Part shown: positions 1 through 64,000 of the stretch, one piece after another | Position numbering within the stretch: position 1 is the first letter of the stretch | Layout: each line of letters begins with the position of its first letter | Source: Escherichia coli | GTDB taxonomy: Bacteria > Pseudomonadota > Gammaproteobacteria > Enterobacterales > Enterobacteriaceae | NCBI RefSeq assembly: GCF_003018255.1 | Contig: NZ_CP027440.1 | DNA: 64,000 nucleotides | Reading direction: 5' to 3' (one strand) | Made by a program: the position numbers and the translations under genes | The notes under the pieces: generated by a model | Databases searched by the model: none | What the model was told of the DNA's origin: nothing | Seen by the model: the letters and a program-made list of their open reading frames with translations, nothing else

Positions 1-275
1 CCGTCGCGAGTGTCACACATATCATGCAGGAAATTGCCGCCGCCTCGGATGAGCAAAGTAGGGGTATAACGCAGGTTAGCCAGGCGATATCTGAAATGGA
101 TAAGGTGACGCAACAGAATGCTTCTCTGGTAGAAGAGGCCTCAGCAGCGGCAGTGTCCCTTGAAGAACAGGCGGCACGATTAACTGAGGCGGTGGACGTA
201 TTCCGTCTGAACAAACATTCTGTGTCGGCAGAACCTCGCGGAGCTGGTGAACCAGTTAGTTTCGCTACAGTGTGA
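1..275 (+). CDS. trg: Methyl-accepting chemotaxis protein III, 3' partial (5' end lies outside window)
   Basis: ORF open to window edge; translated C-terminus (signalling-domain sequence ...[16 protein letters not shown]...) recognised as MCP C-terminus; ORF track 24..275 is an internal Met. Confidence 0.8.
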
Positions 276-285
276 AAATGTTAAA

Positions 286-307
286 GGAGGGATCGACAGA
301 TCCCTTC
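286..307. terminator. Stem-loop (gggatc-gaca-gatccc) between convergent trg and ydcI; candidate bidirectional terminator
   Basis: Inverted repeat read directly in sequence; weak T-run. Confidence 0.35.
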
Positions 308-312
308 ACCTT

Positions 313-1236
313 TCAGAACGGCATTGATTTTCGAATAGCGTTAATCATCAACTGGCAACCAGAAGAGAACGTCGCATCTACGCGGGTCAGTATTCCAATC
401 GGTTCGCCTGCACCATGACCCGGAACAGGCAGGGCCACCAGCGTGGCATGACGCAGGTCGTCTTTTACAGCGCCAGAAGGGACAAACCACACGTAATCGT
501 ATTCAACCGTAAGTTGACGAGATAGCGAAGCAGACAGCGTTTCGATACAACCCGAAGGAATTTTACATCCCTGGCTCTGCACTAATGCATCTGAATGCTG
601 GCGTGGCGCAGTGCCTTCTGGTGATACAACGACCGGCCATTCCAGCACCCGGCTTAGCGTTACGTTCTCCTGAAGTAGCGGATGATTAGGGCGGACAACC
701 AGCTTCAGCGATTCAAGAAACAGCAGTTCGTAATTAAGTCCGGTCATCAGTTCAGGATCTGACATCCGACCAATGCCGATATCGATTTCCCCGGTTTTTA
801 AACCCGCAAGAATCATAGGGTTACTCATTGTCGCAACTTGCAAGGTCGTCTCTTTTTGTTGCTGATGAAACTGACCTATAACCGAAGGTAATATCCCCAG
901 TGCCGCAGTCGGTAGTGCACCAACCCTGACGACATCATTATTAAGACCTTCTTTACGATGAAGCGACTGTCCAGCAGTGTTGATGGCGTCAAGCACTCTG
1001 ACTGCATGCGTTAAAAATTGTTCGCCGGGTAAGGTAAGTTGCGCCCCCTGACGACCACGCTCAAACAAGCGAGCGCCCGTCAGCTGCTCCAGTTCATTCA
1101 ATGTCTTAGAGAGCGCAGGTTGACTCAAATTAAGGGTTTCAGCCGCGCGCCCCAAAGTTCCTTGTTGTGCGACAGCTACGAATGTATGAAGGTGGCGCAA
1201 ACGGATGCGCTGACTAAACAGACTATTTTTTTCCAT
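313..1236 (-). CDS. ydcI: LysR-family transcriptional regulator
   Basis: ORF 313..1386; N-terminal HTH (LRHLHTFVAVAQQGTLGRAAETLNLSQPALSKTLNELE) typical of LysR regulators; start set at Met51 (ATG at 1236) giving 307 aa. Confidence 0.85.
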   Translation of the reverse strand: MEKNSLFSQRIRLRHLHTFVAVAQQGTLGRAAETLNLSQPALSKTLNELEQLTGARLFERGRQGAQLTLPGEQFLTHAVRVLDAINTAGQSLHRKEGLNNDVVRVGALPTAALGILPSVIGQFHQQQKETTLQVATMSNPMILAGLKTGEIDIGIGRMSDPELMTGLNYELLFLESLKLVVRPNHPLLQENVTLSRVLEWPVVVSPEGTAPRQHSDALVQSQGCKIPSGCIETLSASLSRQLTVEYDYVWFVPSGAVKDDLRHATLVALPVPGHGAGEPIGILTRVDATFSSGCQLMINAIRKSMPF

Positions 1237-1452
1237 AAGCGATGTTAAAAACGAAGCGGTGTCGCTGACAAGTGAAGTTGTTTGATTATGATAACTTGAT
1301 TGCAAAATATTATTAACAATTAAAGCAATTATGTTACAGCGAAATGGATAATATTGATGTTTTCGCGGCGAGATCACAGTTTGCAAATTCTTCCCGCCAG
1401 AGTGAATGCGGTTACCTACACTCCAGATTACTGACCACTGGAGGCAGACATT

Positions 1453-2796
1453 ATGGCGAACAGCATCACGGCGGATGAGATTCGGGAACAGTTTTCGCAG
1501 GCAATGTCAGCCATGTACCAGCAAGAAGTTCCGCAGTACGGTACGCTGCTGGAACTGGTAGCTGATGTGAATCTGGCTGTGCTGGAAAACAATCCTCAAC
1601 TGCACGAAAAAATGGTAAATGCAGACGAGCTGGCGCGACTGAATGTTGAACGTCATGGGGCGATTCGTGTTGGGACTGCACAAGAGCTTGCTACTCTTCG
1701 GCGGATGTTTGCCATTATGGGGATGTACCCGGTGAGCTATTACGATCTCTCGCAGGCGGGGGTGCCGGTACATTCCACAGCATTTCGGCCCATTGATGAT
1801 GCTTCTCTGGCGCGTAATCCCTTCCGCGTTTTTACTTCATTACTCCGCCTTGAGCTTATCGAGAACGAAATTTTGCGCCAGAAAGCGGCGGAGATTCTGC
1901 GTCAGCGCGATATCTTCACCCCACGTTGTCGACAACTGTTAGAGGAATATGAGCAGCGGGGCGGTTTTAACGAAACACAGGCACAGGAGTTTGTGCAGGA
2001 AGCCCTGGAAACGTTTCGTTGGCACCAGTCAGCAACGGTAGATGAAGAAACCTATCGCGCCTTGCACAACGAACATCGGTTGATTGCTGATGTGGTCTGT
2101 TTTCCTGGATGCCATATCAACCACCTGACGCCACGCACGCTGGATATTGACCGGGTGCAGTCGATGATGCCTGAATGCGGAATTGAACCCAAAATTCTGA
2201 TCGAAGGGCCGCCGCGCCGCGAGGTACCGATTTTACTACGCCAGACTAGCTTTAAAGCACTGGAAGAGACGGTGTTGTTTGCAGGGCAGAAACAGGGCAC
2301 GCATACCGCGCGCTTTGGTGAAATAGAACAGCGTGGCGTGGCATTAACGCCGAAAGGACGACAACTGTATGATGATCTACTGCGGAACGCTGGAACCGGG
2401 CAGGATAATCTCACTCACCAAATGCATTTACAGGAAACCTTCCGCACTTTTCCTGACAGTGAGTTTTTAATGCGTCAGCAAGGGTTGGCATGGTTCCGGT
2501 ACCGTCTGACGCCTTCAGGTGAGACGCATCGTCAGGCGATTCATCCCGGAGACGATCCACAGCCCTTAATTGAACGTGGTTGGGTAGTGGCGCAACCCAT
2601 TACCTATGAAGATTTCTTGCCTGTTAGCGCGGCGGGGATCTTCCAGTCAAATCTGGGTAATGAAACGCAGGCACGCAGTCACGGTAATGCCAGTCGCGAA
2701 GCATTTGAGCAGGCGTTGGGCTGCCCGGTTTTGGATGAGTTCCAGCTTTATCAGGAAGCGGAAGAACGCAGTAAACGTCGCTGTGGTTTGCTTTAA
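1453..2796 (+). CDS. ydcJ: DUF1338-family putative metalloenzyme (2-oxoadipate dioxygenase/decarboxylase-like)
   Basis: 447-aa ORF with GGAGG ribosome-binding site; divergent from ydcI; sequence recognised as YdcJ. Confidence 0.85.
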   Translation: MANSITADEIREQFSQAMSAMYQQEVPQYGTLLELVADVNLAVLENNPQLHEKMVNADELARLNVERHGAIRVGTAQELATLRRMFAIMGMYPVSYYDLSQAGVPVHSTAFRPIDDASLARNPFRVFTSLLRLELIENEILRQKAAEILRQRDIFTPRCRQLLEEYEQRGGFNETQAQEFVQEALETFRWHQSATVDEETYRALHNEHRLIADVVCFPGCHINHLTPRTLDIDRVQSMMPECGIEPKILIEGPPRREVPILLRQTSFKALEETVLFAGQKQGTHTARFGEIEQRGVALTPKGRQLYDDLLRNAGTGQDNLTHQMHLQETFRTFPDSEFLMRQQGLAWFRYRLTPSGETHRQAIHPGDDPQPLIERGWVVAQPITYEDFLPVSAAGIFQSNLGNETQARSHGNASREAFEQALGCPVLDEFQLYQEAEERSKRRCGLL

Positions 2797-3020
2797 ATTC
2801 TGACCATCCGCCTTTGCAAAAATTTGCCTGATTTTACAAACGAATCAGGCTCATCCCATCGACATAAAAAAATTGCCGATTTATGCATATTCTCTCAGTT
2901 CAACAATTGGATTATTAATAAATATTGTCTAGAGTGAGCGGTCATAAATAAGCACTTTCTTGCCGCTGAAAACGATCAGCGCGGGACCATTCACAACACC
3001 AGAAGGACTCACTTTCAGGT

Positions 3021-4676
3021 ATGGATCGTAGACGATTTATTAAAGGTTCAATGGCTATGGCCGCCGTGTGCGGTACCAGCGGCATTGCTTCTCTTTTTTC
3101 TCAGGCGGCATTCGCGGCAGATTCTGATATTGCCGACGGGCAAACCCAACGTTTTGACTTCTCCATTCTACAGTCAATGGCGCACGACTTAGCGCAAACA
3201 GCGTGGCGTGGTGCGCCGCGTCCGTTACCTGACACTCTGGCGACAATGACGCCGCAGGCTTATAACAGTATTCAATACGACGCCGAAAAATCGCTCTGGC
3301 ATAACGTTGAGAACCGTCAACTGGACGCTCAGTTCTTCCATATGGGAATGGGATTCCGTCGCCGCGTTCGTATGTTTTCTGTAGATCCAGCAACACATCT
3401 GGCGCGTGAAATTCACTTTCGCCCGGAGTTGTTCAAATACAACGATGCGGGTGTTGATACCAAACAATTAGAAGGGCAAAGTGATCTCGGTTTTGCCGGT
3501 TTTCGCGTGTTTAAAGCCCCCGAACTGGCGCGCCGTGATGTCGTATCATTCCTCGGCGCGAGTTATTTCCGCGCGGTTGATGATACATATCAATACGGTT
3601 TGTCGGCCCGCGGCCTGGCGATCGACACTTACACCGACAGTAAAGAAGAGTTCCCCGACTTTACTGACTTCTGGTTTGATACGGTAAAACCGGGGGCAAC
3701 CACCTTTACCGTTTATGCGTTGCTCGATAGCGCCAGCATTACTGGTGCCTATAAGTTCACTATCCATTGTGAGAAAAGTCAGGTGATTATGGATGTGGAA
3801 AATCACCTGTATGCGCGCAAAGACATTAAACAGCTGGGCATTGCGCCGATGACCAGCATGTTCAGCTGCGGTACTAATGAACGTCGGATGTGCGACACCA
3901 TTCATCCGCAAATCCATGACTCTGATCGTTTGTCCATGTGGCGGGGCAATGGCGAGTGGATTTGTCGTCCGCTGAATAATCCGCAAAAATTGCAGTTCAA
4001 TGCTTACACCGACAACAACCCGAAAGGGTTTGGTTTATTGCAACTGGATCGTGATTTCTCCCATTATCAGGACATTATGGGCTGGTATAACAAACGCCCA
4101 AGTCTGTGGGTGGAGCCGCGTAACAAGTGGGGTAAGGGCACCATCGGCCTGATGGAAATCCCAACAACGGGCGAAACGCTGGATAACATTGTCTGCTTCT
4201 GGCAGCCAGAAAAAGCGGTAAAAGCGGGTGATGAGTTTGCATTCCAGTATCGTCTGTACTGGAGTGCGCAACCGCCTGTTCATTGCCCATTAGCGCGCGT
4301 TATGGCGACGCGTACCGGCATGGGCGGTTTCCCGGAAGGTTGGGCGCCAGGTGAACACTATCCCGAAAAATGGGCGCGACGTTTTGCCGTCGATTTCGTT
4401 GGTGGTGATCTGAAAGCTGCCGCGCCAAAAGGCATTGAGCCGGTGATTACGCTTTCCAGTGGGGAAGCGAAACAAATCGAAATTCTCTATATTGAACCCA
4501 TTGATGGTTATCGTATTCAGTTTGACTGGTATCCGACTTCGGACTCCACTGATCCGGTCGATATGCGGATGTATCTGCGTTGTCAGGGCGACGCTATCAG
4601 TGAAACATGGCTGTATCAGTATTTCCCGCCAGCGCCGGATAAACGTCAGTATGTTGATGACCGCGTGATGAGTTAA
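3021..4676 (+). CDS. opgD: Glucans biosynthesis protein D (periplasmic, Tat-exported)
   Basis: 551-aa ORF; N-terminal twin-arginine signal [10 protein letters not shown]...AFA; recognised as OpgD/MdoD. Confidence 0.9.
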
Positions 4677-4815
4677 TCGTTTTTTCTTCGGCATCTTCTT
4701 CGGGAGGTGCCGTCTGGTTAAACACGATCCCGCTCGCATTTTTCCCTAAGTTAAATGAGTAATCTGATGGTGTGTATTTCAGATACACCTTGTCAGCCAC
4801 TAACAGGGAGTGCGT

Positions 4816-5040
4816 ATGTTTCCAGAATACCGAGATTTAATATCCCGTCTGAAAAACGAAAATCCTCGCTTTATGTCCTTGTTCGATAAACACAATAAAC
4901 TTGATCATGAAATTGCCAGAAAGGAAGGTTCCGACGGTCGAGGGTACAATGCGGAAGTGGTCCGCATGAAAAAACAAAAGCTACAGTTAAAAGATGAGAT
5001 GCTCAAAATCCTGCAGCAGGTGAGCGTCAAAGAGGTGTAA
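4816..5040 (+). CDS. ydcH: DUF465-family small protein
   Basis: ORF 4810..5040 (GTG); ATG at 4816 preceded by GGGAG gives 74 aa. Confidence 0.7.
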   Translation: MFPEYRDLISRLKNENPRFMSLFDKHNKLDHEIARKEGSDGRGYNAEVVRMKKQKLQLKDEMLKILQQVSVKEV

Positions 5041-5048
5041 ACTTTCCT

Positions 5049-5073
5049 AAGCCGCCAGCCAGGCGGCTTTTTT
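5049..5073 (+). terminator. Rho-independent terminator downstream of ydcH
   Basis: Hairpin aagccgcc-agcc-aggcggctt followed by T-run. Confidence 0.5.
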
Positions 5074-5102
5074 AACAACTGCATGGATTGACTGGAGATA
5101 AG

Positions 5103-5642
5103 ATGACTGAAACGATAAAAGTAAGTGAATCACTTGAATTACATGCTGTTGCAGAAAGTCATGTCACACCTCTTTATCAGTTAATCTGTAAAAATAGAAC
5201 CTGGTTACAGCAGTCGCTAAACTGGCCGCAGTTTGTTCAAAGTGAAGAGGACACGCGAAAAACGGTGCAGGGTAATGTGATGTTGCATCAACGCGGCTAT
5301 GCCAAAATGTTCATGATTTTCAAAGAAGATGAACTTATCGGCGTTATCTCGTTTAATCGTATTGAACCACTGAATAAAACCGCTGAAATCGGCTACTGGC
5401 TGGACGAATCTCATCAGGGGCAGGGGATCATTTCTCAGGCGCTGCAGGCATTGATTCATCATTACGCTCAGTCTGGTGAACTTAGACGCTTCGTGATCAA
5501 ATGTCGGGTGGACAATGCGCAAAGCAACCAGGTCGCTTTGCGCAATGGTTTTATCCTTGAAGGTTGTCTGAAACAGGCTGAGTTCCTGAATGATGCCTAT
5601 GATGATGTGAACTTATACGCGCGTATTATCGATTCACAATAA
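5103..5642 (+). CDS. rimL: Ribosomal protein L7/L12 serine N-acetyltransferase (GNAT)
   Basis: ORF 5088..5642 (TTG); ATG at 5103 with GGAG 5 nt upstream gives 179 aa; GNAT motifs. Confidence 0.8.
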
Positions 5643-6614
5643 CCCTGCCAGCGGCGTTCGCGTAATGCGCTCCTCGCCGTTAATGACTTTTGGACCACGG
5701 ACATGAACCGTGTCGCCATCAAAGGCTTCAACGACGGCGTGGTCGGTTAACTCCACATGTTTTTCAATTATCACCGCACCTGTAATACGGCTCTCACCTT
5801 GTATTACAACGTGCTCGTCGAGCAGAATCGGTCCGCCACGTACCACGGCATTTCCGCCAATCAAGACATGATGTTTTAACACACAATTACCTTCCACAAT
5901 GGCATATTCCGCCACCTGCGAACTGTAATGAATCGTCGGAATGGCATCTTCTTCTATGCCAGCTTTCACCTGCGCGTGACCGTAGACTTTAGCACAATCG
6001 CATAGCCAGACGTTGTTCTCTTCATTACCTTCAACGCTGGCAAAATCAAAAACTTCGGCGCGATGTTCAATAAAAGCATACCGGACGACGGCATCGCCAT
6101 AAATTTGTGCCTGGTGAACAATACGCGAGGCGCTAACCCTTGCGCGATCATAAATTTGTAGCAGGAGTTGATGGTCGGGCGTTAAGCCTTGTGCGGCGAC
6201 GATCATAGAATGTTGATCAATTAAGGCGTGACCAAATATTCTACATTGCCCGCAAACTAATGAGTCACGAATGGTGACACTGTCACTTATATATGCACCC
6301 TGACTGATTTCACTATTATCGATCCAGACGTTATCCGTTGCGTAAACCTCTCCCCACAGTACGCTGGTGCCGGTGATGCGCGTATTACCGGAAATCACCG
6401 CTCCGCCGAACGCAATAGCATTCTGGTCGTAAATCCAGCAATTTCCTTCCTGTGCTAACACCGTTTCGCAATCGATCCAGCCGCCAGCGGTTCCTGCTAT
6501 CACATCGTTAAAATCGCTCATGGCGATAATCTGCCGTAATAACACACTTTTTTTAGTGCCATCATCCTGATAACTAAAGGCTCGCTGTTCTTCACTTAGA
6601 CGATATTTGCGCAT
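5634..6614 (-). CDS. ydcK: Hexapeptide-repeat (left-handed beta-helix) protein of unknown function
   Basis: 326-aa ORF; repetitive hexapeptide-like pattern; recognised as YdcK. Confidence 0.8.
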
Positions 6615-6737
6615 AGCGTTTTCCCACAGGTGACTTACTATAACCGTAGCAAATTCTGCGGCTCTGGCTATGCTCGAGAAAATTCCATAAAATGCATTTC
6701 AAATATACTTTATAAATTAAACAAAATGAGTAAGAAG

Positions 6738-7730
6738 ATGCAGAGCGATAAAGTGCTCAATTTGCCGGCAGGCTACTTTGGTATTGTGTTGGGGACGATA
6801 GGGATGGGATTTGCCTGGCGCTATGCCAGCCAGGTTTGGCAGGTCAGCCACTGGTTAGGGGATGGGCTGGTGATTCTGGCGATGATCATCTGGGGATTAT
6901 TAACTAGCGCATTTATTACCCGACTCATACGCTTTCCGCATAGCGTGCTGGCGGAAGTGCGCCATCCAGTGCTGAGCAGTTTTGTGAGTTTGTTTCCGGC
7001 AACGACGATGCTGGTGGCGATTGGTTTTGTTCCGTGGTTTCGCCCACTGGCGGTGTGCCTGTTCAGTTTTGGCGTCGTGGTTCAGTTGGCTTATGCCGCC
7101 TGGCAAACTGCGGGATTATGGCGCGGATCTCACCCTGAAGAAGCTACCACGCCTGGACTGTATCTGCCGACAGTTGCCAACAACTTTATCAGCGCAATGG
7201 CCTGTGGTGCGTTGGGCTACACCGACGCCGGTCTGGTGTTTTTAGGCGCAGGCGTTTTCTCATGGCTAAGCCTTGAACCTGTGATCTTGCAGCGTCTGCG
7301 CAGTTCGGGAGAATTACCCACGGCGCTGCGGACATCACTCGGCATTCAGCTCGCTCCTGCGCTGGTGGCCTGTAGTGCCTGGCTGAGCGTCAACGGCGGC
7401 GAGGGTGACACGCTGGCGAAAATGCTTTTCGGTTATGGACTGCTGCAACTGCTGTTTATGCTACGTCTGATGCCATGGTATCTCTCCCAGCCATTTAATG
7501 CTTCATTCTGGAGTTTCTCGTTCGGCGTATCTGCACTGGCAACCACCGGTTTGCATCTGGGGAGTGGCAGCGATAATGGATTTTTCCATACGCTGGCGGT
7601 GCCGCTGTTTATCTTTACCAATTTTATTATTGCAATACTGCTCATCCGTACTTTTGCGCTTCTGATGCAGGGAAAATTGTTAATCAGAACCGAGCGCGCC
7701 GTTTTAATGAAAGCAGAGGACAAAGAATGA
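6738..7730 (+). CDS. tehA: Tellurite resistance protein TehA (C4-dicarboxylate/SLAC-family membrane protein)
   Basis: ORF 6630..7730; ATG at 6738 ([15 protein letters not shown]...) gives 330 aa; polytopic membrane protein. Confidence 0.85.
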
Positions 7731-8320
7731 TCATTCGTGACGAAAACTATTTTACTGATAAATATGAATTAACTCGCACACACTCTGAAGTGCTGGAAGC
7801 GGTGAAAGTGGTTAAACCGGGTAAAACGCTGGATCTGGGCTGTGGCAATGGTCGTAACAGTCTTTACCTGGCAGCCAATGGTTATGATGTTGACGCATGG
7901 GATAAAAATGCCATGAGTATCGCCAACGTCGAGCGGATTAAATCCATTGAAAATCTGGAGAATTTACACACCCGGGTCGTTGATCTGAATAACCTCACAT
8001 TTGATGGACAGTATGATTTTATTCTTTCGACTGTGGTGCTGATGTTCCTTGAGGCTAAAACCATCCCAGGGCTGATTGCCAATATGCAACGTTGCACTAA
8101 ACCTGGCGGTTACAACCTGATTGTGGCGGCGATGGATACCGCTGATTATCCATGTACCGTCGGCTTCCCGTTTGCCTTCAAAGAGGGGGAATTACGTCGA
8201 TATTACGAAGGCTGGGAGATGGTGAAATACAATGAAGACGTCGGCGAGCTGCACCGCACCGACGCCAACGGTAATCGTATTAAACTGCGTTTCGCCACGA
8301 TGCTGGCACGTAAAAAATGA
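7727..8320 (+). CDS. tehB: Tellurite methyltransferase (SAM-dependent)
   Basis: 197-aa ORF overlapping tehA stop by 4 nt (ATGA); SAM-binding motif [15 protein letters not shown]. Confidence 0.9.
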
Positions 8321-8482
8321 CCCGCTAGGAACAAGGCGCGTGAAAATTCCCCACGCTGAGATGGTTTACTGTTCTTCTTTTCGGTAAGCATATTTTTTAT
8401 CGAATGGATGTGAAATTAATCACAGTAGTCGAAATTTTTTAGCAGCTTAACTTACTGAAATTTAACTACTGATGATTGACTT

Positions 8483-8581
8483 AGCCCCTTTTTCGGCAGC
8501 CCCTTTTTCGGCATTGACTATGTCTTTTTCGGCATTGACTATGTCTTTTTCGGCATTGACTATGTCGTCTGAAAAGGGGCT
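8483..8581. repeat. Three perfect tandem copies of 21-bp unit ctttttcggcattgactatgt (8503-8565), preceded by two copies of gcccctttttcggca, flanked by inverted repeat agcccctttt / aaaaggggct
   Basis: Read directly from sequence in tehB-ydcL intergenic region. Confidence 0.7.
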
Positions 8582-8679
8582 AAAAAATTTATTTTCACCA
8601 ACACTTTTTTTGCCACAACACGAAGCGGCGCTTTTTGCTATAACTTAGAAAGTAATATAATCATCTCAGGAAACTATTC

Positions 8680-9348
8680 ATGCGTACCACATCAATTGCG
8701 AAAGTTGCAGCTTTATGCGGCTTGTTGGCTCTGTCTGGTTGTGCCTCTAAAATCACCCAGCCAGATAAATATTCTGGTTTTTTAAACAATTACTCTGATT
8801 TAAAAGAAACAACCTCAGCAACAGGTAAACCTGTTTTACGTTGGGTAGACCCGAGTTTTGATCAAAGCAAATATGACAGCATCGTCTGGAACCCAGTCAC
8901 TTATTATCCGGTACCGAAACCATCTACCCAGGTAGGGCAGAAAGTTCTGGATAAAATTTTGAGTTATACCAACACCGAAATGAAAGAAGCGATTGCGCAG
9001 CGTAAACCACTGGTTACCACCGCTGGGCCGCGTAGTCTGATTTTCCGTGGGGCCATTACCGGTGTAGATACCAGCAAAGAAGGGCTGCAATTCTATGAAG
9101 TGGTTCCTGTTGCATTAGTGGTTGCGGGGACGCAAATGGCGACGGGCCACCGTACCATGGATACTCGCCTGTATTTTGAAGGTGAGCTGATTGATGCAGC
9201 GACTAATAAACCGGTTATCAAAGTCGTTCGTCAGGGCGAAGGTAAAGACCTGAATAACGAAAGTACGCCAATGGCTTTCGAAAATATTAAACAAGTTATT
9301 GATGACATGGCGACCGATGCCACCATGTTTGACGTTAACAAAAAGTAA
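8680..9348 (+). CDS. ydcL: Lipoprotein (DUF3313 family)
   Basis: 222-aa ORF; signal peptide with lipobox LSGC. Confidence 0.85.
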   Translation: MRTTSIAKVAALCGLLALSGCASKITQPDKYSGFLNNYSDLKETTSATGKPVLRWVDPSFDQSKYDSIVWNPVTYYPVPKPSTQVGQKVLDKILSYTNTEMKEAIAQRKPLVTTAGPRSLIFRGAITGVDTSKEGLQFYEVVPVALVVAGTQMATGHRTMDTRLYFEGELIDAATNKPVIKVVRQGEGKDLNNESTPMAFENIKQVIDDMATDATMFDVNKK

Positions 9349-9356
9349 TACCAGTT

Positions 9357-9382
9357 GCGCCATCGTTAGATGGCGCTTTTTA
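9357..9382 (+). terminator. Rho-independent terminator downstream of ydcL
   Basis: Hairpin gcgccatc-gtta-gatggcgc followed by TTTTT. Confidence 0.55.
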
Positions 9383-10555
9383 TTATCGGTTTCTGTTAGC
9401 GATTAAATTCAACACCACGTAACAAACGCCTCCGGCAATTAATCCCCAGAACGCAGAACCAATCCCGACCAGCGTCAATCCACTTGCCGTTACCAGAAAT
9501 GCCACCACCGCCGCGTCGCGCTCACGCTCATTATGCAGCGCCTGATACAAACTGCCGCCAATGGTACTCAACAGCGCAAGACCTGCCAGCATCTGGATCC
9601 AACTTACGGGCAGGGCAGCCATCATCCCGGTAATGGCACTACCAAACAGACCTGCGATCAAATAAAAAATGCCGGCAACGGCAGCGGCCAGCCAACGTTG
9701 ATCTTTATCCGGATGCGCTTCCGGGCTTTGGCAAATAGCCGCGGTGATTGCCGCAATACCGACGGAATAAACGCCGAAAGGGGAAAAAAACAGTGCCAGC
9801 AATCCAGTAAACACAATTAATGGCGAAACAGGAGCCGAATATCCAGCTGCTTTCATTGCTGCGATACCCGGTGCGTTTTGCGATGCCATCGTCACCAGAA
9901 AAAGGGGGAGTGCAACGCTCAGGCTGTGAGCAAACGAAAAATCAGGGCTAATATAAGTGGGGAGAACGGGTTTAAAGACAACATCAGTTGTGACAACGTC
10001 ACCTTGCGCGATAACGATCACGACCCCAATAATCATCGCGGCAATTACCGCATAGCGCGGTGCAACGGCCTTGGTTGCCAGCCATACCAGCAACATACTG
10101 CCACACAACGTAAATTGATCATCCAGACTGGCAAACGCCTGTAAACCAAAGCGTAATAAAATCCCGGCAAGCATTGCCGCCGCAAGCGAGTGCGGAATAA
10201 TGCGCATCAGACGAGCAAAGAGTCCCGTTATGCCGCAGAGGACTATTAACGCGTTGGTGACAATAAAAACGCCGATGGCTTCGTTAAGTGTTAGTCCCTG
10301 TAATCCGGTGACCAACAAAGCCGCGCCAGGCGTTGACCATGCGGTGAGAACAGGTACGCGATACCATAATGTCAGAGCCAGCGTACTGACGCCCATTGCC
10401 AGCCCCAGCGCCGTCATCCAGCCAGAGATTTGTGCAGTGGTGGCTCCGGCGACAATCGCTGCTTGCCAGATTATTGCCGCTGAACTGGCGTAGCCAATTA
10501 ATACCGCCAGAAACCCCGCCAGTAGCGTGGGTGGAGGAATAGAAAACAGACGCAT
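9383..10555 (-). CDS. ydcO: BenE-family (benzoate transporter-like) inner membrane protein
   Basis: ORF 9383..10678; start set at ATG 10555 (MRLFSIPPPTLLAGF...); highly hydrophobic. Confidence 0.8.
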   Translation of the reverse strand: MRLFSIPPPTLLAGFLAVLIGYASSAAIIWQAAIVAGATTAQISGWMTALGLAMGVSTLALTLWYRVPVLTAWSTPGAALLVTGLQGLTLNEAIGVFIVTNALIVLCGITGLFARLMRIIPHSLAAAMLAGILLRFGLQAFASLDDQFTLCGSMLLVWLATKAVAPRYAVIAAMIIGVVIVIAQGDVVTTDVVFKPVLPTYISPDFSFAHSLSVALPLFLVTMASQNAPGIAAMKAAGYSAPVSPLIVFTGLLALFFSPFGVYSVGIAAITAAICQSPEAHPDKDQRWLAAAVAGIFYLIAGLFGSAITGMMAALPVSWIQMLAGLALLSTIGGSLYQALHNERERDAAVVAFLVTASGLTLVGIGSAFWGLIAGGVCYVVLNLIANRNR

Positions 10556-10646
10556 GGTCACCTCGTGCGTTATAGCATACAGGTACCGTAGCATTTGTCC
10601 GTTATAACGCACAAGTGATAAACTTCCGTTTTGCCGGAGGAGTCGC

Positions 10647-11183
10647 ATGGAAAATCTCACTCGCTTTTTATCCACCACACTTAAACAACTACGTCAGCAG
10701 CGCGGCTGGAGTCTTTCGCGACTGGCAGAAGCGACGGGCGTTTCTAAAGCGATGTTAGGGCAGATTGAGCGTAATGAGTCCAGCCCGACGGTCGCGACAT
10801 TATGGAAAATTGCCACCGGGTTGAATGTGCCATTTTCGACATTTATTTCTCCGCCGCAGTCCGCTACGCCTTCAGTTTATGATCCGCAACAGCAGGTGAT
10901 GGTGATCACTTCGCTGTTTCCTTATGATCCACAACTCTGCTTTGAACACTTCTCGATTCAGATGGCACCTGGTGCAATAAGTGAATCGACGCCCCATGAG
11001 AAGGGAGTAATCGAACATGTTGTCGTCATTGATGGGCAACTTGATCTGTGCGTTGATGGTGAATGGCAGAGCCTTAATTGTGGAGAAGGCGCTCGATTTG
11101 CTGCAGACGTTACGCATGTCTATCGTAATGGTGGGGAGCAAATCGTACATTTTCATTCCCTCATCCATTACCCACGCAGTTAA
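10647..11183 (+). CDS. sutR: XRE-family HTH plus cupin-domain transcriptional regulator
   Basis: 178-aa ORF; N-terminal HTH (LSRLAEATGVSKAMLGQIERNESSPT), C-terminal cupin; divergent from ydcO. Confidence 0.85.
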   Translation: MENLTRFLSTTLKQLRQQRGWSLSRLAEATGVSKAMLGQIERNESSPTVATLWKIATGLNVPFSTFISPPQSATPSVYDPQQQVMVITSLFPYDPQLCFEHFSIQMAPGAISESTPHEKGVIEHVVVIDGQLDLCVDGEWQSLNCGEGARFAADVTHVYRNGGEQIVHFHSLIHYPRS

Positions 11184-11255
11184 GCGGGAAAACTATTTCG
11201 CAACGTCGCGCTTGTGGCTAAAATAGCCGCCATTTTTCAGCTACTGGATAAGAAT

Positions 11256-13217
11256 GTGACCGTATCTTCTCATCGACTTGAACTGTTAAGCCCGGCACGC
11301 GATGCCGCCATTGCCCGCGAAGCTATTTTGCACGGTGCCGATGCTGTTTATATCGGCGGCCCTGGTTTTGGTGCCCGTCATAATGCCAGTAATAGCCTGA
11401 AAGATATTGCCGAACTGGTGCCATTTGCCCATCGTTATGGTGCAAAAATTTTCGTCACGCTTAACACCATTTTGCATGATGATGAGCTGGAACCTGCGCA
11501 ACGGCTGATTACCGACCTCTACCAGACCGGCGTCGACGCGCTGATTGTTCAGGATATGGGGATTCTGGAACTTGATATTCCGCCGATTGAACTGCACGCC
11601 AGTACGCAGTGCGACATTCGTACAGTAGAAAAAGCGAAGTTCCTCTCTGATGTTGGCTTCACGCAGATTGTGCTGGCGCGAGAGCTGAATCTTGAGCAGA
11701 TCCGCGCGATTCACCAGGCCACGGACGCGACCATTGAATTCTTTATTCATGGCGCACTGTGCGTGGCCTATTCGGGTCAGTGCTACATTTCTCATGCGCA
11801 AACAGGGCGTAGCGCCAACCGTGGCGATTGCTCGCAGGCGTGCCGTTTACCATACACATTGAAAGACGATCAGGGGCGGGTGGTTTCCTATGAAAAACAT
11901 CTGCTGTCGATGAAAGATAACGATCAGACTGCCAACCTCGGCGCGCTGATTGATGCTGGCGTACGCTCCTTCAAGATTGAAGGGCGTTACAAAGATATGA
12001 GCTACGTGAAGAATATCACCGCCCATTATCGCCAGATGCTGGATGCCATTATTGAAGAACGTGGCGATCTGACGCGTGCTTCATCAGGTCGTACTGAACA
12101 TTTCTTTGTTCCATCGACGGAAAAGACTTTCCACCGTGGTAGCACAGATTATTTTGTGAATGCCCGTAAAGGCGATATTGGCGCGTTCGATTCGCCGAAA
12201 TTTATCGGCCTGCCGGTGGGTGAAGTATTGAAAGTGGCGAAAGATCATCTCGATGTTGCCGTTACCGAGCCACTGGCAAATGGCGATGGCCTGAACGTGA
12301 TGATTAAACGTGAAGTCGTCGGCTTTCGTGCCAATACGGTCGAGAAAACCGGAGAAAATCAGTACCGCGTCTGGCCCAATGAAATGCCAGCAGAGTTGCA
12401 CAAAATTCGCCCGCATCACCCACTAAACCGTAATCTTGATCATAACTGGCAGCAGGCACTGACAAAAACCTCCAGCGAACGTCGGGTGGCGGTAGACATT
12501 GAACTGGGCGGCTGGCAGGAACAACTGATTCTGACCCTCACCAGTGAAGAGGGTGTCAGCATCACGCATACGCTGGACGGGCAGTTCGACGAAGCCAATA
12601 ACGCCGAAAAAGCAATGAACAATCTAAAGGATGGTCTGGCAAAACTGGGGCAAACCATCTATTACGCCCGCGATGTGCAAATTAATTTGCCGGGTGCGCT
12701 GTTTGTACCAAACAGTCTGTTAAACCAGTTCCGCCGTGAAGCCGCCGACATGCTAGATGCTGCGCGTCTTGCCAGTTACCAGCGCGGCAGCCGTAAACCG
12801 GTTGCTGATCCTGCGCCGGTTTATCCGCAAACGCATTTGAGTTTCCTCGCGAACGTTTACAACCAGAAAGCGCGTGAATTTTATCATCGCTATGGTGTGC
12901 AACTGATTGATGCGGCGTATGAAGCGCATGAAGAGAAGGGCGAAGTCCCGGTGATGATCACTAAGCATTGTCTGCGCTTTGCCTTCAATCTGTGCCCGAA
13001 ACAGGCGAAAGGCAATATCAAAAGCTGGAAGGCGACGCCAATGCAACTGGTTAACGGCGATGAAGTATTAACGCTAAAGTTTGATTGCCGCCCATGCGAG
13101 ATGCACGTCATTGGCAAAATCAAAAATCACATACTGAAAATGCCGTTACCGGGAAGCGTAGTGGCATCCGTAAGTCCGGATGAGCTGCTGAAAACTTTAC
13201 CGAAGCGAAAAGGGTAA
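11256..13217 (+). CDS. rlhA: Peptidase U32-family protein; 23S rRNA 5-hydroxycytidine synthase RlhA (YdcP)
   Basis: ORF 11214..13217 (GTG); start set at GTG 11256 to give 653 aa; alternative start 11214 possible. Confidence 0.8.
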   Translation: MTVSSHRLELLSPARDAAIAREAILHGADAVYIGGPGFGARHNASNSLKDIAELVPFAHRYGAKIFVTLNTILHDDELEPAQRLITDLYQTGVDALIVQDMGILELDIPPIELHASTQCDIRTVEKAKFLSDVGFTQIVLARELNLEQIRAIHQATDATIEFFIHGALCVAYSGQCYISHAQTGRSANRGDCSQACRLPYTLKDDQGRVVSYEKHLLSMKDNDQTANLGALIDAGVRSFKIEGRYKDMSYVKNITAHYRQMLDAIIEERGDLTRASSGRTEHFFVPSTEKTFHRGSTDYFVNARKGDIGAFDSPKFIGLPVGEVLKVAKDHLDVAVTEPLANGDGLNVMIKREVVGFRANTVEKTGENQYRVWPNEMPAELHKIRPHHPLNRNLDHNWQQALTKTSSERRVAVDIELGGWQEQLILTLTSEEGVSITHTLDGQFDEANNAEKAMNNLKDGLAKLGQTIYYARDVQINLPGALFVPNSLLNQFRREAADMLDAARLASYQRGSRKPVADPAPVYPQTHLSFLANVYNQKAREFYHRYGVQLIDAAYEAHEEKGEVPVMITKHCLRFAFNLCPKQAKGNIKSWKATPMQLVNGDEVLTLKFDCRPCEMHVIGKIKNHILKMPLPGSVVASVSPDELLKTLPKRKG

Positions 13218-13308
13218 AACGCCAGTTTTCTGGTTACTCACAACTCATCAAATCTGCATGATATTGCCTGCCGGGTAAGGCGTCATGCCGCATCCGGCAA
13301 CAAATGAC

Positions 13309-13539
13309 TCAACGATGTCCCGCTTCTGGTTTGCGCGATTTTTGCCAGTAAAAATGCTCGCGCAAACCTTCCGCCGACTCTTCCGCCACAGCACGCAATT
13401 CATCGCTGTCCGCTTCATGACGCAGCTGATGATCCACATTCTTTACCCACATAAATTCATGTCCTTTGTGCCCTGCCATGAGTTGTCCTGAGAACAGTGC
13501 ACACGTTAATAAGACAACCGATAACGCCTTCGTAAACAT
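13309..13539 (-). CDS. yncJ: Small secreted protein (DUF2554)
   Basis: 76-aa ORF with N-terminal signal peptide; convergent with rlhA. Confidence 0.75.
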   Translation of the reverse strand: MFTKALSVVLLTCALFSGQLMAGHKGHEFMWVKNVDHQLRHEADSDELRAVAEESAEGLREHFYWQKSRKPEAGHR

Positions 13540-13760
13540 CCTGCCACCTTTTTCTTACCTTTTGTCGCTATGATGCCGATCGTTTCTTGAGGTTATTATT
13601 CAGTTTTGCAAATTAGCGCAAAGAAATTCTGGAATCTTCCTTCCTGATTTTGCATTGCATTCTGCCGTTGCGGCGATTTAGTGCTATTTTCGAGCAAATT
13701 ACACACGGAGGTAAACACTAATGTTTACTTTGTTGATATACTCAGCGGCAGGGAGGCGAT

Positions 13761-13937
13761 GTGAAACAAAGCGAGTTCAGACGTTGGCTCGAATCTCAGG
13801 GCGTCGATGTGGCGAATGGCAGCAACCATTTGAAACTCAGGTTTCAAGGGCGACGCAGTGTCATGCCGCGTCACCCCAGTGATGAGATAAAAGAACCATT
13901 GCGTAAAGCAATCCTGAAGCAACTCGGTTTAAATTAA
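13761..13937 (+). CDS. hicA: HicA mRNA interferase toxin (type II TA)
   Basis: 58-aa GTG-initiated ORF (VKQSEFRRWLESQGV...LKQLGLN) translated by hand; below ORF-track length cutoff; immediately upstream of hicB. Confidence 0.8.
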   Translation: MKQSEFRRWLESQGVDVANGSNHLKLRFQGRRSVMPRHPSDEIKEPLRKAILKQLGLN

Positions 13938-13959
13938 TCGCCATAAGAAGGTTAATGAC

Positions 13960-14397
13960 ATGCGAGAGACAGTCAAAATTATGCGTTATCCCGTCACTCT
14001 TACTCCTGCGCCGGAAGGCGGTTATGTGGTTTCTTTTGTAGATATCCCTGAAGCGTTGACGCAGGGAGAAACTGTTGCTGAAGCGATGGAAGCAGCAAAA
14101 GATGCCTTACTCACCGCATTTGATTTTTATTTTGAAGATAATGAGCTAATCCCGTTGCCTTCGCCATTAACTAACAACGATCACTTTATTGAAGTGCCTT
14201 TAAGTATCGCCTCTAAAGTATTGCTGTTAAATGCTTTTTTACAGTCAGAAATCACTCAGCAAGAGTTAGCCAGACGAATTGGCAAACCTAAACAGGAGAT
14301 TACTCGCTTATTTAACTTGCACCATGCTACAAAAATCGACGCCGTCCAGCTTGCGGCTAAGGCGCTTGGCAAAGAGTTATCACTGGTGATGGTTTGA
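13960..14397 (+). CDS. hicB: HicB antitoxin (N-terminal RNase H-like fold, C-terminal HTH)
   Basis: 145-aa ORF 23 nt downstream of hicA; alternative start at 13981 (138 aa). Confidence 0.85.
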   Translation: MRETVKIMRYPVTLTPAPEGGYVVSFVDIPEALTQGETVAEAMEAAKDALLTAFDFYFEDNELIPLPSPLTNNDHFIEVPLSIASKVLLLNAFLQSEITQQELARRIGKPKQEITRLFNLHHATKIDAVQLAAKALGKELSLVMV

Positions 14398-14475
14398 TAA
14401 CAGTTAATGAAAAGTTGTCATTTTTAACAACTGATATAGACTGCCGAATCATCTGCACATAATTACGATTCGATA

Positions 14476-15882
14476 ATGAAAAAATACCAGCAGCTTGCAG
14501 AACAATTACGCGAGCAGATTGCGTCGGGTATCTGGCAACCTGGCGATCGTTTGCCTTCGTTGCGTGACCAGGTGGCGCTTTCTGGCATGAGCTTTATGAC
14601 TGTCAGCCATGCCTATCAGTTGCTCGAAAGTCAGGGACATATTATCGCGCGACCGCAGTCGGGTTATTACGTTGCGACACAGGCAATAAAAATGCCGAAA
14701 GCGCCAGTCATTCCAGTCACTCGAGATGAAGCAGTCGATATCAACACCTATATTTTTGATATGTTGCAGGCCAGTCGCGATCCGTCGGTAGTTCCGTTTG
14801 CCTCGGCCTTTCCCGACCCGCGACTTTTCCCCCTCCAACAACTCAACCGCTCGCTGGCACAGGTAAGCAAAACCGCCACGGCGATGAGCGTGATTGAAAA
14901 CTTACCGCCAGGAAACGCTGAACTGCGTCAGGCTATAGCTCGTCGCTATGCCTTACAGGGCATCACCATTTCACCCGATGAAATTGTCATTACTGCCGGG
15001 GCGTTAGAGGCATTAAACCTCAGTTTACAAGCGGTCACTGAACCGGGCGATTGGGTGATAGTAGAGAATCCTTGTTTCTACGGTGCGTTGCAGGCGCTGG
15101 AGCGGTTACGGCTGAAGGCGTTATCGGTGGCGACGGACGTTAAAGAAGGGATTGATCTCAAGGCGCTGGAACTGGCGTTGCAGGAGTATCCGGTGAAAGC
15201 GTGCTGGCTGATGACTAATAGCCAGAATCCACTCGGATTTACCTTAACGCCGCAGAAAAAAGCGCGGCTGGTAGCGTTGCTCAATCAGTACAACGTAACG
15301 CTGATTGAAGATGACGTTTACAGCGAACTTTATTTTGGACGGGAAAAACCGCTGCCTGCGAAAGCGTGGGATCGCCACGATGGTGTTTTGCATTGCTCTT
15401 CGTTTTCGAAATGTCTGGTGCCTGGTTTTCGTATTGGTTGGGTCGCCGCCGGAAAACATGCACGTAAAATTCAACGCTTGCAGTTGATGAGTACGCTTTC
15501 CACCAGCTCACCGATGCAGCTTGCGCTGGTGGATTACCTTTCCACGCGCCGATACGACGCCCATCTTCGTCGCCTGCGTCGCCAGCTTGCGGAACGTAAA
15601 CAACGTGCCTGGCAAGCACTGCTGCGTTATCTGCCTGCGGAAGTGAAAATTCATCATAATGACAGCGGTTATTTTCTCTGGCTGGAGCTCCCCGAGCCGT
15701 TAGATGCGGGCGAATTAAGCCTGGCAGCACTGACGCATCATATCAGTATTGCGCCGGGTAAAATGTTTTCTACCGGTGAAAACTGGTCACGTTTTTTCCG
15801 TTTTAATACCGCGTGGCAGTGGGGAGAACGTGAAGAACAGGCGGTTAAACAATTAGGCAAACTTATTCAAGAACGGCTGTAA
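14476..15882 (+). CDS. ydcR: MocR/GntR-family regulator with fused aminotransferase (PLP) domain
   Basis: 468-aa ORF; N-terminal winged HTH plus class-I aminotransferase-like domain. Confidence 0.85.
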   Translation: MKKYQQLAEQLREQIASGIWQPGDRLPSLRDQVALSGMSFMTVSHAYQLLESQGHIIARPQSGYYVATQAIKMPKAPVIPVTRDEAVDINTYIFDMLQASRDPSVVPFASAFPDPRLFPLQQLNRSLAQVSKTATAMSVIENLPPGNAELRQAIARRYALQGITISPDEIVITAGALEALNLSLQAVTEPGDWVIVENPCFYGALQALERLRLKALSVATDVKEGIDLKALELALQEYPVKACWLMTNSQNPLGFTLTPQKKARLVALLNQYNVTLIEDDVYSELYFGREKPLPAKAWDRHDGVLHCSSFSKCLVPGFRIGWVAAGKHARKIQRLQLMSTLSTSSPMQLALVDYLSTRRYDAHLRRLRRQLAERKQRAWQALLRYLPAEVKIHHNDSGYFLWLELPEPLDAGELSLAALTHHISIAPGKMFSTGENWSRFFRFNTAWQWGEREEQAVKQLGKLIQERL

Positions 15883-16126
15883 TAGCGTTTAATTAAATTC
15901 CTCTCAGGTTGGGTAATATGAATTTCGAATAGCAGTCATATTTCCTAACTCCTTGTCTATACTCCAGAAGATAACCTTACATACGGCATAATGCGCGGTA
16001 GCTCACAACCTGATTAAATTTTCTCAGGGGCGAAGGTGTGCCTGCTAGCCGCCGTCTATGGTTAAACAAGGAGATATTTTTACGGCACGGCGGCTGAACA
16101 ATTAATTACGACAGGAGTAAGACTTT

Positions 16127-17272
16127 ATGAGCAAGACATTTGCCCGCAGCAGCCTGTGTGCGCTCACCATGACAATAATGACCGCTCACGCCGCCGAACC
16201 ACCTACCAATTTAGATAAACCGGAAGGGCGACTGGATATTATCGCCTGGCCGGGATACATCGAACGCGGACAAACTGATAAACAATACGACTGGGTAACG
16301 CAATTCGAAAAAGAGACAGGCTGCGCGGTGAATGTTAAAACCGCCGCGACTTCCGATGAAATGGTCAGTCTGATGGCCAAAGGGGGTTACGATCTGGTTA
16401 CGGCATCCGGCGATGCCTCGCTGCGTTTGATTATGGGTAAACGCGTGCAGCCAATTAATACCGCCTTGATTCCCAACTGGAAAGCGCTCGATCCGCGCGT
16501 GGTTAAAGGCGACTGGTTTAACGTTGGCGGCAAAGTTTACGGCACACCTTACCAATGGGGGCCGAACCTGCTGATGTACAACACTAAAACCTTCCCGACG
16601 CCGCCGGATAGCTGGCAAGTGGTTTTTGTTGAGCAGAATCTGCCGGACGGCAAGAGCAATAAAGGCCGCGTTCAGGCTTATGATGGCCCTATCTACATTG
16701 CGGACGCTGCGTTGTTCGTTAAAGCCACTCAGCCGCAGTTGGGCATCCGCGATCCGTATCAACTCACCGAAGAACAGTATCAGGCGGTACTGAAAGTGAT
16801 GCGCGATCAACATAGTTTGATCCATCGCTACTGGCATGACACTACCGTGCAAATGAGCGATTTCAAAAACGAGGGTGTGGTTGCTTCCAGTGCATGGCCC
16901 TATCAGGCCAACGCCCTGAAAGCCGAAGGCCAGCCTGTCGCTACCGTTTTCCCGAAGGAGGGCGTTACCGGTTGGGCTGACACCACCATGCTACATAGCG
17001 AAGCGAAACATCCGGTTTGCGCCTACAAATGGATGAGCTGGTCATTAACGCCAAAAGTGCAGGGTGATGTGGCGGCCTGGTTTGGCTCGTTACCAGTAGT
17101 GCCGCAAGGGTGTAAAGCCAGTCCGTTATTAGGTGAAAAAGGTTGTGAAACCAACGGTTTTAACTATTTCGATAAAATCGCCTTCTGGAAAACGCCTATA
17201 GCAGAAGGGGGCAAGTTTGTTCCCTACAGTCGCTGGACGCAGGATTACATTGCCATTATGGGCGGTCGCTAA
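16127..17272 (+). CDS. ydcS: ABC transporter periplasmic substrate-binding protein (polyamine-type)
   Basis: 381-aa ORF with signal peptide; first gene of ydcSTUV-patD cluster. Confidence 0.85.
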   Translation: MSKTFARSSLCALTMTIMTAHAAEPPTNLDKPEGRLDIIAWPGYIERGQTDKQYDWVTQFEKETGCAVNVKTAATSDEMVSLMAKGGYDLVTASGDASLRLIMGKRVQPINTALIPNWKALDPRVVKGDWFNVGGKVYGTPYQWGPNLLMYNTKTFPTPPDSWQVVFVEQNLPDGKSNKGRVQAYDGPIYIADAALFVKATQPQLGIRDPYQLTEEQYQAVLKVMRDQHSLIHRYWHDTTVQMSDFKNEGVVASSAWPYQANALKAEGQPVATVFPKEGVTGWADTTMLHSEAKHPVCAYKWMSWSLTPKVQGDVAAWFGSLPVVPQGCKASPLLGEKGCETNGFNYFDKIAFWKTPIAEGGKFVPYSRWTQDYIAIMGGR

Positions 17273-17289
17273 CTTCGCTGGGGTGTTTT

Positions 17290-18303
17290 ATGACGTACGC
17301 AGTGGAGTTTGACAACGTCTCACGGTTGTACGGTGACGTGCGCGCAGTAGATGGCGTCAGTATTGCGATAAAAGATGGTGAGTTCTTCTCTATGCTGGGG
17401 CCGTCCGGCTCCGGCAAAACCACCTGCCTGCGCCTGATTGCTGGCTTCGAACAGCTTTCCGGCGGGGCTATCTCTATCTTTGGTAAATCCGCCAGCAATC
17501 TGCCACCGTGGGAGCGGGATGTTAATACCGTCTTCCAGGACTACGCACTTTTTCCGCATATGTCGATTCTTGACAACGTGGCCTATGGGCTGATGGTCAA
17601 AGGCGTGGATAAAAAACAGCGATATGCTATGGCGCAAGAAGCGCTGGAGAAAGTGGCGCTTGGTTTTGTTCAGCAACGTAAGCCGTCACAGCTTTCTGGT
17701 GGTCAGCGCCAGCGGGTTGCTATCGCCAGAGCATTGGTGAATGAACCGCGCGTATTGCTGTTGGATGAACCGCTCGGCGCACTGGATCTCAAATTGCGTG
17801 AGCAGATGCAGCTGGAACTGAAAAAACTGCAACAGTCTCTCGGTATCACTTTTATCTTCGTTACCCACGATCAGGGCGAAGCGTTATCGATGTCCGATCG
17901 TGTGGCGGTTTTCAATAATGGACGCATTGAGCAGGTCGATTCCCCTCGTGATCTCTATATGCGCCCGCGCACGCCGTTTGTTGCCGGGTTCGTCGGGACA
18001 TCGAATGTTTTTGATGCACTGATGGCAGACAAACTTTGTGGCATGACGGGAAGCTTCGCCCTGCGACCGGAACATATCCGCTTCAACATCCCCGGCGAAG
18101 TGCAGGCTAATGGCACGATCCAGGCGGTGCAGTATCAGGGCGCGGCGACCCGTTTTGAACTGAGACTGAACGGCGGTGAAAAACTGCTGGTGAGTCAGGC
18201 CAATATGACAGGCGAAGAACTGCCCGCCACGCTCACGCCCGGACAACAGGTGATGGTTTCCTGGTCGCGTGATGTGATGGTACCGCTGGTTGAGGAGAGG
18301 TGA
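17290..18303 (+). CDS. ydcT: ABC transporter ATP-binding protein
   Basis: 337-aa ORF; Walker A GPSGSGKTT, signature LSGGQRQR, Walker B LLLDEP. Confidence 0.9.
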   Translation: MTYAVEFDNVSRLYGDVRAVDGVSIAIKDGEFFSMLGPSGSGKTTCLRLIAGFEQLSGGAISIFGKSASNLPPWERDVNTVFQDYALFPHMSILDNVAYGLMVKGVDKKQRYAMAQEALEKVALGFVQQRKPSQLSGGQRQRVAIARALVNEPRVLLLDEPLGALDLKLREQMQLELKKLQQSLGITFIFVTHDQGEALSMSDRVAVFNNGRIEQVDSPRDLYMRPRTPFVAGFVGTSNVFDALMADKLCGMTGSFALRPEHIRFNIPGEVQANGTIQAVQYQGAATRFELRLNGGEKLLVSQANMTGEELPATLTPGQQVMVSWSRDVMVPLVEER

Positions 18304-19245
18304 ATGGCGATGAACGTATTGCAATCACCTTCACGTCCAGGTCTGGGTAAGGTGTCCGGTTTCTTCTGGGGTAATCCGGGGCTGGGGCTGTTTTTACTGC
18401 TGCTTGGCCCGCTAATGTGGTTTGGCATTGTCTATTTCGGCTCGCTGCTGACACTGTTATGGCAGGGATTTTATACCTTTGACGATTTCACCATGTCGGT
18501 AACGCCGGAACTGACGCTGGCGAATATCCGTGCGCTGTTTAATCCGGCGAATTACGACATCATTCTCCGCACGCTGATTATGGCTGTGGCAGTCACTATC
18601 GCCAGCGCCATTCTGGCTTTTCCAATGGCGTGGTATATGGCGCGCTATACCAGCGGGAAAATGAAAGCGTTTTTTTATATCGCGGTAATGTTGCCGATGT
18701 GGGCGAGCTACATTGTGAAAGCCTATGCCTGGACGTTATTGCTGGCAAAAGATGGCGTGGCGCAGTGGTTTTTACAACATCTGGGGCTGGAACCACTGCT
18801 GACTGCGTTCCTAACGCTACCGGCGGTGGGAGGTAATACGCTGTCAACTTCCGGGCTGGGGCGCTTTCTGGTGTTTCTCTATATCTGGTTGCCGTTCATG
18901 ATCCTCCCGGTGCAGGCGGCGCTTGAGCGTTTGCCGCCGTCATTGTTGCAGGCGTCAGCTGATCTCGGCGCACGTCCACGACAAACCTTTCGCTATGTGG
19001 TGCTGCCGCTGGCAATCCCGGGTATTGCCGCTGGCTCTATCTTTACCTTCTCACTCACGCTGGGCGATTTTATTGTCCCGCAGCTGGTTGGCCCTCCAGG
19101 ATATTTTATCGGCAATATGGTTTATTCCCAGCAGGGGGCGATTGGCAATATGCCGATGGCGGCGGCATTCACCCTAGTGCCGATTGTACTCATCGCACTT
19201 TACCTGGCGTTCGTGAAACGTCTGGGAGCGTTCGATGCACTCTGA
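18304..19245 (+). CDS. ydcU: ABC transporter permease
   Basis: 313-aa hydrophobic ORF starting immediately after ydcT stop. Confidence 0.85.
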
Positions 19246-20029
19246 ACGCGCACCGTTTTTCCTCAAACTGGCGGCCTGGGGCGGCGTGGTTTTCTTACAT
19301 TTTCCCATTCTGATTATCGCCGTTTATGCGTTTAACACTGAAGATGCGGCGTTTAGTTTTCCACCGCAAGGCCTGACGCTGCGCTGGTTTAGCGTGGCAG
19401 CACAGCGTAGTGATATTCTTGATGCCGTGACACTGTCACTTAAAGTGGCGGCGCTGGCGACATTAATCGCGCTGGTGTTAGGGACGCTGGCCGCTGCCGC
19501 GCTGTGGCGACGAGACTTTTTCGGCAAAAACGCCATTTCGCTGTTACTGCTGCTGCCCATTGCGCTGCCGGGCATTGTCACTGGTCTGGCGTTATTAACC
19601 GCCTTTAAAACCATCAATCTGGAGCCGGGATTTTTCACCATCGTGGTCGGTCATGCGACTTTTTGTGTAGTGGTGGTCTTTAACAATGTCATCGCCCGTT
19701 TTCGCCGCACCTCGTGGAGTCTGGTTGAGGCGTCAATGGATCTTGGGGCTAATGGCTGGCAAACCTTCCGCTACGTAGTGTTGCCGAATCTCAGTTCGGC
19801 GTTACTGGCAGGAGGAATGCTGGCGTTTGCCTTGTCGTTCGATGAAATCATCGTTACGACCTTTACGGCAGGTCATGAACGAACGTTACCGTTGTGGTTG
19901 CTCAATCAGCTTGGGCGACCGCGTGATGTACCGGTAACTAACGTGGTGGCACTGCTGGTTATGTTGGTAACAACCTTGCCGATCCTGGGGGCCTGGTGGC
20001 TAACCCGCGAAGGCGACAATGGTCAATAA
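19235..20029 (+). CDS. ydcV: ABC transporter permease
   Basis: 264-aa hydrophobic ORF overlapping ydcU by 11 nt. Confidence 0.85.
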
Positions 20030-20050
20030 CCACTGATACAGGAATATGCT

Positions 20051-21475
20051 ATGCAACATAAGTTACTGATTAACGGAGAACTGGTTAGCGGCGAAGGGGA
20101 AAAACAGCCTGTCTATAATCCGGCAACGGGGGACGTTTTACTGGAGATTGCCGAGGCATCCGCAGAGCAGGTCGATGCTGCTGTTCGCGCGGCAGATGCA
20201 GCATTTGCCGAATGGGGGCAAACCACGCCGAAAGTGCGTGCGGAATGTCTGCTGAAACTGGCTGATGTTATCGAAGAAAATGGTCAGGTTTTTGCCGAAC
20301 TGGAGTCCCGTAATTGTGGCAAACCGCTGCATAGTGCGTTCAATGATGAAATCCCGGCGATTGTCGATGTTTTTCGCTTTTTCGCTGGTGCGGCGCGCTG
20401 TCTGAATGGTCTGGCGGCAGGTGAATATCTTGAAGGTCATACTTCGATGATCCGTCGCGATCCGTTGGGGGTCGTGGCTTCTATCGCACCGTGGAATTAT
20501 CCGCTGATGATGGCTGCGTGGAAACTGGCTCCGGCGCTGGCGGCAGGGAACTGCGTAGTGCTTAAACCATCAGAAATTACCCCGCTGACAGCGTTGAAGT
20601 TGGCAGAGTTGGCGAAAGATATCTTCCCGGCTGGCGTGATTAATGTACTGTTTGGCAGAGGCAAAACGGTGGGCGATCCGCTGACCGGTCATCCCAAAGT
20701 GCGGATGGTGTCGCTGACGGGCTCTATCGCCACTGGGGAACACATCATCAGCCATACCGCGCCGTCCATAAAGCGTACTCATATGGAACTTGGTGGCAAA
20801 GCGCCAGTGATTGTTTTTGATGATGCGGATATTGAGGCAGTGGTCGAAGGTGTACGTACATTTGGCTATTACAATGCCGGACAGGATTGTACTGCGGCTT
20901 GTCGGATCTACGCGCAAAAAGGCATTTACGATACGCTGGTGGAAAAACTGGGTGCTGCGGTGGCAACGTTAAAATCTGGTGCGCCGGATGACGAGTCTAC
21001 GGAGCTTGGACCTTTAAGCTCGCTGGCGCATCTCGAACGCGTCAGCAAGGCAGTAGAAGAGGCGAAAGCGACAGGGCACATCAAAGTGATCACTGGCGGT
21101 GAAAAGCGCAAGGGTAATGGCTATTACTATGCGCCGACGCTGCTGGCTGGCGCATTACAGGACGATGCCATCGTGCAAAAAGAGGTATTTGGTCCAGTAG
21201 TGAGTGTTACACTCTTCGACAACGAAGAACAGGTGGTAAACTGGGCGAATGACAGCCAGTACGGACTTGCATCTTCGGTATGGACGAAAGATGTGGGCAG
21301 GGCGCATCGCGTCAGCGCACGGCTGCAATATGGTTGTACCTGGGTCAATACCCATTTCATGCTGGTAAGTGAAATGCCGCACGGTGGGCAGAAACTTTCT
21401 GGTTACGGCAAGGATATGTCACTTTATGGGCTGGAGGATTACACCGTCGTCCGCCACGTCATGGTTAAACATTAA
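20051..21475 (+). CDS. patD: Gamma-aminobutyraldehyde dehydrogenase (aldehyde dehydrogenase family)
   Basis: 474-aa ORF; ALDH catalytic motifs (ELGGKAP, ...GQDCTAA...). Confidence 0.9.
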
Positions 21476-21515
21476 GGATAATATTGCAGATCGTAAGAGT
21501 ATGAGATGATCTTGC

Positions 21516-21548
21516 GTACTGTCAGAGCACTGATTTCTCTGACAGTAC
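21516..21548. terminator. Perfect 12-bp inverted repeat gtactgtcagag / ctctgacagtac with 9-nt loop between convergent patD and yncL
   Basis: Read directly from sequence; no strong U-run. Confidence 0.4.
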
Positions 21549-21571
21549 GTGCTGCGTGCAAAATCACTACA

Positions 21572-21667
21572 TCAAATAAACCAGCCAAATCTCATAGAGA
21601 TAAGAGTAAACAAACCAACAGCAGCAAAGACATTTATCAGTACTACAGTTCTACTGGAAACATTCAT
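21572..21667 (-). CDS. yncL: Small membrane protein YncL (31 aa)
   Basis: Hand-translated minus-strand ORF MNVSSRTVVLINVFAAVGLFTLISMRFGWFI; below ORF-track cutoff; the overlapping plus-strand ORF 21506..21703 is rejected. Confidence 0.65.
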   Translation of the reverse strand: MNVSSRTVVLINVFAAVGLFTLISMRFGWFI

Positions 21668-21861
21668 TTTTGCCACCTTTTATCATTGCCCCTATGTGTA
21701 TAGTACGGGTTAAGAAAATCCGCAATAATACTCATTCTGAAGATGGATAAGGGCAAGTTGCTGTTTGATGTTTTTTTCTCAAACCGGTTAAAAAACTTGA
21801 TGTACGTCAAAAAATGACGCATATTTGCGCGCGTTTTATTCATCTGGCTGGACGCCCGTAC

Positions 21862-22035
21862 ATGTCTCTCTATCAACACATGCTTGTTTTTTATGCGGTT
21901 ATGGCAGCAATCGCATTTCTTATCACCTGGTTTCTTTCTCACGATAAGAAACGCATCCGTTTCTTAAGCGCCTTTCTGGTGGGGGCAACATGGCCGATGA
22001 GTTTCCCGGTGGCGCTGTTGTTTTCACTGTTTTAA
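21862..22035 (+). CDS. ortT: Small inner-membrane protein OrtT (YdcX)
   Basis: ORF 21814..22035; ATG at 21862 gives 57 aa hydrophobic protein. Confidence 0.7.
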   Translation: MSLYQHMLVFYAVMAAIAFLITWFLSHDKKRIRFLSAFLVGATWPMSFPVALLFSLF

Positions 22036-22120
22036 ATCTTACTCACTGGCTTGACGGCACCACGCAGACTTATATCATTTGGATGAATCGATAAATTTCA
22101 CAAGTGGCTAAGGAGAAAGT

Positions 22121-22354
22121 ATGTCGCATCTGGATGAAGTCATCGCGCGCGTGGATGCCGCGATTGAAGAGAGCGTCATTGCCCATATGAACGAATTATT
22201 AATCGCCCTGAGCGATGATGCGGAGTTAAGTCGGGAAGAACGCTATACCCAGCAGCAGCGTCTTCGCACAGCGATCGCCCATCACGGTCGCAAACATAAA
22301 GAAGATATGGAAGCGCGCCACGAACAGTTAACCAAAGGTGGCACCATCCTCTGA
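22121..22354 (+). CDS. ydcY: Small protein of unknown function
   Basis: 77-aa ORF with GGAG ribosome-binding site. Confidence 0.8.
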   Translation: MSHLDEVIARVDAAIEESVIAHMNELLIALSDDAELSREERYTQQQRLRTAIAHHGRKHKEDMEARHEQLTKGGTIL

Positions 22355-22804
22355 TTAAAATGTGCGCCTGGCCACCAGCCAGGCACCAACCACAAGTAAA
22401 ATTGCGCCACAAATTGGGCCGATCAACGCCCGTAGTGGTACGCCATGGCTGCGGAAGATATCCAGCACCAGACCGCCAATCAGCTGGCTGGCGACCAGTA
22501 CCGCAATAGTTGTCGCCGCTCCCACATTCTGATATCCGCTGATACTGGCGAAGACAAAAAACGATCCCAGCAAGCCAGGTATAAGTGTCCACCAGCGCAC
22601 GTTGGACACCAGTTCGCCAAACCCCGCCATACCTTGTTTAAACCATAAAATAGAAACAAAGAGCACAATTCCTACCAAAGAGTTCAGCAACATGGCGATG
22701 AGAATGGTAGAGGAGGTCTGGGTGATGCGCACCATCAGCGTGTTCTGGACTACCAGACCAATCCCGGCGGCAATCAAAAAAGCAAGGGTGAGCGACTGAT
22801 TCAT
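22355..22804 (-). CDS. ydcZ: DUF606 inner membrane protein
   Basis: 149-aa hydrophobic ORF, stop overlaps mnaT start region. Confidence 0.8.
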   Translation of the reverse strand: MNQSLTLAFLIAAGIGLVVQNTLMVRITQTSSTILIAMLLNSLVGIVLFVSILWFKQGMAGFGELVSNVRWWTLIPGLLGSFFVFASISGYQNVGAATTIAVLVASQLIGGLVLDIFRSHGVPLRALIGPICGAILLVVGAWLVARRTF

Positions 22805-23319
22805 CAGATTGCGTCCGGTTCACTGCGTTCGTCGAGTTGCAACTGCATAAATGTCAGGTCCAGCCAGCGCCCAAATTTAGTGCCCACCTGCGGCATTTGC
22901 GCGGTGACGACAAATCCCAGCGACTGGTGCAGATGCAAAGACGCCTGATTTTGCGATTCGATCCCGGCGACCATGACATGCTTCCCGCAATCCCGCGCTT
23001 CATCAATCAATCGGCTTAACAATTTACGCCCCAGACCTTTGCCCTGATGATCGGGATGGACATAAACCGAATGTTCCACGGTATGGCGAAAACCATCGAA
23101 ACTACGCCAGTCGCCAAACGAGGCATATCCCGTCACTACGCCATCTTCTTCGCTCACCAGCACTGGATAACCTGCTATGGTCCGCGCTTCAAACCAGGCA
23201 ATGCGGTTATCTGCATCCACCGTTTGGTCATTCCAGATAGCCGCCGTATACAACACGGCGTGGTTATAAATTTCCGCAATGGCAGCACAGTCGGCTTTGC
23301 GGGCAAAACGGATGGACAT
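22804..23319 (-). CDS. mnaT: L-amino acid N-acyltransferase (methionine sulfoximine/sulfone N-acetyltransferase, GNAT)
   Basis: 171-aa ORF with GNAT motifs. Confidence 0.85.
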   Translation of the reverse strand: MSIRFARKADCAAIAEIYNHAVLYTAAIWNDQTVDADNRIAWFEARTIAGYPVLVSEEDGVVTGYASFGDWRSFDGFRHTVEHSVYVHPDHQGKGLGRKLLSRLIDEARDCGKHVMVAGIESQNQASLHLHQSLGFVVTAQMPQVGTKFGRWLDLTFMQLQLDERSEPDAI

Positions 23320-23397
23320 GTTTGGCCTCGATTAAATAATGATGATGACGTTATCAATACTATCGAAAACAGCCCGAAGCAACGGATTCCTCGATGA

Positions 23398-24538
<1,141 letters not shown>

Positions 24539-24735
24539 AGTTTCAACGGCGGCGTAAGCCGCCATAAAAATCCAGGCAAAAAGCTTATTTTCAGCTTTAA
24601 TTAACTAACCACGTCATTGTTCTGCTGCTAATAACAACAAAGGTGAGTGGTTTATGATTATTCACTTTAATACACCAGGTGAACTCCTTCTGCCATGCAG
24701 GCAGGGTTGGACAGAAAACACGCGAAGGAATTAAA

Positions 24736-25401
24736 ATGCCTGGAACGGAAAAAATGAAACATGTCAGTTTGACTCTGCAGGTTGAGAACGACCTGAAACA
24801 TCAGCTTAGTATTGGCGCATTAAAACCTGGCGCACGCCTGATTACTAAAAATCTGGCGGAGCAATTAGGTATGAGTATTACACCTGTGCGTGAAGCATTA
24901 TTACGTCTGGTTTCGGTGAATGCGCTTTCTGTCGCACCAGCGCAAGCATTTACAGTTCCGGAAGTGGGGAAACGTCAATTAGACGAAATCAATCGGATCC
25001 GCTACGAGCTGGAATTAATGGCAGTTACTCTGGCTGTTGAAAACCTCACCCCGCAAGACCTGGCGGAACTCGAGGAATTGCTCGAGAAATTACAGCAGGC
25101 GCAAGAAAAGGGCGACATGGAACAAATCATTAATGCGAACAGGCTATTTCGCTTAGCGATTTATCATCGTTCAAATATGCCCATCCTGTGTGAGATGATT
25201 GAGCAACTGTGGGTCAGGATGGGACCTGGTTTACATTATCTCTATGAAGCGATTAATCCAGCGGAATTACGGGAGCGTATAGAAAACTATCGTCTATTAC
25301 TCGCCGCGTTAAAAGCAAAAGACAAAGAGGGATGCAGACATTGTCTTGCTGAAATTATGCAACAAAATATTGCTATTTTATACCAGCAATACAATCGTTA
25401 A
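24736..25401 (+). CDS. mcbR: GntR/FadR-family transcriptional regulator
   Basis: ORF 24679..25401; ATG 24736 with AAGGAA site gives 221 aa; N-terminal GntR HTH. Confidence 0.8.
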   Translation: MPGTEKMKHVSLTLQVENDLKHQLSIGALKPGARLITKNLAEQLGMSITPVREALLRLVSVNALSVAPAQAFTVPEVGKRQLDEINRIRYELELMAVTLAVENLTPQDLAELEELLEKLQQAQEKGDMEQIINANRLFRLAIYHRSNMPILCEMIEQLWVRMGPGLHYLYEAINPAELRERIENYRLLLAALKAKDKEGCRHCLAEIMQQNIAILYQQYNR

Positions 25402-25406
25402 ATTAA

Positions 25407-25428
25407 ATGCCCGGCAAATACCGGGCAT
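25407..25428. terminator. Hairpin atgcccgg-caaata-ccgggcat between convergent mcbR and yncD
   Basis: Inverted repeat read from sequence. Confidence 0.45.
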
Positions 25429-25436
25429 CAAGGTAA

Positions 25437-27539
25437 TTACTCAAATCGCCACGCAATATTCATGCCGACACCATAATTTCGCCCGGGCGCAGGTTCGTAA
25501 TATCGCCCGTTTGACTCATTGACAATGACAGAGCCAACGTATTCTTTATCGAATAAATTATCGACACGACCAAATAAATCCACAGTTAAATTGTGGTAAT
25601 TGTATTTATACCCGGTGAATAAGCCGACGAGAGTATAAGACGGCGCTTTGGCCGTATTTTCATCATCTGCCATAATATCGCCCATATAACGCGCTTCCGT
25701 ACCTGCATACCAGCCATCTTCCGGTACATAACCTATCGACGCAAAGCCCATATTACGGGCGATCCCTGGCATCCGGTTACCGTTACAATCCTGTTCATTG
25801 CAAACATTGCTGCGATAGGTCGCATCAAGCCAGGTCCAGGACGCTTTTACGCGAAAATCTCCCGCGAAACGTTGATCCCATGCCAGTTCAGCGCCTTGAC
25901 GACGGGTCTTTCCGGCATTTTTGTAAGTCGTACGCCCACCGCTACTGCTATCGACAACAATTTCATCATCGGTGTCGGTCTGGAACAATGCGAGACTAAG
26001 CAGCCCATCACCAATACGCGTTTTACTGCCGATCTCAATTGTATCGTTGGTGGAGGGTTTTAAACCAAAGTTCATACCGCTTTGCCCATCAGCGCGATAA
26101 GACAGCTCATTAATCGTCGGCGTTTCAAAACCGCGCCCGGCTGCCAGATAGACATTCCAGGCATCGGTCATTGCATATTTTAACGATCCGGCTGGTAGCC
26201 ATTTGTGATAACTGGCATCACCGCTGTCGTCGCCGTTACCCGGAGTAACGTAATGATCATTGGAATCAAACCACACAGAGCTGTAGCGCACGCCAGCATC
26301 CAGCGAAAGTTTGTCGGTCAGTTGCCACTGGGTTTGTAAATAGGGATCGACGTTCCACATCAAATTGCGTTCGTCGCGGCGCAACTCACCTTTTTGCCCG
26401 TATTCCGGCACGCCGCGATTCAGGCGGAAGTTATTGTAACCCTTGCGGTTTTCACTCATGTTTTCGTAGTTCAGGCCGGTTGTGAACGTGACTGGAACGC
26501 CCAATTCACCACGGTGTGTCCAGCGGCTGTCTATCCCCTGGTAATGGCGTTGCAGGGTAATCACGCCGCCCGCATGTGACGGGTTAAGTTGCGGGGACAT
26601 GGGGATTGACTGGTACTGGGTCGTTTCTCGCTCTCCGGCATACATCATTACACTCATATCATCTTGCGCGCTCAGGCTACGTTCATAGCGCAACCCAGCC
26701 TGAGTTTGCTTGATGGTTTTTCGCGTGTCGTACTGTTCTGCACGGGGCGCTTGTTGTGGATTCGCCTTCCATTCTGCTTCGGTTAGCCCACCTGGGTCAT
26801 CTGCTTTGATATCCACACTATTGAAAATCAGGCTTAATTTGCTGGCGTCATCAATGCGAACGCCCAGTTTGGCATTGGCTAAATTTTTCTGTGCGCCACT
26901 ATGATCACGATAGCCGTGGGTCGTAAAGCGCGTGGTTGAGACGGTGTAATCGACATCGCCTGGCTGTGTGCCGTCTCCCGTTGCGCCCGTTGCTTTCAGC
27001 CCATAGCGCCAGCTGCCAAAACTGCCGTAGTAACTACTGGCTTCAATGGTTGGTGGCTGTTGTCCGGTCTGGGTGATGACATTCATTACACCGCCAGACG
27101 CGTTGCCATACAGAGCAGAGAAGGGGCCACGCAGCACTTCCACATTTTGCACACTGCTTAAATCGATATTGGATGTCTGCCCTTGTCCGTCGGGCATGGT
27201 AGCGGGAATACCGTCAACATACAGGCGAATACCGCGAATTCCGTAAGTGGAGCGGGAGCCAAATCCGCGAATCGACAGCTGTAAATCTTGCGCATAGTTC
27301 TGCCGGTTTTGTACCTGCAAACCAGGCACGCCAGTCAGTGATTCAGACAAGTTAATGCGCGGTGTTGCCAGGCGCATCTCCTCGCCATCCACCACGCTCA
27401 CGGCTGCTGGGGTATCCAGTTCTGAAATCACCTGCGGCGCGGCACTGACAATCATGGTCTGTTCATCAGCGGCAAAAACGGTGGGGGAAAGGACAAGCAG
27501 CGCGGGAAAAACGGTCTGTCGGACGGAAAAAATCTTCAT
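25437..27539 (-). CDS. yncD: TonB-dependent outer membrane receptor
   Basis: 700-aa ORF; signal peptide, C-terminal terminal aromatic (…AWRFE); beta-barrel receptor. Confidence 0.9.
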   Translation of the reverse strand: MKIFSVRQTVFPALLVLSPTVFAADEQTMIVSAAPQVISELDTPAAVSVVDGEEMRLATPRINLSESLTGVPGLQVQNRQNYAQDLQLSIRGFGSRSTYGIRGIRLYVDGIPATMPDGQGQTSNIDLSSVQNVEVLRGPFSALYGNASGGVMNVITQTGQQPPTIEASSYYGSFGSWRYGLKATGATGDGTQPGDVDYTVSTTRFTTHGYRDHSGAQKNLANAKLGVRIDDASKLSLIFNSVDIKADDPGGLTEAEWKANPQQAPRAEQYDTRKTIKQTQAGLRYERSLSAQDDMSVMMYAGERETTQYQSIPMSPQLNPSHAGGVITLQRHYQGIDSRWTHRGELGVPVTFTTGLNYENMSENRKGYNNFRLNRGVPEYGQKGELRRDERNLMWNVDPYLQTQWQLTDKLSLDAGVRYSSVWFDSNDHYVTPGNGDDSGDASYHKWLPAGSLKYAMTDAWNVYLAAGRGFETPTINELSYRADGQSGMNFGLKPSTNDTIEIGSKTRIGDGLLSLALFQTDTDDEIVVDSSSGGRTTYKNAGKTRRQGAELAWDQRFAGDFRVKASWTWLDATYRSNVCNEQDCNGNRMPGIARNMGFASIGYVPEDGWYAGTEARYMGDIMADDENTAKAPSYTLVGLFTGYKYNYHNLTVDLFGRVDNLFDKEYVGSVIVNESNGRYYEPAPGRNYGVGMNIAWRFE

Positions 27540-27674
27540 GAAAAAAGCCAGGTTAAGAATGGGAAAACACCGTCATGGTAATAAAATTGTAAATTTATGG
27601 AAAACGAAACGGCACGATATGTTAAGTAATTGAGAAAATTGTAGTCGTAACGGCAAGAAATGCTCCACATTTGA

Positions 27675-27695
27675 GAAAATAATGATTACCATTCC
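27675..27695. promoter_or_regulatory. Candidate Fur box (aaaataatgattaccattc) in the yncD/yncE divergent promoter region
   Basis: Match to GATAATGATAATCATTATC-type consensus read from sequence; about 90 bp upstream of yncE start. Confidence 0.4.
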
Positions 27696-27780
27696 CATTT
27701 ATAACAAGAGCGTAACGATGATTACGCTTAGCGAAGCATTGTGAAGCAGCAAAAATATCGGTTCATCAAAGGGAGTCGTC

Positions 27781-28842
27781 ATGCATTTACGTCATCTGTT
27801 TTCATCGCGCCTGCGTGGTTCATTACTGTTAGGTTCATTGCTTGTTGCTTCATCATTCAGTACGCAGGCCGCAGAAGAAATGCTGCGTAAAGCGGTAGGT
27901 AAAGGTGCCTACGAAATGGCTTATAGCCAGCAAGAAAACGCGCTGTGGCTCGCCACTTCGCAAAGCCGCAAACTGGATAAAGGCGGCGTGGTTTATCGTC
28001 TTGATCCGGTTACTCTGGAAGTGACGCAGGCGATCCATAACGATCTCAAGCCGTTTGGTGCTACCATCAATAACACGACTCAGACGTTGTGGTTTGGTAA
28101 CACTGTAAACAGCGCGGTCACGGCGATAGATGCCAAAACGGGCGAAGTGAAAGGCCGTCTGGTGCTGGATGATCGTAAGCGCACTGAAGAGGTGCGCCCG
28201 CTGCAACCGCGTGAGCTGGTGGCAGACGATGCCACGAACACCGTTTACATCAGTGGTATTGGTAAAGAGAGCGTGATTTGGGTCGTTGATGGCGAGAATA
28301 TCAAACTGAAAACCGCCATCCAGAACACCGGTAAAATGAGTACCGGTTTAGCGCTGGATAGCAAAGGCAAACGTCTTTACACCACTAACGCTGACGGCGA
28401 ATTGATTACCATCGACACCGCCGACAATAAAATCCTCAGCCGTAAAAAGCTGCTGGATGACGGCAAAGAGCACTTCTTTATCAACATCAGCCTTGATACC
28501 GCAAGGCAGCGTGCATTTATCACCGACTCTAAAGCGGCAGAAGTGTTAGTGGTCGATACCCGTAATGGCAATATTCTGGCGAAGGTTGCGGCACCGGAAT
28601 CACTGGCTGTGCTGTTTAACCCCGCGCGTAATGAAGCCTACGTGACGCATCGTCAGGCAGGTAAAGTCAGTGTGATTGACGCGAAAAGCTATAAAGTGGT
28701 GAAAACGTTCGATACGCCGACTCATCCGAACAGCCTGGCACTGTCTGCCGATGGCAAAACGCTGTATGTCAGTGTGAAACAAAAATCCACTAAACAGCAG
28801 GAAGCTACCCAGCCGGACGATGTGATTCGTATTGCGCTGTAA
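27781..28842 (+). CDS. yncE: Periplasmic beta-propeller protein
   Basis: 353-aa ORF with signal peptide; recognised as YncE. Confidence 0.85.
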   Translation: MHLRHLFSSRLRGSLLLGSLLVASSFSTQAAEEMLRKAVGKGAYEMAYSQQENALWLATSQSRKLDKGGVVYRLDPVTLEVTQAIHNDLKPFGATINNTTQTLWFGNTVNSAVTAIDAKTGEVKGRLVLDDRKRTEEVRPLQPRELVADDATNTVYISGIGKESVIWVVDGENIKLKTAIQNTGKMSTGLALDSKGKRLYTTNADGELITIDTADNKILSRKKLLDDGKEHFFINISLDTARQRAFITDSKAAEVLVVDTRNGNILAKVAAPESLAVLFNPARNEAYVTHRQAGKVSVIDAKSYKVVKTFDTPTHPNSLALSADGKTLYVSVKQKSTKQQEATQPDDVIRIAL

Positions 28843-28922
28843 TAGATATGGCGAGGGTGAAAATGGAGAGACTTGCCTGACTTTTATCACGCCGTATCCG
28901 GCACCTTCGTCAGTAATTTGAA

Positions 28923-28950
28923 TTTGCCCGGCACGTAGCCGGGCAATTTT
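28923..28950. terminator. Hairpin ttgcccggc-acgt-agccgggcaa + TTTT between convergent yncE and ansP
   Basis: Inverted repeat plus T-run read from sequence. Confidence 0.5.
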
Positions 28951-28954
28951 GCAA

Positions 28955-30454
28955 TTAGCTCGCCGTTTCAGGCTTAAACACAATTTCCTGTTTTTCTTCA
29001 TCTTCCTCGACGACTGGCGCAGTGCTGTGAATTTCAGCAACGCGTTTGCGCACACCAAACCAGCCTATAACCAGCAGAATACCGATAATCGGCAGCGCCG
29101 CGATAGTATAAGTCCCGTTCGGGTAATCGAACGCCATCAGCACAAGGACGCTCAGCAAAAACAGTAATGTCAGCCAGGAAGTGAAGGGCGCGCCAGGCAG
29201 TTTAAAACTGACATCCGCTGCTTTGCCTTCTTTAATCGCTTTACGCAGGCGCATCTGGCACACGATGATAAACGCCCATGAAGCGATGATTCCCAGCGAC
29301 GCGAAGTTCAACACAATCTCAAATACGCGCGACGGCACCAGATAGTTGAGGAATACGCCGACGACATACACAACCAGTGTCGCCAGAATCCCGGCATACG
29401 GCACATGCTGACGACTCATTTTCGCCATAAAACTCGGTGCGGAACCGCCCATCGCCATCGAGCGCAGAATACGTCCGGTGCAGTACAGACCTGAGTTCAG
29501 GCTGGAGAGGGCAGCGGTCAGCACCACAATGTTCATAATGCTGCCGATGTACGGCACACCCAGTTTAGAGAAAAACGTCACGAACGGACTTTGCCCCGCC
29601 TGATACGCGCTCCACGGCAATAACATAACCAGCAACACCACGGAGCCGACGTAAAACAGGCCAATACGCCAAATCACACTGTTAATCGCTTTAGGCACCA
29701 TGGTCTGCGGATCTTTACATTCTCCGGCAGCTGTACCCACCATTTCAATGGAGGCAAAAGCAAACACTACGCCCTGAATCAACACCAGCGCAGGTAGCAA
29801 ACCGTGGGGGAAGAAGCCGCCGTTATCGGTAATTAAATGAAAGCCAGTGGTGTTGCCATCCAGCGGCTGACCACTACCGAGGAACACTGTACCCACGACC
29901 AAAAAGGTCACAATGGCGAGCACTTTAATAAGCGCAAACCAGAACTCCATCTCGGCAAACCATTTCACACCAATCATATTCATGGTGCCAACGATGGTCA
30001 GCGCAGCGAGCGCAAAGACCCACTGCGGTACACCACCAAATGCGCCCCAGTAATGCATATACAGTGCAACGGCGGTAATATCGACAATCCCCGTCATCGC
30101 CCAGTTGATGAAGTACATCCAGCCTGCAACATAAGCGGCTTTCTCACCCAAAAACTCACGGGCATAAGAGACAAAACTGCCACTGGAAGGGCGGTGTAGC
30201 ACCAGCTCACCCAATGCACGCAGAATAAAAAACGAAAACAAGCCGCAGATTAAATAGACCAGTGCCAGTGCTGGCCCCGCCATTTGCAGTCGGGCTCCCG
30301 CGCCTAAAAACAAACCCGTACCAATCGCGCCGCCAATGGCGATCATCTGCACCTGGCGATTGCCCATCGCTTTGTGATACCCCTCTTCGTGGGCATTAAG
30401 CCAGCGGCGTTTCGCGGCGTGCTGATCTGAAGTGTCGGTGTCGTGTTTACTCAT
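28955..30454 (-). CDS. ansP: L-asparagine permease (APC family amino acid transporter)
   Basis: ORF 28955..30505; start set at ATG 30454 (MSKHDTDTSDQHAAKRRWLNAHEEGYHKAMGNRQVQMIAIGG) giving 499 aa. Confidence 0.9.
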   Translation of the reverse strand: MSKHDTDTSDQHAAKRRWLNAHEEGYHKAMGNRQVQMIAIGGAIGTGLFLGAGARLQMAGPALALVYLICGLFSFFILRALGELVLHRPSSGSFVSYAREFLGEKAAYVAGWMYFINWAMTGIVDITAVALYMHYWGAFGGVPQWVFALAALTIVGTMNMIGVKWFAEMEFWFALIKVLAIVTFLVVGTVFLGSGQPLDGNTTGFHLITDNGGFFPHGLLPALVLIQGVVFAFASIEMVGTAAGECKDPQTMVPKAINSVIWRIGLFYVGSVVLLVMLLPWSAYQAGQSPFVTFFSKLGVPYIGSIMNIVVLTAALSSLNSGLYCTGRILRSMAMGGSAPSFMAKMSRQHVPYAGILATLVVYVVGVFLNYLVPSRVFEIVLNFASLGIIASWAFIIVCQMRLRKAIKEGKAADVSFKLPGAPFTSWLTLLFLLSVLVLMAFDYPNGTYTIAALPIIGILLVIGWFGVRKRVAEIHSTAPVVEEDEEKQEIVFKPETAS

Positions 30455-30720
30455 TGCTCTCCCTGATTGCTTTAATGAAAAAGTCATATAAGTTGCCATG
30501 AACAATGTTTATTCATCCTGGCGATGATAGTTATCACCATTATTCTTTATGGGTATAAAACTATCGGCGCAGCATCCTACCCGTTATCGATAAACGATGC
30601 AAAACATCCCCTTACAATTCTGAAGGGGATTCATACAACTGACGAAAAAATGACAAATACTTTTGCTGGTTAACCTGTGTGCTGTCCTAGACTTAATCTT
30701 TAAAAGATTGTGAGGGGCAT

Positions 30721-31338
30721 ATGATTAAGGTGCATGGCGTACCCGGATGGGGCACTACAATCAGTGAGATGATGCTAACACTGGCTGATATTCCTTATCA
30801 GTTCGTTGATGTCAGTGGTTTTGACCACGAGGGAACTTCACGCGAGTTATTGAAAACCCTGAACCCGTTGTGTCAGATTCCGACACTGGCGCTGGAAAAT
30901 GACGAGATTATGACGGAGACAGCGGCGATTGCATTGATGGTTCTCGATCGTCGCCCGGACCTTGCGCCACCGGTTGGGCGCGCCGAACGTCAGCAGTTTC
31001 AACGGCTATTGGTCTGGCTGGTTGCTAATGTCTATCCAACATTCACTTTCGCCGATTACCCTGAGCGTTGGGCTCCTGACGCACCCGAACAGTTAAAGAA
31101 TAATGTTATTGAATATCGTAAATCGCTTTATATCTGGCTGAATTCACAATTGACCGCTGAACCTTATGCGTTTGGTGAGCAACTAACGCTGGTGGACTGT
31201 TATCTTTGCACCATGCGCACATGGGGGCCGGGGCATGAATGGTTTCACGATAATGCGCAGAATATCAGCTCGATCGCTGAAGCTGTATGTCAGTTACCGA
31301 AATTACAAGAAGTATTAAAAAGGAATGAAATTATTTGA
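30721..31338 (+). CDS. yncG: Glutathione S-transferase-like protein
   Basis: 205-aa ORF; GST N- and C-domain-like. Confidence 0.8.
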   Translation: MIKVHGVPGWGTTISEMMLTLADIPYQFVDVSGFDHEGTSRELLKTLNPLCQIPTLALENDEIMTETAAIALMVLDRRPDLAPPVGRAERQQFQRLLVWLVANVYPTFTFADYPERWAPDAPEQLKNNVIEYRKSLYIWLNSQLTAEPYAFGEQLTLVDCYLCTMRTWGPGHEWFHDNAQNISSIAEAVCQLPKLQEVLKRNEII

Positions 31339-31413
31339 ATGGGATACCAGAAGATTATGTTATTTATTATTCAGTAACTTTATCCACAATGATGGACGTA
31401 ATTAATTAGATTC

Positions 31414-31626
31414 ATGTTATGTTTTTTAATTTATATCACTCTCCCTTTCATTCAGCTTGTTTATTTCATTTCCTCTGAAAAGAAACTAACTATTCACATT
31501 GTGCAGATGTTTCAGTTGTTATCACAGGCATTCTATAATCTCAAAATGTTTTTAATGATGGATATGCTCGGAGTTGGAGATGCAATTAATATTAATACAA
31601 ATAAAAATATCCGGCAGGTATGCTAA
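31414..31626 (+). CDS. yncH: Small hydrophobic protein of unknown function
   Basis: 70-aa AT-rich ORF; recognised as YncH. Confidence 0.65.
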   Translation: MLCFLIYITLPFIQLVYFISSEKKLTIHIVQMFQLLSQAFYNLKMFLMMDMLGVGDAININTNKNIRQVC

Positions 31627-32461
31627 AAGGATAAATGGCGTTCTCTGTATTTATTCGCGATTATCTGTAGGACAAATATGGAGCGCTTGATGAGTCAGAG
31701 CTAAAACAGCAATTGATAAATAAACATGTTGATTTATTCAAGAAAATGGATGTATTTCAAATATTGATTCTTAATATAACCTAATCAATAGATTATCACG
31801 TGAGAGCTGCACATTATTGGAGGGGCAGGGGAAAACACCATTTTGGGAACAATGAATCAGGTACTCTTACCACTGAAGCAAGATCATCCGGGCACCAGGT
31901 GGTGGTGCAGTGCTTTGGAAATGGTCCCCTCGGGGGAGTTGTCATTATTTTCTATGCTATTTGCTTATGATATTCATCAGGTGAATTTAATAAATTCCTA
32001 ATTTTAAATATCCACTATTAAGCCAGTGTTTAACGGCGTTAAGATGGCAATGTGCAGATCATGTTATCAGAGTGGGGCGGTAGCGTATATTCCTTATACA
32101 AACCATCATTCATTTCAATGATTGTTATTGAATTATTTATTGTTGTGAATAAAAAGACATTATGAATATTGGTTTGACTTTGCATATCAGGTTTTTTATT
32201 ATTCGCTCTAATGTACGAGCCTGTCGTGAATAACGTCGAGAACCCATCCGTTGCGTTTGTGATTATTTTGTTGACTAAACAGACACCCGTTTCTCTGAAG
32301 TAAAATCCCATACTAAATCATCACATAACCATGACATTTTTCTGATATTCCCCGGTAACGCCAGATGTCGACTCGCTTATCTCATCCGCCCGACATGTTG
32401 TACATGCAATATGTGCGGATTATTATTCATTTTCACGGAGGTTGCTATGTCAACCGGATTA

Positions 32462-33753
32462 CCAGGGAAAGATCACGTAACGCTGCTTTTTTGCACTAAA
32501 TAATTCGCATTTTATGTTTAAAAATTGAGATATTCCTCATTACCTGAAGCTGTTTTTTATTGCGTATACATGTTCAAATACTCCTTACATAATTAAGGAG
32601 AACAAAATGGAACTTAAAAAATTGATGGAACATATTTCTGTTATCCCCGATTACAGACAAGCCTGGAAAGTGGAACATAAATTGTCGGATATTCTACTGT
32701 TGACTATTTGTGCCGTTATTTCTGGTGCAGAAGGCTGGGAAGATATAGAGGATTTTGGGGAAACACATCTCGATTTTTTGAAGCAATATGGTGATTTTGA
32801 AAATGGTATTCCTGTTCACGATACCATTGCCAGAGTTGTATCCTGTATCAGTCCTGCAAAATTTCACGAGTGCTTTATTAACTGGATGCGTGACTGCCAT
32901 TCTTCAGATGATAAAGACGTTATTGCAATTGATGGAAAAACGCTCCGGCATTCTTATGACAAGAGTCGCCGCAGGGGAGCGATTCATGTCATTAGTGCGT
33001 TCTCAACAATGCACAGTCTGGTCATCGGACAGATCAGGACGGATGAGAAATCCAATGAGATCACAGCTATCCCAGAACTTCTTAACATGATGGATATTAA
33101 AGGAAAAATCATCACAACTGATGCGATGGGTTGCCAGAAAGATATCGCAGATAAGATACAAAAACAGGGCGGTGATTATTTATTCGCTGTAAAAGGAAAT
33201 CAGGGGCGGCTTAATAAAGCCTTTGAGGAAAATTTCCCACTGAAAGAATTAAATAATCCAGAGCATGACAGTTACGCAATTAGTGAAAAAAGTCACGGCA
33301 GAGAAGAAATCCGTCTTCATATTGTTTGCGATGTCCCTGATGAACTTATTGATTTCATGTTTGAATGGAAAGGTCTGAAGAAATTATGCGTGGCAGTCTC
33401 CTTTCGGTCAATAATAGCAGAACAAAAGAAAGAGCCAGAAATGACGGTCAGATATTATATCAGTTCTGCTGATTTAACCGCAGAGAAGTTCGCCACAGCA
33501 ATCCGAAACCACTGGCACGTGGAGAATAAGCTGCACTGGCGTCTGGACGTGGTAATGAATGAAGACGACTGCAAAATAAGAAGAGGAAATGCAGCAGAAT
33601 TATTTTCAGGGATACGGCACATCGCTATTAATATTTTAACGAATGATAATGTATTCAAGGCAGGGTTAAGACGTAAGATGCGAAAAGCAGCCATGGACAG
33701 AAACTACCTGGCGTCAGTCCTTGCGGGGAGCGGGCTTTCGTAATCTTTCCCTG
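32462..33753 (+). mobile_element. H-repeat element (ISAs1-family insertion sequence), copy 1, about 1292 bp with imperfect terminal inverted repeats cagggaaagatca ... taatctttccctg
   Basis: Near-identical to copy 2 at 39125..40415; ends defined by where the two copies lose similarity to each other; IRs read from sequence. Confidence 0.8.
32607..33743 (+). CDS. H-repeat-associated protein / ISAs1-family transposase (378 aa)
   Basis: 378-aa ORF with AAGGAG site; about 97 percent identical to the ORF at 39269..40405; recognised as YdcC/YhhI-type H-rpt protein. Confidence 0.85.
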
Positions 33754-34359
33754 AACACCGAGGTGCTGAATAACCGCACCACGGATGTGATAAACAACCA
33801 TGCTGAGACCATCGGCAACAATCAGGTGATTGCGGTTACCAACAATCAGATACAGACGGTGGGCGTTAACCAGATAGAGACGGTGGGCAGTAACCAGATC
33901 ATTAAAGTGGGCTCTGTTCAGGTGGAAACGATTGGACTTGTTCGTGCGCTGACCGTGGGCGTGGCGTATCAGACGACGGTAGGTGGCATTATGAACACCT
34001 CGGTGGCCCTGATGCAGTCCTCGCAGATCGGTTTGCATAAATCGTTGATGGTCGGGCTGGGTTATGACGTCAAAGTCGGAAATAACGTTACCTTCACCGT
34101 TGGTAAAACGAAAAAGGATGATACCGGACAGACCGCGATTTACTCCGCCGGTGAGCATCTGGAACTCTGCTGTGGTAAGGCAAGGCTGGTGCTGACTAAG
34201 GACGGACAAATTTTTCTCAACGGCACAAAAATTCATTTGCAGGGTAAGGAGCAGGTTAATGGTGACTCACTGTTGATTAACTGGAACTGTGCAGCCTCGA
34301 AATCCCCACCGAAGACCCCTGATGAAAAGCAGGATACGCCGGATATGAGAGAGTACTGA
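33754..34359 (+). pseudogene. VgrG (T6SS spike protein) C-terminal fragment, 5'-truncated at the H-repeat boundary
   Basis: Reading frame open from the H-rpt right end; product carries VgrG C-terminal repeat motifs (VINNHAETIGNNQVIAVTNNQIQTVGVNQIETVGSNQ...). Confidence 0.7.
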
Positions 34360-34425
34360 TCCCGTACCTGTTCGGTATTCAGTAACAAACAAGCATTAAA
34401 AATAAACAGAAGAAGGAATTGAATC

Positions 34426-37400
34426 ATGAGCGGAAAACCAGCGGCGCGTCAGGGAGATATGACTCAGTATGGCGGTCCCATTGTCCAGGGTTCGGCAGGT
34501 GTAAGAATTGGCGCGCCCACCGGCGTGGCGTGCTCGGTGTGTCCGGGCGGGATGACTTCGGGCAACCCGGTAAATCCGCTGCTGGGGGCGAAGGTGCTGC
34601 CCGGCGAGACGGACCTTGCGCTGCCCGGCCCGCTGCCGTTCATTCTCTCCCGCACCTACAGCAGCTACCGGACGAAGACGCCTGCGCCGGTGGGGATTTT
34701 TGGCCCCGGCTGGAAAGCGCCTTCTGATATCCGCTTACAGATACGCGATGATGCACTGGTACTCAACGACAACGGCGGACGGAGCATTCACTTTGAGCCG
34801 CTGCTGCCGGGTGAGGCGGTGTACAGCCGCAGCGAGTCAATGTGGCTGGTGCGCGGTGGTAAGGCAGCGCAGCCGGACGGCCACACGCTGGGGCGGCTGT
34901 GGGGGGCGCTGCCGCCGGATATCCGGTTAAGCCCGCATCTTTACCTGGCGACCAGCAGCGCACAGGGACCGTGGTGGATACTGGGGTGGTCAGAGCGGGT
35001 GCCGGGTGCTGAGGACGTACTGCCAGCGCCGCTGCCGCCGTACCGGGTGCTGACGGGGCTGGCGGACCGCTTCGGGCGGACGCTGACGTACCGGCGTGAG
35101 GCCGCCGGCGACCTGGCCGGGGAAATCACCGGCGTGACGGACGGTGCCGGGCGTGAGTTCCGTCTGGTGCTGACCACGCAGGCGCAGCGTGCGGAAGAGG
35201 CCCGCACCTCTTCGCTATCTTCTTCTGACCGTCCCCGCCCTCTCTCAGTCTCAGCGTTCCCCGACACACTGCCCGGTACCGAATACGGCCCCGACAGGGG
35301 TATCCGCCTTTCGGCGGTGTGGCTGATGCACGACCCGGCATACCCGGAGAGCCTGCCCGGTGCGCCACTGGTGCGGTACACGTATACGGAAGCCGGTGAA
35401 CTGCTGGCGGTATATGACCGCAGCAATACGCAGGTGCGCGCTTTCACGTATGACGCGCAGCACCCGGGCCGGATGGTGGCGCACCGTTACGCGGGAAGGC
35501 CGGAGATGCGCTACCGCTACGACGATGCGGGGCGGGTGGTGGAGCAGCTGAACCCGGCAGGCCTGAGTTACCGCTACCAGTATGAGCAGGACCGCATCAC
35601 CGTCACCGACAGCCTGAACCGGCGTGAGGTGCTGCATACAGAAGGCGGGGCCGGGCTGAAGCGGGTGGTGAAAAAAGAACTGGCGGACGGCAGCGTCACG
35701 CACAGCGGGTATGACGCGGCAGGAAGGCTCACGGCACAGACGGACGCGGCGGGACGGCGGACAGAGTACGGCCTGAATGTGGTGTCCGGCGATATCACGG
35801 ATATCACCACGCCGGACGGGCGGGAGACGAAATTTTACTATAACGACGGGAACCAGTTAACGGCGGTGGTGTACCCGGACGGGCTGGAGAGCAGCCGGGC
35901 ATATGATGAGCTGGACAGACTGGTATCGGAGACATCGCGCAGCGGGGAGACAGTACGCTACCGCTACGATGACGTGCACAGTGAGTTACCGGCGACGACA
36001 ACGGATGCGACGGGCAGCACCCGGCAGATGACCTGGAGCCGCTACGGGCAGTTGCTGGCCTTCACCGACTGCTCGGGCTACCAGACCCGCTATGAATACG
36101 ACCGCTTCGGCCAGATGACGGCGGTTCACCGCGAGGAAGGTATCAGCCTTTACCGCCACTATGACAACCGTGGCCGGTTAACCTCGGTGAAAGACGCACA
36201 GGGCCGTGAAACGCAGTATGAGTACAACGCCGCAGGCGACCTGACTGCCGTTATCACCCCGGACGGCAACCGGAGCGAGACACAGTACGATGCGTGGGGA
36301 AAGGCGGTCAGCACCACGCAGGGCGGGCTGACGCGCAGTATGGAGTACGATGCTGCCGGACGTGTCATCAGCCTGACCAACGAGAACGGCAGTCACAGCG
36401 ACTTCAGCTACGATGCGCTGGACCGCCTGGTACAGCAGGGCGGCTTTGACGGGCGGACGCAACGTTATCATTATGACCTGACCGGAAAACTCACGCAGAG
36501 TGAAGATGAGGGGCTTGTCATCCTCTGGTACTACGATGAATCGGACCGTATCACTCACCGCACGGTGAACGGCGAACCGGCAGAGCAGTGGCAGTATGAT
36601 GGCCACGGCTGGCTGAGAGAAATCAGCCACCTGAGCGAAGGCCACCGTGTTGCCGTCCACTATGGCTACGACGATAAGGGCCGTCTGACCGGGGAGCGCC
36701 AGACGGTGGAGAACCCGGAGACGGGGGAACTGCTGTGGCAGCATGAGACGAAACAGGCATACAACGAACAGGGGCTGGCAAACCGCGTCACGCCGGACAG
36801 CCTGCCGCCGGTGGAGTGGCTGGCCTATGGCAGCGGTTATCTGGCGGGCATGAAGCTGGGCGGGACGCCGCTGCTGGAGTACATGCGGGACAGACTGCAC
36901 CGGGAGACGGTGCGCAGCTTCGGCAGCATGGCAGGCAATACAGCCGCATATGAACTGACCAGCACTTACACCCCCGCAGGCCAGTTACAGAGCCGGCACC
37001 TGAACAGCCTGGTGTTTGATTGTGACTATAACTGGAATGACAACGGCGACCTGATGCGCATCAGCGGCCCGCGACAGACGCGGGAATACGGCTACAGCGC
37101 CACGGGCAGGCTGGAGAGCGTGCGCACCCTCGCACCGGACCTGGACATCCGCATCCCGTATGCCACCGACCCGGCGGGCAACCGGCTGCCGGACCCGGAG
37201 CTGCACCCGGACAGTACACTCACAGTGTGGCCGGATAACCGAATCACCGAAGACGCGCACTACCTGTACCGTTACGATGAATACGGCAGGCTGGCGGAGA
37301 AGACGGACCGCATCCCGGCGGGTGTGATACGGACGGACGACGAGCGGACCCACCACTACCACTACGACAGCCAGCACCGCCTGGTGTTCTATACGCGGAT

Positions 37401-38586
37401 ACAGCATGGCGAGCCACTGGTCGAGAGCCGCTACCTTTACGACCCGCTGGGCCGCCGGACGGGTAAACGGGTATGGCGGCGGGAGCGTGACCTGACGGGG
37501 TGGATGTCGCTGTCGCGTAAACCGGAGGTGACGTGGTACGGCTGGGACGGCGACCACCTGACGACGGTGCAGACCGACACCACGCGTATCCAGACGGTAT
37601 ATCAGCCGGGGAGCTTCGCGCCGCTCATCCGCATCGAAACAGACAACGGTGAGCGGGAGAAAGCGCAGCGCCGCAGCCTGGCGGAGAAGCTGCAGCAGGA
37701 AGGGAGCGAGGACGGGCACGGCGTGGTATTTCCGGCTGAACTGGTGCGGCTGCTGGACAGACTGGAGGAAGAAATCCGGGCAGACCGCGTGAGCAGTGAA
37801 AGCCGGGCGTGGCTTGCGCAGTGCGGGCTGACGGTGGAGCAACTGGAAAAACAGGTGGAGCCGGAATACACACCGGCGCGAAAAGTTCATCTTTACCACT
37901 GCGACCACCGGGGACTGCCGCTGGCGCTTATCAGCGAAGACGGCAATACGGTGTGGAGCGCGGAGTATGATGAATGGGGAAACCTGCTTAATGAGGAGAA
38001 CCCGCATCATGTGTATCAGTCATACCGTCTGCCGGGGCAGCAGCATGATGAGGAGTCGGGGCTGTACTACAACCGGAACCGGTACTACGATCCGTTGCAG
38101 GGGCGGTATATCATCCAGGACCCGATAGGGCTGGCGGGGGGAATAAACCCGTACAGTTATGTTATGAACAATCCTGTGCAATGGATTGATCCATTGGGAT
38201 TAGCTCATACTTCAGGAAAATGGAAGGACTGTGGTAAAGGTTGTCGAATCCGAATAGATGGCGATGCTGTTGGTGACGGAAGACATTTGCATTGGGAGTG
38301 TAAAAATGGGAGTGGTGTAATGGGGGAATTTGGAGGTATGTCCCATGGTGAGGATTACTCATCAGCACCAAATAGCATTAAGAAATGTGCAAAAAAATAT
38401 GGTTTCGAGCCAGAACCAAGTAAAGATCTGTCATGCAAAACCTCCGGGCTATCAACTACTGATGCGGCTCTTGCAACTGGTGCTACAATTGGCGCAGGGT
38501 ATGTTATATATAGAGTGATTCGATTTATACCTTCACTTGCACCACCTCTTTGGTGGTCAATACCTGCAAACGTTGTTACTCCATGA
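34426..38586 (+). CDS. rhsE: Rhs-family polymorphic toxin with N-terminal PAAR motif, YD-repeat core and divergent C-terminal domain (1386 aa)
   Basis: Literal PAAR at residues 5-8 ([11 protein letters not shown]); numerous YD repeats; conserved core end DPIGLAGG...DPLGL at 38119-38202; sharp GC-rich to AT-rich switch after about 38160. Confidence 0.9.
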
Positions 38587-38612
38587 TTAAAACGGATAAT
38601 GGAGATTATATA

Positions 38613-38957
38613 ATGAGCGATTTTGACATTGTGAGTTCAATTGACTGGCATGATGGGGTTTTGTTAGAAGTAAAAACGACATTCAAAGAATCTCATTTTA
38701 ACATGACGTTATTTATTGACATTTATAAAAATGAGAACATTAGGGAAAAAATGATAGTTGAATTTTCTGATGTAGATGATTTAGTGTTCGCTATGGATTC
38801 TGCTGAGTTAATCGATAATCACAAGTCAGGTAATATAAGTAATGGGTATGTAAAGAAATTAAAAAACAAAAGGATATATAAATTTTTTCTTTATTTTTCT
38901 GATGGCTTATTAAGCATGACATTTAAAAATTTACAATTAATAAAACCATTAGAGTAA
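38613..38957 (+). CDS. Putative Rhs immunity protein (small AT-rich ORF downstream of the Rhs C-terminal domain)
   Basis: ORF 38550..38957; ATG 38613 preceded by GGAG at 8-nt spacing (114 aa); alternative ATG 38583 overlaps the rhsE stop as ATGA (124 aa); position and AT-richness typical of Rhs immunity genes. Confidence 0.55.
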   Translation: MSDFDIVSSIDWHDGVLLEVKTTFKESHFNMTLFIDIYKNENIREKMIVEFSDVDDLVFAMDSAELIDNHKSGNISNGYVKKLKNKRIYKFFLYFSDGLLSMTFKNLQLIKPLE

Positions 38958-39124
38958 CCAAATAAAAGGACTGGAGGAATCAGGGGAAGATCATTAAAGT
39001 TGTGATTATCATCACAACTTTAATCTTGGTTTCACCTTGTTGATTTGATTAAAATTTAATCGCCAAATAATTAAATATATTAGAAAAGGACGTCTGGTGA
39101 ACATTCAAAGTCTTCTTGAGCATA

Positions 39125-40415
39125 CAGGGAAAGATCATCAGAAGTACACTTTTTGTACTAAATAATTCGCATTTTATGTTTAAAAATTGAGATATTCCTC
39201 ATTACCTAAAGCTGTTTTTTATTGCTTATACATGATCAAATACTCCTTACATAATTAAGGAGAACAAAATGGAACTTAAAAAATTGATGGGACATATTTC
39301 TATTATCCCCGATTACAGACAAACCTGGAAAGTGGAACATAAATTGTCAGATATTCTACTGTTGATTATTAGTGCCGTTATTTCTGGTGCAGAAGGCTGG
39401 GAAGATATAGAGGATTTTGGGGAAACACATCTCGATTTTTTAAAGCAATATGGTGATTTTAAAAATGGTATTCCTGTTCACGATACCATTGCCAGAGTTG
39501 TATCCTGTATCAGTCCTGCAAAATTTCACGAGTGCTTTATTAACTGGATGCGTGACTGCCATTCTTCAGATGATAAAGACGTCATTGCAATTGATGGAAA
39601 AACGCTCCGGCATTCTTATGACAAGAGTCGTCGCAGGGGAGCGATTCATGTCATTAGTGCATTCTCAACAATGCACAGTCTGGTCATCGGACAGATCAGG
39701 ACGGATGAGAAATCTAATGAGATTACAGCTATCCCTGAACTTCTTAACATGCTGGACATTAAAGGAAAAATTATCACAACTGATGCGATGGGTTGCCAGA
39801 AAGATATTGCAGAGAAGATACAAAAACAGGGAGGTGATTATTTATTCTCTGTAAAAGGAAACCCGGGGCGGCTGAATAAAGCTTTTGAGGAAAAATTTCC
39901 ACTGAAAGAATTAAATAATCCAGAGCATGACAGTTACGCAATTAGTGAAAAGAGTCACGGCAGAGAAGAAATCCGTCTTCACATTGTTTGCGATGTCCCT
40001 GATGAACTTATTGATTTCACGTTTGAATGGAAAGGTCTGAAGAAATTATGCGTGGCAGTCTCCTTTCGGTCAATAATAGCAGAACAAAAGAAAGAGCCAG
40101 AAATGACGGTCAGATATTATATCAGTTCTGCTGATTTAACCGCAGAGATGTTCGCCACAGCAATCCGAAACCACTGGCACGTGGAGAATAAGCTGCACTG
40201 GCGTCTGGACGTGGTAATGAATGAAGACGACTGCAAAATAAGAAGAGGAAACGCCGCAGAATTATTTTCAGGGATACGGCACATCGCTATTAATATTTTA
40301 ACGAATGATAAGGTATTCAAGGCAGGGTTAAGACGTAAGATGCGAAAAGCAGCCATGGACAAAAACTATCTGGCGTCAGTCCTTGCGGGGAGCGGGCTTT
40401 CGTAATCTTTCCCTG
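39125..40415 (+). mobile_element. H-repeat element (ISAs1-family insertion sequence), copy 2, about 1291 bp, same orientation as copy 1
   Basis: Near-identical to 32462..33753 including terminal inverted repeats. Confidence 0.8.
39269..40405 (+). CDS. H-repeat-associated protein / ISAs1-family transposase (378 aa)
   Basis: 378-aa ORF with AAGGAG site; paralogue of 32607..33743. Confidence 0.85.
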
Positions 40416-40419
40416 TATT

Positions 40420-40707
40420 GTGAAATCATCAAGAGTACATATAGATCATGATAAAGATATTTTTGATGGCCTTGACAAAATCTTGGCTTTTTCCGATAAA
40501 AATAAGCATGAGTATTTTTTATATATAAAGGCATATTGGCTCAGTTTATACTTTTGTGAAATTTCTCAGAAAGTGAGAGAAAGAGATAAGTTGTCATTTT
40601 ATTATGATGAATTTTCTGTCCGATTTCCTAATGTTGTCCTATATCCGACATACTTCCAATTGCATGGTTTAGCATCTGAAAAGTCATTGTTAATTCGAGA
40701 CGCTTGA
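40420..40707 (+). other. AT-rich reading frame open from the H-repeat right boundary (95 codons); probable 3' remnant of a gene truncated by the insertion
   Basis: Frame is open right at the element end; no recognisable product. Confidence 0.3.
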
Positions 40708-40986
40708 TTGTCCACTATATCAAAATAGTCATGCCCCGGAATTTTCTCACATTAGTCCATAAGGGATTCAATTTTTGTAATTGCACCCTGAAAAAACCGC
40801 AAAAGTGCTTTGTCGTGTCCTGTCGCAATGAAGTCTGGTGTTAATGTTATACTTTAATTGATATTTAAAGAGATGGCTTCTTTGCTTATATAAATACCCA
40901 TCTATTCTTTCTCAAAAATATTGGCTCAGATTAACCATGTTCCACGCAAACAATTTTCAAACATTCATCAATAGATAAGGAATTCC

Positions 40987-41454
40987 ATGATTATACGACC
41001 AGTCAAACCTTCAGATGTTGAACCATTACTGGATATGCTGCTTGCCAGTGGACAATTTAATCAAGATGGCCTTCATCATGTACAAAAAACACTAACACAT
41101 TATTTCTCAGGTCAATCTGCCGATTTATGGTTTAGTGCAGAACACTTAGGACTGGCAGGGATTGCCTATTGCGCTCCTGAAGTGATGACAAATGATGTCT
41201 GGAATTTATTAATGCACTGGATCAGTCCTTCCCATCAGCGCCAGGGAGTGGGACATCTGCTGATTAACGAAATAGAAAAGGAGCTCACAATTAAACAGGC
41301 AAGACTACTTTTAGTAGAGACCTCCAGCTATGTCGATTTTAGTGCCGCCCGCGCATTTTATACATAACAGGGCTTTATCAATGAAGCTATAATACGCAAT
41401 TACTATGATGTTGGTGAGGATAAATTAATCTTCACTAAAAATATGCAATCGTGA
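40987..41454 (+). pseudogene. GNAT-family N-acetyltransferase interrupted by an in-frame TAA at 41365-41367
   Basis: ORF 40987..41367 (126 aa) continues in the same frame for 28 more codons to TGA 41452-41454; sequence around the stop reads AFYT*QGF versus the GNAT consensus FY.K.GF. Confidence 0.6.
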
Positions 41455-41520
41455 GATAAAATATGCTTTTAACTCATATTGAAACATTGCTTAAGCAACT
41501 TGGTTGCTGCATATGATTCT

Positions 41521-42090
41521 TTAGCCCGCGGTGACTCGCTTGCCGCTGGTAACAAACGTGCCAGCGCCTAAATGATGCAACGTATTGAGCTTATCATCAT
41601 CAAACTGCCAGCGGCCTTCGACAAATACCCGTGCGTCTGCCGCTGCTGATACCACTTCGCCAAACAGCGTGTCGTATTTCTCTTGCGCGGAAGTCGCTGG
41701 TAGCAATCGGCACTCCATCCACGCCAGACATTTCTCTTCAACAAGTGGCAAACCAAGCACCGGACCTTTCACCACCGGAATGCCATAGCAATAAAATTTA
41801 TCCTCTTCACGCCCAGATACACTTCCCACTGCCCACGTCCAGTTAGTCGCTGCAACGCCTGGGATAACGATGCCAAATTTACCGTTACGCTCAATCAACT
41901 CCCTGGTCCATGTCGACTTATCTACCACAATCGCCACGCGTGGAGGTTCAAACTCCACCGGCATTGACCAGGCTGCAGCCATAATGTTACGCCGCTGGGA
42001 TTGCTCATCGAAACTGGTGATCAAGACAGTTGGGCCATGATTTAACAGACGGCTGGCATGGTGTAATTCGACGGGAATGAATTGGCTCAC
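41521..42090 (-). CDS. yddH: Flavin reductase-like domain protein
   Basis: 189-aa ORF; recognised as YddH. Confidence 0.8.
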   Translation of the reverse strand: MSQFIPVELHHASRLLNHGPTVLITSFDEQSQRRNIMAAAWSMPVEFEPPRVAIVVDKSTWTRELIERNGKFGIVIPGVAATNWTWAVGSVSGREEDKFYCYGIPVVKGPVLGLPLVEEKCLAWMECRLLPATSAQEKYDTLFGEVVSAAADARVFVEGRWQFDDDKLNTLHHLGAGTFVTSGKRVTAG

Positions 42091-42264
42091 GATATCGCCT
42101 CGCTATGAAGGGTGTTTTAAAAGCGTAGCTCGTAACGCAATAAGTAACGAAATTAACGGGATTGGCGATTTGCGAACGTGATGCATGTCCGCGATCGCAC
42201 AAAATAGCCGGTGCGGCGTCTATTCCAGGTTATAAGTTGAGAAAACCACTAAGGGAAACGCCTG

Positions 42265-43110
42265 ATGACGCCCATTCTGAATCATTATTTTGCCCGTATT
42301 AACTGGTCGGGAGCTGCTGCGGCCAATATTGATACGCTTCGTGCATTGCACCTGAAACACAATTGCACCATTCCGTTTGAAAACCTCGACGTTTTGCTGC
42401 CGAGGGAAATACAGCTTGATGATCAATCGCTGGAAGAGAAACTGGTGATAGCCCGTCGTGGTGGTTACTGTTTTGAGCAGAATGGCGTGTTTGAGCGGGT
42501 GTTACGCGAGCTGGGGTTTAACGTTCGCAGCTTGTTAGGGCGCGTAGTGTTATCAAATCCGCCAGCATTACCGCCGCGCACCCATCGTTTGCTGTTGGTG
42601 GAACTGGAAGGGGAAAAATGGATTGCTGATGTCGGTTTCGGTGGGCAGACGCTAACCGCGCCGATTCGTTTAATGCCGGATATCATGCAAACCACGCCAC
42701 ACGGAGAGTATCGGTTGTTGCAAGAGGGTGATGATTGGGTGTTGCAGTTTAATCATCATCAGCACTGGCAGTCGATGTACCGTTTTGATCTCTGCGAGCA
42801 GCAACAAAGCGATTATGTGATGGGCAATTTCTGGTCGGCGCACTGGCCGCAGTCGCATTTTCGCCATCATTTGCTGATGTGTCGCCATTTGCCGGACGGT
42901 GGCAAGCTAACGCTGACCAATTTTCATTTTACCCATTATGAAAATGGGCACGCAGTTGAGCAGCGAAATCTACCAGATGTGGCGTCGTTATATGCCGTGA
43001 TGCAGGAACAGTTTGGTCTGGGCGTAGATGATGCGAAACATGGCTTTACTGTGGATGAGTTAGCGCTGGTGATGGCGGCGTTTGATACGCACCCGGAGGC
43101 GGGAAAATAA
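42265..43110 (+). CDS. nhoA: Arylamine N-acetyltransferase (N-hydroxyarylamine O-acetyltransferase)
   Basis: 281-aa ORF; NAT-family catalytic Cys in RRGGYCFEQN. Confidence 0.9.
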   Translation: MTPILNHYFARINWSGAAAANIDTLRALHLKHNCTIPFENLDVLLPREIQLDDQSLEEKLVIARRGGYCFEQNGVFERVLRELGFNVRSLLGRVVLSNPPALPPRTHRLLLVELEGEKWIADVGFGGQTLTAPIRLMPDIMQTTPHGEYRLLQEGDDWVLQFNHHQHWQSMYRFDLCEQQQSDYVMGNFWSAHWPQSHFRHHLLMCRHLPDGGKLTLTNFHFTHYENGHAVEQRNLPDVASLYAVMQEQFGLGVDDAKHGFTVDELALVMAAFDTHPEAGK

Positions 43111-43123
43111 TTTATGTCAGGTT

Positions 43124-43200
43124 GCCGGATGTGGCGTAAACGCCTTATCCGGCCTACATTAGCCCGGTTGTAGACCTGATAAGCGAAGCGCATCAGGCAA
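43124..43200. repeat. REP pair (BIME-like): gccggatgtggcgtaaacgccttatccggcctaca and inverted partner
   Basis: Matches the canonical E. coli REP consensus; between convergent nhoA and yddE. Confidence 0.7.
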
Positions 43201-43205
43201 CGGTT

Positions 43206-44099
43206 TCAGAGTTCAATTGCCCATTCGGCATGAAACAAAATCACCGCCACGCCAGAAATGGTGACTTTCTCCGGTTGGTTATCACGAATTGTCACCGTCA
43301 CTTCAATCACGCCGTCACGCCCTAATGCGCGCCCCTGATGGCCTTTAACACGCAACACGTTGCCATCGTGGGGCAATACGTTGTGATGTACTAACCATGC
43401 ACCCATCGGGCCATTGGCATTGCCAGTCACCGGATCTTCCACAATACCAATGGCAGGCGAGAACATACGACCGTCGGTTTCGTTTTTGTCTGGGCGGATC
43501 TGGAACGGGAAGAAACCATTGCAGCCAATCTGTTTGCTGATAGCGGTCAGCGCATTAAGGTCAGGCGAAAGGGCGTCGATATCCACTTCCGGTTTCAGTG
43601 GGATCATCACTTTTGAGTGTCCTGTGGTTGCCACCTGAATTGGCAAGCCTGGCAGAATATCGTCTTCAGTGAGATGAAGCGCGTTGATAATCGCCGCACG
43701 TGTTTCACCTTCCAGCGGTGACTCAAAGCCCGGCGTACCTTGTTCCAGCGAAATACGATAATCATCGTTGTGCTTTTCGATAGTCACGCGATGTTTTCCT
43801 GCCAGCGATGTTTGCCAGACCGTGCAATTTCCTAAACCTAACACCTTTGCACGTACATAGTGCGCAGCTACTGTCGCGTGACCACAAATCGGAACTTCAA
43901 CCGTTGGCGTAAAGTAGCGGATGCGCACATCGCTGTCGTCGCTGTGCAGCAGAAAAGCAGTTTCCGAATGACCTAACTCGCGGGCGATAAGCTGCATTTG
44001 CGCTTCACTGAGATTATCGGCGGGGAAAACAACACCGGCAGAATTGCCGCGAAACGGTTGAGAGGTAAAAGCATCGACGTGGTAAACCTGCGGTTTCAT
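43206..44099 (-). CDS. yddE: PhzF-family isomerase-like protein
   Basis: 297-aa ORF; recognised as YddE. Confidence 0.85.
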   Translation of the reverse strand: MKPQVYHVDAFTSQPFRGNSAGVVFPADNLSEAQMQLIARELGHSETAFLLHSDDSDVRIRYFTPTVEVPICGHATVAAHYVRAKVLGLGNCTVWQTSLAGKHRVTIEKHNDDYRISLEQGTPGFESPLEGETRAAIINALHLTEDDILPGLPIQVATTGHSKVMIPLKPEVDIDALSPDLNALTAISKQIGCNGFFPFQIRPDKNETDGRMFSPAIGIVEDPVTGNANGPMGAWLVHHNVLPHDGNVLRVKGHQGRALGRDGVIEVTVTIRDNQPEKVTISGVAVILFHAEWAIEL

Positions 44100-44178
44100 T
44101 AATGTTCTCCTGTGGCTGGAGAACTATCATAGCCTGCAAGTGGCCGGAGAGCGAAGGGCTGTCCGGCCCGCGTGAGAA

Positions 44179-44859
44179 TTAACGCCGCGAACGCACAATC
44201 TGATACCGACGAGTAAAGTACTCAAACGGCGCGCTCCAGACATGCACCAGTCGGGTGAACGGGAAGAGCAGGAAGATGGTCATTCCAAGCACCAGATGAA
44301 CGCGGAATATAAAGGCGACACCATCAAGATGCGTAGATGCACCGCCCTGGAAAGTGACAATGCTTTGCGCCCAGCCCACCAGCTTCATCATTTCACTGCC
44401 GTCCGGATGTTGTGCTGAAAAAGGAATGGTGGTTAACCCAAGAATGCACTGAATTAACAAAATGGCGAGGATCAGGATATCCGCACCAGAAGACGTCGCC
44501 CTGATACGCGGATTTGTTAAACGACGCACCAGTAGCCCCGCACCGCCAATCAGCGTCAATACCCCGCATATTCCGCCGAGGATCATCGCCATCTGCTGTT
44601 TTACCGCCACCGGCAGAAACCACGCGTACATCCAGTGCGGCGTTAACATGCCGAACAGATGACCGAAGAAGATCCCCAGAATGCCGATATGGAACAAGTT
44701 CGACCATAGCACCATCCCGCGTTTATCCAGCATCTGGCTGGAGGCGGCACGCCAGGTATACTGCCCGTAATCGTAGCGCAGCCAGCTTCCAAGGATAAAA
44801 ACCGTGCCACACAAGTACGGGTAGATATCGTAAAAAAAGACGTTCAGATACTGAATCAT
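44179..44859 (-). CDS. narV: Nitrate reductase Z gamma subunit (cytochrome b)
   Basis: 226-aa hydrophobic ORF at the end of the narZYWV operon. Confidence 0.9.
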
Positions 44860-45551
44860 TTCCCACCTCCCGCACTGATGTCGACATACTGCGGCGCGAC
44901 ATCCTGGCTAAAGCGTCGCTGATATTGATTAAGCGGCGAGCTGTCACACGCCGTGGCGTTATCTTCAATAAACTTCACCTGTTCTTCTTCCCACACCGCA
45001 TCCAGCGCCTGGCGGGTGTCGTCACGCTCTTCACTGCGAATCTGTTTTGTGACACTGTCACTTGATAGAGGGCTTCCTGCCAGTTGCAACAGGGCGTCAA
45101 ATAACGCGTACCACGGTGCCTCGCGTTGTTTTAAGCGTCCGCCAAGCAGGGCGAGGATCGGCGCAACGTTGAGTAATCCTTCTTTCGCCTGATCGTCCGG
45201 AAGTATGCTTAAATACTCCAGATACAGCGGTAGATAATCGGGCAGTTCCCTACAATTCAGTTGCAGACCGACCTTTTCATACTCCGCCAGCAGGTCCACC
45301 ATTGCCTGGCCGCGATCGCGGGACTCGGCATGAACATGTTCAAACAGCAGCAGCGACGTGGTGCGCCCGCGGTCAAACACTTCACACCATTCGGCCTGTT
45401 TATCCAGCAGCGGCGCGTTGAGCAGGTCGAGTGCAAAATCGGTGAGCATCGGTGCGTCGCGGCGGATCAACGCCAGCGCGTCCTCCTTACATTCCCACAA
45501 CAGCTCGTCCGGATACTCCATCAACAGGCCGATCACTTTGAGGATCTGCAT
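44856..45551 (-). CDS. narW: Nitrate reductase Z assembly chaperone (delta)
   Basis: 231-aa ORF overlapping narV by 4 nt. Confidence 0.9.
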
Positions 45552-47095
45552 TATTCGCCCTCCGCTTTGTCGCGCACTTCGGTGATGTTGATGGCATCGA
45601 TACGGCTACTGTTGAACAGGTTGAATTTGCTGTCCGAGCCGTGGCAACCGTCGCCAAAGGTAAAACCGCAGCCATTGCGTTCTGCGAAGGCATCGCCCGC
45701 CATTTCCCGATGACTGGTTGGAATGACAAAACGGTCTTCATAGTTGGCAATGGCGAGGTAGCGATACATCTCTTCGACCTGGGCGACGCTCAGGCCTACT
45801 TCGTCAATGGCGCGGGTATCGGTAACGCCTTCCACGGTTTGTGAACGCATATAGTGGCGCATCGCCATCATCCGTTTTAGCGCCCGCAGTACCGGACCGG
45901 TATCGCCAGCACTTAACATATTGGCGAGATATTGCACAGGAATACGCAGGCTTTCGATGGCGGGCAGCACGCCTTCGCTTTTCGGCAAGCCGCCCGCATC
46001 AGCGTAGGACTGAATCGGTGACAGCGGAGGAACGTACCAGACCATCGGCAGGGTGCGATATTCAGGGTGCAGCGGTAGCGCCAGTTTCCAGTCCATCGCC
46101 ATTTTGTAGACTGGCGAACGCTGGGCAGCTTCAATCACGTTTTGTGGAATACCTTGTTTCAGGGCTTCTTCGATCACTGAGGGATCGTGCGGATCGAGGA
46201 ACACTTCGCACTGGCGTTCATAGAGGTCAACTTCGCGCTCGGTGCTCGCCGCTTCCTCGATGCGGTCGGCGTCGTAAAGCAGCACGCCCAGATACCGGAT
46301 GCGACCCACGCAGGTTTCTGAGCACACGGTGGGTTGGCCTGACTCAATTCGTGGGTAACAGAAGATGCATTTTTCTGACTTGCCGCTTTTCCAGTTGAAG
46401 TAGATTTTTTTGTACGGACAACCGCTAATGCACAAACGCCAGCCACGGCATTTATCCTGATCGATCAGCACAATGCCGTCTTCTTCGCGTTTGTAGATAG
46501 CGCCGCTTGGGCAGGTCGCCACGCAGCTGGGATTGAGGCAGTGTTCGCACAAGCGCGGTAGGTACATCATGAAGGTGTTTTCAAACTGCCCGTACATCTC
46601 CTTTTGCATGGCCTCGAAGTTGCGGTCACGGGCGCGTTTTTCGAATTCGCCGCCCAACAATTCTTCCCAGTTTGGCCCCCAGATCACTTTGTCCATCCGT
46701 TTGCCGTCAATCAGTGAACGCGGGCGAGCAGTAGGGATATGTTTGCCTTCCGGTGCGCTATGCAAATGTTCGTAGTCGAAGGTGAAAGGTTCGTAGTAAT
46801 CATCAATCTGCGGCACCACCGGGTTGGCGAAGATTTTGGTTATTACGCCCATCTTGCTGCCCAGACGCGGGCGGATCTTGCCATTCACATCACGCACCCA
46901 GCCGCCTTGCCACTCTTCCTGATCTTCCCAGTTTTTCGGATAACCAATGCCCGGTTTGGTTTCGACGTTGTTAAACCATGCGTACTCCATGCCTTCGCGT
47001 CCGGTCCAGACGTTTTTACAGGTCACCGAACAGGTATGGCAGCCGATACATTTATCGAGGTTAAGCACCATGCCGACTTGCGAACGTATTTTCAT
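45551..47095 (-). CDS. narY: Nitrate reductase Z beta subunit (Fe-S)
   Basis: 514-aa ORF with multiple Cys clusters (CIGCHTCSVTCK, CEHCLNPSCVATCP...). Confidence 0.9.
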   Translation of the reverse strand: MKIRSQVGMVLNLDKCIGCHTCSVTCKNVWTGREGMEYAWFNNVETKPGIGYPKNWEDQEEWQGGWVRDVNGKIRPRLGSKMGVITKIFANPVVPQIDDYYEPFTFDYEHLHSAPEGKHIPTARPRSLIDGKRMDKVIWGPNWEELLGGEFEKRARDRNFEAMQKEMYGQFENTFMMYLPRLCEHCLNPSCVATCPSGAIYKREEDGIVLIDQDKCRGWRLCISGCPYKKIYFNWKSGKSEKCIFCYPRIESGQPTVCSETCVGRIRYLGVLLYDADRIEEAASTEREVDLYERQCEVFLDPHDPSVIEEALKQGIPQNVIEAAQRSPVYKMAMDWKLALPLHPEYRTLPMVWYVPPLSPIQSYADAGGLPKSEGVLPAIESLRIPVQYLANMLSAGDTGPVLRALKRMMAMRHYMRSQTVEGVTDTRAIDEVGLSVAQVEEMYRYLAIANYEDRFVIPTSHREMAGDAFAERNGCGFTFGDGCHGSDSKFNLFNSSRIDAINITEVRDKAEGE

Positions 47096-50000
47096 TTTTT
47101 CGCCTCCTGTACCTGATCGCGACCTTCATCATCCAGCCAGTTAACGTTCTTCATCTTGCGGATCATGATGAATTCGTCACGGTTCGAGCCGACGGTGCCG
47201 TAGTAATTAAAGCCCCAGGCCAGCTGCGCGTAACCGCCAATCATATGCGTTGGTTTCGGACAAACGCGGGTGACCGAGTTATGAATGCCGCCGCGCATGC
47301 CAGTTACTTCCGAACCAGGAATATTCATAATGCGTTCCTGGGCGTGATACATCATGGTCATACCCGGCGGTACACGTTGGCTGACCACCGCGCGGGCAGT
47401 CAGCGCGCCGTTGGCGTTAAACACTTCCACCCAGTCGTTATCGACAATGGTCAGTTCACGGGCATCGGTTTCGCTAATCCAGACAATCGGTCCACCGCGA
47501 GAGAGCGTCAGCATTAGCAGGTTTTCACTGTAGGTTGAGTGAATGCCCCATTTCTGATGCGGCGTCAGGAAGTTAAGTGCTTTTTCCGGGAAGCCGTTTG
47601 GCGGTATCTGGCGCATTTCACTGACGCTACGGGTGTCGATAGGCGGGCGATAAGCCACCAGGCTTTCACCAAAAGCACGCATCCACGGATGATCCTGATA
47701 GAGCTGCTGGCGTCCCGACAGCGTGCGCCACGGAATTAACTCATGAACGTTGGTGTACCCCGCGTTATAGGAAACGTGATCGCTTTCCAGACCGGACCAT
47801 GTGGGGCTGGAGATAATTTTACGTGGCTGCGCCTGAATATCGCGAAAGCGAATCTTCTCGTCCTCTTTGTGCAGCGCCAGATGGGTATGTTCGCGTCCGG
47901 TGATCTCGCCCAGCGCCTGCCACGCTTTGACTGCAACATGACCATTGGTTTCCGGTGCAAGAGCCAGAATCACTTCTGATGCGTCAATGGCGGTGTCAAT
48001 CAGCGGACGCCCCTGTGCCGGGCCTTCACGCTTGGTGTAGTTGAGTTTGCCGAGGAAATCGATTTCATCCTGGGTATTCCACGAAATCCCTTTACCGCCG
48101 TTGCCAAGTTTGTCCATCAATGGCCCGAGCGAGGTAAAGCGTTCATAGGTAGCAGGGTAGTCGCGTTCCACCGCTACAATATTCGGCGCGGTTTTACCCG
48201 GGATCAGATCGCATTCGCCTTTGCGCCAGTCGAGCACTTCACACGGCTGGGAGAGTTCTGCCGGAGAGTCATGCAGCAGTGGTTGTAATACCACGTCGGT
48301 TTCTTTGCCAAGATGGCCCACGCACACTTGCGAAAATGCTTTGGCAATACCTTTGTAGATTTCCCAGTCGCTGCGTGATTCCCAGGCCGGATCGACCGCC
48401 GCAGAAAGCGGATGAATAAATGGATGCATATCCGAGGTGTTCATATCGTCTTTTTCATACCAGGTGGCGGTGGGCAGAACGATATCGGAGAACAGGCAGG
48501 TACTGGACATACGGAAGTCGAGCGTCACCAGCAGGTCGAGCTTGCCTTCAATCGCCGCAGTTTGCCACTCGACTTCTTCTGGTTTGATCCCGTCGCTGGC
48601 ACCGAGTTCCTCACCCTGAATCCCACTTTCGGTTCCCAGCAGATACTTCTGCATATACTCGTGACCTTTGCCGGAGGAGCCAAGCAGGTTAGAACGCCAG
48701 ACAAACAAATTACGCGGATGATTGCTGCCCCTATCTGGTTGTTCGCAGGCCATGCGTAAATCGCCCGATTTCAGCGCCTGGGCGGTGAATTCTGTGGGGG
48801 ATAATCCGGCCTTGTCGGCTTCAGCTTTAATCCCGAGCGGGTTACACCCCAGCTGCGGCGCAGAAGGTAGCCAGCCCATACGTTCGGCACGAACGTTGAA
48901 ATCAATCAGATGACCGCTGTACTTACTGGCATCGGCGAGCGGTGAAAGTAACTCCTGAGCAGAGACTTTTTCATAGCGCCATTGACTGGAATGATTGTAG
49001 AAAAACGAGGTGCTGTTCATCTGGCGCGGTGGGCGGTTCCAGTCGAGCGCAAAGGCCAGCGGCAACCAGCCAGTTTGTGGGCGCAGTTTTTCCTGACCGA
49101 CATAGTGTGCCCATCCGCCACCGCTTTGCCCGACACAACCGCAGAAGATCAGCATATTGATCATTCCCCGGTAGTTCATGTCCATGTGGTACCAGTGGTT
49201 AACACCTGCGCCGAGGATAATCATCGAGCGCCCATGCGTTTTATGGGCAGTATCGGCAAATTCACGAGCGATGGTTTCAATATACTGGCGCGGCACACCG
49301 GTAATTTGCTCACCCCAGGCTGGGGTGTACGGTTTGATTTCAGCGTAATCTTTCGCGCTGTTTTCATCTTCCAGCCCGCGATCGAGGCCGTAATTCGCCA
49401 GTACCAAATCATAAACGCTGACCACCGGACAGGTGTTGCCATCGGCTAATGTCAGGTTTTTAACGGGCAATTGGCGCACCAGGACCGGATTGTGTTTTAC
49501 GCTGCGAAAATGCGGATTTTCAATGCCGCCAAAGTAGGGGAAGGCCACGCCTGCAACGGCATCATGTTGACCGAGCAGAGTTAACGACAATTCGGTTTCC
49601 GTACCGGCGGCAATGGATTCCAGATTCCATTTGCCTTTTTCTCCCCAGCGAAAACCAATCGAACCGTTCGGCACCACCAGTTCGCCTGCTGTATTAACTG
49701 CTACGGTTTTCCACTGCGGATTGTTGCTTTCGCCCAGTCCATCTACCAGGTCAGACGCGCGGATCATGCGCCCGGGTACGTAGCTGCCATCGTCGCGAGG
49801 TTCCAGCATTACCAGCATCGGCATGTCGCTGTAGCGGCGGCAGTAGTTGATAAAGTAGTCGCTGGGATTATCGAGATGAAACTCTTTTAAAATCACATGG
49901 CCCATTGCCATCGCCAGGGCGCTATCAGTGCCTTGTTTTGGTGCCAGCCACTGGTCGCACAATTTGGCCACTTCAGAGTAGTCAGGGGTAATTGCGATGG

Positions 50001-50832
50001 TTTTAGTGCCTTTGTAGCGTACTTCGGTAAAGAAATGGGCGTCCGGCGTACGTGTCTGCGGTACGTTAGACCCCCAGGCGATGATGTAACTGGAGTTATA
50101 CCAGTCGGCAGATTCTGGCACGTCGGTTTGCTCACCCCAGGTCATCGGCGAGGCGGGCGGCAGGTCGCAATACCAGTCGTAGAAGCTTAAACAGGTGCCA
50201 CCTAACAGCGACAGATAGCGTGTTCCGGCGGCGTAAGAAACCATCGACATCGCCGGAATCGGCGAGAACCCGGCAACGCGATCCGGGCCGTAAGTTTTGA
50301 TGGTCCAGACGTTAGCGGCGGCAATCAGCTGATTTAGCTCCTGCCAGTTGGAGCGGATAAAGCCACCGCGTCCACGCACTTGTTTATAGCTCAGGCACTT
50401 TTGCGGATCGTTCATAATCGATGCCCACGCCAGTACCGGATCGCTGTGTTGCTTGAGGGCTTCGCGCCACAGTTCAATCAGTCGTTTACGAATGAGCGGG
50501 TATTTCAGGCGGTTAGCGCTGTAGAGATACCAGGAGTAACTTGCGCCACGCGGGCAGCCGCGAGGTTCATGATTTGGCAGGTCAGGGCGAGTGCGCGGGT
50601 AGTCGGTCTGTTGGATTTCCCAGGTCACCAGACCATTTTTAACGTAGATTTTCCAGCTACAGGAGCCTGTACAGTTAACACCGTGGGTGGAACGCACGAT
50701 TTTGTCGAACTGCCAACGCTGGCGATAGCTGTCCTCCCAGTCGCGGTTGCTGTGCATCACCTGTCCGTGACCATCGGCAAAGGTTTCGCCCTTTTGTTTA
50801 AAGTAGCGAAAGCGATCCAAAAGTTTACTCAT
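47092..50832 (-). CDS. narZ: Nitrate reductase Z alpha subunit (molybdopterin catalytic subunit)
   Basis: ORF 47092..50955; start set at ATG 50832 (MSKLLDRFRYFKQ...) giving 1246 aa; overlaps narY by 4 nt. Confidence 0.9.
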   Translation of the reverse strand: MSKLLDRFRYFKQKGETFADGHGQVMHSNRDWEDSYRQRWQFDKIVRSTHGVNCTGSCSWKIYVKNGLVTWEIQQTDYPRTRPDLPNHEPRGCPRGASYSWYLYSANRLKYPLIRKRLIELWREALKQHSDPVLAWASIMNDPQKCLSYKQVRGRGGFIRSNWQELNQLIAAANVWTIKTYGPDRVAGFSPIPAMSMVSYAAGTRYLSLLGGTCLSFYDWYCDLPPASPMTWGEQTDVPESADWYNSSYIIAWGSNVPQTRTPDAHFFTEVRYKGTKTIAITPDYSEVAKLCDQWLAPKQGTDSALAMAMGHVILKEFHLDNPSDYFINYCRRYSDMPMLVMLEPRDDGSYVPGRMIRASDLVDGLGESNNPQWKTVAVNTAGELVVPNGSIGFRWGEKGKWNLESIAAGTETELSLTLLGQHDAVAGVAFPYFGGIENPHFRSVKHNPVLVRQLPVKNLTLADGNTCPVVSVYDLVLANYGLDRGLEDENSAKDYAEIKPYTPAWGEQITGVPRQYIETIAREFADTAHKTHGRSMIILGAGVNHWYHMDMNYRGMINMLIFCGCVGQSGGGWAHYVGQEKLRPQTGWLPLAFALDWNRPPRQMNSTSFFYNHSSQWRYEKVSAQELLSPLADASKYSGHLIDFNVRAERMGWLPSAPQLGCNPLGIKAEADKAGLSPTEFTAQALKSGDLRMACEQPDRGSNHPRNLFVWRSNLLGSSGKGHEYMQKYLLGTESGIQGEELGASDGIKPEEVEWQTAAIEGKLDLLVTLDFRMSSTCLFSDIVLPTATWYEKDDMNTSDMHPFIHPLSAAVDPAWESRSDWEIYKGIAKAFSQVCVGHLGKETDVVLQPLLHDSPAELSQPCEVLDWRKGECDLIPGKTAPNIVAVERDYPATYERFTSLGPLMDKLGNGGKGISWNTQDEIDFLGKLNYTKREGPAQGRPLIDTAIDASEVILALAPETNGHVAVKAWQALGEITGREHTHLALHKEDEKIRFRDIQAQPRKIISSPTWSGLESDHVSYNAGYTNVHELIPWRTLSGRQQLYQDHPWMRAFGESLVAYRPPIDTRSVSEMRQIPPNGFPEKALNFLTPHQKWGIHSTYSENLLMLTLSRGGPIVWISETDARELTIVDNDWVEVFNANGALTARAVVSQRVPPGMTMMYHAQERIMNIPGSEVTGMRGGIHNSVTRVCPKPTHMIGGYAQLAWGFNYYGTVGSNRDEFIMIRKMKNVNWLDDEGRDQVQEAKK

Positions 50833-50868
50833 GACATAACTCCTGCTCCAGGAATGAATTGGGATCTG

Positions 50869-50920
50869 ATGCCTTGTCGGATGCGACACGGTTGTAGCCT
50901 GATAAGACGTGTCAGGCATC
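50869..50920. repeat. REP-like palindromic element between narU and narZ
   Basis: gtagcctgataagacgtgtcaggcatc resembles the REP consensus. Confidence 0.45.
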
Positions 50921-50926
50921 GATCTC

Positions 50927-52315
50927 TTATTTTTGGCTGAACTTCCGCCGACCATAAACCAGCCAGGTCAGTAGCACACAAACGATGTAGAAGATTAAAA
51001 ACACTTTCATCGCGCCCACCGGAGAGCCGGTCATATTGAGCGACATGCCAAACGCCTGCGGAATAAAAAAGCCGCCCACTGCGCCAATGGCTGAGATAAA
51101 GCCCAGAGCGGCTGCCGTTTCGGTGATGGCTTCTCTTTGAGCTTGCTCATCACTACCGCCTTTCATCTTCACCCGATAAATTGTTATCTGGCGAAAGATG
51201 ACGGCGATCATCTGGAAAGTAGAACCACTTCCCAGACCCGCGGTCAGAAACAGCCCCATAAATACGGCGTAAAATGCGATGAAATTACCGGAGCCTGTGC
51301 CCGGTAAGGTAAGGAACAGCAGGGCGCTGAAAATCGCCATAAAAATGAAGTTGATCAACGTCACCCGCACGCCGCCGAATTTATCGGAAATAGCACCACC
51401 AACCGATCGCGCGATGGCACCGATAAATGGGCCAAAGAACGCCAGGCGCAGAATATTCACATCCGGGAACTGGGTTTTTGCCAGCATGGCAAAACCCGCA
51501 GAAAAACCGATAAACGAACCGAAGGTGGCAAGGTAAAGCAGGCTCAGCAGCCAGAGATGCAGGCGTTGTAAGACAGGGAGCTGGTCGGCAATTGAGGCGC
51601 GTGAACTGGCGATATCATTCATCCCTGACCAGGCGGCGATCGTGGCAATCGCCAGTAATGGCACCCAAATCCATGCGGCATTCGCCAGCGACATCACCGA
51701 ACCGTCGGCCTGCGGTACGCCATTGACGCCGAGAAAGGCAAATACGGGGACAAAAATGACCAGCGGTGCAACCAGCTGCATCACACTTACACCTAAGTTT
51801 CCTAATCCGCCATTAATCCCAAGAGCGCTCCCTTGTTTGGCTTTTGGAAAGAAGAAACTGATATTGCCCATGCTCGAAGCAAAGTTCGCACCTGCAAAAC
51901 CGCATAGCAAAGCGATAACGATAAATATCCCAAAAGGAGTATTCGGATTCTGCACGGCAATTCCGAGCCAGACGCAAGGAATAATCAGGATTGCAGTACT
52001 AAAAACCGTCCATCGGCGTCCACCGAATATAGGCACCATAAAGGAGTAGGGGACACGCAATAATGCGCCAGAAACGGAGGGTAATGCGGTTAATAAAAAG
52101 AGTTGATCGGTAGTGAAATTAAAACCGATTTTATTGAGATTAACAGTAACTGCGCTAAATAGCATCCAGACACAGAAGGCAAGAAGTAGGCAACTGACTG
52201 ATATCCAGAGGTTTCTTCGTGCAATATGCTTTCCTTTATTTTCCCAGAAGGCCGGATTTTCTGGTTTCCAGTCGCGTAAAAGATAACGACTATTTTTCTC
52301 ATTTTGCAGTGCCAT
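50927..52315 (-). CDS. narU: Nitrate/nitrite transporter (MFS)
   Basis: ORF 50927..52357; start set at ATG 52315 (MALQNEKNSRYLLRDW...) giving 462 aa. Confidence 0.85.
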   Translation of the reverse strand: MALQNEKNSRYLLRDWKPENPAFWENKGKHIARRNLWISVSCLLLAFCVWMLFSAVTVNLNKIGFNFTTDQLFLLTALPSVSGALLRVPYSFMVPIFGGRRWTVFSTAILIIPCVWLGIAVQNPNTPFGIFIVIALLCGFAGANFASSMGNISFFFPKAKQGSALGINGGLGNLGVSVMQLVAPLVIFVPVFAFLGVNGVPQADGSVMSLANAAWIWVPLLAIATIAAWSGMNDIASSRASIADQLPVLQRLHLWLLSLLYLATFGSFIGFSAGFAMLAKTQFPDVNILRLAFFGPFIGAIARSVGGAISDKFGGVRVTLINFIFMAIFSALLFLTLPGTGSGNFIAFYAVFMGLFLTAGLGSGSTFQMIAVIFRQITIYRVKMKGGSDEQAQREAITETAAALGFISAIGAVGGFFIPQAFGMSLNMTGSPVGAMKVFLIFYIVCVLLTWLVYGRRKFSQK

Positions 52316-52587
52316 ATTGTTCCTCACATGCACACATTGGTAATGAAAAAAAGACAAAACAGGAGGTAAGGCGCAATAGCCAGTTATTAGAATTAAGGAT
52401 GAATCAGGTGAAGTGCTGATTAGAAGAATAGATAAGAAAGCGTAACTGCGGGGGCAGAATGTGGATTAAACAGACAGATATGTGTTACTAAATGTAACTA
52501 AAATGGCTTTCTGGTATTTGAAATTTATTTTTTAATATTGTCAGAATTTATCTGATTAACTGCCGGGCCGTAGACCCGACAATTATT

Positions 52588-53469
52588 TTAGCCACGACGT
52601 GTCGCCAGCCAGCAGAGCAGGGAACCGCCGCAGACCATTAGCGCGCCTTGCCAGAACGAGAACGACAGCGGGGCGCTGAGCAGCACGGCTGCAAGCGCTG
52701 AGGAAAGGACGGGCGTAAAATACGAACCTACCGCCATAATGGTGACGTTGCCATGTAATATACCGACGTTCCATGCAGCATAAGCAAATCCTAAGGTAAA
52801 TGCCGCAGAGATGAGTTTAATCATGACTGGCGTGCTAAATACCATTTCTGGTTGTGGCGTGAGAAAATAGTAAACCCACAGACTTGCTCCCGTTAGCAGG
52901 ACAAAAACGGTAATTCCGTTAAATCCGCGTGCGTATTTATTCGTTACTGTGCAGTAGGCTGCCCAGATAAACGCACCAATAAACGACAGGAAATAACTCA
53001 ATGGGCTGGTGGTGATATTATTGATGATTTCATCATAATGTAACCCATTGTCACCACCTAACACCCAGCAGACGCCGACCAGGGCTAATAATAATCCTGG
53101 TACAATCAGCCAGTTGGTTTTCTGACCATTAAACAGAATGGCAAAGAGAATTGTCAGGCTGGGCCATAGATAGTTCACCATCCCCACTTCAATCGCCTGA
53201 TGACGGGTCGCCGCATACCCTAAGGAAAGCGCCAGACAGATTTCATAGCTGACGAATAACAGACTCCCGGCGAGTAAATAGCCTTTCGGGATCTGCCGAA
53301 TACGCGGAAATCCAACCGTGAAGATTAACAGCAGCCCGCTTAATGAATAGATAGCAGCTGCGCCGCCGACCGGGCCGAGCCCCTCACTGACACCGCGAAT
53401 CAATCCTACCATCGTGCTCCACAGGACGATCGCTATTAGCCCTATGAGCGTTGCTTTTTGTCGTGTCAT
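52588..53469 (-). CDS. yddG: Aromatic amino acid exporter (DMT/EamA family)
   Basis: 293-aa hydrophobic ORF; divergent from fdnG. Confidence 0.85.
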   Translation of the reverse strand: MTRQKATLIGLIAIVLWSTMVGLIRGVSEGLGPVGGAAAIYSLSGLLLIFTVGFPRIRQIPKGYLLAGSLLFVSYEICLALSLGYAATRHQAIEVGMVNYLWPSLTILFAILFNGQKTNWLIVPGLLLALVGVCWVLGGDNGLHYDEIINNITTSPLSYFLSFIGAFIWAAYCTVTNKYARGFNGITVFVLLTGASLWVYYFLTPQPEMVFSTPVMIKLISAAFTLGFAYAAWNVGILHGNVTIMAVGSYFTPVLSSALAAVLLSAPLSFSFWQGALMVCGGSLLCWLATRRG

Positions 53470-53559
53470 GCTCGCTGTTTTGTCTCTCTTGCCGTTAAAA
53501 ATTAAGCTGAATTTTATAGCATTTTTTTAACTGGCCTGTCAGGCAGTGGTGCGTTTTTC

Positions 53560-53636
53560 TACCGCTATTGAGGTAGGTCAATTTGCGCAGGCGGATTATT
53601 TTGTGGCAAACACGTGTTCTTTTTGATTTCGCGCAA
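53560..53636 (+). promoter_or_regulatory. fdnG anaerobic promoter region: NarL 7-2-7 heptamer pair (taccgct-at-tgaggta, 53560-53575) and FNR-like site (ttgatttcgcgcaa, about 53623-53636)
   Basis: Motifs read from sequence, spaced about 62 bp apart as expected for NarL around -105 and FNR around -42; fdnG is a known FNR/NarL target. Confidence 0.45.
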
Positions 53637-53700
53637 AAAGATTCAGAATTTTACTGTTAGTTTCCTCGCGCAGTAATACCCCTGAAAAAAGAGGAAAGCA

Positions 53701-56700
53701 ATGGACGTCAGTCGCAGACAATTTTTTAAAATCTGCGCGGGCGGTATGGCTGGAACAACGGTAGCGGCATTGGGCTTTGCCCCGAAGCAAGCACTGGCTC
53801 AGGCGCGAAACTACAAATTATTACGCGCGAAAGAGATCCGTAACACCTGCACATACTGTTCCGTAGGTTGCGGGCTATTGATGTATAGCCTGGGTGATGG
53901 CGCGAAAAACGCCAGAGAAGCGATTTATCACATTGAAGGTGACCCGGATCATCCGGTAAGCCGTGGTGCGCTGTGCCCGAAAGGGGCCGGTTTGCTGGAT
54001 TACGTCAACAGCGAAAACCGTCTGCGCTACCCGGAATATCGTGCGCCAGGTTCTGACAAATGGCAGCGCATTAGCTGGGAAGAAGCATTCTCCCGTATTG
54101 CGAAGCTGATGAAAGCTGACCGTGACGCTAACTTTATTGAAAAGAACGAGCAGGGCGTAACGGTAAACCGTTGGCTTTCTACCGGTATGCTGTGTGCCTC
54201 CGGTGCCAGCAACGAAACCGGGATGCTGACTCAAAAATTTGCCCGCTCCCTCGGGATGCTGGCAGTAGACAACCAGGCGCGCGTCTGACACGGACCAACG
54301 GTAGCAAGTCTTGCTCCAACATTTGGTCGCGGTGCGATGACCAACCACTGGGTGGATATCAAAAACGCTAACGTCGTAATGGTGATGGGCGGTAACGCTG
54401 CTGAAGCGCATCCCGTCGGTTTCCGCTGGGCGATGGAAGCGAAAAACAACAACGATGCAACCTTGATCGTTGTCGATCCCCGTTTTACGCGTACCGCTTC
54501 TGTAGCGGATATTTACGCACCTATTCGTTCCGGTACGGACATTACGTTCCTGTCTGGCGTTTTGCGCTACCTGATCGAAAACAACAAAATCAATGCCGAA
54601 TACGTTAAGCATTACACCAATGCCAGCCTGCTGGTGCGTGATGATTTTGCTTTCGAAGACGGTCTGTTCAGCGGCTACGACGCTGAAAAACGGCAATACG
54701 ATAAATCGTCCTGGAACTATCAGTTCGATGAAAACGGCTATGCGAAACGCGATGAAACACTGACTCATCCGCGCTGTGTGTGGAACCTGCTGAAAGCGCA
54801 CGTTTCCCGCTACACGCCGGACGTTGTTGAAAACATCTGCGGTACGCCAAAAGCCGACTTCCTGAAAGTGTGTGAAGTGCTGGCCTCCACCAGCGCACCG
54901 GATCGCACAACCACCTTCCTGTACGCGCTGGGCTGGACGCAGCACACCGTGGGTGCGCAGAACATCCGTACTATGGCGATGATCCAGTTGCTGCTCGGTA
55001 ACATGGGTATGGCCGGTGGCGGCGTGAACGCATTGCGTGGTCACTCCAACATTCAGGGCCTGACCGACTTAGGTCTGCTCTCAACCAGCCTGCCGGGTTA
55101 TCTGACGCTGCCGTCAGAAAAACAGGTTGATTTGCAGTCGTATCTGGAAGCGAATACGCCGAAAGCGACGCTGGCTGATCAGGTGAACTACTGGAGCAAC
55201 TATCCGAAGTTCTTCGTTAGCCTGATGAAATCTTTCTACGGCGATGCCGCGCAAAAAGAGAACAACTGGGGCTACGACTGGCTGCCGAAGTGGGACCAGA
55301 CCTACGACGTCATCAAGTATTTCAACATGATGGACGAAGGCAAAGTCACCGGTTATTTCTGCCAGGGCTTTAACCCGGTTGCGTCCTTCCCGGACAAAAA
55401 CAAAGTGGTGAGCTGCCTGAGCAAGCTGAAGTACATGGTGGTTATCGATCCGCTGGTGACTGAAACCTCTACCTTCTGGCAGAACCACGGCGAGTCGAAC
55501 GATGTCGATCCGGCGTCCATTCAGACTGAAGTATTCCGTCTGCCTTCGACCTGCTTTGCTGAAGAAGATGGTTCTATTGCTAACTCCGGTCGCTGGTTGC
55601 AGTGGCACTGGAAAGGTCAGGACGCGCCGGGCGAAGCACGTAACGACGGCGAAATTCTGGCGGGTATCTACCATCATCTGCGCGAGCTGTACCAGGCCGA
55701 GGGTGGTAAAGGCGTAGAACCGCTGATGAAGATGAGCTGGAACTACAAGCAGCCGCACGAACCGCAATCTGACGAAGTGGCGAAAGAGAACAACGGCTAT
55801 GCGCTGGAAGATCTCTATGACGCTAATGGCGTGCTGATTGCGAAGAAAGGTCAGTTGCTGAGTAGCTTTGCGCATCTGCGTGATGATGGTACAACCGCAT
55901 CTTCTTGCTGGATCTACACCGGTAGCTGGACAGAGCAGGGCAACCAGATGGCTAACCGCGATAACTCCGACCCGTCCGGTCTGGGGAATACGCTGGGATG
56001 GGCCTGGGCGTGGCCGCTCAACCGTCGCGTGCTGTACAACCGTGCTTCGGCGGATATCAACGGTAAACCGTGGGATCCGAAACGGATGCTGATCCAGTGG
56101 AACGGCAGCAAGTGGACGGGTAACGATATTCCGGACTTCGGCAATGCCGCACCGGGTACGCCAACCGGGCCGTTTATCATGCAGCCGGAAGGGATGGGAC
56201 GCCTGTTTGCCATCAACAAAATGGCGGAAGGTCCGTTCCCGGAACACTACGAGCCAATCGAAACGCCGCTGGGCACTAACCCGCTGCATCCGAACGTGGT
56301 GTCTAACCCGGTTGTTCGTCTGTATGAACAAGACGCGCTGCGGATGGGTAAAAAAGAGCAGTTCCCGTATGTGGGTACGACCTATCGTCTGACCGAGCAC
56401 TTCCACACCTGGACCAAGCACGCATTGCTCAACGCAATTGCTCAGCCGGAACAGTTTGTGGAAATCAGCGAAACGCTGGCGGCGGCGAAAGGCATTGCCA
56501 ATGGCGATCGTGTCACTGTCTCCAGCAAGCGTGGCTTTATCCGCGCGGTGGCTGTGGTAACGCGCCGTCTGAAACCGCTGAATGTAAACGGTCAGCAGGT
56601 TGAAACGGTGGGTATTCCAATCCACTGGGGCTTTGAGGGTGTCGCGCGTAAAGGTTATATCGCTAACACTCTGACGCCGAATGTCGGTGATGCAAACTCG

Positions 56701-56748
56701 CAAACGCCGGAATATAAAGCGTTCTTAGTCAACATCGAGAAGGCGTAA
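53701..56748 (+). CDS. fdnG: Formate dehydrogenase-N alpha subunit, selenoprotein (in-frame UGA = selenocysteine at 54286-54288), Tat-exported
   Basis: ORF-track ORFs 53701..54288 and 54337..56748 are in the same frame and separated only by TGA; total 1015 aa; Tat signal MDVSRRQFFK; recognised as FdnG. Confidence 0.9.
54289..54330 (+). other. Putative SECIS element directing selenocysteine insertion at the fdnG UGA
   Basis: Located immediately 3' of the in-frame TGA as in bacterial selenoprotein mRNAs; contains short inverted repeat gcaag-tc-ttgc; structure not folded. Confidence 0.45.
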
Positions 56749-56760
56749 GGGGGCGAACAG

Positions 56761-57645
56761 ATGGCTATGGAAACGCAGGACATTATCAAAAGGTCCGCAA
56801 CTAACTCCATCACGCCGCCTTCTCAGGTGCGTGATTACAAAGCAGAAGTCGCAAAACTTATCGACGTTTCCACCTGTATCGGCTGTAAAGCCTGTCAGGT
56901 GGCGTGTTCGGAGTGGAACGACATCCGTGATGAAGTGGGGCACTGCGTCGGGGTTTACGATAACCCCGCCGATCTGAGCGCCAAGTCCTGGACGGTGATG
57001 CGCTTTAGCGAAACCGAACAGAACGGCAAGCTGGAGTGGCTGATCCGTAAAGACGGCTGTATGCACTGTGAAGATCCGGGCTGCCTGAAGGCGTGCCCGT
57101 CTGCTGGTGCAATCATTCAGTACGCTAACGGGATTGTCGATTTCCAGTCGGAAAACTGCATCGGCTGTGGTTACTGCATTGCCGGGTGTCCGTTTAATAT
57201 TCCGCGCCTCAACAAAGAGGATAACCGGGTATATAAATGCACGCTCTGCGTCGATCGCGTCAGCGTCGGCCAGGAACCGGCTTGTGTGAAAACCTGTCCG
57301 ACCGGGGCTATCCACTTCGGCACCAAGAAGGAGATGCTGGAGCTGGCGGAACAGCGCGTGGCGAAACTGAAAGCGCGTGGTTACGAACATGCTGGCGTCT
57401 ACAACCCGGAAGGGGTCGGTGGTACGCACGTTATGTACGTGCTGCATCACGCCGATCAGCCGGAGCTGTATCACGGTCTGCCGAAAGATCCGAAGATCGA
57501 CACCTCGGTAAGCCTGTGGAAAGGCGCGTTGAAACCGCTGGCAGCGGCTGGCTTTATTGCCACTTTTGCCGGGTTGATTTTCCACTACATCGGTATTGGC
57601 CCGAATAAGGAAGTGGACGATGACGAGGAGGATCATCATGAGTAA
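56761..57645 (+). CDS. fdnH: Formate dehydrogenase-N beta subunit (4x[4Fe-4S])
   Basis: 294-aa ORF with four ferredoxin-type Cys clusters and C-terminal TM segment. Confidence 0.9.
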
Positions 57646-58291
57646 GTCGAAAATGATTGTGCGCACCAAATTTATTGATCGCGCCTGTCACTGGACCGTG
57701 GTGATTTGCTTCTTCCTGGTGGCGCTGTCCGGGATTTCGTTCTTCTTCCCGACGCTGCAATGGCTGACGCAAACCTTCGGTACGCCGCAGATGGGACGCA
57801 TTTTGCACCCGTTCTTCGGCATTGCGATTTTCGTCGCGCTGATGTTTATGTTTGTGCGTTTTGTACATCACAATATCCCGGATAAGAAGGATATTCCGTG
57901 GCTGTTGAACATTGTCGAAGTATTAAAAGGCAATGAGCACAAAGTGGCGGATGTTGGTAAGTACAACGCCGGGCAGAAGATGATGTTCTGGTCGATCATG
58001 AGCATGATTTTCGTGCTGCTGGTGACCGGGGTGATTATCTGGCGTCCGTACTTTGCGCAGTACTTCCCGATGCAGGTTGTTCGCTACAGCCTGCTGATTC
58101 ACGCGGCTGCGGGTATCATCCTGATCCACGCCATCCTGATCCATATGTATATGGCATTCTGGGTGAAAGGATCGATTAAAGGGATGATCGAAGGGAAGGT
58201 GAGCCGTCGCTGGGCGAAGAAACACCATCCGCGCTGGTATCGTGAAATCGAGAAGGCGGAAGCGAAAAAAGAGAGTGAAGAAGGGATATAA
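57638..58291 (+). CDS. fdnI: Formate dehydrogenase-N gamma subunit (cytochrome b556)
   Basis: ORF 57596..58291; ATG 57638 with GAGGAGGA site gives 217 aa; overlaps fdnH by 8 nt. Confidence 0.85.
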
Positions 58292-58313
58292 TCTCTTTTG
58301 AACTTTAAGCTGA

Positions 58314-58344
58314 AAATGGCGCTTTAAGAAGCGCCATTTTTTTA
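58314..58344. terminator. Rho-independent terminator after fdnI (aaatggcgc-tttaagaa-gcgccattt + TTTTT); overlaps the 3' end of convergent yddM
   Basis: Hairpin plus T-run read from sequence. Confidence 0.6.
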
Positions 58345-58626
58345 TTGCGTAACCAGACGGCGCAGTCGCGACACATCCACCGTTTTTTCAGCCTCTGCCA
58401 GGCTCCAGGCGTTTTGCAGATTCAGCCACATTTGCGGCGAACTGCCGATCACCACGGAAAGTTTAATCGCCATTTCCGGAGTGAGCGCCGCTTTTCCGGT
58501 CAGCAATCGGCTTGCCGTTGAGGGCGCAATTTCCATTGCTCTGGCAAACTCGCGCAGGCTGACATTAAGTTCGTCCAGTGATTCCTGAATAATGTCCCCC
58601 GGGCGGGGATGATTGGCCATTTTCAT
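58342..58626 (-). CDS. yddM: HigA-family antitoxin (XRE-type HTH)
   Basis: 94-aa ORF; HTH ([22 protein letters not shown]); immediately downstream of and overlapping a HigB-like ORF. Confidence 0.8.
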
Positions 58627-58904
58627 CAGTGATAGTCCTCGTAATCCAGTATGTATGCATCGCCATTGACGAATTCAAATGTGATTCGCCAGTTGCCCGA
58701 GACAGATATCGCCCAAATTCCATCGCGATCGCCGCTTAACGGGTGTAGTCGGTAACCGGGCATATCGATATCAGCAAGACAGCTTGCTGCATCAATCACA
58801 GCGAGTCGGTGGCGTAATCGTTTGACTTGCGTCGGTATAACGCCGGAGGTTTTGCCGAGAAGAAACAAGTCACGCAATCCCTTGTGTCTGAAATTCATTA
58901 TCAT
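58626..58904 (-). CDS. HigB-like toxin (RelE/ParE superfamily mRNA interferase)
   Basis: 92-aa ORF; resembles Proteus HigB as recalled from memory (…HKGL…LHPL.GDR.G.W.I.V..NWRITF.F.NGDAYIL.YEDYH); 1-nt overlap with yddM; likely true start a few codons in (MNFRHKGL). Confidence 0.8.
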
Positions 58905-59089
58905 CTCTTCATCCTTGTTCCTTCAAAAGGAACACTATCACTATTGTTCCGTGCAGCGCAACAAATTTCGCTACGTTTTTGCGAATTGTGAGGGGAAATA
59001 TGGGGGAGGAAAAGAAGAAGAGTGAAATTGCGGAAAGCGTCTCGCAAAACAGGCTGCGACCCGAACATGGCAGTCGCAGCAAAGGCCTC

Positions 59090-60100
59090 TTAGCGGCGGA
59101 AATCAATCACCATACGGCCACGGATTTTGCCTTCTTCCATCTCGGTAAAGATGGTGTTGATGTCCGCTAACGGACGCAGGGCGACTTTCGGCACCACTTT
59201 GCCTTCGGCGGCAAACTGGAAGGCTTCGGTTAGATCCTGGCGCGTGCCGACCAGCGAACCGACCACTTCAATACCATCCAGCACAAGGCGTGGGATGTCC
59301 AGGCTCATAGACTCCGGCGGCAGACCGACAGCCACAACACGACCGCCTGCTCGTACAGCATCAACCGCCGAGTTAAACGCAGCTTTAGCTACCGCTGTCA
59401 CCACCGCGGCGTGAGCGCCACCGGTTTTTTCTTGCACAATTTTGGCGGCGTCTTCAGTGCGTGAGTTAATCGCTAAATCAGCGCCCATTTCGGTTGCCAG
59501 TTTTAACTGCTCATCATTGACATCAATGGCGATCACTTTGGCGTTAAAGACATTCTTCGCGTATTGCAGGGCGAGGTTACCCAGACCGCCAAGACCGTAG
59601 ATAGCAATCCACTGACCGGGACGAATTTTTGACAGTTTCACCGCTTTATAGGTGGTGACCCCCGCACAGGTAATGCTGCTGGCCGCCGCCGAGTCCAGGC
59701 CATCTGGCACTTTTACCGCGTAATCGGCGACCACGATGCACTCTTCCGCCATCCCGCCATCAACGCTGTATCCGGCATTTTTAACTGAACGGCAGAGCGT
59801 TTCGTTACCACTGTTACAGTATTCGCAATGACCGCATCCTTCGTAAAACCACGCCACGCTGGCACGATCGCCTGGTTTTAATGAGGTGACACCTGGGCCA
59901 ACTTCTGCCACCACACCGATGCCTTCATGGCCCAGAATTACGCCGGTTTTGTCACCAAAATCGCCATTCTTAACATGAAGATCGGTATGACATACACCAC
60001 AACACTCCATTTTCAGCAGGGCTTCGCCATGTTTCAGTGAGCGCAGTGTTTTATCCGTAACGTCAACATGATGATCCTTCGTAACAACTGCAGCCTTCAT
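59090..60100 (-). CDS. adhP: Zn-dependent alcohol dehydrogenase, propanol-preferring
   Basis: ORF 59090..60130; ATG 60100 with AGGAGGAACT site gives 336 aa; MDR Zn-ADH motifs (GHEGIG, GLGGLG). Confidence 0.9.
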
Positions 60101-60233
60101 AGTTCCTCCTTTTCGGATGATGTTCTGCATAGCAGGTGAGGCAAATGAGATTTATTCGCCACTACCCAGTATGGATGAGATCTGAAAAAGGGAGAGGAAA
60201 ATTGCCCGGCAGCTTTCACCACCGGGCGCAGGC

Positions 60234-61931
60234 TTAGATGGAGGTACGGCGGTAGTCGCGGTATTCGGCGTGCCAGAAATTATCATCAATGGCCTGTTGC
60301 AGAGCTTCGGCAGACGTTTTCACCGCCACGCCTTGCTGCTGCGCCATTTTGCCAACCGCAAAGGCAATTGCGCGGGAGACTTTCTGAATATCTTTCAGTT
60401 CCGGTAGTACCAGACCTTCGCCGTTCAGGACCAGCGGCGAATACTGAGCAAGCGTTTCACTTGCCGACATCAGCATCTCATCGGTGATACGTGACGCGCC
60501 GGAAGCAATAACGCCCAGCCCGATGCCCGGGAAAATAAAGGCGTTGTTACACTGGGCGATAGGGTAGATTTTATCTTTCCATACCACTGGGTTAAACGGA
60601 CTGCCAGTGGCGACCAGCGCGTTACCTTCAGTCCAGGCGATAATGTCCTGCGGTGTGGCTTCCACGCGTGAAGTCGGGTTAGACAGCGGCATCACGATCG
60701 GACGCGGACAGTGTTTATGCATCTCACGGATAATCTCTTCCGTAAACAGCCCGGTCTGTCCTGAGACGCCAATCAGAATATCTGGTTTTACATTACGCAC
60801 CACATCCAGCAGTGACAGCACATCGCTGTCGGTATCCCAGTCACTGAGGTTTTCGCGCTTCTGCACCAGTTTGGTCTGGAAAGGCAGCAGGTTCGGCATC
60901 TTGTCGGTCAGCAGGCCAAAGCGATCAACCATAAAGACTTTCTGCCGCGCCGCTTCCTCGCTTAATCCTTCACGCTGAGTCTGGGCGATGATCATTTCGG
61001 CAATGCCGCACCCCGCAGAGCCTGCGCCGAGGAAGACAATCTTTTTCTCGCTCAGTTGACCACCTGCCGCGCGGCTGGCTGCGATCAGTGTGCCGACCGT
61101 TACCGCCGCGGTGCCCTGAATGTCATCGTTAAAAGAACAAATTTCATTGCGATAGCGGTTAAGTAACGGCATCGCATTTTTTTGTGCGAAGTCTTCAAAC
61201 TGCAACAGTACGTCCGGCCAGCGTTGTTTCACAGCCTGGATAAATTCATCAACGAATTCATAGTATTCGTCGTCAGTGATACGCGGATTACGCCAGCCCA
61301 TATACAGCGGATCGTTAAGCAGCTGTTGGTTGTTCGTCCCGACATCCAGCACCACCGGAAGGGTATACGCCGGGCTGATGCCGCCACAGGCGGTATAGAG
61401 CGACAGTTTACCGATCGGAATGCCCATCCCGCCGATGCCCTGGTCACCAAGCCCCAGAATACGTTCACCGTCAGTCACCACAATCACTTTAATATTATGG
61501 TTCGGCACGTTTTGCAGAATATCGTCCATATTGTGGCGGTTCTGGTAAGAGATAAACACGCCGCGTGAACGGCGGTAGATCTCAGAAAAACGCTCACAGG
61601 CTGCGCCGACGGTTGGGGTATAAATAACAGGCATCATCTCATCAAGATGATTGTTTACCAGACGGTAGAAGAGGGTTTCGTTAGTGTCCTGGATGTTACG
61701 CAGGTAGATGTGTTTGTCGATTTCGGTTTTGAATCCCTGATACTGGATCCATGCTCGTTCCGCTTGTTCTTCGATGGTTTCGACCACTTCCGGCAGTAAC
61801 CCCAGCAGGTTGAAGTTACGGCGTTCTTCCATGCTGAAGGCGCTGCCTTTATTCAACAACGGAAATTCCAGCAGTACAGGGCCAGCGTAAGGAATATAAA
61901 GCGAACGCTGTCTTTTTGTTTTTGGTTCCAT
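60234..61931 (-). CDS. maeA: NAD-dependent malic enzyme
   Basis: ORF 60234..61967; start set at ATG 61931 ([18 protein letters not shown]...) giving 565 aa. Confidence 0.9.
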
Positions 61932-62020
61932 GTCACTCACTCTTTTTTGAATATCCATCCCTGGCACGCTTTTATCGTCTTTGCTTTACCGCCAGGGCGT
62001 CGGCCCCAAGTATAAAGCAG

Positions 62021-62057
62021 ATAAAAACAAAAACACCATTGCGCAGGCAATGGTGTT
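62021..62057 (-). terminator. Rho-independent terminator downstream of sra
   Basis: Hairpin aacaccattgc-gcag-gcaatggtgtt with U-run on the minus-strand transcript. Confidence 0.45.
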
Positions 62058-62087
62058 TAATCGTCATTGAGGACTGATGGTTATGAA

Positions 62088-62225
62088 TTACTTTTCAGCG
62101 GGGCGTTTTCTGCCTGTTGGGTTATTTACCACGCTGGATTTGTCACCTTCGGTAACTATTTTGCGCTGGTTAGAAATTTTATGGTCCAGTCCAAGAATAT
62201 GACGTGCCTGACGGTTCGATTTCAT
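62088..62225 (-). CDS. sra: Stationary-phase ribosome-associated protein SRA (30S protein S22), 45 aa
   Basis: Hand-translated minus-strand ORF ending ...GRKRPAEK; below ORF-track cutoff. Confidence 0.8.
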
Positions 62226-62326
62226 TTTAACTCCTCAATCCTGTTACTAGTTTTAAGGACAACATCGCCGTAGCGAAGAAACACGTGCTAAACCCCTAAA
62301 TTAGGTTGCCGATCAAGCATAGCACC

Positions 62327-62542
62327 TTAAAGCGTAGGGTGCTGACCACTGACCACATAATTGATCGTTTGCTGGTAGATATCACTGAGGATGTCGTTAT
62401 CAGATGCTTCCACCCATTTGGTCAGCTCCATGAGAATGTCATCTTCAGTGACAACACCGTGCTCTGCCCGAAGGCCTTGCTCAATGGCATTAACCAGAGC
62501 GGGTTCTGCTGTTGAATTTTCTGCCTGATAATAAGTAAACAT
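62327..62542 (-). CDS. bdm: Biofilm-dependent modulation protein
   Basis: ORF 62327..62605; start set at ATG 62542 (MFTYYQAENSTAEPALV...) giving 71 aa. Confidence 0.8.
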   Translation of the reverse strand: MFTYYQAENSTAEPALVNAIEQGLRAEHGVVTEDDILMELTKWVEASDNDILSDIYQQTINYVVSGQHPTL

Positions 62543-62886
62543 AGTGATTCTCCGTGTCTGTGTATTTATGGTGTCTGCTACGGATCGCAGATTTATAAAG
62601 CACATTCAGCATGGCAAATATTTGCCGCTTCGTTGTTAAGATTAGTCCTGGTTGATGATTTTTATATTTTAACTCCATGATATTGATAGGTATTATTATT
62701 GTGATGAGTTGATTGATATTGATGCAATATCTCTTGAGTTATATATTTCCGGTTATCTATTGTGGAAATTTAATTTAAGTGCAGGAATTATATTTTCGCC
62801 GGATTTTATTCGGATTATCCTGCTTATCCTCGTGCTGTTTCTCACGTAGTCTATAATTTCCTTTTTAAGCCCACAGGAGAGCAACA

Positions 62887-63318
62887 ATGACAATCCATAA
62901 GAAAGGTCAGGCACACTGGGAAGGCGATATCAAACGCGGGAAGGGAACAGTATCTACTGAGAGCGGCGTGCTGAACCAACAGCCGTATGGATTTAACACG
63001 CGTTTTGAAGGCGAAAAAGGAACCAACCCTGAAGAACTGATTGGCGCAGCGCATGCCGCATGTTTCTCAATGGCGCTTTCATTAATGCTGGGGGAAGCGG
63101 GATTCACGCCAACATCGATTGATACCACCGCAGATGTGTCGCTGGATAAAGTGGATGCCGGTTTTGCGATTACTAAAATCGCACTGAAAAGCGAAGTTGC
63201 GGTGCCGGGTATTGATGCCTCCACCTTTGACGGCATTATCCAGAAAGCAAAAGCAGGATGCCCGGTTTCTCAGGTACTGAAAGCGGAAATTACGCTGGAT
63301 TACCAGTTGAAATCGTAA
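62887..63318 (+). CDS. osmC: Osmotically inducible peroxiredoxin OsmC
   Basis: 143-aa ORF; OsmC/Ohr family; divergent from bdm. Confidence 0.9.
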   Translation: MTIHKKGQAHWEGDIKRGKGTVSTESGVLNQQPYGFNTRFEGEKGTNPEELIGAAHAACFSMALSLMLGEAGFTPTSIDTTADVSLDKVDAGFAITKIALKSEVAVPGIDASTFDGIIQKAKAGCPVSQVLKAEITLDYQLKS

Positions 63319-63373
63319 AGCGTTGCCGGATGACGCGTCAGGCGTGTGATTGCCTGATGCGTTGTTAGCGTCT

Positions 63374-64000
63374 CTACAGCGCCCGCCAGCACCGGATCTC
63401 ACGTTCGTCCTCCCTTATTGTTAATGATTGCCGGACTTCACATCCGTGGGTTGTCAGAGGGCAGCGTTCGCGGAAAAAACAGCCTTGTGGCAACGTGCGG
63501 TTTCCTGGTAGATCCGTTTTACGTAATGCCCATTCTTCCTCCAGCGGTTTATCAATGGCGGGGAGGGAATCCAGCAATAATCGGGTGTATGGATGTGCCG
63601 GAGCTGTCAGCACCTGTTGCGCGTCTCCTAGTTCCACAATCTGTCCGAGATACATCACCGCCACCCGATCGCTCATATGACGTATCACCGAGACATTGTG
63701 TGAAATCAGCACATAAGTCAGCTCGCGATTTTCCTGTAGCGTTACCAGTAAATTGAGGATCTGCGCCTGCACGGAGATATCCAGCGCCGAGGTTGGTTCA
63801 TCAAGCACAATCACGTCAGGCTGCGAAGAGAGTGCTCTGGCAATGGCGATACGTTGCCGCTGCCCGCCGGAAAACGCATGAGGCAAGCGGTCGAGATACT
63901 CCGGACGAATACCCACCTGCACAGCCAGCTCCTCTGCCAACGCTCGCCGCTGTTGTTCACTACTACGCTTAGCAATCCAGAGCGGTTCCGTGATGATGCG
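63374..64000 (-). CDS. ddpF: ABC transporter ATP-binding protein, 3' part (5' end beyond window); D-Ala-D-Ala dipeptide transporter DdpF
   Basis: Frame open to window edge; Walker B/signature region (LSGGQRQRIAIARAL, IVLDEPTSALD) and C-terminal oligopeptide-ABC domain. Confidence 0.8.
   Translation of the reverse strand, partial: RIITEPLWIAKRSSEQQRRALAEELAVQVGIRPEYLDRLPHAFSGGQRQRIAIARALSSQPDVIVLDEPTSALDISVQAQILNLLVTLQENRELTYVLISHNVSVIRHMSDRVAVMYLGQIVELGDAQQVLTAPAHPYTRLLLDSLPAIDKPLEEEWALRKTDLPGNRTLPQGCFFRERCPLTTHGCEVRQSLTIREDEREIRCWRAL

Follow-up and report, generated by a model that had tools for sequence, protein, structure and literature searches.

The RhsE island and its disrupted vgrG gene

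[quoted passage not shown] The locus is the long-known RhsE element of E. coli in the yncH-yddH interval, an accessory ('orphan') T6SS effector island. It is located between yncH and ydcC/yddH, includes the H-repeat (ISAs1) component and shares with K-12 the gene order yncG-yncH ... ydcC-(pptA)-yddH-nhoA. Synteny around the island holds with K-12, 19KM1776, JNE112863, DETEC-S792 and ATCC 8739, and JNE112863 is collinear with the window across all 64 kb. Intact rhs genes at the same locus were tabulated in 2011 for E. coli W, B and Crooks (PMC3032704). The island contains a 4.2-kb open frame of 62-69% G+C, flanked by tips of 30-40% G+C; a G+C-rich frame of this length between AT-rich tips is not a chance ORF.

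The vgrG gene survives as two fragments. Its first 16 nt (ATG + 5 codons; 32447-32462, plus strand) are stranded upstream of the insertion sequence: ATGTCAACCGGATTAC matches the beginning of the intact 19KM1776 vgrG without a difference (6500-6515 of its sequence; blastn) and runs directly into the IS end CAGGGAAAGAT, with the native upstream region of vgrG still present at 31219-32446. The IS itself is a 1291-bp ISAs1-family element (H-repeat; 32463-33753, plus strand; NCBIfam transpos_ISAs1, E = 5e-124) with a transposase ORF at 32607-33743, and inspection of its junctions and inverted ends revealed no target-site duplication. The gene resumes at 33754, at about codon 501 of 703 (blastn against the intact locus of 19KM1776), and continues as a pseudogene through codons ~501-702 and the stop codon (33754-34359, plus strand). 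Nucleotides 17-1501 of vgrG have therefore been replaced by ISAs1 in an IS-associated deletion of 1485 bp, with the loss of codons 6-500. The remnant is 99.0-99.5% identical to the last 202 residues (501-702) of intact VgrG proteins and keeps the beta-helical spike and C-terminal region, without the gp27/gp5 base and without a start codon of its own. In relatives it is a RefSeq pseudogene described as 'gp5 trimerisation domain, missing N-terminus'. Among 5426 complete E. coli genomes, only 3 share the exact IS/vgrG junction, one of which is 99.9% identical to the window over 45 kb. A second ISAs1 (H-repeat) of 1291 bp (39125-40415, plus strand) occupies the position of K-12 ydcC and is annotated as ydcC or ISAs1 transposase in relatives. 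The two copies are about 96% identical, have the same orientation and bracket the vgrG'-rhs-rhsI module.

With ISAs1 now standing where codons 6-500 were, the island has lost its own spike gene; only codons 1-5 and ~501-702 are left, and no functional local vgrG exists. The initial annotation had described a complete module with a 5'-truncated vgrG remnant. The truncation is exact to the base at 33754, but a module whose own spike gene was destroyed by a deletion is not complete. The ancestral order at the island would have been vgrG-rhs-rhsI. The IS separates rhs from the promoter region of vgrG and may be polar; promoter and terminator scans gave chance-level scores, which speak neither for nor against polarity.

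The K-12 RhsE element (b1456-ydcD-H-repeat ydcC) occupies the same slot and has a similar G+C-rich core, AT-rich tip and associated ISAs1/H-repeat. K-12 rhsE covers only aa 730-1259 of the window Rhs (530 aa, 89% protein identity), in agreement with the initial description of it as a truncated pseudogene. Neither vgrG nor the first ~729 codons of rhs are present in K-12, which carries another tip and has the 160-aa gene ydcD downstream, whereas in the window rhs is full length, another ISAs1 cuts vgrG and pptA is replaced by a GNAT gene. The proposal that the locus is an intact version of K-12 rhsE is thus correct for the rhs gene, which is intact and has a homologous core, but not for the tip after DPxGL or for the immunity gene, whose product has 114 aa against the 160 of YdcD.

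The Rhs protein and its bipartite tip

As initially annotated, the rhs ORF (34426-38586) is a single frame of 1386 aa without an internal stop, and each of the three junction-sharing genomes keeps it intact. The Pfam matches are DUF6531, at least 10 RHS_repeat units (down to E = 7e-12) and an RHS core (E = 4e-18). Among solved structures the best match is Tse5 (E = 2e-119), a T6SS Rhs effector of Pseudomonas aeruginosa (PA2684; PDB 8cp6) that is delivered on VgrG1c; its N-terminal fragment, Tse5-NT, is necessary for its secretion, and cleavage of its C-terminal toxin is essential for toxicity (PMC10684867). The N-terminal fragment of the window Rhs (aa 1-47; 34426-34566, plus strand) is a putative PAAR-like mini-domain of one repeat and a Cys-rich stretch and the likely equivalent of Tse5-NT, with the same 47-residue length and boundary and with the shell chain starting at P48 in both proteins. 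Since the PAAR-like stretch spans only some 30 residues, or one repeat, it is not a canonical PAAR domain (PF05488), which has three repeats forming a cone in about 90-100 residues. Residues 2-29 align weakly (E 0.1-0.45) with solved PAAR proteins (4jiv, 9rce), in each case with the final repeat only, and the Pfam PAAR_motif match at aa 3-20 is non-significant (E = 0.22). Of the earlier designation 'PAAR-Rhs', the Rhs part is upheld and the remainder is better worded as PAAR-like.

The shell (aa 48-1259; 34567-38202, plus strand) comprises a DUF6531 plug, YD/RHS repeats, the RHS core and an aspartyl autoprotease, as delimited by Pfam and by comparison with Tse5. The autoprotease motif ends in DPLGL and includes D1232 and D1255, with predicted cleavage at L1259/A1260. 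In a residue alignment to the Tse5 C-terminal plug, D1232/D1255 correspond to D1141/D1164 and L1259 to L1168, so that the protease residues and the cleavage site are in register. As with Tse5, there is neither a prePAAR/TMD region nor an Eag chaperone gene, and vgrG is immediately upstream in intact loci. In contrast to Tse5, the immunity protein contains no TM-like segment, and the tip has no sequence similarity to Tse5-CT. Just past the cleavage site, the tip also diverges from K-12 rhsE and from the main-cluster Rhs.

The encapsulated toxin tip has 127 residues and is bipartite, with a Cys4/His3 head followed by a Tox-WTIP tail; alignment to K-12 rhsE, which had been suggested for identifying the C-terminal domain, places this combination against a different tip in K-12. 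The head (aa 1260-1329, CT positions 1-70; 38203-38412, plus strand) is predicted to form four beta-strands and one helix. Its conserved residues are C1269, C1273, H1287, H1289, W1290, C1292, E1301, H1307 and C1321; it is the best-conserved part of the tip, its predicted fold is confident and its His triad is invariant. Searches of Pfam, PDB and AFDB returned no relatives of the head and no match to an enzymatic fold or family. The HNH/EndoVII (beta-beta-alpha-Me) nucleases (Tox-HHH, Tox-EHHH) were considered for the head, and neither a profile nor a fold match to them was found.

The tail (aa 1347-1386; 38464-38583, plus strand) is a hydrophobic segment that matches Tox-WTIP (Pfam PF15654, E = 1.4e-12) over model positions 40-79 of 79. 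Tox-WTIP is defined by RxxR and Wx[ST]IP motifs and was predicted to be a pore-former (Zhang et al., 2012; PMC3482391); both motifs are found here, as R1363..R1366 (RVIR) and W1376..P1380 (WWSIP). AF2 predicts one helix in the tail (CT 88-107) at a pLDDT of about 45-65. The tail is moderately hydrophobic, with a 19-residue Kyte-Doolittle maximum of 1.3 and no segment reaching 1.6. Thus, these C-terminal 40 residues belong to a named family, whereas the conserved head that precedes them is outside the Pfam models. The two parts are often found separately: when 166 retrieved homologues were re-scanned with phmmer, 75 had the head, 108 had WTIP and only 17 had both, and in most homologues the head is paired with non-WTIP hydrophobic tails.

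The immunity gene and the distribution of the tip

The small ORF downstream of rhs was listed as 38550-38957, and the supported start of rhsI is the ATG at 38613 (38613-38957, plus strand; 114 aa), 27 nt past the rhs stop. This ATG is preceded by GGAG 8 nt upstream, and the product starting from it, identical to WP_001279013.1, matches the N-terminus of a Paraburkholderia homologue. Another ATG further upstream, at 38583, is an alternative start and overlaps the stop codon of rhs. The position of the ORF had suggested an immunity gene, and its homologues bear this out, being found directly 3' of head-bearing toxins in all five other loci examined, whatever the tail. The family is absent after four of four toxins that have WTIP only. 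An immunity family that follows the head and not the tail argues against WTIP as the toxic principle.

The RhsI protein is predicted to be all-beta (AF2, pLDDT 91.7) and contains no TM-like segment; by this model it is a soluble protein with an Imm50-like fold. Foldseek matched the model to an 'Immunity protein 50 of polymorphic toxin system' (TM 0.82/0.77, E = 3.7e-7) and to further named Imm50 members at TM 0.64-0.68, and the Paraburkholderia orthologue is called 'Immunity protein 50' in one source. The likeness to Imm50 (PF15594, as named in UniProt) lies in the predicted all-beta fold, since neither the E. coli nor the Paraburkholderia protein gave a Pfam match, even at E <= 10. The published partner toxins of Imm50, Tox-HHH/EHHH and Ntox24, are not detectably related to the window head.

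Of 5426 complete E. coli genomes, 404 carry the tip together with its immunity gene, in most cases with the tip displaced as an orphan. In a spread sample, 34 of 39 full-length matches were displaced, non-deliverable orphan fragments with an immunity gene, and this tip is a displaced orphan in ATCC 8739 as well. Displacement of Rhs tips and their accumulation as orphans have been described (PMC3032704).

T6SS context and interpretation

No T6SS structural gene lies within the 64-kb window, as initially reported and as judged from the annotation of the collinear JNE112863 span (trg to ddpF). That an effector without a nearby T6SS is anomalous, as the initial annotation implied, does not follow: vgrG-rhs islands apart from the main T6SS cluster are the normal E. 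coli arrangement (reviewed in PMC6730261), and all three complete genomes with the exact IS/vgrG junction have the T6SS-1 sheath genes (tssBC). In JNE112863 the T6SS-1 core cluster, with tssA-M, hcp and vgrG, is at aspV, and a distance of about 1.25 Mb separates the island from that cluster in the closest complete genome. To judge by these three close relatives, the window's own strain would also have a T6SS. The JNE112863 cluster has a frameshift in its accessory VasL-domain gene, and the activity of that T6SS is thus not assured.

The vgrG-rhs pair at aspV in JNE112863 (WP_001561468.1 / WP_456287057.1) is a close counterpart of the island. The DNA of the two is 99.54% identical over 4389 bp, which begin at the 3' end of vgrG and reach about 3.7 kb into rhs, and the vgrG-rhs spacer is 66 bp long in both. 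The aspV pair differs in the last ~50 core residues, the whole tip and the immunity gene, and its vgrG is intact. The main-cluster VgrG has a C-terminus identical to the remnant, and up to aa ~1210 its Rhs neighbour is ~100% identical to the window Rhs, covering the PAAR-like N-terminus and most of the shell; loading in trans by the main-cluster VgrG is therefore plausible. Within each genome, the query Rhs core matches a median of 5 places.

The locus is probably an orphan RhsE T6SS effector island whose own vgrG is dead, whose rhs and rhsI are intact, and whose Rhs, with its bipartite head/WTIP tip, is loaded in trans on the main-cluster VgrG. The PAAR-like piece of 47 residues would dock on the VgrG spike, the YD-repeat cocoon would enclose the toxin, and the autoprotease would cut after L1259. 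Given loading in trans, the strain would carry two toxins on one spike type. The Cys4/His3 head, probably the active, metal-binding module of the tip, would be the part recognized by the cytoplasmic Imm50-like protein, with the tail most likely inserting into, or anchoring the head at, the inner membrane of the target.

The toxic activity may instead reside in the tail, a reading we hold to be possible but doubtful, in which two hydrophobic helices form an inner-membrane pore that dissipates the membrane potential as Tse5-CT does, and the head is accessory or a pre-toxin. The significant Tox-WTIP match with both motifs is in keeping with this, as are the pore-former prediction of Zhang and colleagues, the only published opinion (PMC3482391), and the pore-forming CT of Tse5, the closest solved Rhs (PMC10684867). 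In addition, in 30 other proteins with WTIP, none of the heads in front of it matches an enzymatic toxin family known to Pfam. The partition of the immunity family, with the head in 5/5 loci and with WTIP only in 0/4, points the other way, and the genes downstream of three WTIP-only toxins that were read are mutually unrelated and all encode soluble proteins. Immunity to pore-formers is normally conferred by a membrane protein. The conservation, confident fold and invariant His triad of the head, its recurrence with other hydrophobic tails, the modest hydrophobicity of the WTIP segment and its lack of similarity to Tse5-CT also tell against this reading.

It is unlikely that the island is a silent relic, unexpressed or with its Rhs unloaded after the loss of vgrG, in which gene conversion with the main-cluster rhs keeps the ORF open and selection preserves the immunity gene against neighbours firing the same tip. 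The destroyed vgrG and the two direct ISAs1 copies around the island fit such decay; the near-identity of the two rhs loci in JNE112863, the predominance of displaced tips and the differences among relatives' rhs copies, which form patches typical of conversion mosaics, do so too. Yet each of the four known junction carriers retains an intact rhs ORF with its RBS and both autoprocessing motifs, a matching VgrG is on hand in trans, and no strong terminator-like site was found on the plus strand inside the IS. A role independent of the T6SS, with Rhs and its immunity protein acting inside the producer as a toxin-antitoxin-like module that needs no linked vgrG or T6SS, appears very improbable. 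Such a role reported for Salmonella Typhimurium Rhs offers a precedent (PMC7043789), and K-12, without a T6SS, keeps intact rhsA-D (PMC3032704, Table 6). The window Rhs, however, has the architecture of a delivered effector (PAAR-like N-terminus in register with Tse5-NT, encapsulating shell, autoprocessing sites), the island duplicates almost exactly the vgrG-rhs pair in the T6SS-1 cluster, all three closest relatives have a T6SS, and nothing in the sequence favours an intracellular function.

Overall, the finding is an ordinary one: the island is already known, and the secretion machine that it needs is elsewhere on the chromosome in the three closest sequenced relatives. The mildly new point is the bipartite tip, whose immunity protein tracks the head and not the tail.

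The rhsE slot and its ISAs1 copies

The ORF listing of the window contains a single 1386-aa ORF on the plus strand (34426-38586), the full-length Rhs of the initial annotation, with a 212-aa ORF on its 5' side (33721-34359), a small ORF ending at 38957 on its 3' side and a flanking pair of 378-aa ORFs (32607-33743 and 39269-40405). The G+C content is 61-69% over the Rhs core and drops to 30-39% in the final 400 bp together with the downstream gene; a GC-rich core with an AT-rich tip is the classic composition pattern of Rhs elements. A megablast query with 33700-39000 matched almost all of 5426 complete E. coli genomes via the Rhs core, the top match being strain JNE112863 (99.9%). The annotation of JNE112863, of 19KM1776 (a strain with an intact locus) and of K-12 identifies the slot between yncG-yncH and yddH-nhoA as the rhsE locus. 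The vgr ('Val-Gly repeat') genes were reportedly first named by Hill's group in 1998, from RhsG and RhsE elements.

The K-12 rhsE pseudogene (682 codons) aligns to residues 730-1259 only of the window Rhs, with 89% identity, in agreement with its initial description as truncated, and diverges completely past the DPxGL motif. The gene that follows in K-12 is ydcD (160 aa), unlike the 114-aa gene of the window. Thus, the locus holds a full-length Rhs but with a different toxin/immunity tip, and the proposal that it is an intact version of rhsE stands for the Rhs itself, not for the tip and immunity gene of K-12. Intact rhs genes at this locus were tabulated in 2011 for E. coli W, B and Crooks, that of K-12 being marked as a pseudogene (PMC3032704).

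In 19KM1776, the locus order is yncH - vgrG (703 aa) - rhs - small gene - ydcC. A blastn comparison with this strain showed that 31219-32462 comprises the vgrG upstream region and nt 1-16 of vgrG, that a 1291-bp ISAs1 element (NCBIfam transpos_ISAs1, E 5e-124) occupies 32463-33753, and that vgrG continues from 33754, at codon ~501. The vgrG remnant is therefore 5'-truncated, as first annotated, and starts exactly at the IS/vgrG junction. It lacks its own start codon, is not in frame with the transposase and is called a pseudogene by PGAP in relatives. The ISAs1 at 32463-33753 has no target-site duplication, so the event was an IS-associated deletion of 1485 bp, or recombination between two IS copies, and not a simple insertion; nor was a duplication found at the second copy (39125-40415). 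The junction is present in only three of the 5426 genomes (JNE112863, JNE23-011 and DETEC-S792); DETEC-S792 has precisely the architecture of the window, and the two Japanese strains have an additional ISAs1 copy upstream. The two ISAs1 copies, 1291 bp each and ~96% identical, lie in direct orientation and bracket vgrG'-rhs-rhsI, a composite-transposon-like layout that would permit deletion of the whole module by homologous recombination.

Scans for promoters and terminators near the IS and the immunity gene found as many sites as in shuffled controls, and hence cannot decide whether rhs is transcribed. A perfect 14-bp AT-rich hairpin (ATTAAAGTTGTGAT tatc ATCACAACTTTAAT) just 3' of the immunity gene (38993-39024) was flagged as terminator-like, with a weak T-tract. 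Further downstream, a 95-aa AT-rich ORF (40420-40707) starts 5 nt past the right end of the second ISAs1; its DNA is kept in 19KM1776, it is unannotated in relatives and has no NCBIfam match, and it might be an orphan immunity gene. A GNAT-family acetyltransferase gene (40987-41367) lies between the H-repeat and yddH, where K-12 and ATCC 8739 have pptA (tautomerase). The window also contains small genes for toxins or toxin-antitoxin pairs, namely hicAB, ortT and a relE/parE-family toxin with yddM/higA (~13740-14376, ~21841-22014 and ~58342-58904), which by collinearity with an annotated relative are E. coli backbone genes unrelated to the Rhs finding.

DNA of the tip and immunity gene (38200-38957) occurs in 404 of the 5426 genomes; the tip is thus carried by some 7% of the complete E. 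coli genomes, and it is found in Salmonella as well. In a spread sample, it was fused to a full-length rhs in five of 39 full-length matches and lay in a displaced 'RHS repeat-associated core' fragment in the other 34. ATCC 8739 carries it at this locus too, as the second of the orphan tips that follow an rhs interrupted by IS1. All junction-sharing strains have an open rhs, and their copies differ from that of the window in a patchy manner, as is typical of gene conversion. Since the differences form such mosaics, the ratio of synonymous to non-synonymous changes among relatives (e.g. 72 to 44) is unusable as a selection test. Rhs tip displacement and IS traffic are thus seen here in textbook form. 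As a further state of an Rhs element famous for its instability, the locus belongs to a kind of system already known, and near-identical sequences with the same annotation are already in RefSeq.

The Rhs protein and its secretion context

Pfam models place DUF6531 (aa 46-123), at least 10 RHS repeats, an RHS core (aa 1154-1190 by offset) and, at the extreme C-terminus, Tox-WTIP (PF15654) on the Rhs. Its closest solved structure by sequence is Tse5, a T6SS Rhs effector of P. aeruginosa (E 2e-119), for which two processing sites are known (PMC10684867). The Tse5 shell starts at P48 (PVNPMLGSK...), which aligns with P48 of the window Rhs (PVNPLLGAK...), and ends at L1168 of DPTGL, which aligns with L1259 of DPLGL; D1232 and D1255 are the counterparts of its catalytic D1141 and D1164. 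By homology, the window Rhs would consist of a 47-residue N-terminal piece, a cocoon and an encapsulated tip of 127 residues. The initial name, PAAR-Rhs, is right in its second half; the N-terminus is at most PAAR-like, as the Pfam PAAR_motif was not significant there (E=0.22) and residues 2-29 align only to the last of three repeats in solved PAAR proteins (4jiv, 9rce; E 0.1-0.45). The equivalent piece of Tse5 was also termed 'PAAR-like' by its authors and is necessary for secretion (PMC10684867).

Collinearity with JNE112863 extends across all of the window (99.9% for 1-45000, 98.9% for 44785-64000), and no T6SS structural gene is found among the annotated genes of the collinear JNE112863 span, trg through ddpF, as had been noticed for the 64 kb. 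Around narI/narW, identity falls from 99.9% (3-5 mismatches per block) to 98.9% (205 mismatches in 19.2 kb), which suggests a recombination boundary inside the window.

Elsewhere in JNE112863, a T6SS-1 cluster adjoins the aspV tRNA at 0.24-0.26 Mb, with tssA, B, C, E, F, G, H, J, K, L (icmH/dotU) and M, as well as tagH, vasI, two hcp genes, a vgrG and an rhs; an accessory VasL-domain gene is annotated as frameshifted (24174-25584 of L004, the T6SS-1 locus). All three junction-sharing genomes carry tssBC (100, 100 and 99.8% identity, the top three matches of the search), and T6SS-1 tssBC occurs in about 2200 of the 5426 genomes. The VgrG of this main cluster is identical to the remnant of the window over 201 aligned residues, and its Rhs is ~100% identical to the window Rhs up to residue ~1210. 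At the DNA level, the two loci are 99.54% identical over 4389 bp with a vgrG-rhs spacer of 66 bp in both, and only the tips differ. For these reasons, the absence of T6SS genes from 64 kb, which the initial annotation implied to be an anomaly, is none; the observation itself is confirmed and its interpretation partly supported. Judging from this near identity, the main-cluster spike may carry the Rhs of the window, in which case the toxin need not have been disabled when the island lost its vgrG, and would still be usable through a paralogous VgrG. For genome scans, this means that a T6SS effector island is to be judged against the whole genome and not a 64-kb window.

Head and tail of the toxin tip

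The toxin tip is the only part of the locus with research value. A search with aa 1259-1386 against 1.84 billion representative proteins retrieved 350 relatives, and a phmmer re-scan of 166 retrieved homologues revealed a clean split, in which 75 match the first ~70 residues (the head, aa 1260-1329), 108 the last ~45 (WTIP) and only 17 both. An alignment of 52 homologues (tip numbering; add 1259 for Rhs numbering) showed H28, W31, C33, H48 and C62 to be invariant and C10, C14, H30 and E42 near-invariant in the head. AlphaFold2 predicts four strands and a helix for the head (pLDDT ~90-95); no Pfam model covers it and no fold relative was found in PDB or AFDB. The His triad, the four Cys and an Imm50-like partner prompted the idea of an HNH/EndoVII nuclease, which no tool supports and which is kept as a lead only; Imm50 pairs with Tox-HHH/EHHH (PMC3482391).

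Nearly all head homologues have, after the head, a Pro-rich linker and then a short hydrophobic tail at the C-terminus. The type of tail varies, WTIP being one, and WTIP also ends many proteins with unrelated preceding regions. Among the WTIP-ended proteins are a 2028-aa YD-shell protein in a phage-like neighbourhood (Gp10_C, M23+LysM lysin; L009) and an eCIS_core-domain protein (L021); thus, the tail is common to T6SS, phage-like and eCIS delivery contexts. A Pfam scan for known enzymatic toxins in the region preceding WTIP in 30 other WTIP-bearing C-termini found no toxin family, a result that neither supports nor refutes the idea of the tail as an anchor. In Paraburkholderia lycopersici (L005, 3001-9528), a head and WTIP tip 67% identical to that of the window ends a 1965-aa single polypeptide, a complete VgrG fused to Rhs; next come an immunity homologue and, after it, a PAAR gene of its own (84 aa). 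In this species, the Rhs is covalently attached to the spike and the PAAR cap is a separate protein.

The immunity gene and what it follows

The supported start of the immunity gene is ATG 38613, with GGAG 8 nt upstream and an N-terminus (MSDF...) common to the Paraburkholderia orthologue; an alternative ATG at 38583 overlaps the rhs stop codon and would lengthen the protein by 10 residues. The protein lacks any TM-like segment and has no match in Pfam or NCBIfam. Its AlphaFold2 model is all-beta (pLDDT 91.7) and superposes on AFDB entries named 'Immunity protein 50' (TM up to 0.82, E 3.7e-7), a link to Imm50 made by fold comparison only.

Members of this immunity family lie directly 3' of head-bearing toxins at all five other loci compared, two with WTIP tails (L005, L007) and three with other tails (L008, L012, L014), which bears out the initial placing of the small ORF in the immunity position. 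At L014 (6769-7467), the immunity domain is tandemly duplicated in one 232-aa protein 3' of the head-bearing Rhs toxin. The family is absent after all four WTIP-only toxins examined (L009, L015, L020, L021), and the downstream genes read at L009, L020 and L021 encode mutually unrelated soluble proteins. Immunity thus tracks the head and not WTIP.

WTIP was proposed as the toxic principle in 2012, on sequence grounds (PMC3482391). A literature search met the names Tox-WTIP or PF15654 in a single searchable paper, and found no experimental work on them. An immunity that follows the head is hard to reconcile with that proposal. With moderate confidence, we regard the head as the active and probably metal-binding module, acting at the cytoplasmic face, and the tail as inserting or tethering it at the inner membrane. 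The immunity proteins of pore-formers are membrane proteins, and the soluble cytoplasmic immunity protein of this locus is unlike them. Tentatively, and with somewhat less than even confidence, the tip may be a two-part toxin and not a 'WTIP pore-former': a ~70-residue Cys4/His3 head, widespread on proteobacterial Rhs, would be active and specify immunity, and WTIP, common to many unrelated heads (Rhs, phage-like and eCIS), would belong to a set of several interchangeable C-terminal tails for membrane insertion.

What is still new about the locus is its uncharacterised head domain, together with the argument from comparison that makes WTIP a tail and not the toxin. If the two-part reading is true, the annotation of WTIP as the toxic principle by Pfam and Zhang would be wrong, and head and immunity protein would be a toxin and an Imm50-like partner that form a new pair. 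The comparative evidence linking immunity to the head and not to the WTIP tail yields a directly testable hypothesis on an uncharacterised interbacterial toxin.

What the first reader, a model, noticed from the sequence alone, without database searches (positions are those of the whole stretch)
38203..38586. Unassigned AT-rich C-terminal toxin domain of RhsE with a hydrophobic tail
After the conserved core end (DPIGLAGG...DPLGL, 38119-38202) the sequence switches abruptly from GC-rich to AT-rich. The remaining ~127 residues ([45 protein letters not shown]...) are not recognisable to me as any common Rhs toxin family. The segment ends in a hydrophobic stretch ([31 protein letters not shown]), unusual for a soluble nuclease-type toxin. 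The RHLHWE motif might hint at an HNH-like metal site, but that is speculation.
Basis: partly seen in the sequence, partly recalled or inferred. Interest (0 to 1): 0.65.

Follow-up and report, generated by a model that had tools for sequence, protein, structure and literature searches.

The report
Two-part Rhs toxin tip with immunity
The last 127 residues of this E. coli RhsE protein are a swapped-in toxin tip made of an uncatalogued 70-residue Cys/His-rich domain plus a short membrane-seeking tail already listed in Pfam as Tox-WTIP, and the small soluble protein encoded next to it, its likely antidote, goes with the first part and not with the tail.

Summary
The Rhs core model ends exactly at DPLGL (residue 1259). 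GC then drops from about 0.62 to 0.43, and 127 more residues follow. The "unassigned" reading is half right.

**Tail.** CT residues 87-127 match Pfam Tox-WTIP (E 2.7e-13) and carry both defining motifs, RVIR and WWSIP. This family was predicted by computation to form pores and I found no experimental test of it.

**Head.** CT residues 1-70 are a separate conserved domain with 65 representative relatives.
- It has no Pfam, NCBIfam or PDB sequence match.
- It always sits directly after the Rhs core and is always followed by a 36-75 residue tail. At least five unrelated tail types occur, and most are hydrophobic.

**Best reading (about 0.5).** The head is the immunity-recognised, probably enzymatic toxin. 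The WTIP tail is an interchangeable membrane anchor or insertion module. This would be a new variant of the Rhs toxin-immunity theme, and it needs experiments.

The parts
34426..38586 (+). Full-length PAAR-type RhsE gene (1386 aa). The core is residues 1-1259 and the toxin tip is residues 1260-1386.
   Evidence: ORF. NCBIfam RHS_core 1-1259 (2704 bits) and Rhs_assc_core 1181-1259. It is 95.9% identical to the 'RHS element core protein' of E. coli PCN033.
38119..38202 (+). End of the Rhs core, DPIGL...DPLGL. From other Rhs proteins this is presumed to be the autoproteolysis motif that releases the tip.
   Evidence: Sequence. The core models end at residue 1259. Cleavage itself is inferred from other Rhs proteins (10.1101/2024.02.26.582050) and was not tested here.
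38131..39123 (+). Exchanged low-GC cassette (tip plus immunity gene) relative to K-12 rhsE-ydcD.
   Evidence: blastn against the K-12 locus: homology ends at 38130 and resumes at 39124. GC profile.
38203..38418 (+). HEAD, CT residues 1-72: an uncatalogued Cys/His-rich domain. H28, W31, C33 and C62 are invariant. C10, C14, R17, H30, E42, S47, H48 and P56 are at least 90% conserved.
38419..38460 (+). Polar linker, CT residues 73-86 ([14 protein letters not shown]).
   Evidence: Low pLDDT of 52-68. This position is variable and Pro/Ser-rich across the family.
38461..38583 (+). TAIL, CT residues 87-127: the Tox-WTIP module. It has a hydrophobic stretch A88-Y103, RxxR at R104-R107, and WWSIP at W117-P121.
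   Evidence: Pfam PF15654 E 1.7e-13 to 2.7e-13, model positions 36/39-79 of 79. Motifs as defined in PMC3482391. KD19 maximum 1.32. pLDDT about 50-57.
38615..38957 (+). Candidate immunity gene: 114 aa, soluble, pI 5.3. Conserved motifs are WHDG (H13, D14), D62, G73-N74 and D97-G98.
38993..39024 (+). 14-bp-stem hairpin after the immunity gene. It may be a terminator or the edge of the cassette.
   Evidence: Pattern scan only. Function was not tested.
33752..34359 (+). 3' remnant of the cognate vgrG. Its 5' ~1.5 kb is replaced by an ISAs1 (H-repeat) copy at 32463..33753.
   Evidence: blastn against PCN033: window 31219-32462 matches L001 1930-3174, window 33752-34430 matches L001 4660-5337, and the ISAs1 copy lies between them. 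PCN033 annotation.
39125..40415 (+). Second ISAs1/H-repeat element (ydcC-like transposase ORF 39269..40405) flanking the Rhs element.
   Evidence: NCBIfam transpos_ISAs1 E 1.3e-121. 96.3% identical to the upstream copy.

Best explanation
The released 127-residue tip is a two-module toxin.

**Module 1, the head (CT 1-70).** This small Cys/His-rich domain of a previously uncatalogued family is the part the immunity protein recognises, and it is most likely the active part. I think it is an enzyme, possibly metal-dependent and possibly a nuclease, that acts on the cytoplasmic side of the target cell.

**Module 2, the Tox-WTIP tail (CT 87-127).** It follows a short polar linker. It is one of several interchangeable C-terminal membrane-seeking segments that insert into the inner membrane. 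It either tethers the head there or helps it get across. It is probably not a self-sufficient pore-forming toxin.

**The downstream ORF (38615..38957).** This 114-residue soluble acidic protein is the cognate immunity protein. It has a PIM7-like all-beta fold. By analogy with PIM7 it probably blocks the head's active face with the conserved His-Asp loop between its first helix and first strand.

**Shown**
- The modular anatomy.
- The pairing of the immunity family with the head.
- The family memberships and the fold matches.

**Inferred**
- Autoproteolytic release of the tip.
- Cytoplasmic site of action.
- Enzymatic nature of the head.
- Anchoring or translocation role of the tail.
- How the immunity protein blocks the head.
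For: 1. **The head is an autonomous conserved domain.** It has 65 representatives with E up to 1e-3 and 46 with E up to 1e-10. H28, W31, C33 and C62 are invariant, and C10, C14, R17, H30, E42, S47 and H48 are near-invariant. AlphaFold pLDDT is 85-97 for the head against about 50-57 for the tail.

2. **Tails are interchangeable.**
- Only 6 of 54 family members carry Tox-WTIP.
- Others have AEPCG/Gly-rich, CxxC-plus-hydrophobic, WWAPLLLP or Pro-rich tails. All tails are 36-75 aa and no member ends right after the head.
- Tox-WTIP also occurs behind a different N-terminal part (P0020).

3. **Immunity follows the head.** The same ~105-115 aa family sits directly downstream in 11 of 11 loci:
- WTIP tails: window, L006, L009, L013.
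- Gly-rich tail: L002.
- WWAPLLLP tail: L008.
- CxxC tails: L011, L015.
- Other hydrophobic tail: L010.
- Pro-rich tail with no hydrophobic segment: L012.
- Frameshifted head with intact immunity gene: L016.

   P0020, which has a WTIP tail without the head, has an unrelated downstream gene.

4. **The immunity protein is soluble and acidic.** KD19 maximum is 0.81 and pI is 4.6-5.7 in most members. The head is mildly basic, with median pI 7.9. No second small membrane ORF lies downstream.

6. **Topology.** 36 of 54 tails have an uncharged hydrophobic block of at least 14 aa, and 22 of these run to the C-terminus. In 27 of 36, Lys/Arg are enriched on the head side. By the positive-inside rule this is the pattern of a tail-anchored protein with its head in the cytoplasm.
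Against: - Immunity folds are known to be reused against unrelated toxins (Zhang 2012), so a PIM7-like fold does not prove a nuclease.
- The WTIP tail itself departs from the tail-anchor charge pattern. Its RxxR follows the hydrophobic stretch, which fits Zhang's two-helix hairpin or pore idea as well.
- The four conserved cysteines would also suit a disulfide-stabilised periplasmic domain.
- The interface in the fused head-linker-immunity model could not be inspected, because no PAE or coordinates are returned. The overall pTM is 0.55.
- In this window the adjacent vgrG is truncated, so delivery in this strain is uncertain.
Confidence: 0.5

Rival explanations
1. The Tox-WTIP tail is the toxin, as Zhang et al. 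predicted. It forms a pore or ion leak in the inner membrane. The conserved head is a non-catalytic accessory, for example an oligomerisation or folding handle. The soluble immunity protein grips that handle to stop the tails from assembling.
For: - Zhang 2012 classify W-TIP as a non-catalytic pore-forming toxin domain.
- Most alternative tails are Gly/Ala-rich hydrophobic segments like those of ionophoric toxins.
- Every family member keeps some tail of 36-75 aa.
- The head matches no enzyme fold.
Against: - The immunity family is constant across at least five unrelated tail types. This includes a Pro-rich tail with no hydrophobic segment (L012).
- The window tail is only weakly hydrophobic (KD19 1.32) with two Arg inside it, and its predicted structure has low confidence.
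- From my own knowledge, not checked here, pore-forming T6SS and CDI toxins are described as having integral-membrane immunity proteins. Here the immunity protein is soluble and no membrane ORF is present.
- The invariant exposed His residues of the head suggest chemistry and not just scaffolding.
Confidence: 0.22
2. The head is a soluble cytoplasmic toxin and the tail is purely a delivery device. After T6SS injection into the periplasm, the hydrophobic tail inserts into the inner membrane and carries the small head across. This would be analogous to the interchangeable cytoplasm-entry domains of CdiA-CT toxins or the N-terminal transmembrane domains of prePAAR effectors. The tail would play no part in the toxic act itself.
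For: - Head and tail shuffle as modules.
- This Rhs has no N-terminal transmembrane region before its PAAR domain.
- A survey of Rhs effectors found that they act mostly in the cytoplasm without a consistent transmembrane domain, leaving the entry route open (10.1101/2024.02.26.582050).
- The immunity protein is cytoplasmic.
Against: - Nothing here tests translocation.
- The charge distribution of most tails fits static tail-anchoring from the cytoplasmic side just as well.
- Seven of 54 tails are not hydrophobic at all.
Confidence: 0.18
3. The head is an HNH-like or restriction-endonuclease-like metal nuclease. On this view RHLHWE, or D19...E32-x-K34, would be the catalytic motif.
For: - H28 is invariant and H30 and H48 are at least 90% conserved.
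- The immunity fold is shared with the immunity protein of a metal-dependent DNase.
- The pairing of a basic head with an acidic immunity protein is typical of nuclease toxins.
Against: - No HNH or REase Pfam family hits any of the 54 members.
- No PDB profile hit.
- E32 and K34 are not conserved. Position 32 is G, D, K, V, S or N in many relatives.
Confidence: 0.08

Closest known systems
Tox-WTIP (Pfam PF15654; W-TIP domain of Zhang et al. 2012, Biol Direct 7:18)
   Same: - The last 41 residues match the HMM (E 2.7e-13).
- They carry both defining motifs (RxxR and Wx[ST]IP).
- They sit at the extreme C-terminus of an RHS protein in a proteobacterium.
   Different: - Only model positions 36/39-79 are matched.
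- The second 'helix' is Pro-rich and poorly predicted.
- Zhang lists no immunity protein for the family. Here the neighbouring immunity family tracks the domain in front of the tail, which questions the idea that W-TIP is the toxic unit (and the locus calls).
PT7-PIM7 polymorphic DNase-immunity pair (Nachmias et al., bioRxiv 10.1101/2021.10.19.465003; PDB 8owu)
   Same: - Both are small acidic cytoplasmic proteins encoded directly after a C-terminal polymorphic toxin domain.
- A conserved Asp lies in the loop between the first helix and first strand of both.
   Different: - Sequence identity is 8% and there is no sequence-level hit.
- The toxin partner shows no similarity to PT7.
- PT7 is LXG/T7SS-linked in Firmicutes and has no membrane tail.
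Pore-forming or ionophoric T6SS and CDI toxins (Tse5-CT, Ssp6, Tse4, CdiA-CT ionophore family)
   Same: These are also short hydrophobic, Gly/Ala-rich C-terminal segments on polymorphic toxins. Tse5 is itself an Rhs protein (titles and abstracts).
   Different: From my own knowledge, not checked here, those toxins are described as neutralised by integral-membrane immunity proteins and as lacking a conserved soluble head. Here the immunity protein is soluble and constant across different tails (and the locus calls).
Bipartite CdiA-CT toxins (entry domain plus toxin) and prePAAR effectors with N-terminal transmembrane domains
   Same: Both combine an interchangeable membrane-interacting module with a separate immunity-recognised toxin domain. 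This comparison comes from my own knowledge and was not tested here.
   Different: The order is reversed here, with the toxin first and the membrane module last. The module is only about 40 residues. No chaperone (Eag) gene was seen next to this rhs.
E. coli K-12 rhsE (pseudogene) / ydcD
   Same: Same chromosomal locus and the same Rhs core (92% identity up to window position 38130).
   Different: K-12 carries a different tip and a different downstream gene (ydcD, 160 aa), and its rhsE is truncated.

Membership tests
Rhs polymorphic toxin (RHS element core protein) | Full-length match to the RHS core and RHS-associated core models, ending at the DPxGL motif. | tested here: met
   NF041261 RHS_core 1-1259 (2704 bits against a cut-off of 2000). 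TIGR03696 covers 1181-1259.
Rhs polymorphic toxin (RHS element core protein) | A variable C-terminal tip with deviant composition, followed by a small immunity gene and exchanged as a cassette. | tested here: met
   GC drop. Breakpoints against K-12 at 38130 and 39124. Conserved downstream ORF.
Rhs polymorphic toxin (RHS element core protein) | Autoproteolytic release of the tip and T6SS-dependent delivery. | not testable with these tools
   The motif is present. The adjacent vgrG is truncated by ISAs1 in this window.
Tox-WTIP (PF15654) | Significant match to the family HMM. | tested here: met
   E 2.7e-13, 50 bits, query residues 87-127, model positions 36/39-79 of 79.
Tox-WTIP (PF15654) | RxxR signature in the first hydrophobic segment and Wx[ST]IP in the second (Zhang 2012). 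| tested here: met
   R104-V-I-R107 and W117-W-S-I-P121 (definition).
Tox-WTIP (PF15654) | Two membrane-spanning helices. | tested here: inconclusive
   One 16-22 residue stretch with KD19 of 1.32. The second segment ([18 protein letters not shown]) is Pro-rich. AlphaFold pLDDT is about 50-57.
Tox-WTIP (PF15654) | Pore formation as the toxic mechanism. | not testable with these tools
   This is a prediction only in Zhang 2012. No experimental paper was found in the held library.
HNH / beta-beta-alpha-metal nucleases | Match to an HNH-type profile. | tested here: not met
   No such Pfam hit in the window tip or in any of 54 relatives. No PDB profile hit.
HNH / beta-beta-alpha-metal nucleases | Beta-beta-alpha-metal fold. 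| tested here: not met
   [not shown]
PT7-PIM7 toxin-immunity system | Immunity protein with the PIM7 fold. | tested here: met
   [not shown]
PT7-PIM7 toxin-immunity system | Toxin homologous to PT7. | tested here: not met
   [not shown]
PT7-PIM7 toxin-immunity system | An acidic residue at the tip of the alpha1-betaA loop inserts into the toxin's catalytic pocket. | tested here: inconclusive
   The near-invariant H13-D14 lies between the predicted helix (residues 3-8) and the first strand (from residue 16). The interface could not be read from the fused model.
Pore-forming T6SS/CDI toxins with membrane immunity | The cognate immunity protein is an integral membrane protein. | tested here: not met
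   Immunity KD19 maximum is 0.81, with no signal peptide. No other small ORF with a hydrophobic segment lies downstream.
Tail-anchored membrane protein architecture | A soluble N-terminal domain plus a single hydrophobic segment at or near the C-terminus, with basic residues on the N-terminal side. | tested here: inconclusive
   This holds for the family: 36 of 54 have an uncharged hydrophobic block, 22 of them reach the C-terminus, and K/R are enriched on the head side in 27 of 36. The WTIP-type tail of the window is the exception.

The most novel reading that the evidence does not exclude
Pfam's 'pore-forming toxin' Tox-WTIP is not a toxin in its own right. It is one of at least five interchangeable C-terminal membrane-insertion tails. 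These tails are attached to a previously unrecognised, novel-fold 70-residue Cys/His enzyme. Together they define a family of tail-anchored Rhs/T6SS toxins that act at the cytoplasmic face of the victim's inner membrane. A PIM7-fold soluble immunity protein neutralises them.
Probability: 0.35. Interest if true: 0.7.

Novelty: new variant of a known kind. Interest (0 to 1): 0.52.

Why it matters
- **Scale.** Rhs tips are a main source of strain-specific killing in E. coli, and this one is carried by about 7% of complete genomes (405 of 5426).
- **New families.** If the head is the active part, a new toxin family and a new immunity family could be catalogued. Neither matched Pfam or NCBIfam here.
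- **A Pfam annotation would change.** The 'pore-forming' label on Tox-WTIP, in use since 2012, would need revision.
- **An open question becomes testable.** A soluble warhead carrying swappable C-terminal membrane segments is a tractable system. It could show how Rhs toxins that lack N-terminal transmembrane domains reach, or stay at, the inner membrane. A recent survey of Rhs effectors left that question open.
- **Distant systems would be linked.** The PIM7-like immunity fold would connect a Firmicute T7SS DNase system with a proteobacterial T6SS system.

Tried and rejected
- **HNH reading.** Rejected: no profile hit and no fold hit.
- **Zn(Cys)4 versus two disulfides for C10, C14, C33 and C62.** Not resolvable, because model coordinates are not returned.
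- **Fused head-(GGS)10-immunity AlphaFold model.** Both domains fold well, but the tool gives no PAE or contacts, so the interface is unknown.
- **PT7 and PIM7 sequences.** I looked for them for a profile comparison, but they are not in the held text or supplement.
- **Genome-contig scan.**
  - With a narrow alignment it returned only 4 loci, so the head-immunity association rests on 11 loci and not on a census.
- **Search with the WTIP tail alone.** It found only close E. coli and Hafnia fragments. The architectures of head-less WTIP proteins rest on one example (P0020).
- **Other negative searches.**
  - tblastn against plasmids gave nothing.
  - PADLOC gave nothing.
  - The EHEC RhsE in-silico paper and the S. 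bongori Rhs structure paper concern different tips.

Full report

Yes. The + strand ORF 34426..38586 encodes a 1386-residue protein. NCBIfam's RHS_core equivalog matches residues 1-1259 at 2704 bits, and Rhs_assc_core matches 1181-1259. Both curated core models therefore stop exactly at the DPLGL that ends at window position 38202, and residue 1260 (AHTSGKW...) starts at 38203.

GC is 0.58-0.70 over the core, 0.42-0.45 over 38200-38600, and 0.25-0.30 over the next ORF.

The locus is the RhsE site by synteny. The near-identical E. coli PCN033 region reads ansP-...-vgrG-rhs-orf-ydcC-yddH-nhoA, and K-12 has rhsE-ydcD-ydcC-yddH at the same place. Homology to K-12 rhsE (92%) stops at 38130 and resumes at 39124, so about 1 kb (tip plus downstream ORF) is an exchanged cassette. 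That cassette is present at 95% identity or more in 405 of 5426 complete E. coli genomes, always on the chromosome. It was not found on plasmids.

**2. The tail is a known, named domain.**

Pfam assigns CT residues 87-127 to Tox-WTIP (PF15654) with E 1.7e-13 to 2.7e-13, matching model positions 36/39-79 of 79. Zhang et al. 2012 define W-TIP as a small, highly hydrophobic C-terminal domain with an RxxR signature in a first predicted helix and Wx[ST]IP in a second. They list it under RHS and PVC toxins of proteobacteria, suggest it forms a pore, and name no immunity protein (PMC3482391). The window has R104-V-I-R107 and W117-W-S-I-P121.

I found no experimental work on this domain in the held library.

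In this sequence the hydrophobicity is modest. The best 19-residue Kyte-Doolittle mean is 1.32. The second segment is Pro-rich, and AlphaFold gives the whole tail pLDDT of about 50-57.

**3. The first 70 residues are a separate, uncatalogued domain.**

- *Family size.* A full HMMER scan of 1.84 billion representative proteins with CT residues 1-79 found 65 relatives at E up to 1e-3 and 46 at E up to 1e-10.
- *Position.* In every case where enough sequence is present, the domain follows the Rhs/YD core DPxGL motif directly.
- *Conservation.* An alignment of 54 tips shows H28, W31, C33 and C62 invariant. G5, C10, C14, I16, R17, I18, H30, G38, G41, E42, G44, S47, H48, P56, A63, G67 and F68 are at least 90% conserved.
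- *Database matches.* The domain has no match in Pfam, tested on the window and on all 54 members individually. It has none in NCBIfam, PADLOC or PDB sequences, whether searched with the single sequence or the profile.
- *Taxa.* A genome scan added Citrobacter youngae, Paraburkholderia lycopersici, an Ignatzschineria MAG and a gammaproteobacterial MAG.

**4. Head and tail are independent modules.**

Every one of the 54 tips continues 36-75 residues (median about 50) beyond the head, but the continuations are unrelated to each other. Only 6 of 54 are Tox-WTIP. The others fall into these types:

- Gly/Ala-rich tails with an AEPCG motif.
- Tails with a CxxC pair followed by a hydrophobic segment.
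- Short WWAPLLLP-type hydrophobic ends.
- Other hydrophobic tails.
- Seven Pro-rich tails with no hydrophobic segment.

In the other direction, P0020 carries a nearly identical WTIP tail behind an unrelated N-terminal part.

36 of 54 tails contain an uncharged hydrophobic block of at least 14 residues. In 22 of these the block runs to the C-terminus. In 27 of 36, Lys/Arg are enriched on the head side of the block, and in only 2 on the far side. That is the charge pattern expected for a tail-anchored protein with its head in the cytoplasm. The WTIP tails are the exception, because their RxxR follows the hydrophobic stretch.

**5. The downstream ORF goes with the head.**

ORF 38615..38957 encodes 114 residues with pI 5.3, no hydrophobic segment (KD19 maximum 0.81) and no signal peptide. 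It has no hit in Pfam, NCBIfam, PADLOC or PDB sequences.

A homologue carrying the motifs WHDG/LHDA, AGN[IV] and DG lies directly downstream of the head in all 11 loci I examined:

| Locus | Tail type |
|---|---|
| Window | WTIP |
| L006 (P0021) | WTIP |
| L009 (P0037) | WTIP |
| L013 (Citrobacter) | WTIP |
| L002 (P0010) | Gly-rich; 35% identity, E 3e-22 |
| L008 (P0049) | WWAPLLLP |
| L011 (P0040) | CxxC |
| L015 | CxxC |
| L010 (P0072) | Other hydrophobic; tandem double immunity protein |
| L012 (P0046, Ottowia) | Pro-rich, no hydrophobic segment |
| L016 (Ignatzschineria) | Head frameshifted, immunity gene intact |

The one head-less WTIP protein examined (P0020, L003) has an unrelated downstream gene. 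No second small membrane ORF follows the window's immunity gene.

**6. What the immunity fold says.**

I predicted a fusion of head, (GGS)10 linker and immunity protein, using a partly paired alignment. Both parts fold confidently, the head at pLDDT 91-97 and the immunity protein at 90-96, the latter as an eight-stranded all-beta fold with two short helices.

PIM7 is the immunity protein of PT7, a metal-dependent non-specific DNase of novel fold. In the crystal complex PIM7 covers the catalytic pocket with an acidic face, and its D17 at the tip of the alpha1-betaA loop salt-bridges the catalytic residues (10.1101/2021.10.19.465003). In the present family the near-invariant H13-D14 lies between the predicted first helix (residues 3-8) and first strand (from residue 16). 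This is a positional analogy only. I could not read the modelled interface, because the tool returns no coordinates or PAE.

The head itself shows no similarity to PT7.

**7. Most likely mechanism.**

*Shown*
- The tip is modular.
- The tail belongs to Tox-WTIP.
- The head and the immunity protein are two uncatalogued families that co-occur regardless of tail.
- The immunity protein is soluble and has the PIM7 fold.

*Inferred*
- After autoproteolysis at DPLGL the 127-residue tip is delivered by T6SS.
- The head is the toxic, immunity-recognised part and works on the cytoplasmic side. It is probably an enzyme that uses the exposed His/Glu/Arg residues, with the four Cys holding a metal or disulfides.
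- The tail inserts into the inner membrane, either to tether the head there or to help it cross.
- The immunity protein blocks the head's active face.

I give this about 0.5. Within it, "immunity pairs with the head" is about 0.85, "the tail is not an autonomous pore-former" about 0.5-0.6, and "the head is a nuclease" about 0.3.

*Rivals*
- The tail is the pore-forming toxin and the head is only a handle (0.22).
- The tail is purely a translocation device (0.18).
- The head is an HNH- or REase-type nuclease (0.08).

**8. Comparison and novelty.**

The cassette is an ordinary Rhs toxin-immunity module in its genetics. Its tail is a member of Tox-WTIP: the HMM match and both motifs are met, the two-helix topology is inconclusive, and pore formation is untestable here. 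It is not an HNH nuclease, since both features I tested are not met. It is not a member of the PT7 toxin family, although its immunity protein shares the PIM7 fold. It differs from the pore-forming T6SS and CDI toxins in having a soluble immunity protein.

Three things appear to be new. The head and immunity families themselves are uncatalogued. The head-linker-membrane-tail architecture has swappable tails. And W-TIP may be an accessory module and not the toxic unit. I rate this a new variant of a known kind, of moderate interest.

**9. Caveats.**

- The head-immunity association rests on 11 loci, not a census.
- The behaviour of head-less WTIP proteins rests on one example.
- No activity, topology or binding was measured.
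- In this window the cognate vgrG has lost its 5' ~1.5 kb to an ISAs1 copy, so this copy may depend on another VgrG or be undeliverable.

Noticed in passing
window 32463..33753 and 39125..40415: Two ISAs1/H-repeat elements bracket the Rhs element. Their transposase ORFs are 32607..33743 and 39269..40405, and the copies are 96.3% identical to each other. Relative to E. coli PCN033, the upstream copy replaces the first ~1.5 kb of the cognate vgrG and leaves only a 3' remnant (33752..34359). The RhsE toxin here may lack its own spike protein.
   Followed up: partly
window 38993..39024: A perfect-looking 14-bp-stem hairpin (ATTAAAGTTGTGAT/ATCACAACTTTAAT) sits 36 nt after the immunity gene's stop, just inside the right edge of the exchanged cassette (homology to K-12 resumes at 39124). 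It may be a terminator or a recombination landmark.
   Followed up: no
L012:1501-2796 (P0046, Ottowia testudinis); also P0023, P0067, P0070, P0077, P0081: Seven head-family members have Pro-rich, non-hydrophobic tails in place of a membrane segment, for example ...RPMPQPPRPYIPIFPLPGRMPKIF. In composition these resemble proline-rich antimicrobial peptides. They still keep the same immunity family downstream.
   Followed up: no
L010:6269-6967: The immunity gene next to P0072 encodes a tandem duplication of the immunity domain in one 232-aa protein (a poly-immunity protein).
   Followed up: no
L016:2492-3356 (Ignatzschineria MAG): The head coding sequence is frameshifted, with two overlapping partial ORFs, while the downstream immunity gene is intact. 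This looks like an orphan immunity gene kept after the toxin decayed.
   Followed up: no
L013:2441-4199 (Citrobacter youngae ATCC 29220): Here the tip-plus-immunity cassette (93% identical head) is an orphan module without a full Rhs core. Another orphan Rhs tip with a different C-terminus follows it. This is a typical orphan array from which tips can be swapped in.
   Followed up: no
L002:1-4000: The contig carrying P0010 has a run of small genes upstream. One has a weak TseH hit and one is an Imm58-family immunity gene. This suggests a mixed effector/immunity island in which the head-family tip is one of several orphan cassettes.
   Followed up: no
L006:3001-9528 (Paraburkholderia lycopersici): In this species the same head and WTIP tail are carried by a 1965-aa VgrG-Rhs fusion inside a T6SS cluster (TssF upstream; PAAR, DotU and TssG downstream). 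The same tip is therefore used on both PAAR-linked and VgrG-fused Rhs carriers.
   Followed up: partly

Follow-up and report, generated by a model that had tools for sequence, protein, structure and literature searches.

Directly behind the rhsE-type gene of Escherichia coli contig NZ_CP027440.1 lies a small open reading frame, which raises the question of whether it encodes the antidote of the preceding toxin and, if so, where its translation begins and which part of the toxin it acts upon. The window, i.e. the whole stretch of 64,000 nucleotides analysed here, had been the subject of an original prediction that proposed a candidate cognate immunity gene with two possible starts, at a position typical for Rhs immunity proteins. 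This candidate gains support from our analysis: ORF 38613–38957 is probably the cognate immunity gene of the adjacent RhsE-type toxin, because one and the same toxin domain directly precedes its family at all the toxin-linked loci found, because its confidently predicted fold has one strong relative, the immunity protein PIM7, and because the E. coli gene is uninterrupted beside the full-length toxin and decaying beside toxin remnants. The features on which the argument relies are the following.

34426–38586, plus strand: full-length RhsE-type T6SS effector of 1386 amino acids (Pfam RHS_repeat, DUF6531, RHS)
38203–38418, plus strand: Cys/His-rich domain of about 72–75 amino acids, Rhs residues 1260–1331, conserved over 14 lineages
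38464–38583, plus strand: hydrophobic tail, Rhs residues 1347–1386 (Pfam Tox-WTIP, PF15654)
38583–38612, plus strand: upstream ATG (ATGA overlap) and 27 nt, likely an untranslated spacer carrying the ribosome-binding site
38601–38604, plus strand: Shine-Dalgarno sequence GGAG, 8 nt before ATG 38613
38613–38957, plus strand: putative immunity gene, 114 codons and TAA, supported by the PGAP start, pN/pS, its family, the AlphaFold model and the PIM7-like fold
38646–38657, plus strand: codons of W12-H13-D14-G15, the motif conserved in a 56-sequence alignment
38993–39024, plus strand: stem of 14 perfectly paired bp closed by a 4-nt loop, 36 nt past the ORF stop, terminator-like but with a strong T-run absent

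The two starts were correctly read from the sequence in the original prediction: the ATG at 38583–38585 overlaps the Rhs stop codon (TGA, 38584–38586) as ATGA, and the ATG at 38613, 27 nt past that stop and preceded by GGAG, is in frame with it, giving candidate products of 124 and 114 amino acids that share the stop codon TAA at 38955–38957. One more ATG, at 38599, lies in a different frame. Both ATGs are thus real, but the choice that had been left between them can be made by comparing homologues, Shine-Dalgarno sites, PGAP starts and substitution patterns. Only 38613 has a Shine-Dalgarno site, with an anti-SD duplex of -6.4 kcal/mol (vs +1.2 for ATG 38583) that ranks in the best 7% of the plus-strand ATGs of the window, and it is the start annotated by PGAP in E. 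coli genomes. The homologues at loci L012, L013, L020 and L025 (37–46% identity) all start at the aligned methionine and are devoid of an in-frame upstream ATG, three of them having in-frame stops 15–36 nt upstream. At L004, ATA replaces the upstream ATG and, on our reading, compensating 1-nt indels may have occurred in this region. Residues preceding the [WL]HD motif number 6–14 in family members and 20 at a single locus (L061), and in the L005 group the internal methionine has moved by one codon with an SD-like GGA retained. The upstream ATG itself exists because the toxin ends in CCA-TGA (Pro-stop); relatives whose toxin ends in CCG-TAA or CCC-TAA have no such overlapping ATG.

Production of the 124-aa form by translational coupling with rhsE, alone or beside the 114-aa form, would be favoured by the in-frame ATGA overlap, by the sharing of this in-frame ATG with the close relatives L003, L005, L007 and L009, by its choice by gene callers on many metagenomic contigs and by the 92.6% nucleotide identity of the extension with that of L003. 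However, the 30-nt extension has pN exceeding pS in the comparison with L005 (0.29 vs 0.10), where 5/5 codon changes are nonsynonymous, and pN close to pS in the comparison with L007, unlike the body of the ORF (pN 0.077 and pS 0.434 vs L005, pN/pS ~0.18), and so appears to evolve as non-coding DNA does. This pattern, the poor duplex of ATG 38583, its origin as a product of the terminal CCA and TGA of the toxin, its absence or displacement from the frame at the five loci above, the methionine shift in the L005 group and the short N-termini across the family all argue against the longer product, which we regard as improbable. The comparison resolves the probable translation start in favour of ATG 38613, and nucleotides 38583–38612 are most likely a spacer with the ribosome-binding site rather than an N-terminal extension.

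Which part of the toxin is the target depends on the organization of the Rhs C-terminus. The Rhs ORF, annotated in near-identical genomes as 'RHS element core protein', has a core ending at DPLGL (residue 1255), followed by a modular C-terminus made of the Cys/His-rich domain and then the hydrophobic Tox-WTIP tail. The tail matches PF15654 (E 1.5e-13, 51 bits, cutoff 25) at profile positions 39–79 of 79 only, the last 40 Rhs residues thus corresponding to the C-terminal half of the profile, its N-terminal positions being unmatched; both motifs by which the family was defined, RxxR and Wx[ST]IP, are present as RVIR and WWSIP (Zhang et al. 2012, PMC3482391). The same study classed Tox-WTIP as a pore-forming toxin and never assigned it an immunity family. 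Literature searches with Tox-WTIP, PF15654, the WP accessions and the PDB codes returned only this paper and the PT7 preprint discussed below, and tblastn of a WTIP tail against plasmids found nothing. The Cys/His domain, whose sequence pattern is GKGCRIRID…RHLHWECK…GEFG.SHG…AP..IKKCA..GF, belongs to no Pfam family and has no match among PDB sequences.

In every toxin-linked locus found, the immunity family lies directly downstream of this Cys/His domain, be the scaffold a full-length Rhs, a VgrG-Rhs fusion or an orphan module, and in the window as in all toxin-linked homologues the gene is co-oriented with the variable C-terminal domain of the toxin. Other tails replace the Tox-WTIP tail in relatives: the toxin at L012 has the same Cys/His domain with a different tail, and its downstream gene is homologous to ours (E 7e-23). 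Among diverged metagenomic toxins (48–57% identity), a family member comes next in 9/9 (E 9e-14 to 3e-29), while the Tox-WTIP tail is present in one and absent in eight. The tails of the L012, L057, L059, L060 and L062–L066 toxins are unrelated transmembrane segments or proline-rich. Conversely, the protein at L010 has a WTIP tail behind a different N-part, and the gene downstream is unrelated, the sole such case. The gene thus goes strictly with the Cys/His domain, irrespective of which tail follows. Distant members at L014–L017 and L028 are solitary, a toxin gene being absent from their surroundings, which fits orphan immunity genes and also allows other roles.

We thus propose that the toxin domain proper, and the target of the immunity protein, is the Cys/His domain at Rhs 1260–1331. 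The partner overlooked by the original prediction would then be this unannotated domain before the tail, not the Pfam-annotated Tox-WTIP. Protection against a pore-forming activity of the tail might have been expected, the Rhs C-terminus having no annotated toxin domain other than Tox-WTIP, which was classed as pore-forming and lacked a known immunity family (Zhang et al. 2012, PMC3482391), and the ORF being the only conserved gene directly 3' of rhs. Against this, homologues follow toxins with unrelated transmembrane or proline-rich tails, the WTIP-tailed protein devoid of the Cys/His domain (L010) has an unrelated neighbour, and the fold resembles the immunity protein of a soluble nuclease. 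Immunity proteins to membrane-active toxins are usually membrane-bound. Membrane segments and export signals are absent from the ORF product, its maximal Kyte-Doolittle 19-residue mean of 0.81 (the maximum for the tail being 1.3) indicating neither a transmembrane segment nor a signal-peptide-like h-region. The interval from the ORF to ISAs1 contains no further small ORF with a transmembrane segment, and hence no second immunity gene of the membrane type. Taken together, these observations make the tail a very unlikely target.

The original prediction could assign no family to the product, which remains true for curated libraries, but a coherent, unnamed family does exist, with 66 representative clusters at 50% identity (E <= 1e-3, 1.84 billion proteins searched); a reduced family alignment used in a profile search of the genome contigs found only 4 loci. 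The ORF had no match in NCBIfam or PADLOC and none over threshold in Pfam, the best being DUF6981 (E 0.013, 15.9 bits vs a cutoff of 26). DUF6981, SAUGI and SASP were all rejected as sub-threshold noise in these scans. The profile search against immunity families that had been suggested as a check brought no confirmation, with 0/56 family members matching any immunity family. Neither the ORF profile nor the toxin profiles found anything meaningful among PDB sequences, the dodecin and ASH1L matches being attributed to chance. In the 56-sequence alignment, H13 and D14 never vary and W12 hardly does, whereas G15 is invariant among close relatives only, the motif reading [WL]HD[GA] in further relatives.

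The ORF product was modeled with AlphaFold from the deep alignment (pLDDT 93.6, pTM 0.85); an earlier run on 13 close sequences (pLDDT 49) was discarded. In a Foldseek search, the only matches with TM > 0.6 were the two PIM7 chains of 8owu, the crystallographically characterised immunity protein of the polymorphic toxin PT7 of Bacillus cereus (Nachmias et al., bioRxiv 10.1101/2021.10.19.465003). The model predicts a PIM7-like fold of one helix and eight strands, in which alpha1 is followed by an antiparallel sheet, and places the W12-G15 motif in the loop between helix 1 (H3-9) and strand A (E16-25). In the PT7-PIM7 pair, the catalytic pocket of the toxin is blocked through D17 of PIM7, which touches the catalytic residues from the tip of the alpha1-betaA loop (bioRxiv 10.1101/2021.10.19.465003); the model puts H13-D14 in the equivalent loop and, by analogy with D17, these residues may be involved in blocking the toxin. 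The match does not fix the mechanism, since immunity folds are reusable against unrelated toxins. We thus infer that the gene encodes a soluble, mildly acidic, cytoplasmic protein of 114 amino acids, translated from ATG 38613 via its own GGAG, that would protect by neutralising the domain between the Rhs core and the Tox-WTIP tail, most likely by binding to it directly with the conserved [WL]-H-D-[GA] loop occluding the active site.

The toxin side offers a parallel of marginal significance, as the RIRID…HLH segment of the Cys/His domain aligns with RMRID37…H47VH of PT7 over a motif of ~20 residues (hhalign E 0.006–0.01), 15/5000 shuffles score equally high and the empirical P with the PT7 HMM is ~0.003–0.025. 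Homology of the two toxin partners is only suggested by this comparison, in which case the Cys/His domain could be a PT7-like metal-dependent DNase.

T6SS effectors with hydrophobic segments often require small chaperones. The ORF product might be an accessory factor (chaperone or adaptor) that loads or stabilises the toxin instead of an antidote, and genetic linkage by itself cannot tell the one from the other. Nevertheless, the product has no match to Eag/DUF1795, DUF4123, DUF2169 or any other Pfam family, and these adaptor families are not among its top structural matches; the gene comes after the toxin, the usual place of immunity genes, is also retained in orphan modules and in stand-alone copies away from any effector, and tracks the soluble domain rather than the hydrophobic tail. 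The best structural relative is moreover an immunity protein. An accessory role seems very unlikely, and immunity remains the preferred function.

All of this presupposes that ORF 38613–38957 is a gene, and it is a real, conserved one rather than a chance open frame, its coding body being under purifying selection. Its 114-aa product is one residue apart from RefSeq WP_001279013.1 (V80, not I80). The AT-rich composition, acidic character and absence of a signal peptide given in the original prediction hold, GC content being 27% (64% in the Rhs core) and pI 5.33 for the short and 5.15 for the long form. A spurious frame in AT-rich spacer DNA, to which absence from curated families, the poor first model (pLDDT 49) and frameshifts in many E. 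coli copies might point, can be dismissed as next to impossible given the odds of so long an open frame (0.097 stops per codon at the composition of the ORF, hence P ~1e-6 for no stop in 135 codons), the pN/pS of 0.18 in the body, a diverged family alignable down to 24% identity with invariant residues, and the quality of the deep-alignment model (pLDDT 93.6). Downstream of the gene, the stem at 38993–39024 may function in a terminator-like manner. The promoter scan gave sites no more numerous than in shuffled sequence, and no internal promoter is claimed; the Rfam scan of 38400–39400 returned no RNA family.

The gene was found, in single copy, in 403/5426 E. coli genomes. In the class of at least 99% identity, closest to the window, the 375-nt match is uninterrupted in 42/42 genomes, 35 of which have an annotated full 'RHS element core protein' adjoining the gene, while orphan copies behind pseudogenised toxin remnants are often frameshifted. 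In E. coli, the gene is thus intact wherever it stands beside a full-length toxin and decays beside remnants, a pattern in keeping with the orphan-module model of rhs evolution. The locus has the order yncG-yncH…ydcC-yddH-nhoA. In the window strain, ISAs1 has truncated the vgrG upstream, and delivery of the toxin may therefore not take place at present.

The annotation can hence be considered settled as to a real gene with its start at 38613, immunity being its most likely function. The unnamed family can be given a likely function along with a confidently predicted fold, and an unannotated toxin domain is indicated in E. coli, Salmonella, Citrobacter, Hafnia and environmental Proteobacteria. 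Tox-WTIP, the only annotated 'toxin' domain, is suggested not to be the target of the immunity protein, which, if correct, would change the experimental dissection of such Rhs C-termini. A broader reading is conceivable, although we hold it as tentative: the Cys/His module and its [WL]HD-loop partner might form an undescribed toxin-immunity pair, both distantly related to PT7/PIM7, with the tails serving as interchangeable membrane-anchoring or cell-entry modules and not as toxins. Were this true, the 'pore-forming toxin' label given to Tox-WTIP in Pfam would be wrong; otherwise, this is one toxin-immunity pair more among hundreds, and the wider impact is modest.

Compared with known systems, the ORF product shares its predicted fold with PIM7 at 8% identity in the structural alignment, and sequence homology was not detected, neither by hhalign of the 56-sequence alignment (E 0.095, probability 0.6%) nor by recovery of 8owu from PDB sequences with the ORF family profile. 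PIM7 is paired with LXG/T7SS toxins of Firmicutes and the ORF product with a proteobacterial Rhs effector of the T6SS, and PT7 is devoid of the four conserved cysteines (three invariant) of the Cys/His domain. With Tox-WTIP, the likeness is confined to the tail, the immunity family going with the preceding Cys/His domain. In E. coli K-12, YdcD occupies the same position, after the rhsE pseudogene, in the order yncG-yncH-rhsE-[small gene]-ydcC(ISAs1)-yddH; it is a 160-aa protein of unrelated sequence that goes with a different rhsE C-terminal allele, and it was rejected as a homologue (BLASTP E 0.059 over 21 residues). Unlike curated immunity genes, the ORF belongs to none of Pfam Imm*, SUKH and NCBIfam. 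In organization it resembles the generic Rhs immunity genes (RhsI), likewise small, of low GC content, on the same strand and directly after the variable C-terminus and, like RhsI modules, it travels with its CT and is seen in orphan arrays that follow a different rhs CT/immunity pair.

The window spans the Escherichia coli rhsE locus, with the gene order yncG, yncH, ISAs1, vgrG remnant, rhsE, small ORF, ISAs1 (ydcC), yddH, nhoA. Our analysis supports the assignment of the small ORF as the gene of a putative 114-aa immunity protein, with a predicted fold like that of PIM7 (the immunity protein of the Bacillus cereus polymorphic toxin PT7) and belonging to an unnamed family, whose partner would be an unannotated Cys/His-rich toxin domain of the Rhs protein. 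The features of the locus are the following.

32607–33743 and 39269–40405: ISAs1 (H-repeat) transposases, two direct copies flanking rhsE and the putative immunity gene
33721–34359: vgrG remnant, gp5 trimerisation domain only
34426–38586 (+): Rhs protein, 1386 aa, with DUF6531, RHS repeats and RHS core
38203–38583: bipartite Rhs C-terminal region (residues 1260–1386), Cys/His domain plus swappable tail
38203–38418: Cys/His domain, about 72 residues (1260–1331), between the Rhs core and the Tox-WTIP tail
38613–38957 (+): putative immunity gene
38993–39024: perfect 14-bp inverted repeat with a 4-nt loop, 36 nt past the immunity stop codon
40987–41367: 126-aa ORF between ydcC and yddH, a GNAT acetyltransferase by the NZ_CP116067 annotation

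The two ISAs1 copies lie 6662 nt apart, start to start (repeat 32488–32787/39150–39449), and share 96% identity over the first 300 nt, the part compared. The upstream copy has displaced the N-terminal part of vgrG; the remnant is annotated as a pseudogene lacking its N-terminus in the near-identical genome NZ_CP116067, and NZ_AP022087 keeps a longer vgrG, also defective. Because vgrG is reduced to a remnant, the cognate spike of this Rhs protein is broken, and as a consequence of the ISAs1 truncation its delivery may depend on another VgrG or be lost. The GNAT ORF is missing from NZ_AP022087 and K-12, where pptA fills the interval, and the right flank of the locus is therefore variable. K-12 has another rhsE allele, followed by ydcD, which is unrelated to the small ORF. 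Related genomes carry a 34–35 nt indel somewhere within 38100–39270, where they match in two pieces, and the inverted repeat is terminator-like with a weak T-tract.

The traits listed in the original prediction of an immunity gene were recovered in the sequence: an ATG (38583–85) overlapping the Rhs stop TGA (38584–86) as ATGA, a second in-frame ATG at 38613 with GGAG (38601–04) and an 8-nt spacer, products of 114 or 124 aa from the two starts (stop TAA, 38955–57), an AT-rich composition (27% GC versus 64% in the Rhs core), and an acidic product (pI 5.3) with no signal-peptide-like region. No transmembrane segment was found in this product either. The small ORF is a real gene: an open frame of 135 codons at its composition has a chance of about 1e-6, and its body is under clear purifying selection (pN 0.077, pS 0.43–0.52, versus loci L005 and L007, the most diverged close relatives). 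RefSeq holds it as a 114-aa "hypothetical protein" (WP_001279013.1) with a start equivalent to 38613, from which the window copy differs by one residue (V80 for I80).

The choice between the two starts is resolved in favour of 38613, on which five lines of evidence concur. PGAP calls the equivalent start, and the anti-Shine-Dalgarno duplex is −6.4 kcal/mol at 38613, within the best 7% of plus-strand ATGs of the window, versus +1.2 at 38583. In four toxin-linked homologues with 37–46% identity (L012, L013 from Citrobacter youngae, L020 and L025), the first Met aligns with 38613 and the upstream in-frame ATG is absent, three of them having an in-frame stop 15–36 nt upstream of the start. The 30-nt extension (38583–38612) does not evolve like coding sequence, all five codons changed in L005 being nonsynonymous (pN 0.29, pS 0.10). 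In L004, ATA replaces the upstream ATG, and by our own reading the extension stretch would align better given two compensating 1-nt indels. The internal Met is displaced by one codon in the L005 group. The [WL]HD motif is preceded by 6–14 residues in the family (20 at one locus, L061), compared with 11 in the short form and 21 in the long form. Coupled initiation at 38583, for which the ATGA overlap would speak, may occur occasionally; the overlap itself arises merely because this toxin ends in CCA-TGA, and toxins ending in CCG-TAA or CCC-TAA have no overlapping ATG.

The product had been described as assignable to no family. This holds for Pfam, where a profile search gave no match for any of 56 family members, and for NCBIfam and PADLOC, where the E. 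coli protein has no match; it does not hold in that an unnamed family exists. A word-indexed search returned only 21 close relatives, and HMMER, run exhaustively against 1.84 billion cluster representatives, returned 66 proteins at E <= 1e-3, nearly all of 105–125 aa and aligning from their first few residues. In a 56-sequence alignment H13, D14, G73 and G98 never vary, while W12, R44, L66 and N69 are almost invariant. Several distant members (28–44% identity) occur isolated, with no toxin gene nearby (L017 5001–5345; L028 5001–5363; L015 and L016, about 6001–6330). Among their neighbours are luxCE with an acetyltransferase, an SBP transporter, and housekeeping genes (Acidovorax, Rhodoferax). 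The simplest reading is that these members are orphan immunity genes, another role being possible. On two metagenomic contigs (L004, L012), homologues lie within small-gene arrays with Imm58, Imm-NTF2-2 and TseH-like fragments, which are typical orphan toxin-immunity islands.

The Rhs core terminates with a PxxxxDPxGL motif (residue 1255), and beyond it only the final 40 residues have a Pfam match, to Tox-WTIP (PF15654; E 1.5e-13, profile positions 39–79). Zhang et al. 2012 (PMC3482391) place Tox-WTIP among the predicted pore-forming toxins and give it two membrane helices, the motifs RxxR and Wx[ST]IP, and no immunity family. The preceding Cys/His domain has no match in Pfam, NCBIfam or PDB sequences; across 14 lineages its invariants are H8, C20, I-R-I-D25, R-H-L-H-W-E-C-K (33–40), G-E48, S-H54 and C68-A69. 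Relatives show that domain and tail are separable. Toxin P0031 (L012) joins the same Cys/His domain to a different, glycine-rich hydrophobic tail, and the gene downstream is a clear homologue of the small ORF (E 7e-23). A metagenome scan with the Cys/His domain profile gave 39 loci; in all nine diverged loci having downstream sequence (toxins 48–57% identical), the next ORF is a member of the immunity family (E 9e-14 to 3e-29). The tails of these nine toxins are Tox-WTIP in one, another hydrophobic (TM) segment in five and a proline-rich stretch in three. The same pairing occurs in full-length VgrG-Rhs fusions of T6SS clusters (L020, L025). This pairing across tails argues that the immunity family is cognate to the Cys/His domain rather than to the WTIP tail, the negative case for the WTIP tail being a single locus (L010), where the tail stands behind an unrelated N-terminal part (P0041) and the downstream gene is unrelated. 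A soluble, cytoplasmic immunity protein is also in keeping with this. The tail might serve for anchoring, for entry or for pore formation. Tox-WTIP has probably been mislabelled as the toxic moiety, and this, together with the modular architecture of the toxin, is worth following.

Among 5426 complete E. coli genomes, 403 have the small ORF, in each case once and on the chromosome. The 42 genomes with at least 99% identity all give an uninterrupted 375-nt match, and in 35 of them it adjoins a gene annotated as a full-length "RHS element core protein". For the remaining carriers, roughly 360, sampled annotations indicate an orphan module that lies behind another rhsE C-terminus/immunity pair and next to a toxin remnant interrupted by an internal stop. 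Of 40 carriers sampled evenly, about 24 give a 374-nt match; the one carrier checked has lost 1 nt from an A-run. Another frameshift allele, encoding 99 aa, is common in databases (P0015, 295 member sequences). On other enterobacterial contigs (L003–L007), too, orphan modules occur whose toxin fragments are frameshifted or truncated. An immunity gene would be expected to behave in this way, staying intact next to an intact toxin and decaying next to remnants. At least two frameshift alleles occur in E. coli, both in A-runs (about 38741–46 and 38861–66; L008 7031–7374, NZ_CP123024, and P0015), and those seen are all from strains whose toxin is an orphan remnant only.

Modelling by AlphaFold with 13 close sequences was unusable (pLDDT 49); with the 56-sequence alignment it reached pLDDT 93.6 and pTM 0.85, giving a short N-terminal helix (3–9), eight strands and a short helix (63–68). 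Foldseek returned TM >0.6 for two PIM7 chains only, and no sequence-level homology to PIM7 was detected. PT7 is a metal-dependent DNase of new fold whose catalytic pocket is covered by PIM7, with D17 of the PIM7 alpha1-betaA loop contacting the catalytic residues (bioRxiv 10.1101/2021.10.19.465003). In the model, the invariant H13-D14 lie in the loop between helix 3–9 and strand 16–25, which may be equivalent to that PIM7 loop; PIM7 has Y-W-D17-A where the window protein has W-H-D14-G. The PT7 sequence was taken from the PDB chain (8owu), and the B. cereus locus was also retrieved (L022 3001–3607, GCA_002550815.1). There PT7 is followed by PIM7 and then by a CdiI_ImmP-family gene. Both GenBank and the PDB entry call the PT7 gene a "transposase", which looks like a propagated annotation error.

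The RMRID37…H47VH of PT7 aligns with CRIRID…RHLHW of the Cys/His domain. Mutation of PT7 D37, H47 or H73 abolishes toxicity (supplement, bioRxiv 10.1101/2021.10.19.465003), and the Cys/His domain has counterparts of these residues, D25, H34/H36 and H54, which follow in that order and are invariant. Comparison by hhalign gave E 0.01 and 0.006 over 19–24 columns, and with a PT7-family HMM 15 of 5000 shuffles reach the score of the window toxin (111–126 of 5000 for more diverged toxins). The match is only suggestive, and we regard a PT7-like metallo-DNase as possible but rather doubtful. Immunity proteins of polymorphic toxins are a known kind, the family of the small ORF itself being unnamed, and the Cys/His domain differs from PT7 by its four conserved cysteines.

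Follow-up and report, generated by a model that had tools for sequence, protein, structure and literature searches.

The 95-codon reading frame at positions 40420-40707 of the window (the whole 64,000-nt stretch of Escherichia coli DNA analysed here) is, with a probability that we put at about 0.85, a non-functional relic of an orphan, putative EndoU immunity gene that was truncated at the end of an insertion sequence (IS). The length of the frame alone is weak evidence and only mildly unusual: when the 600 nt on the right-hand side of the IS are shuffled by mononucleotide, 2.9% of the shuffled sequences have a stop-free run of at least 96 codons. What is decisive for a real gene is that other genomes hold an intact gene whose 3' part matches the frame, in register, at 92-97% DNA identity.

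A gene fragment at the edge of an H-repeat

The whole window is the E. coli RhsE region (yncG to yddH-nhoA), and in a megablast search of complete E. coli genomes DETEC-S792 (NZ_CP116067) was 100% identical to it over the query. Its gene order is yncE-ansP-yncG, ISAs1 copy 1, a 5'-truncated vgrG, a 1386-aa Rhs protein, a 114-aa gene, ISAs1 copy 2, the 95-codon frame, a GNAT gene and the yddH-nhoA-yddE-narZ operon. Copy 2 (39125..40415, + strand, 1291 bp) is an ISAs1-family H-repeat and a ydcC homologue, recognised by its inverted repeats and by its direct repeat with copy 1; its transposase ORF lies at 39269-40405. The terminal inverted repeats read CAGGGAAAGATC... on the left and ...CTTTCCCTG on the right, CAGGGAAAG at 39125 pairing with CTTTCCCTG. 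PGAP calls this copy an 'ISAs1 family transposase' in the 100% identical record, and it shares 96.5% identity with ydcC of K-12. Copy 1 (32463-33753, also 1291 bp) stands in a 6662-nt direct repeat with copy 2 and has the same terminal inverted repeats.

Two further features of the neighbourhood were noticed. A sequence resembling the left end of the IS, CAGGGGAAGATCAT (the left inverted repeat being CAGGGAAAGATCA), lies some 130 nt upstream of where copy 2 truly starts, and a perfect 14-nt inverted repeat (38993-39006 and 39011-39024) comes after it. This segment, 38981-39024, is possibly a solo IS end, or else a terminator that follows the Rhs immunity gene. An Rfam scan of 38900-41600 returned nothing credible. 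On the other side, comparison with the 155-aa allele of PT62 shows that the GNAT gene (40987-41454) has acquired an in-frame nonsense codon, K127 having become TAA at 41365-41367, and the resulting 126-aa stub is annotated by RefSeq as a normal CDS. The 5' region of this gene (40830-41292) is wholly deleted in genomes of the CFSAN061770 and PCN033 types.

The program-made ORF list gives the frame as 40420-40707 on the + strand, 95 aa from a GTG start, with a GC content of 31%, in agreement with the 95-codon AT-rich frame of the preliminary description. That description also had the frame beginning at the first base past the element and opening exactly at the right end of the H-repeat, and on both points it needs correcting. 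The IS ends at 40415, making the GTG the fifth base after the boundary, and the frame is stop-free already from 40339, the preceding stop being at 40336-40338. The additional 27 stop-free codons (40339..40419, + strand) overlap the C-terminus of the transposase; 40339-40415 lie inside the right end of the IS and 40416-40419 are retained gene DNA. None of ATG, GTG or TTG occurs in frame within 40339..40419, and the GTG at 40420..40422 (+ strand) is the first possible start codon. A 115-aa database protein (P0015) is this same open frame, extended into the IS, as called on an assembly. The earlier remark that the frame has no ribosome-binding site of its own was borne out: the 25 nt before the GTG (GGGCTTTCGTAATCTTTCCCTGTATT) contain no Shine-Dalgarno motif of the GGAG/AGGA type. 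Scanning 40100-41100 likewise gave no sigma-70-like promoter on the + strand, nor is a terminator-like site predicted there, including between the transposase gene and the remnant.

We used positions 40405-40990 as a megablast query against 5426 complete E. coli genomes to see what lies here elsewhere. In 11 genomes that have no IS at this point the match starts at 40416, one base past the end of the element, and the homology to uninterrupted genomes thus breaks at the terminal inverted repeat. The same DNA in two of them, the Rhs-free GF4-3 and PT62, is the 3' part of a 663-nt CDS for a protein of 220 aa, named 'aminopeptidase' or 'hypothetical protein', while the full-length CDS of CFSAN061770 and KE47 encodes 211 aa. 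The full-length gene of 211-220 aa extends the window frame by 129-130 codons upstream, and the frame is collinear and in register with residues 131-217 of the 220-aa protein, at about 90% amino-acid identity. By this comparison the frame is the C-terminal 40% or so of a 220-residue gene whose 5' end has been cut at the ISAs1/H-repeat edge, as the preliminary description had supposed. The alleles align such that the GTG at 40420 is the internal codon for Val131 and not a native start. An ancestral short form is excluded by the extra 129-130 in-frame codons, which are conserved across genera.

The remnant as a whole, 40416..40707 on the + strand, starts with the last base of codon 129, runs on through codons 130-217 and ends in a tail of eight frameshifted codons. 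The tail stems from a 1-nt insertion in an A-run (40679..40682, + strand; AAAA, against AAA in the other six aligned alleles, intact and truncated alike), which turns the native end ...SHC-stop into ...KSLLIRDA-stop. Past the motif 'FPNVxLY' the protein tail is variable across the 220-aa family anyway.

A search with the full gene found it in 237 of the 5426 complete genomes, full-length in 194 and truncated in about 43; the other 5189, K-12 among them, are without the sequence altogether. Thus the comparison with genomes lacking the H-repeat that the preliminary description had proposed turned up homologues that do extend the frame upstream. Among the matches listed, truncated copies start at base 387 of the query, with the exception of GF43, which starts at 450 and has lost about 54 nt more than the other truncated copies. 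In the listed records of the ydcC type, the match runs unbroken across the IS end into the remnant. The junction being common to the truncated genomes, we take it to derive from one ancestral event. Codon 131 reads GTA in all four intact alleles that were compared and GTG in both truncated ones (loci L009, L001, L002, L011 and L013, and the window). Neither of the two truncated allele types aligned has gained an in-frame stop. Truncated and intact alleles differ at few sites and are recombinant mosaics; the PCN033 remnant, for example, is window-like over its first ~85 nt and CFSAN-like from there on.

How the truncation arose

The preliminary description attributed the truncation to the insertion of the element. 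The gene is indeed cut at the IS end, but several observations speak against a simple insertion. No target-site duplication accompanies either IS copy, the ends showing no direct repeat, and tblastn did not find the 5' part of the 220-aa gene anywhere in the window. To the left of copy 2 lies the Rhs immunity region. Compared with the Rhs-free genome GF4-3, 9079 bp of the window (31337-40415) replace 2774 bp, which in GF4-3 hold four small genes and codons 1-129. The truncation therefore seems to be a deletion or replacement next to the IS and not a simple insertion.

The small genes of GF4-3 deserve a description of their own. They lie between yncG and the GNAT gene (L001 3495-5256), encode hypothetical proteins of 90, 108, 129 and 186 aa without a family, precede the intact gene and are all lost from the window. 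They may be an array of orphan immunity genes.

A second arrangement, found in CFSAN061770 and KE47, appears to be the commonest among genomes with the full-length gene. It has the same right end of the IS some 1.4 kb farther to the left, upstream of the gene for the 186-aa protein, and PCN033, a genome with the truncated form, has a right flank that shares 97.5% identity with the CFSAN061770-type arrangement from the junction onward. Taken together, these two observations make a 1.4-kb deletion running rightward from the IS end the simplest history, although it would be one parsimonious history among several. Under such a model, the ancestral yncG-yddH intergenic island would have held the gene in its intact form of 211-220 aa, complete with a Shine-Dalgarno sequence. 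A deletion starting from the right end of the ISAs1/H-repeat would then have taken the upstream 186-aa gene and codons 1-129 (L011 8983-10386 in CFSAN061770 coordinates), fusing the IS end to codon 129/130, and a later 1-nt slippage in the A-run would have changed the last codons.

The ISAs1 copy of CFSAN061770 is itself split (L011 3836-8982): between its left 155 nt and right 463 nt lie 4.5 kb of PAAR-VgrG-M35-like peptidase-immunity cargo, which gives the impression that the interior of the element was exchanged for T6SS cargo. Genomes with a full-length gene seem to have this split form most often. In the window, the right end of copy 1 also carries a 5'-truncated gene, the vgrG fragment at 33754-34350, and copy 1 replaces about 1.5 kb of vgrG compared with PCN033. 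Both IS copies thus show loss of the gene adjacent to their right end, and they bracket vgrG'-rhs-rhsI in the manner of a composite transposon.

The H-repeats of the K-12 RhsE locus (ydcC and yncI) offer a close comparison. The same 1291-bp element occupies the same side of the locus there, and truncation at its edge is typical of IS-mediated decay. K-12, however, has pptA to the right of ydcC with no remnant of the 220-aa gene, and the window has a second copy that truncates vgrG.

A putative EndoU immunity family

Neither Pfam nor NCBIfam gave a significant match for the fragment, for the intact protein or for the small ORFs of the Rhs-free island, and for the 220-aa family Pfam gave nothing even at E <= 1. 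A word-indexed search of 5.8 billion proteins found 13 homologous clusters, and an exhaustive phmmer search of 1.84 billion representatives gave 13 matches with identities down to 26%. The AlphaFold2 model of the intact protein, made from a 14-sequence alignment, is a single all-alpha domain of 12 helices (pLDDT 87, pTM 0.85). The protein matched no PDB chain by sequence, and comparison of the modelled fold found no match either. The name 'aminopeptidase' in RefSeq and UniRef found no peptidase family or fold behind it in Pfam, NCBIfam, PDB sequences or fold comparison.

In five lineages, at 26-63% identity, an ORF with an EndoU_bacteria domain ends 9-17 nt upstream of the homologue on the same strand, and these toxins sit in T6SS, Rhs or pyocin-type polymorphic-toxin clusters. 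The homologue of Pseudocitrobacter faecalis (P0009, 63% identity; L004-6) lies 17 nt past an EndoU_bacteria ORF (PF14436, 57 bits) in a T6SS effector cluster with DUF2169 and a Tox-PAAR-like effector. That of Shigella flexneri (P0013, 52%; L007) follows an 88-aa EndoU remnant, and one on a metagenome contig (P0012, 51%; L008) follows the last 38 residues of an EndoU toxin. The more distant P0022 (35%; L014-L016) comes after a Pyocin_S+EndoU module. The toxin-tip modules of this locus form an array with a ColD/Colicin_immun pair among them, which in L014 consists of pyocin_S-CTD modules with downstream genes. P0023 (26%; L017-L019) comes after an EndoU ORF beside Rhs-repeat fragments. Two members, P0014 (59%; L021, L022) and P0020 (37%; L020), are orphans without an adjacent toxin, and P0018 has no contig placement. 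The toxin tips are 55-69% identical to one another and their partners 27-57%, so that the two diverge together, the partner faster.

Some of these loci have peculiarities of their own. The Pseudocitrobacter effector (L004 3235-4400) is called as two overlapping ORFs of 272 aa and 135 aa, the latter with the EndoU domain, which suggests a frameshift or a mis-call of one effector, and its N-terminal part is shared with a differently tipped effector in L008. P0020 is a 401-aa member with N- and C-terminal extensions, placed directly after flgN in a flagellar cluster (L020 5001-6206) with no toxin nearby.

In polymorphic toxin systems, an adjacent partner that diverges together with a toxin is the classic mark of the cognate immunity protein (PMC3482391). 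Since the family occupies the slot directly 3' of an EndoU tip in five divergent lineages, we read it as an EndoU immunity protein. On this evidence from gene neighbourhood, we consider it likely that the intact 220-aa family is an uncurated EndoU immunity family without a known structural relative. Its members would bind and neutralise EndoU-type (BECR-fold) RNase domains of polymorphic effectors, whether T6SS PAAR-like/DUF2169, Rhs or pyocin-S-type.

In E. coli the gene stands by itself. A distant blastn search with the toxin+immunity module of Pseudocitrobacter matched the immunity part and 20 nt upstream only, in all 237 genomes. No EndoU remnant was detected upstream of the intact E. coli gene, where tblastn at E <= 10 gave matches at noise level only, and DNA conservation upstream of the intact ATG is limited to the last ~25 nt, which include an AAGG ribosome-binding site. 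The family thus occurs in orphan cassette arrays (L014, and the Rhs-fragment array of L018), beside a toxin remnant (L007) and as stand-alone orphans of E. coli. E. coli would have kept the immunity gene alone, and the orphan plausibly protects against EndoU effectors of neighbouring Enterobacteriaceae.

The foremost alternative, which we regard as unlikely, is that the 220-aa family is some other companion of EndoU (an adaptor, chaperone or regulator) or really is an 'aminopeptidase', the window then holding a truncated copy of that. The name is attached to WP_171459403 as well as to UniRef entries, and no significant profile or solved-member match to a named immunity family (Pfam Imm*, SUKH, SuFu-like, CdiI) was found for the 220-aa protein, including the SUKH, Imm-SuFu and Imm28 families linked to Tox-EndoU (PMC3482391). 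The protein also differs in predicted fold from the one structurally characterised EndoU immunity protein compared, so that the two represent different families, ours being uncurated. CdiA-CT/CdiI of E. coli STEC_O31 (PDB 5HKQ) pairs an EndoU-type tRNase with an immunity protein that a review table lists as alpha/beta (PMC9086364). The two cases are alike in the class of toxin, a bacterial EndoU/BECR RNase, and in the proposed binding and blocking of it by the immunity protein. They are set apart by that table's description against the all-alpha prediction here, with no PDB-chain or fold match, and by delivery, which for the partners of our family is T6SS, Rhs or pyocin-type and not CDI. Nevertheless, no peptidase match appeared at any level, and the slot 3' of a toxin tip, in orphan cassette arrays and beside a ColD/immunity pair, is the canonical position of an immunity gene. 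T6SS adaptors (DUF2169, DUF4123) sit upstream of their effectors and are separately present in these loci. The persistence of the gene without a toxin in E. coli, finally, is what orphan immunity genes show.

The immunity reading also bears on the suggestion in the preliminary description that the frame is an orphan toxin-tip or immunity remnant of an Rhs locus. The orphan-immunity part of this idea gains from homologues that lie directly behind EndoU domains, one of them in an Rhs-fragment array, but the remnant is not an orphan of the window's own Rhs element. The C-terminal toxin of that element is Tox-WTIP (PF15654), followed by a 114-aa immunity gene that belongs to it, and the 220-aa gene is already present at the same locus in Rhs-free genomes. 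Both the identity of the tip and the presence of the gene at the locus before the Rhs rule out a tip or immunity gene displaced from this element. The remnant is part of an island that was resident earlier at a T6SS/Rhs cargo hotspot; in other strains, the yncG-yddH hotspot holds PAAR-VgrG-M35 peptidase cargo. This resembles the orphan immunity genes and cassette remnants of Rhs, CDI and T6SS loci (Zhang et al. 2012, PMC3482391) in having a small gene directly 3' of a toxin tip in several taxa, arrays of displaced cassettes, persistence without the toxin and a hypervariable T6SS/Rhs cargo hotspot. It differs from them in that the 220-aa family matches no named Imm family, the E. coli gene predates the local Rhs and the window copy is a 5'-truncated fragment only.

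Fate of the remnant and of the locus

We think that the remnant is almost certainly non-functional, because it has no promoter, ribosome-binding site or native start and because 59% of a single domain is missing. The cut falls inside the helix at residues 114-136 of the AlphaFold2 model, and four to five of the 12 helices are kept. Of the 32 invariant or nearly invariant alignment columns, 26 lie in the lost N-terminal 130 residues, a count somewhat biased by one truncated member of the alignment. Decay would be expected, though no in-frame stop has arisen in either truncated allele type seen.

Continued expression would require read-through of the transposase mRNA and termination-reinitiation at the GTG, giving a fragment with some activity such as partial toxin binding, and to this we give little chance. 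The remnant has the same orientation as the transposase gene with no predicted terminator between them, so that co-transcription is possible, and the GTG lies 14 nt past the transposase TAA. Among the alleles examined GTG is confined to truncated ones, which may reflect hitch-hiking or else selection for a start. The fragment also keeps NKHEYFxYxxAYWLSLYF, the C-terminal motif that is conserved best, and its frame is undisturbed in the two types of truncated allele. Slightly less probable still is the specific form of this idea in which an A-to-G change made the GTA of Val131 into a GTG start, and reinitiation after the transposase would yield a 95-residue fragment with partial EndoU-toxin binding or a new role. 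However, the missing Shine-Dalgarno sequence would have to be overcome, and what remains of a domain confidently modelled as one unit has been cut within a helix and lacks eight of 12 helices and most invariant residues. There is no stand-alone family of the C-terminal part, short matches to it being contig-edge or partial calls. In addition, GF43 has eroded the fragment further, and K-12 and the great majority of complete genomes do without the sequence. That the frame is a chance ORF in an AT-rich spacer beside the IS has a negligible probability, since, for all its only mildly unusual length and the absence of a RefSeq annotation over it, it is homologous in frame to a cross-genus family whose distant members are still recognisable at 26% identity.

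The relic of a truncated immunity gene is thus a case of ordinary IS-mediated gene decay: an unannotated pseudogene fragment that documents the erosion, by an IS, of the T6SS/Rhs cargo hotspot between yncG and yddH in E. coli. The series of locus states (Rhs-free, CFSAN061770-type, PCN033/window-type, GF43 and K-12) is useful for reconstructing how H-repeats remodel Rhs loci. Of modest novelty is that a family labelled 'aminopeptidase' or 'hypothetical protein' by RefSeq can be re-read as a probable EndoU-toxin immunity family, whose full-length orphan, carried by about 3.6% of complete E. coli genomes (194/5426), is possibly an acquired defence against the EndoU effectors of other Enterobacteriaceae.

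Follow-up and report, generated by a model that had tools for sequence, protein, structure and literature searches.

Organization of the locus

The window, by which we mean the entire 64,000-nucleotide (64-kb) stretch of Escherichia coli DNA analyzed here, carries a GNAT-family acetyltransferase gene whose reading frame is interrupted by an in-frame TAA codon. The gene sits on an AT-rich segment between an insertion sequence of the ISAs1 family and yddH. The features of this region, with the evidence that defines each, are as follows.

39122-40418, plus strand: insertion sequence of the ISAs1 family (H-repeat, ydcC-like) that has perfect inverted repeats of 14 nt; the variable segment has its left breakpoint at the right end of this element
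40416-41486, no strand assigned: AT-rich segment (1,071 bp, 35.5% GC) absent from K-12 (homology breakpoints, GC content)
40420-40707, plus strand: 3' fragment, the last 95 codons of a gene for a 220-aa protein (collinearity of 40416-42200 with L006-L008, of which L007 is from strain PT62; protein comparison)
40987-41367, plus strand: truncated GNAT acetyltransferase ORF, 126 codons and TAA (ORF list, Pfam; CDS WP_001563339.1 in an identical genome)
41365-41367, plus strand: premature ochre stop K127*, AAA to TAA, with T at 41365 (allele and family alignments)
41368-41454, plus strand: orphaned 3' coding remainder, 28 codons and the original TGA, encoding β6 and β7 (sequence and structural model)
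41521-42090, minus strand: yddH (flavin reductase family), the convergent downstream neighbor, where the conserved backbone resumes (ORF list, K-12 comparison)

The GC content of the 1,071-bp segment compares with 51-52% in the flanking genes yddH, nhoA, and yddE. The segment occupies the place of a 287-bp segment of K-12 (L009:6964-7250) that holds most of pptA. In MG1655, the gene order is ydcC(ISAs1)-pptA-yddH-nhoA, and homology with the window resumes at 41487. Neither blastn nor tblastn detected pptA anywhere in the window, in keeping with the statement in the original prediction that K-12 has pptA at this position and that the gene is absent here. Of 5,426 complete E. coli genomes, 4,100 have the pptA segment and ~660 have some part of the GNAT segment. 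A scan of positions 40400-41600 for promoters and terminators returned fewer promoter-like matches than shuffled sequences and no terminator, and is uninformative.

The ISAs1 copy adjoining the segment forms the last part of an Rhs element and lies 570 bp upstream of the GNAT gene. Two ISAs1/H-repeat copies are present in this part of the window (32463-33753 and 39122-40418), each ~96% identical to K-12 ydcC, and they bracket an Rhs core ORF of 1,386 aa (34426-38586). Strains JNE112863 and JNE23-011 carry three ISAs1 copies over the same stretch, and this difference in copy number between relatives indicates that the Rhs/ISAs1 array is rearranging within the lineage. The right junction of the element also varies, lying at window-equivalent position 40416 here, at 40881 in 2014C-3075, and at 40926 in CFT073, and meeting the pptA segment in K-12. 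A succession of deletions or replacements next to the IS could have produced this variation. The 220-aa hypothetical protein encoded upstream of the GNAT gene is intact in PT62 (L007:1546-2208), and the window copy is cut by the right end of ISAs1 at 40418. In the GF4-3 annotation, the homolog of the ORF at 40420-40707 is called an 'aminopeptidase'.

Orthologs of the GNAT gene occupy other settings in other genera. The Salmonella ortholog lies in an integrase-bearing island, and the Phytobacter ortholog is found beside an IS3 transposase and a MarR/MFS gene pair. No conserved partner gene is present across the E. coli, Salmonella, and Phytobacter neighborhoods, and this, together with the mobile settings, points to a stand-alone, horizontally moving accessory gene. 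The gene is not notably plasmid-borne, as plasmid collections contain only three E. coli matches (one of them chromosome-sized) in addition to distant relatives in other phyla.

An interrupted reading frame

Both the sequence and a mechanical ORF list give a 126-codon ORF on the plus strand, from the ATG at 40987 to the TAA at 41365-41367. Beyond the TAA, the same frame continues through 28 sense codons (41368-41451) to a TGA at 41452-41454, exactly as the original prediction had described. Translation across the stop reads SAARAFYT, then the TAA, then QGFINEAIIRNYYDVGEDKLIFTKNMQS up to the TGA. At the local base composition, 28 open codons would follow a stop by chance with P ~0.13, so it is homology, rather than the length of the open frame, that identifies the tail as real. 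The tail contains no in-frame ATG, GTG, or TTG before codon 153, which rules out a split enzyme with a separately translated C-terminal piece.

Family assignment and predicted fold

With lysine restored at codon 127, the 155-aa product scores 38.8 bits against PF13508 (Acetyltransf_7), 31.1 bits against PF00583 (Acetyltransf_1), and 25.9 bits against PF13673, where the Pfam gathering cut-offs are 27, 20.7, and 23.6 bits, respectively. The truncated 126-aa product still passes the first two (28.9 and 24.8 bits) and fails the third (19.3 bits). Scores above these curated gathering thresholds are those expected of a GNAT superfamily member. The window product also contains motif A, Q84-R-Q-G87-V-G89, which is located between β4 and α3 and conforms to the Q/R-x-x-G-x-G/A pattern of the acetyl-CoA pyrophosphate-binding loop. 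G87 and G89 are each conserved in at least 90% of the family.

AlphaFold models the intact E. coli allele with high confidence from a 60-sequence alignment (mean pLDDT 96.3, pTM 0.90). The model comprises β1 (residues 2-5), α1 (8-21), α2 (26-40), β2 (47-52), β3 (56-64), β4 (71-79), α3 (88-102), β5 (107-113), α4 (116-127), β6 (131-141), and β7 (144-152). Among solved structures, the nearest is 2R7H (Dde_3044), a Desulfovibrio desulfuricans protein determined by structural genomics and described as a putative acetyltransferase. The model superposes on this solved GNAT over all 155 residues, with a TM score of 0.90 and an rmsd of 1.8 Å, and the sequence alignment of the two reaches residue 150. 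Profile, motif, and fold thus all place the gene in the GNAT superfamily, and it shares with other members the Pfam profiles, motif A, and, in the intact allele, the β1-α1-α2-β2-β3-β4-α3-β5-α4-β6-β7 topology.

The window copy differs from other members in stopping inside motif B. Codon 127, at which the stop lies, specifies the last residue of α4, and the truncation wholly removes β6 and β7, so that the central sheet loses two of its seven strands. The intact allele has the complete GNAT fold, including these two strands, whereas the window product, which ends at residue 126, does not. By descent the gene is thus a GNAT gene, although what the window copy encodes falls short of a whole GNAT domain. 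β7 is usually described as the partner of β5 within the central sheet of GNAT proteins, and a protein without β6-β7 is accordingly expected to be unstable or inactive.

Two other assignments within the superfamily were considered. The protein resembles RimI, the ribosomal protein bS18-alanine N-acetyltransferase, in size, and some sources label its relatives 'RimI-like'. However, identity with RimI is ~22%, and the gene lies in mobile or variable DNA rather than at the rimI locus. Scores well below the cut-offs of the NCBIfam equivalog models (39 vs 86.4 for TIGR01575 and 26.7 vs 173 for NF007025) rule out a RimI identity. A type II toxin-antitoxin GNAT of the TacT/AtaT/ItaT type is likewise ruled out, since there is no conserved small partner ORF and the neighbors differ in E. 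coli, Salmonella, and Phytobacter. No toxin family in NCBIfam matches the protein. Literature searches on the locus and on the RefSeq accessions of the proteins found nothing relevant.

E111 and Y125, both kept in the truncated product, align with E103 and Y115 of E. coli RimI (5ISV). We take E103 and Y115 to be catalytic in RimI, which makes E111 and Y125 putative catalytic residues here. With these residues and motif A in place, a sequence that still scores as a GNAT, and an allele that has persisted in a lineage, the 126-residue product might be thought to have a function of its own, such as acetyl-CoA binding or a regulatory or dominant-negative role. We regard this as very improbable: the truncation takes away two sheet strands, the allele carries non-conservative changes in the core, and none of the 60 family members aligned, from any genus, has a shorter architecture of the 126-residue type.

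Homologs and the direction of change

A search of 5.8 billion clustered proteins identified relatives of ~155 residues in Salmonella, Enterobacter, Phytobacter, Kluyvera, Citrobacter, Serratia, Aeromonas, Yokenella, and more distant bacteria, and 60 family members from many genera were aligned. The column of the stop is occupied by lysine in 48 of these, by arginine in 7, and by another sense residue in 5; no other member has a stop there. The consensus across the stop is ARAFYxKQGF, so the FY-x-K-x-GF motif cited in the original prediction is right for this family. That prediction had also stated what would speak against it, namely orthologs that all terminate at the same position. The opposite was found, as all 60 relatives extend 26-51 residues beyond the stop column.

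Conservation does not drop downstream of the stop, where the majority fraction in the 60-sequence alignment is 0.66-0.71, compared with 0.68 for the remainder of the protein. The tail carries the family-conserved residues G129, F130, E133, A134, I136, D145, and K146, of which K146 is invariant and G129, F130, E133, A134, and I136 are conserved in at least 90% of the aligned sequences. The portion lost from the window product is thus conserved, and established knowledge of the GNAT fold indicates that it is structurally required.

Base-by-base alignment places an A at 41365 in CFT073, M00057, ST69, 2014C-3075, LHM10-1, PT62, and GF4-3. Among the alleles aligned in this way, a T is found only in the window and in strain DETEC-S792. 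The codon is AAA (Lys) in every other E. coli allele examined, and the single AAA-to-TAA change that had been proposed holds up. Given AAA in other E. coli alleles and lysine in the outgroup genera, TAA is the derived state, and on the evidence of these alignments it was reached by one A-to-T transversion from AAA (Lys-127).

A real allele in one lineage

The stop is a genuine feature of the DNA. Three complete genomes, each from a separate project, carry the 468-bp allele at 100% identity: DETEC-S792 (China), JNE23-011, and JNE112863. Over 15 kb, these genomes are 99.5, 99.2, and 98.6% identical to the window, so all three are assemblies other than that of the window. The 126-aa product is also listed, in exactly this form, on 391 contigs. 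A sequencing or assembly error, in which the true codon would be AAA and the gene intact, was among the options first raised, and a single-base difference is indeed the type of change that errors produce. The independent occurrence of the allele in three complete genomes and the contig records exclude this option for practical purposes, and the site lies outside any homopolymer run. The K127* allele is fixed in one E. coli lineage.

In one of the genomes with an identical allele, the truncated 126-aa ORF is annotated as an ordinary 'GNAT family N-acetyltransferase' CDS, WP_001563339.1, with no pseudogene flag (NZ_CP116067.1, L001:3088-3468).

Readthrough and recoding

A stop codon followed by an open, homologous frame could also be bypassed, and readthrough or ochre suppression might then supply a functional amount of full-length enzyme from a gene still in use. 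Several features could be cited for this. The 28 downstream codons contain no further disabling change, although a second lesion would hardly be expected within 87 nt. The stop is followed by C, reportedly a weaker termination context for UAA. The RNA at 41362-41460 (99 nt) folds better than shuffled sequences (z = -2.95); however, intact alleles share the sequence that forms this fold, which therefore did not evolve for bypass. We take the fold as incidental rather than as a readthrough-stimulating structure. An 11-bp hairpin, UUGGUGAGGAU/AUCUUCACUAA, at 41411-41438 near the 3' end of the GNAT frame, contributes to this z-score and is not followed by a U-run.

The distribution of the stop argues against bypass more directly. 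A recoding site would be conserved, whereas this TAA is confined to one haplotype: among the 647 complete genomes in which the stretch is present, only 3 have the exact 61-mer around it. Conservation of the stop among orthologs with selection on the downstream frame, the pattern expected of recoding, is therefore not seen. Core strand β4 of the same allele also carries the L77H change. In E. coli, termination is more efficient at UAA than at the other stop codons, and no programmed UAA readthrough signal is known in this species. No tRNA gene is present in the 64-kb window, which excludes a nearby suppressor tRNA, and an Rfam scan of the window found nothing at the GNAT stop, its only match being a SECIS at 54283-54341. 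The original prediction had already considered readthrough unlikely, and with one haplotype, no Rfam element at the site, and no tRNA gene in the window, we see hardly any prospect that the gene is still used in this way.

The SECIS match belongs to a true recoding site in the same window. The gene fdnG (53701-56748, plus strand) encodes the large subunit of formate dehydrogenase-N, and its SECIS_3 element (54283-54341, Rfam 84.3 bits) reflects known biology; the mechanical ORF list splits the gene into two pieces in the same frame, 53701-54288 and 54337-56748. Like the GNAT gene, fdnG has an in-frame stop followed by an open homologous frame. Unlike it, the fdnG selenocysteine codon is a TGA (54286-54288) with a directly following SECIS, while the GNAT stop is a TAA that has no such element and is not conserved. 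We thus reject selenocysteine insertion or other recoding at the GNAT stop, the stop being TAA and the only Rfam match in the window being the fdnG SECIS.

A probable nonsense pseudogene

Taken together, we conclude that the gene is very probably an ordinary nonsense pseudogene (K127*) of an accessory GNAT acetyltransferase gene. The ancestral product would have been a stand-alone protein of 155 residues, predicted to be a GNAT-fold N-acetyltransferase and encoded on foreign AT-rich DNA beside ISAs1. The A-to-T transversion at 41365 converted Lys-127 (AAA) to TAA within the conserved A-R-A-F-Y-x-K-Q-G-F motif at the end of helix α4. Translation therefore ends after residue 126, and the product keeps motif A, which binds acetyl-CoA, together with Glu-111 and Tyr-125 as putative catalytic residues. 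The data show the mutation and its direction, the truncation, and the spread of the allele in a lineage. Judged by the fold, a product missing β6 and β7 would be misfolded or inactive, and we infer the loss of activity from this.

It counts against a pseudogene that the truncated product passes PF13508 (28.9 vs 27 bits) and that RefSeq annotates it as a normal CDS. The gene resembles nonsense pseudogenes near the Rhs/H-repeat elements of E. coli, with a single point lesion, intact orthologs elsewhere, an adjacent IS, multiple independent lesions in different lineages, and AT-rich foreign DNA; at this locus in K-12, rhsE and yncI carry pseudogene annotations. The sole difference from ordinary nonsense pseudogenes is that the ORF keeps 81% of its length, which explains why RefSeq assigns no pseudogene flag.

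Age and constraint of the window haplotype

The window haplotype differs from all other alleles by F2I, D25N, L77H, H115Y, I116V, and one synonymous change. Column 77, in core strand β4, is Leu in 53 and Ile in 7 of the 60 relatives, and column 25 is Asp in 49 of the 60. H115Y and I116V are also found in 3'-remnant alleles, which have AAA at codon 127, and these two changes therefore predate the stop. The ratio of non-synonymous to synonymous changes is 5:1 on the window lineage versus 4:8 among intact alleles. This suggests relaxed constraint on the window lineage, although the contrast involves few sites and is not significant (Fisher p = 0.13).

Among ~15 billion proteins, there is no K127 precursor and no single-base revertant (Q, E, Y, L, or S) of the exact haplotype. 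A fixed allele with five lineage-specific amino acid changes and no recorded precursor indicates that the gene may have been drifting for some time. Of the 'recent nonsense pseudogene' originally proposed, the nonsense pseudogene stands, and 'recent' has to be qualified on these grounds.

State of the gene across E. coli

The ~660 genomes that carry some part of the GNAT segment, among the 5,426 complete E. coli genomes, contain the gene in the following states.

Intact ORF of 468 nt, Lys at codon 127, each one verified by translation: 12 genomes
K127* (TAA): 3 genomes
GF4-3 frameshift, likewise at codon 98 but distinct from that of the CFT073 type, GAAAAAGAGCTC to GAAAAAAACTC: 1 genome
CFT073/B2 type, with W72* (TGG to TGA), an A5-to-A4 frameshift at codon 98, and amino acid substitutions, G89R in motif A among them: ~417 genomes
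3' remnant only (M00057/ST69 type), with a 463-bp deletion of 40830-41292: ~228 genomes

The intact ORF is thus kept by 12 of 5,426 complete genomes, and the gene is decaying independently in several E. coli lineages and is mostly a relic in the species. In CFT073-type genomes, what remains is a 71-aa stub annotated as a 'hypothetical protein'. Two of the 12 'intact' alleles, in VE-T9 and XJ5.2 (GNAT CDS at 201-668 in L021 and L022), have G87E in motif A or D145G, and judging from these substitutions, some full-length E. coli ORFs may also be inactive.

Independent lesions in other lineages fit a dispensable gene in decay. The same lesions might instead mean that loss was favored by selection in E. 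coli, with the TAA as one knock-out among several that arose convergently. Inactivating lesions of at least five kinds in different haplotypes, an intact ORF in only 12 of ~660 carriers, and missense changes at conserved sites in 2 of the 12 intact alleles would all fit such selection. However, neutral decay of a dispensable acquired gene beside an active IS/Rhs recombination hotspot predicts the same pattern, and the intact LHM10-1-type protein is common in draft assemblies, where it occurs on 603 contigs. We therefore consider convergent, selected loss unlikely. The broader proposition that the losses (K127*, W72* with its frameshift, the second frameshift, the 463-bp deletion, and the replacement by the pptA segment) reflect selection against an active enzyme seems to us similarly doubtful. 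Were it true, modification of a cellular target by the acetyltransferase would lower fitness in most E. coli strain backgrounds. In a weaker variant, low-level UAA readthrough may keep a trace of full-length enzyme.

Implications

As a nonsense pseudogene, the GNAT gene carries small weight for biology, being another decaying accessory gene at a recombination-prone IS/Rhs junction. A practical consequence concerns annotation, as pan-genome and function catalogs count a dead gene as a live one (WP_001563339.1). The ydcC-yddH junction is polymorphic in E. coli: it holds either pptA or the GNAT segment, the latter decayed to various degrees, and can conveniently be used to mark lineages. For the 155-aa family itself, the few intact E. 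coli alleles, such as WP_000470660.1, are the ones suited to characterization.
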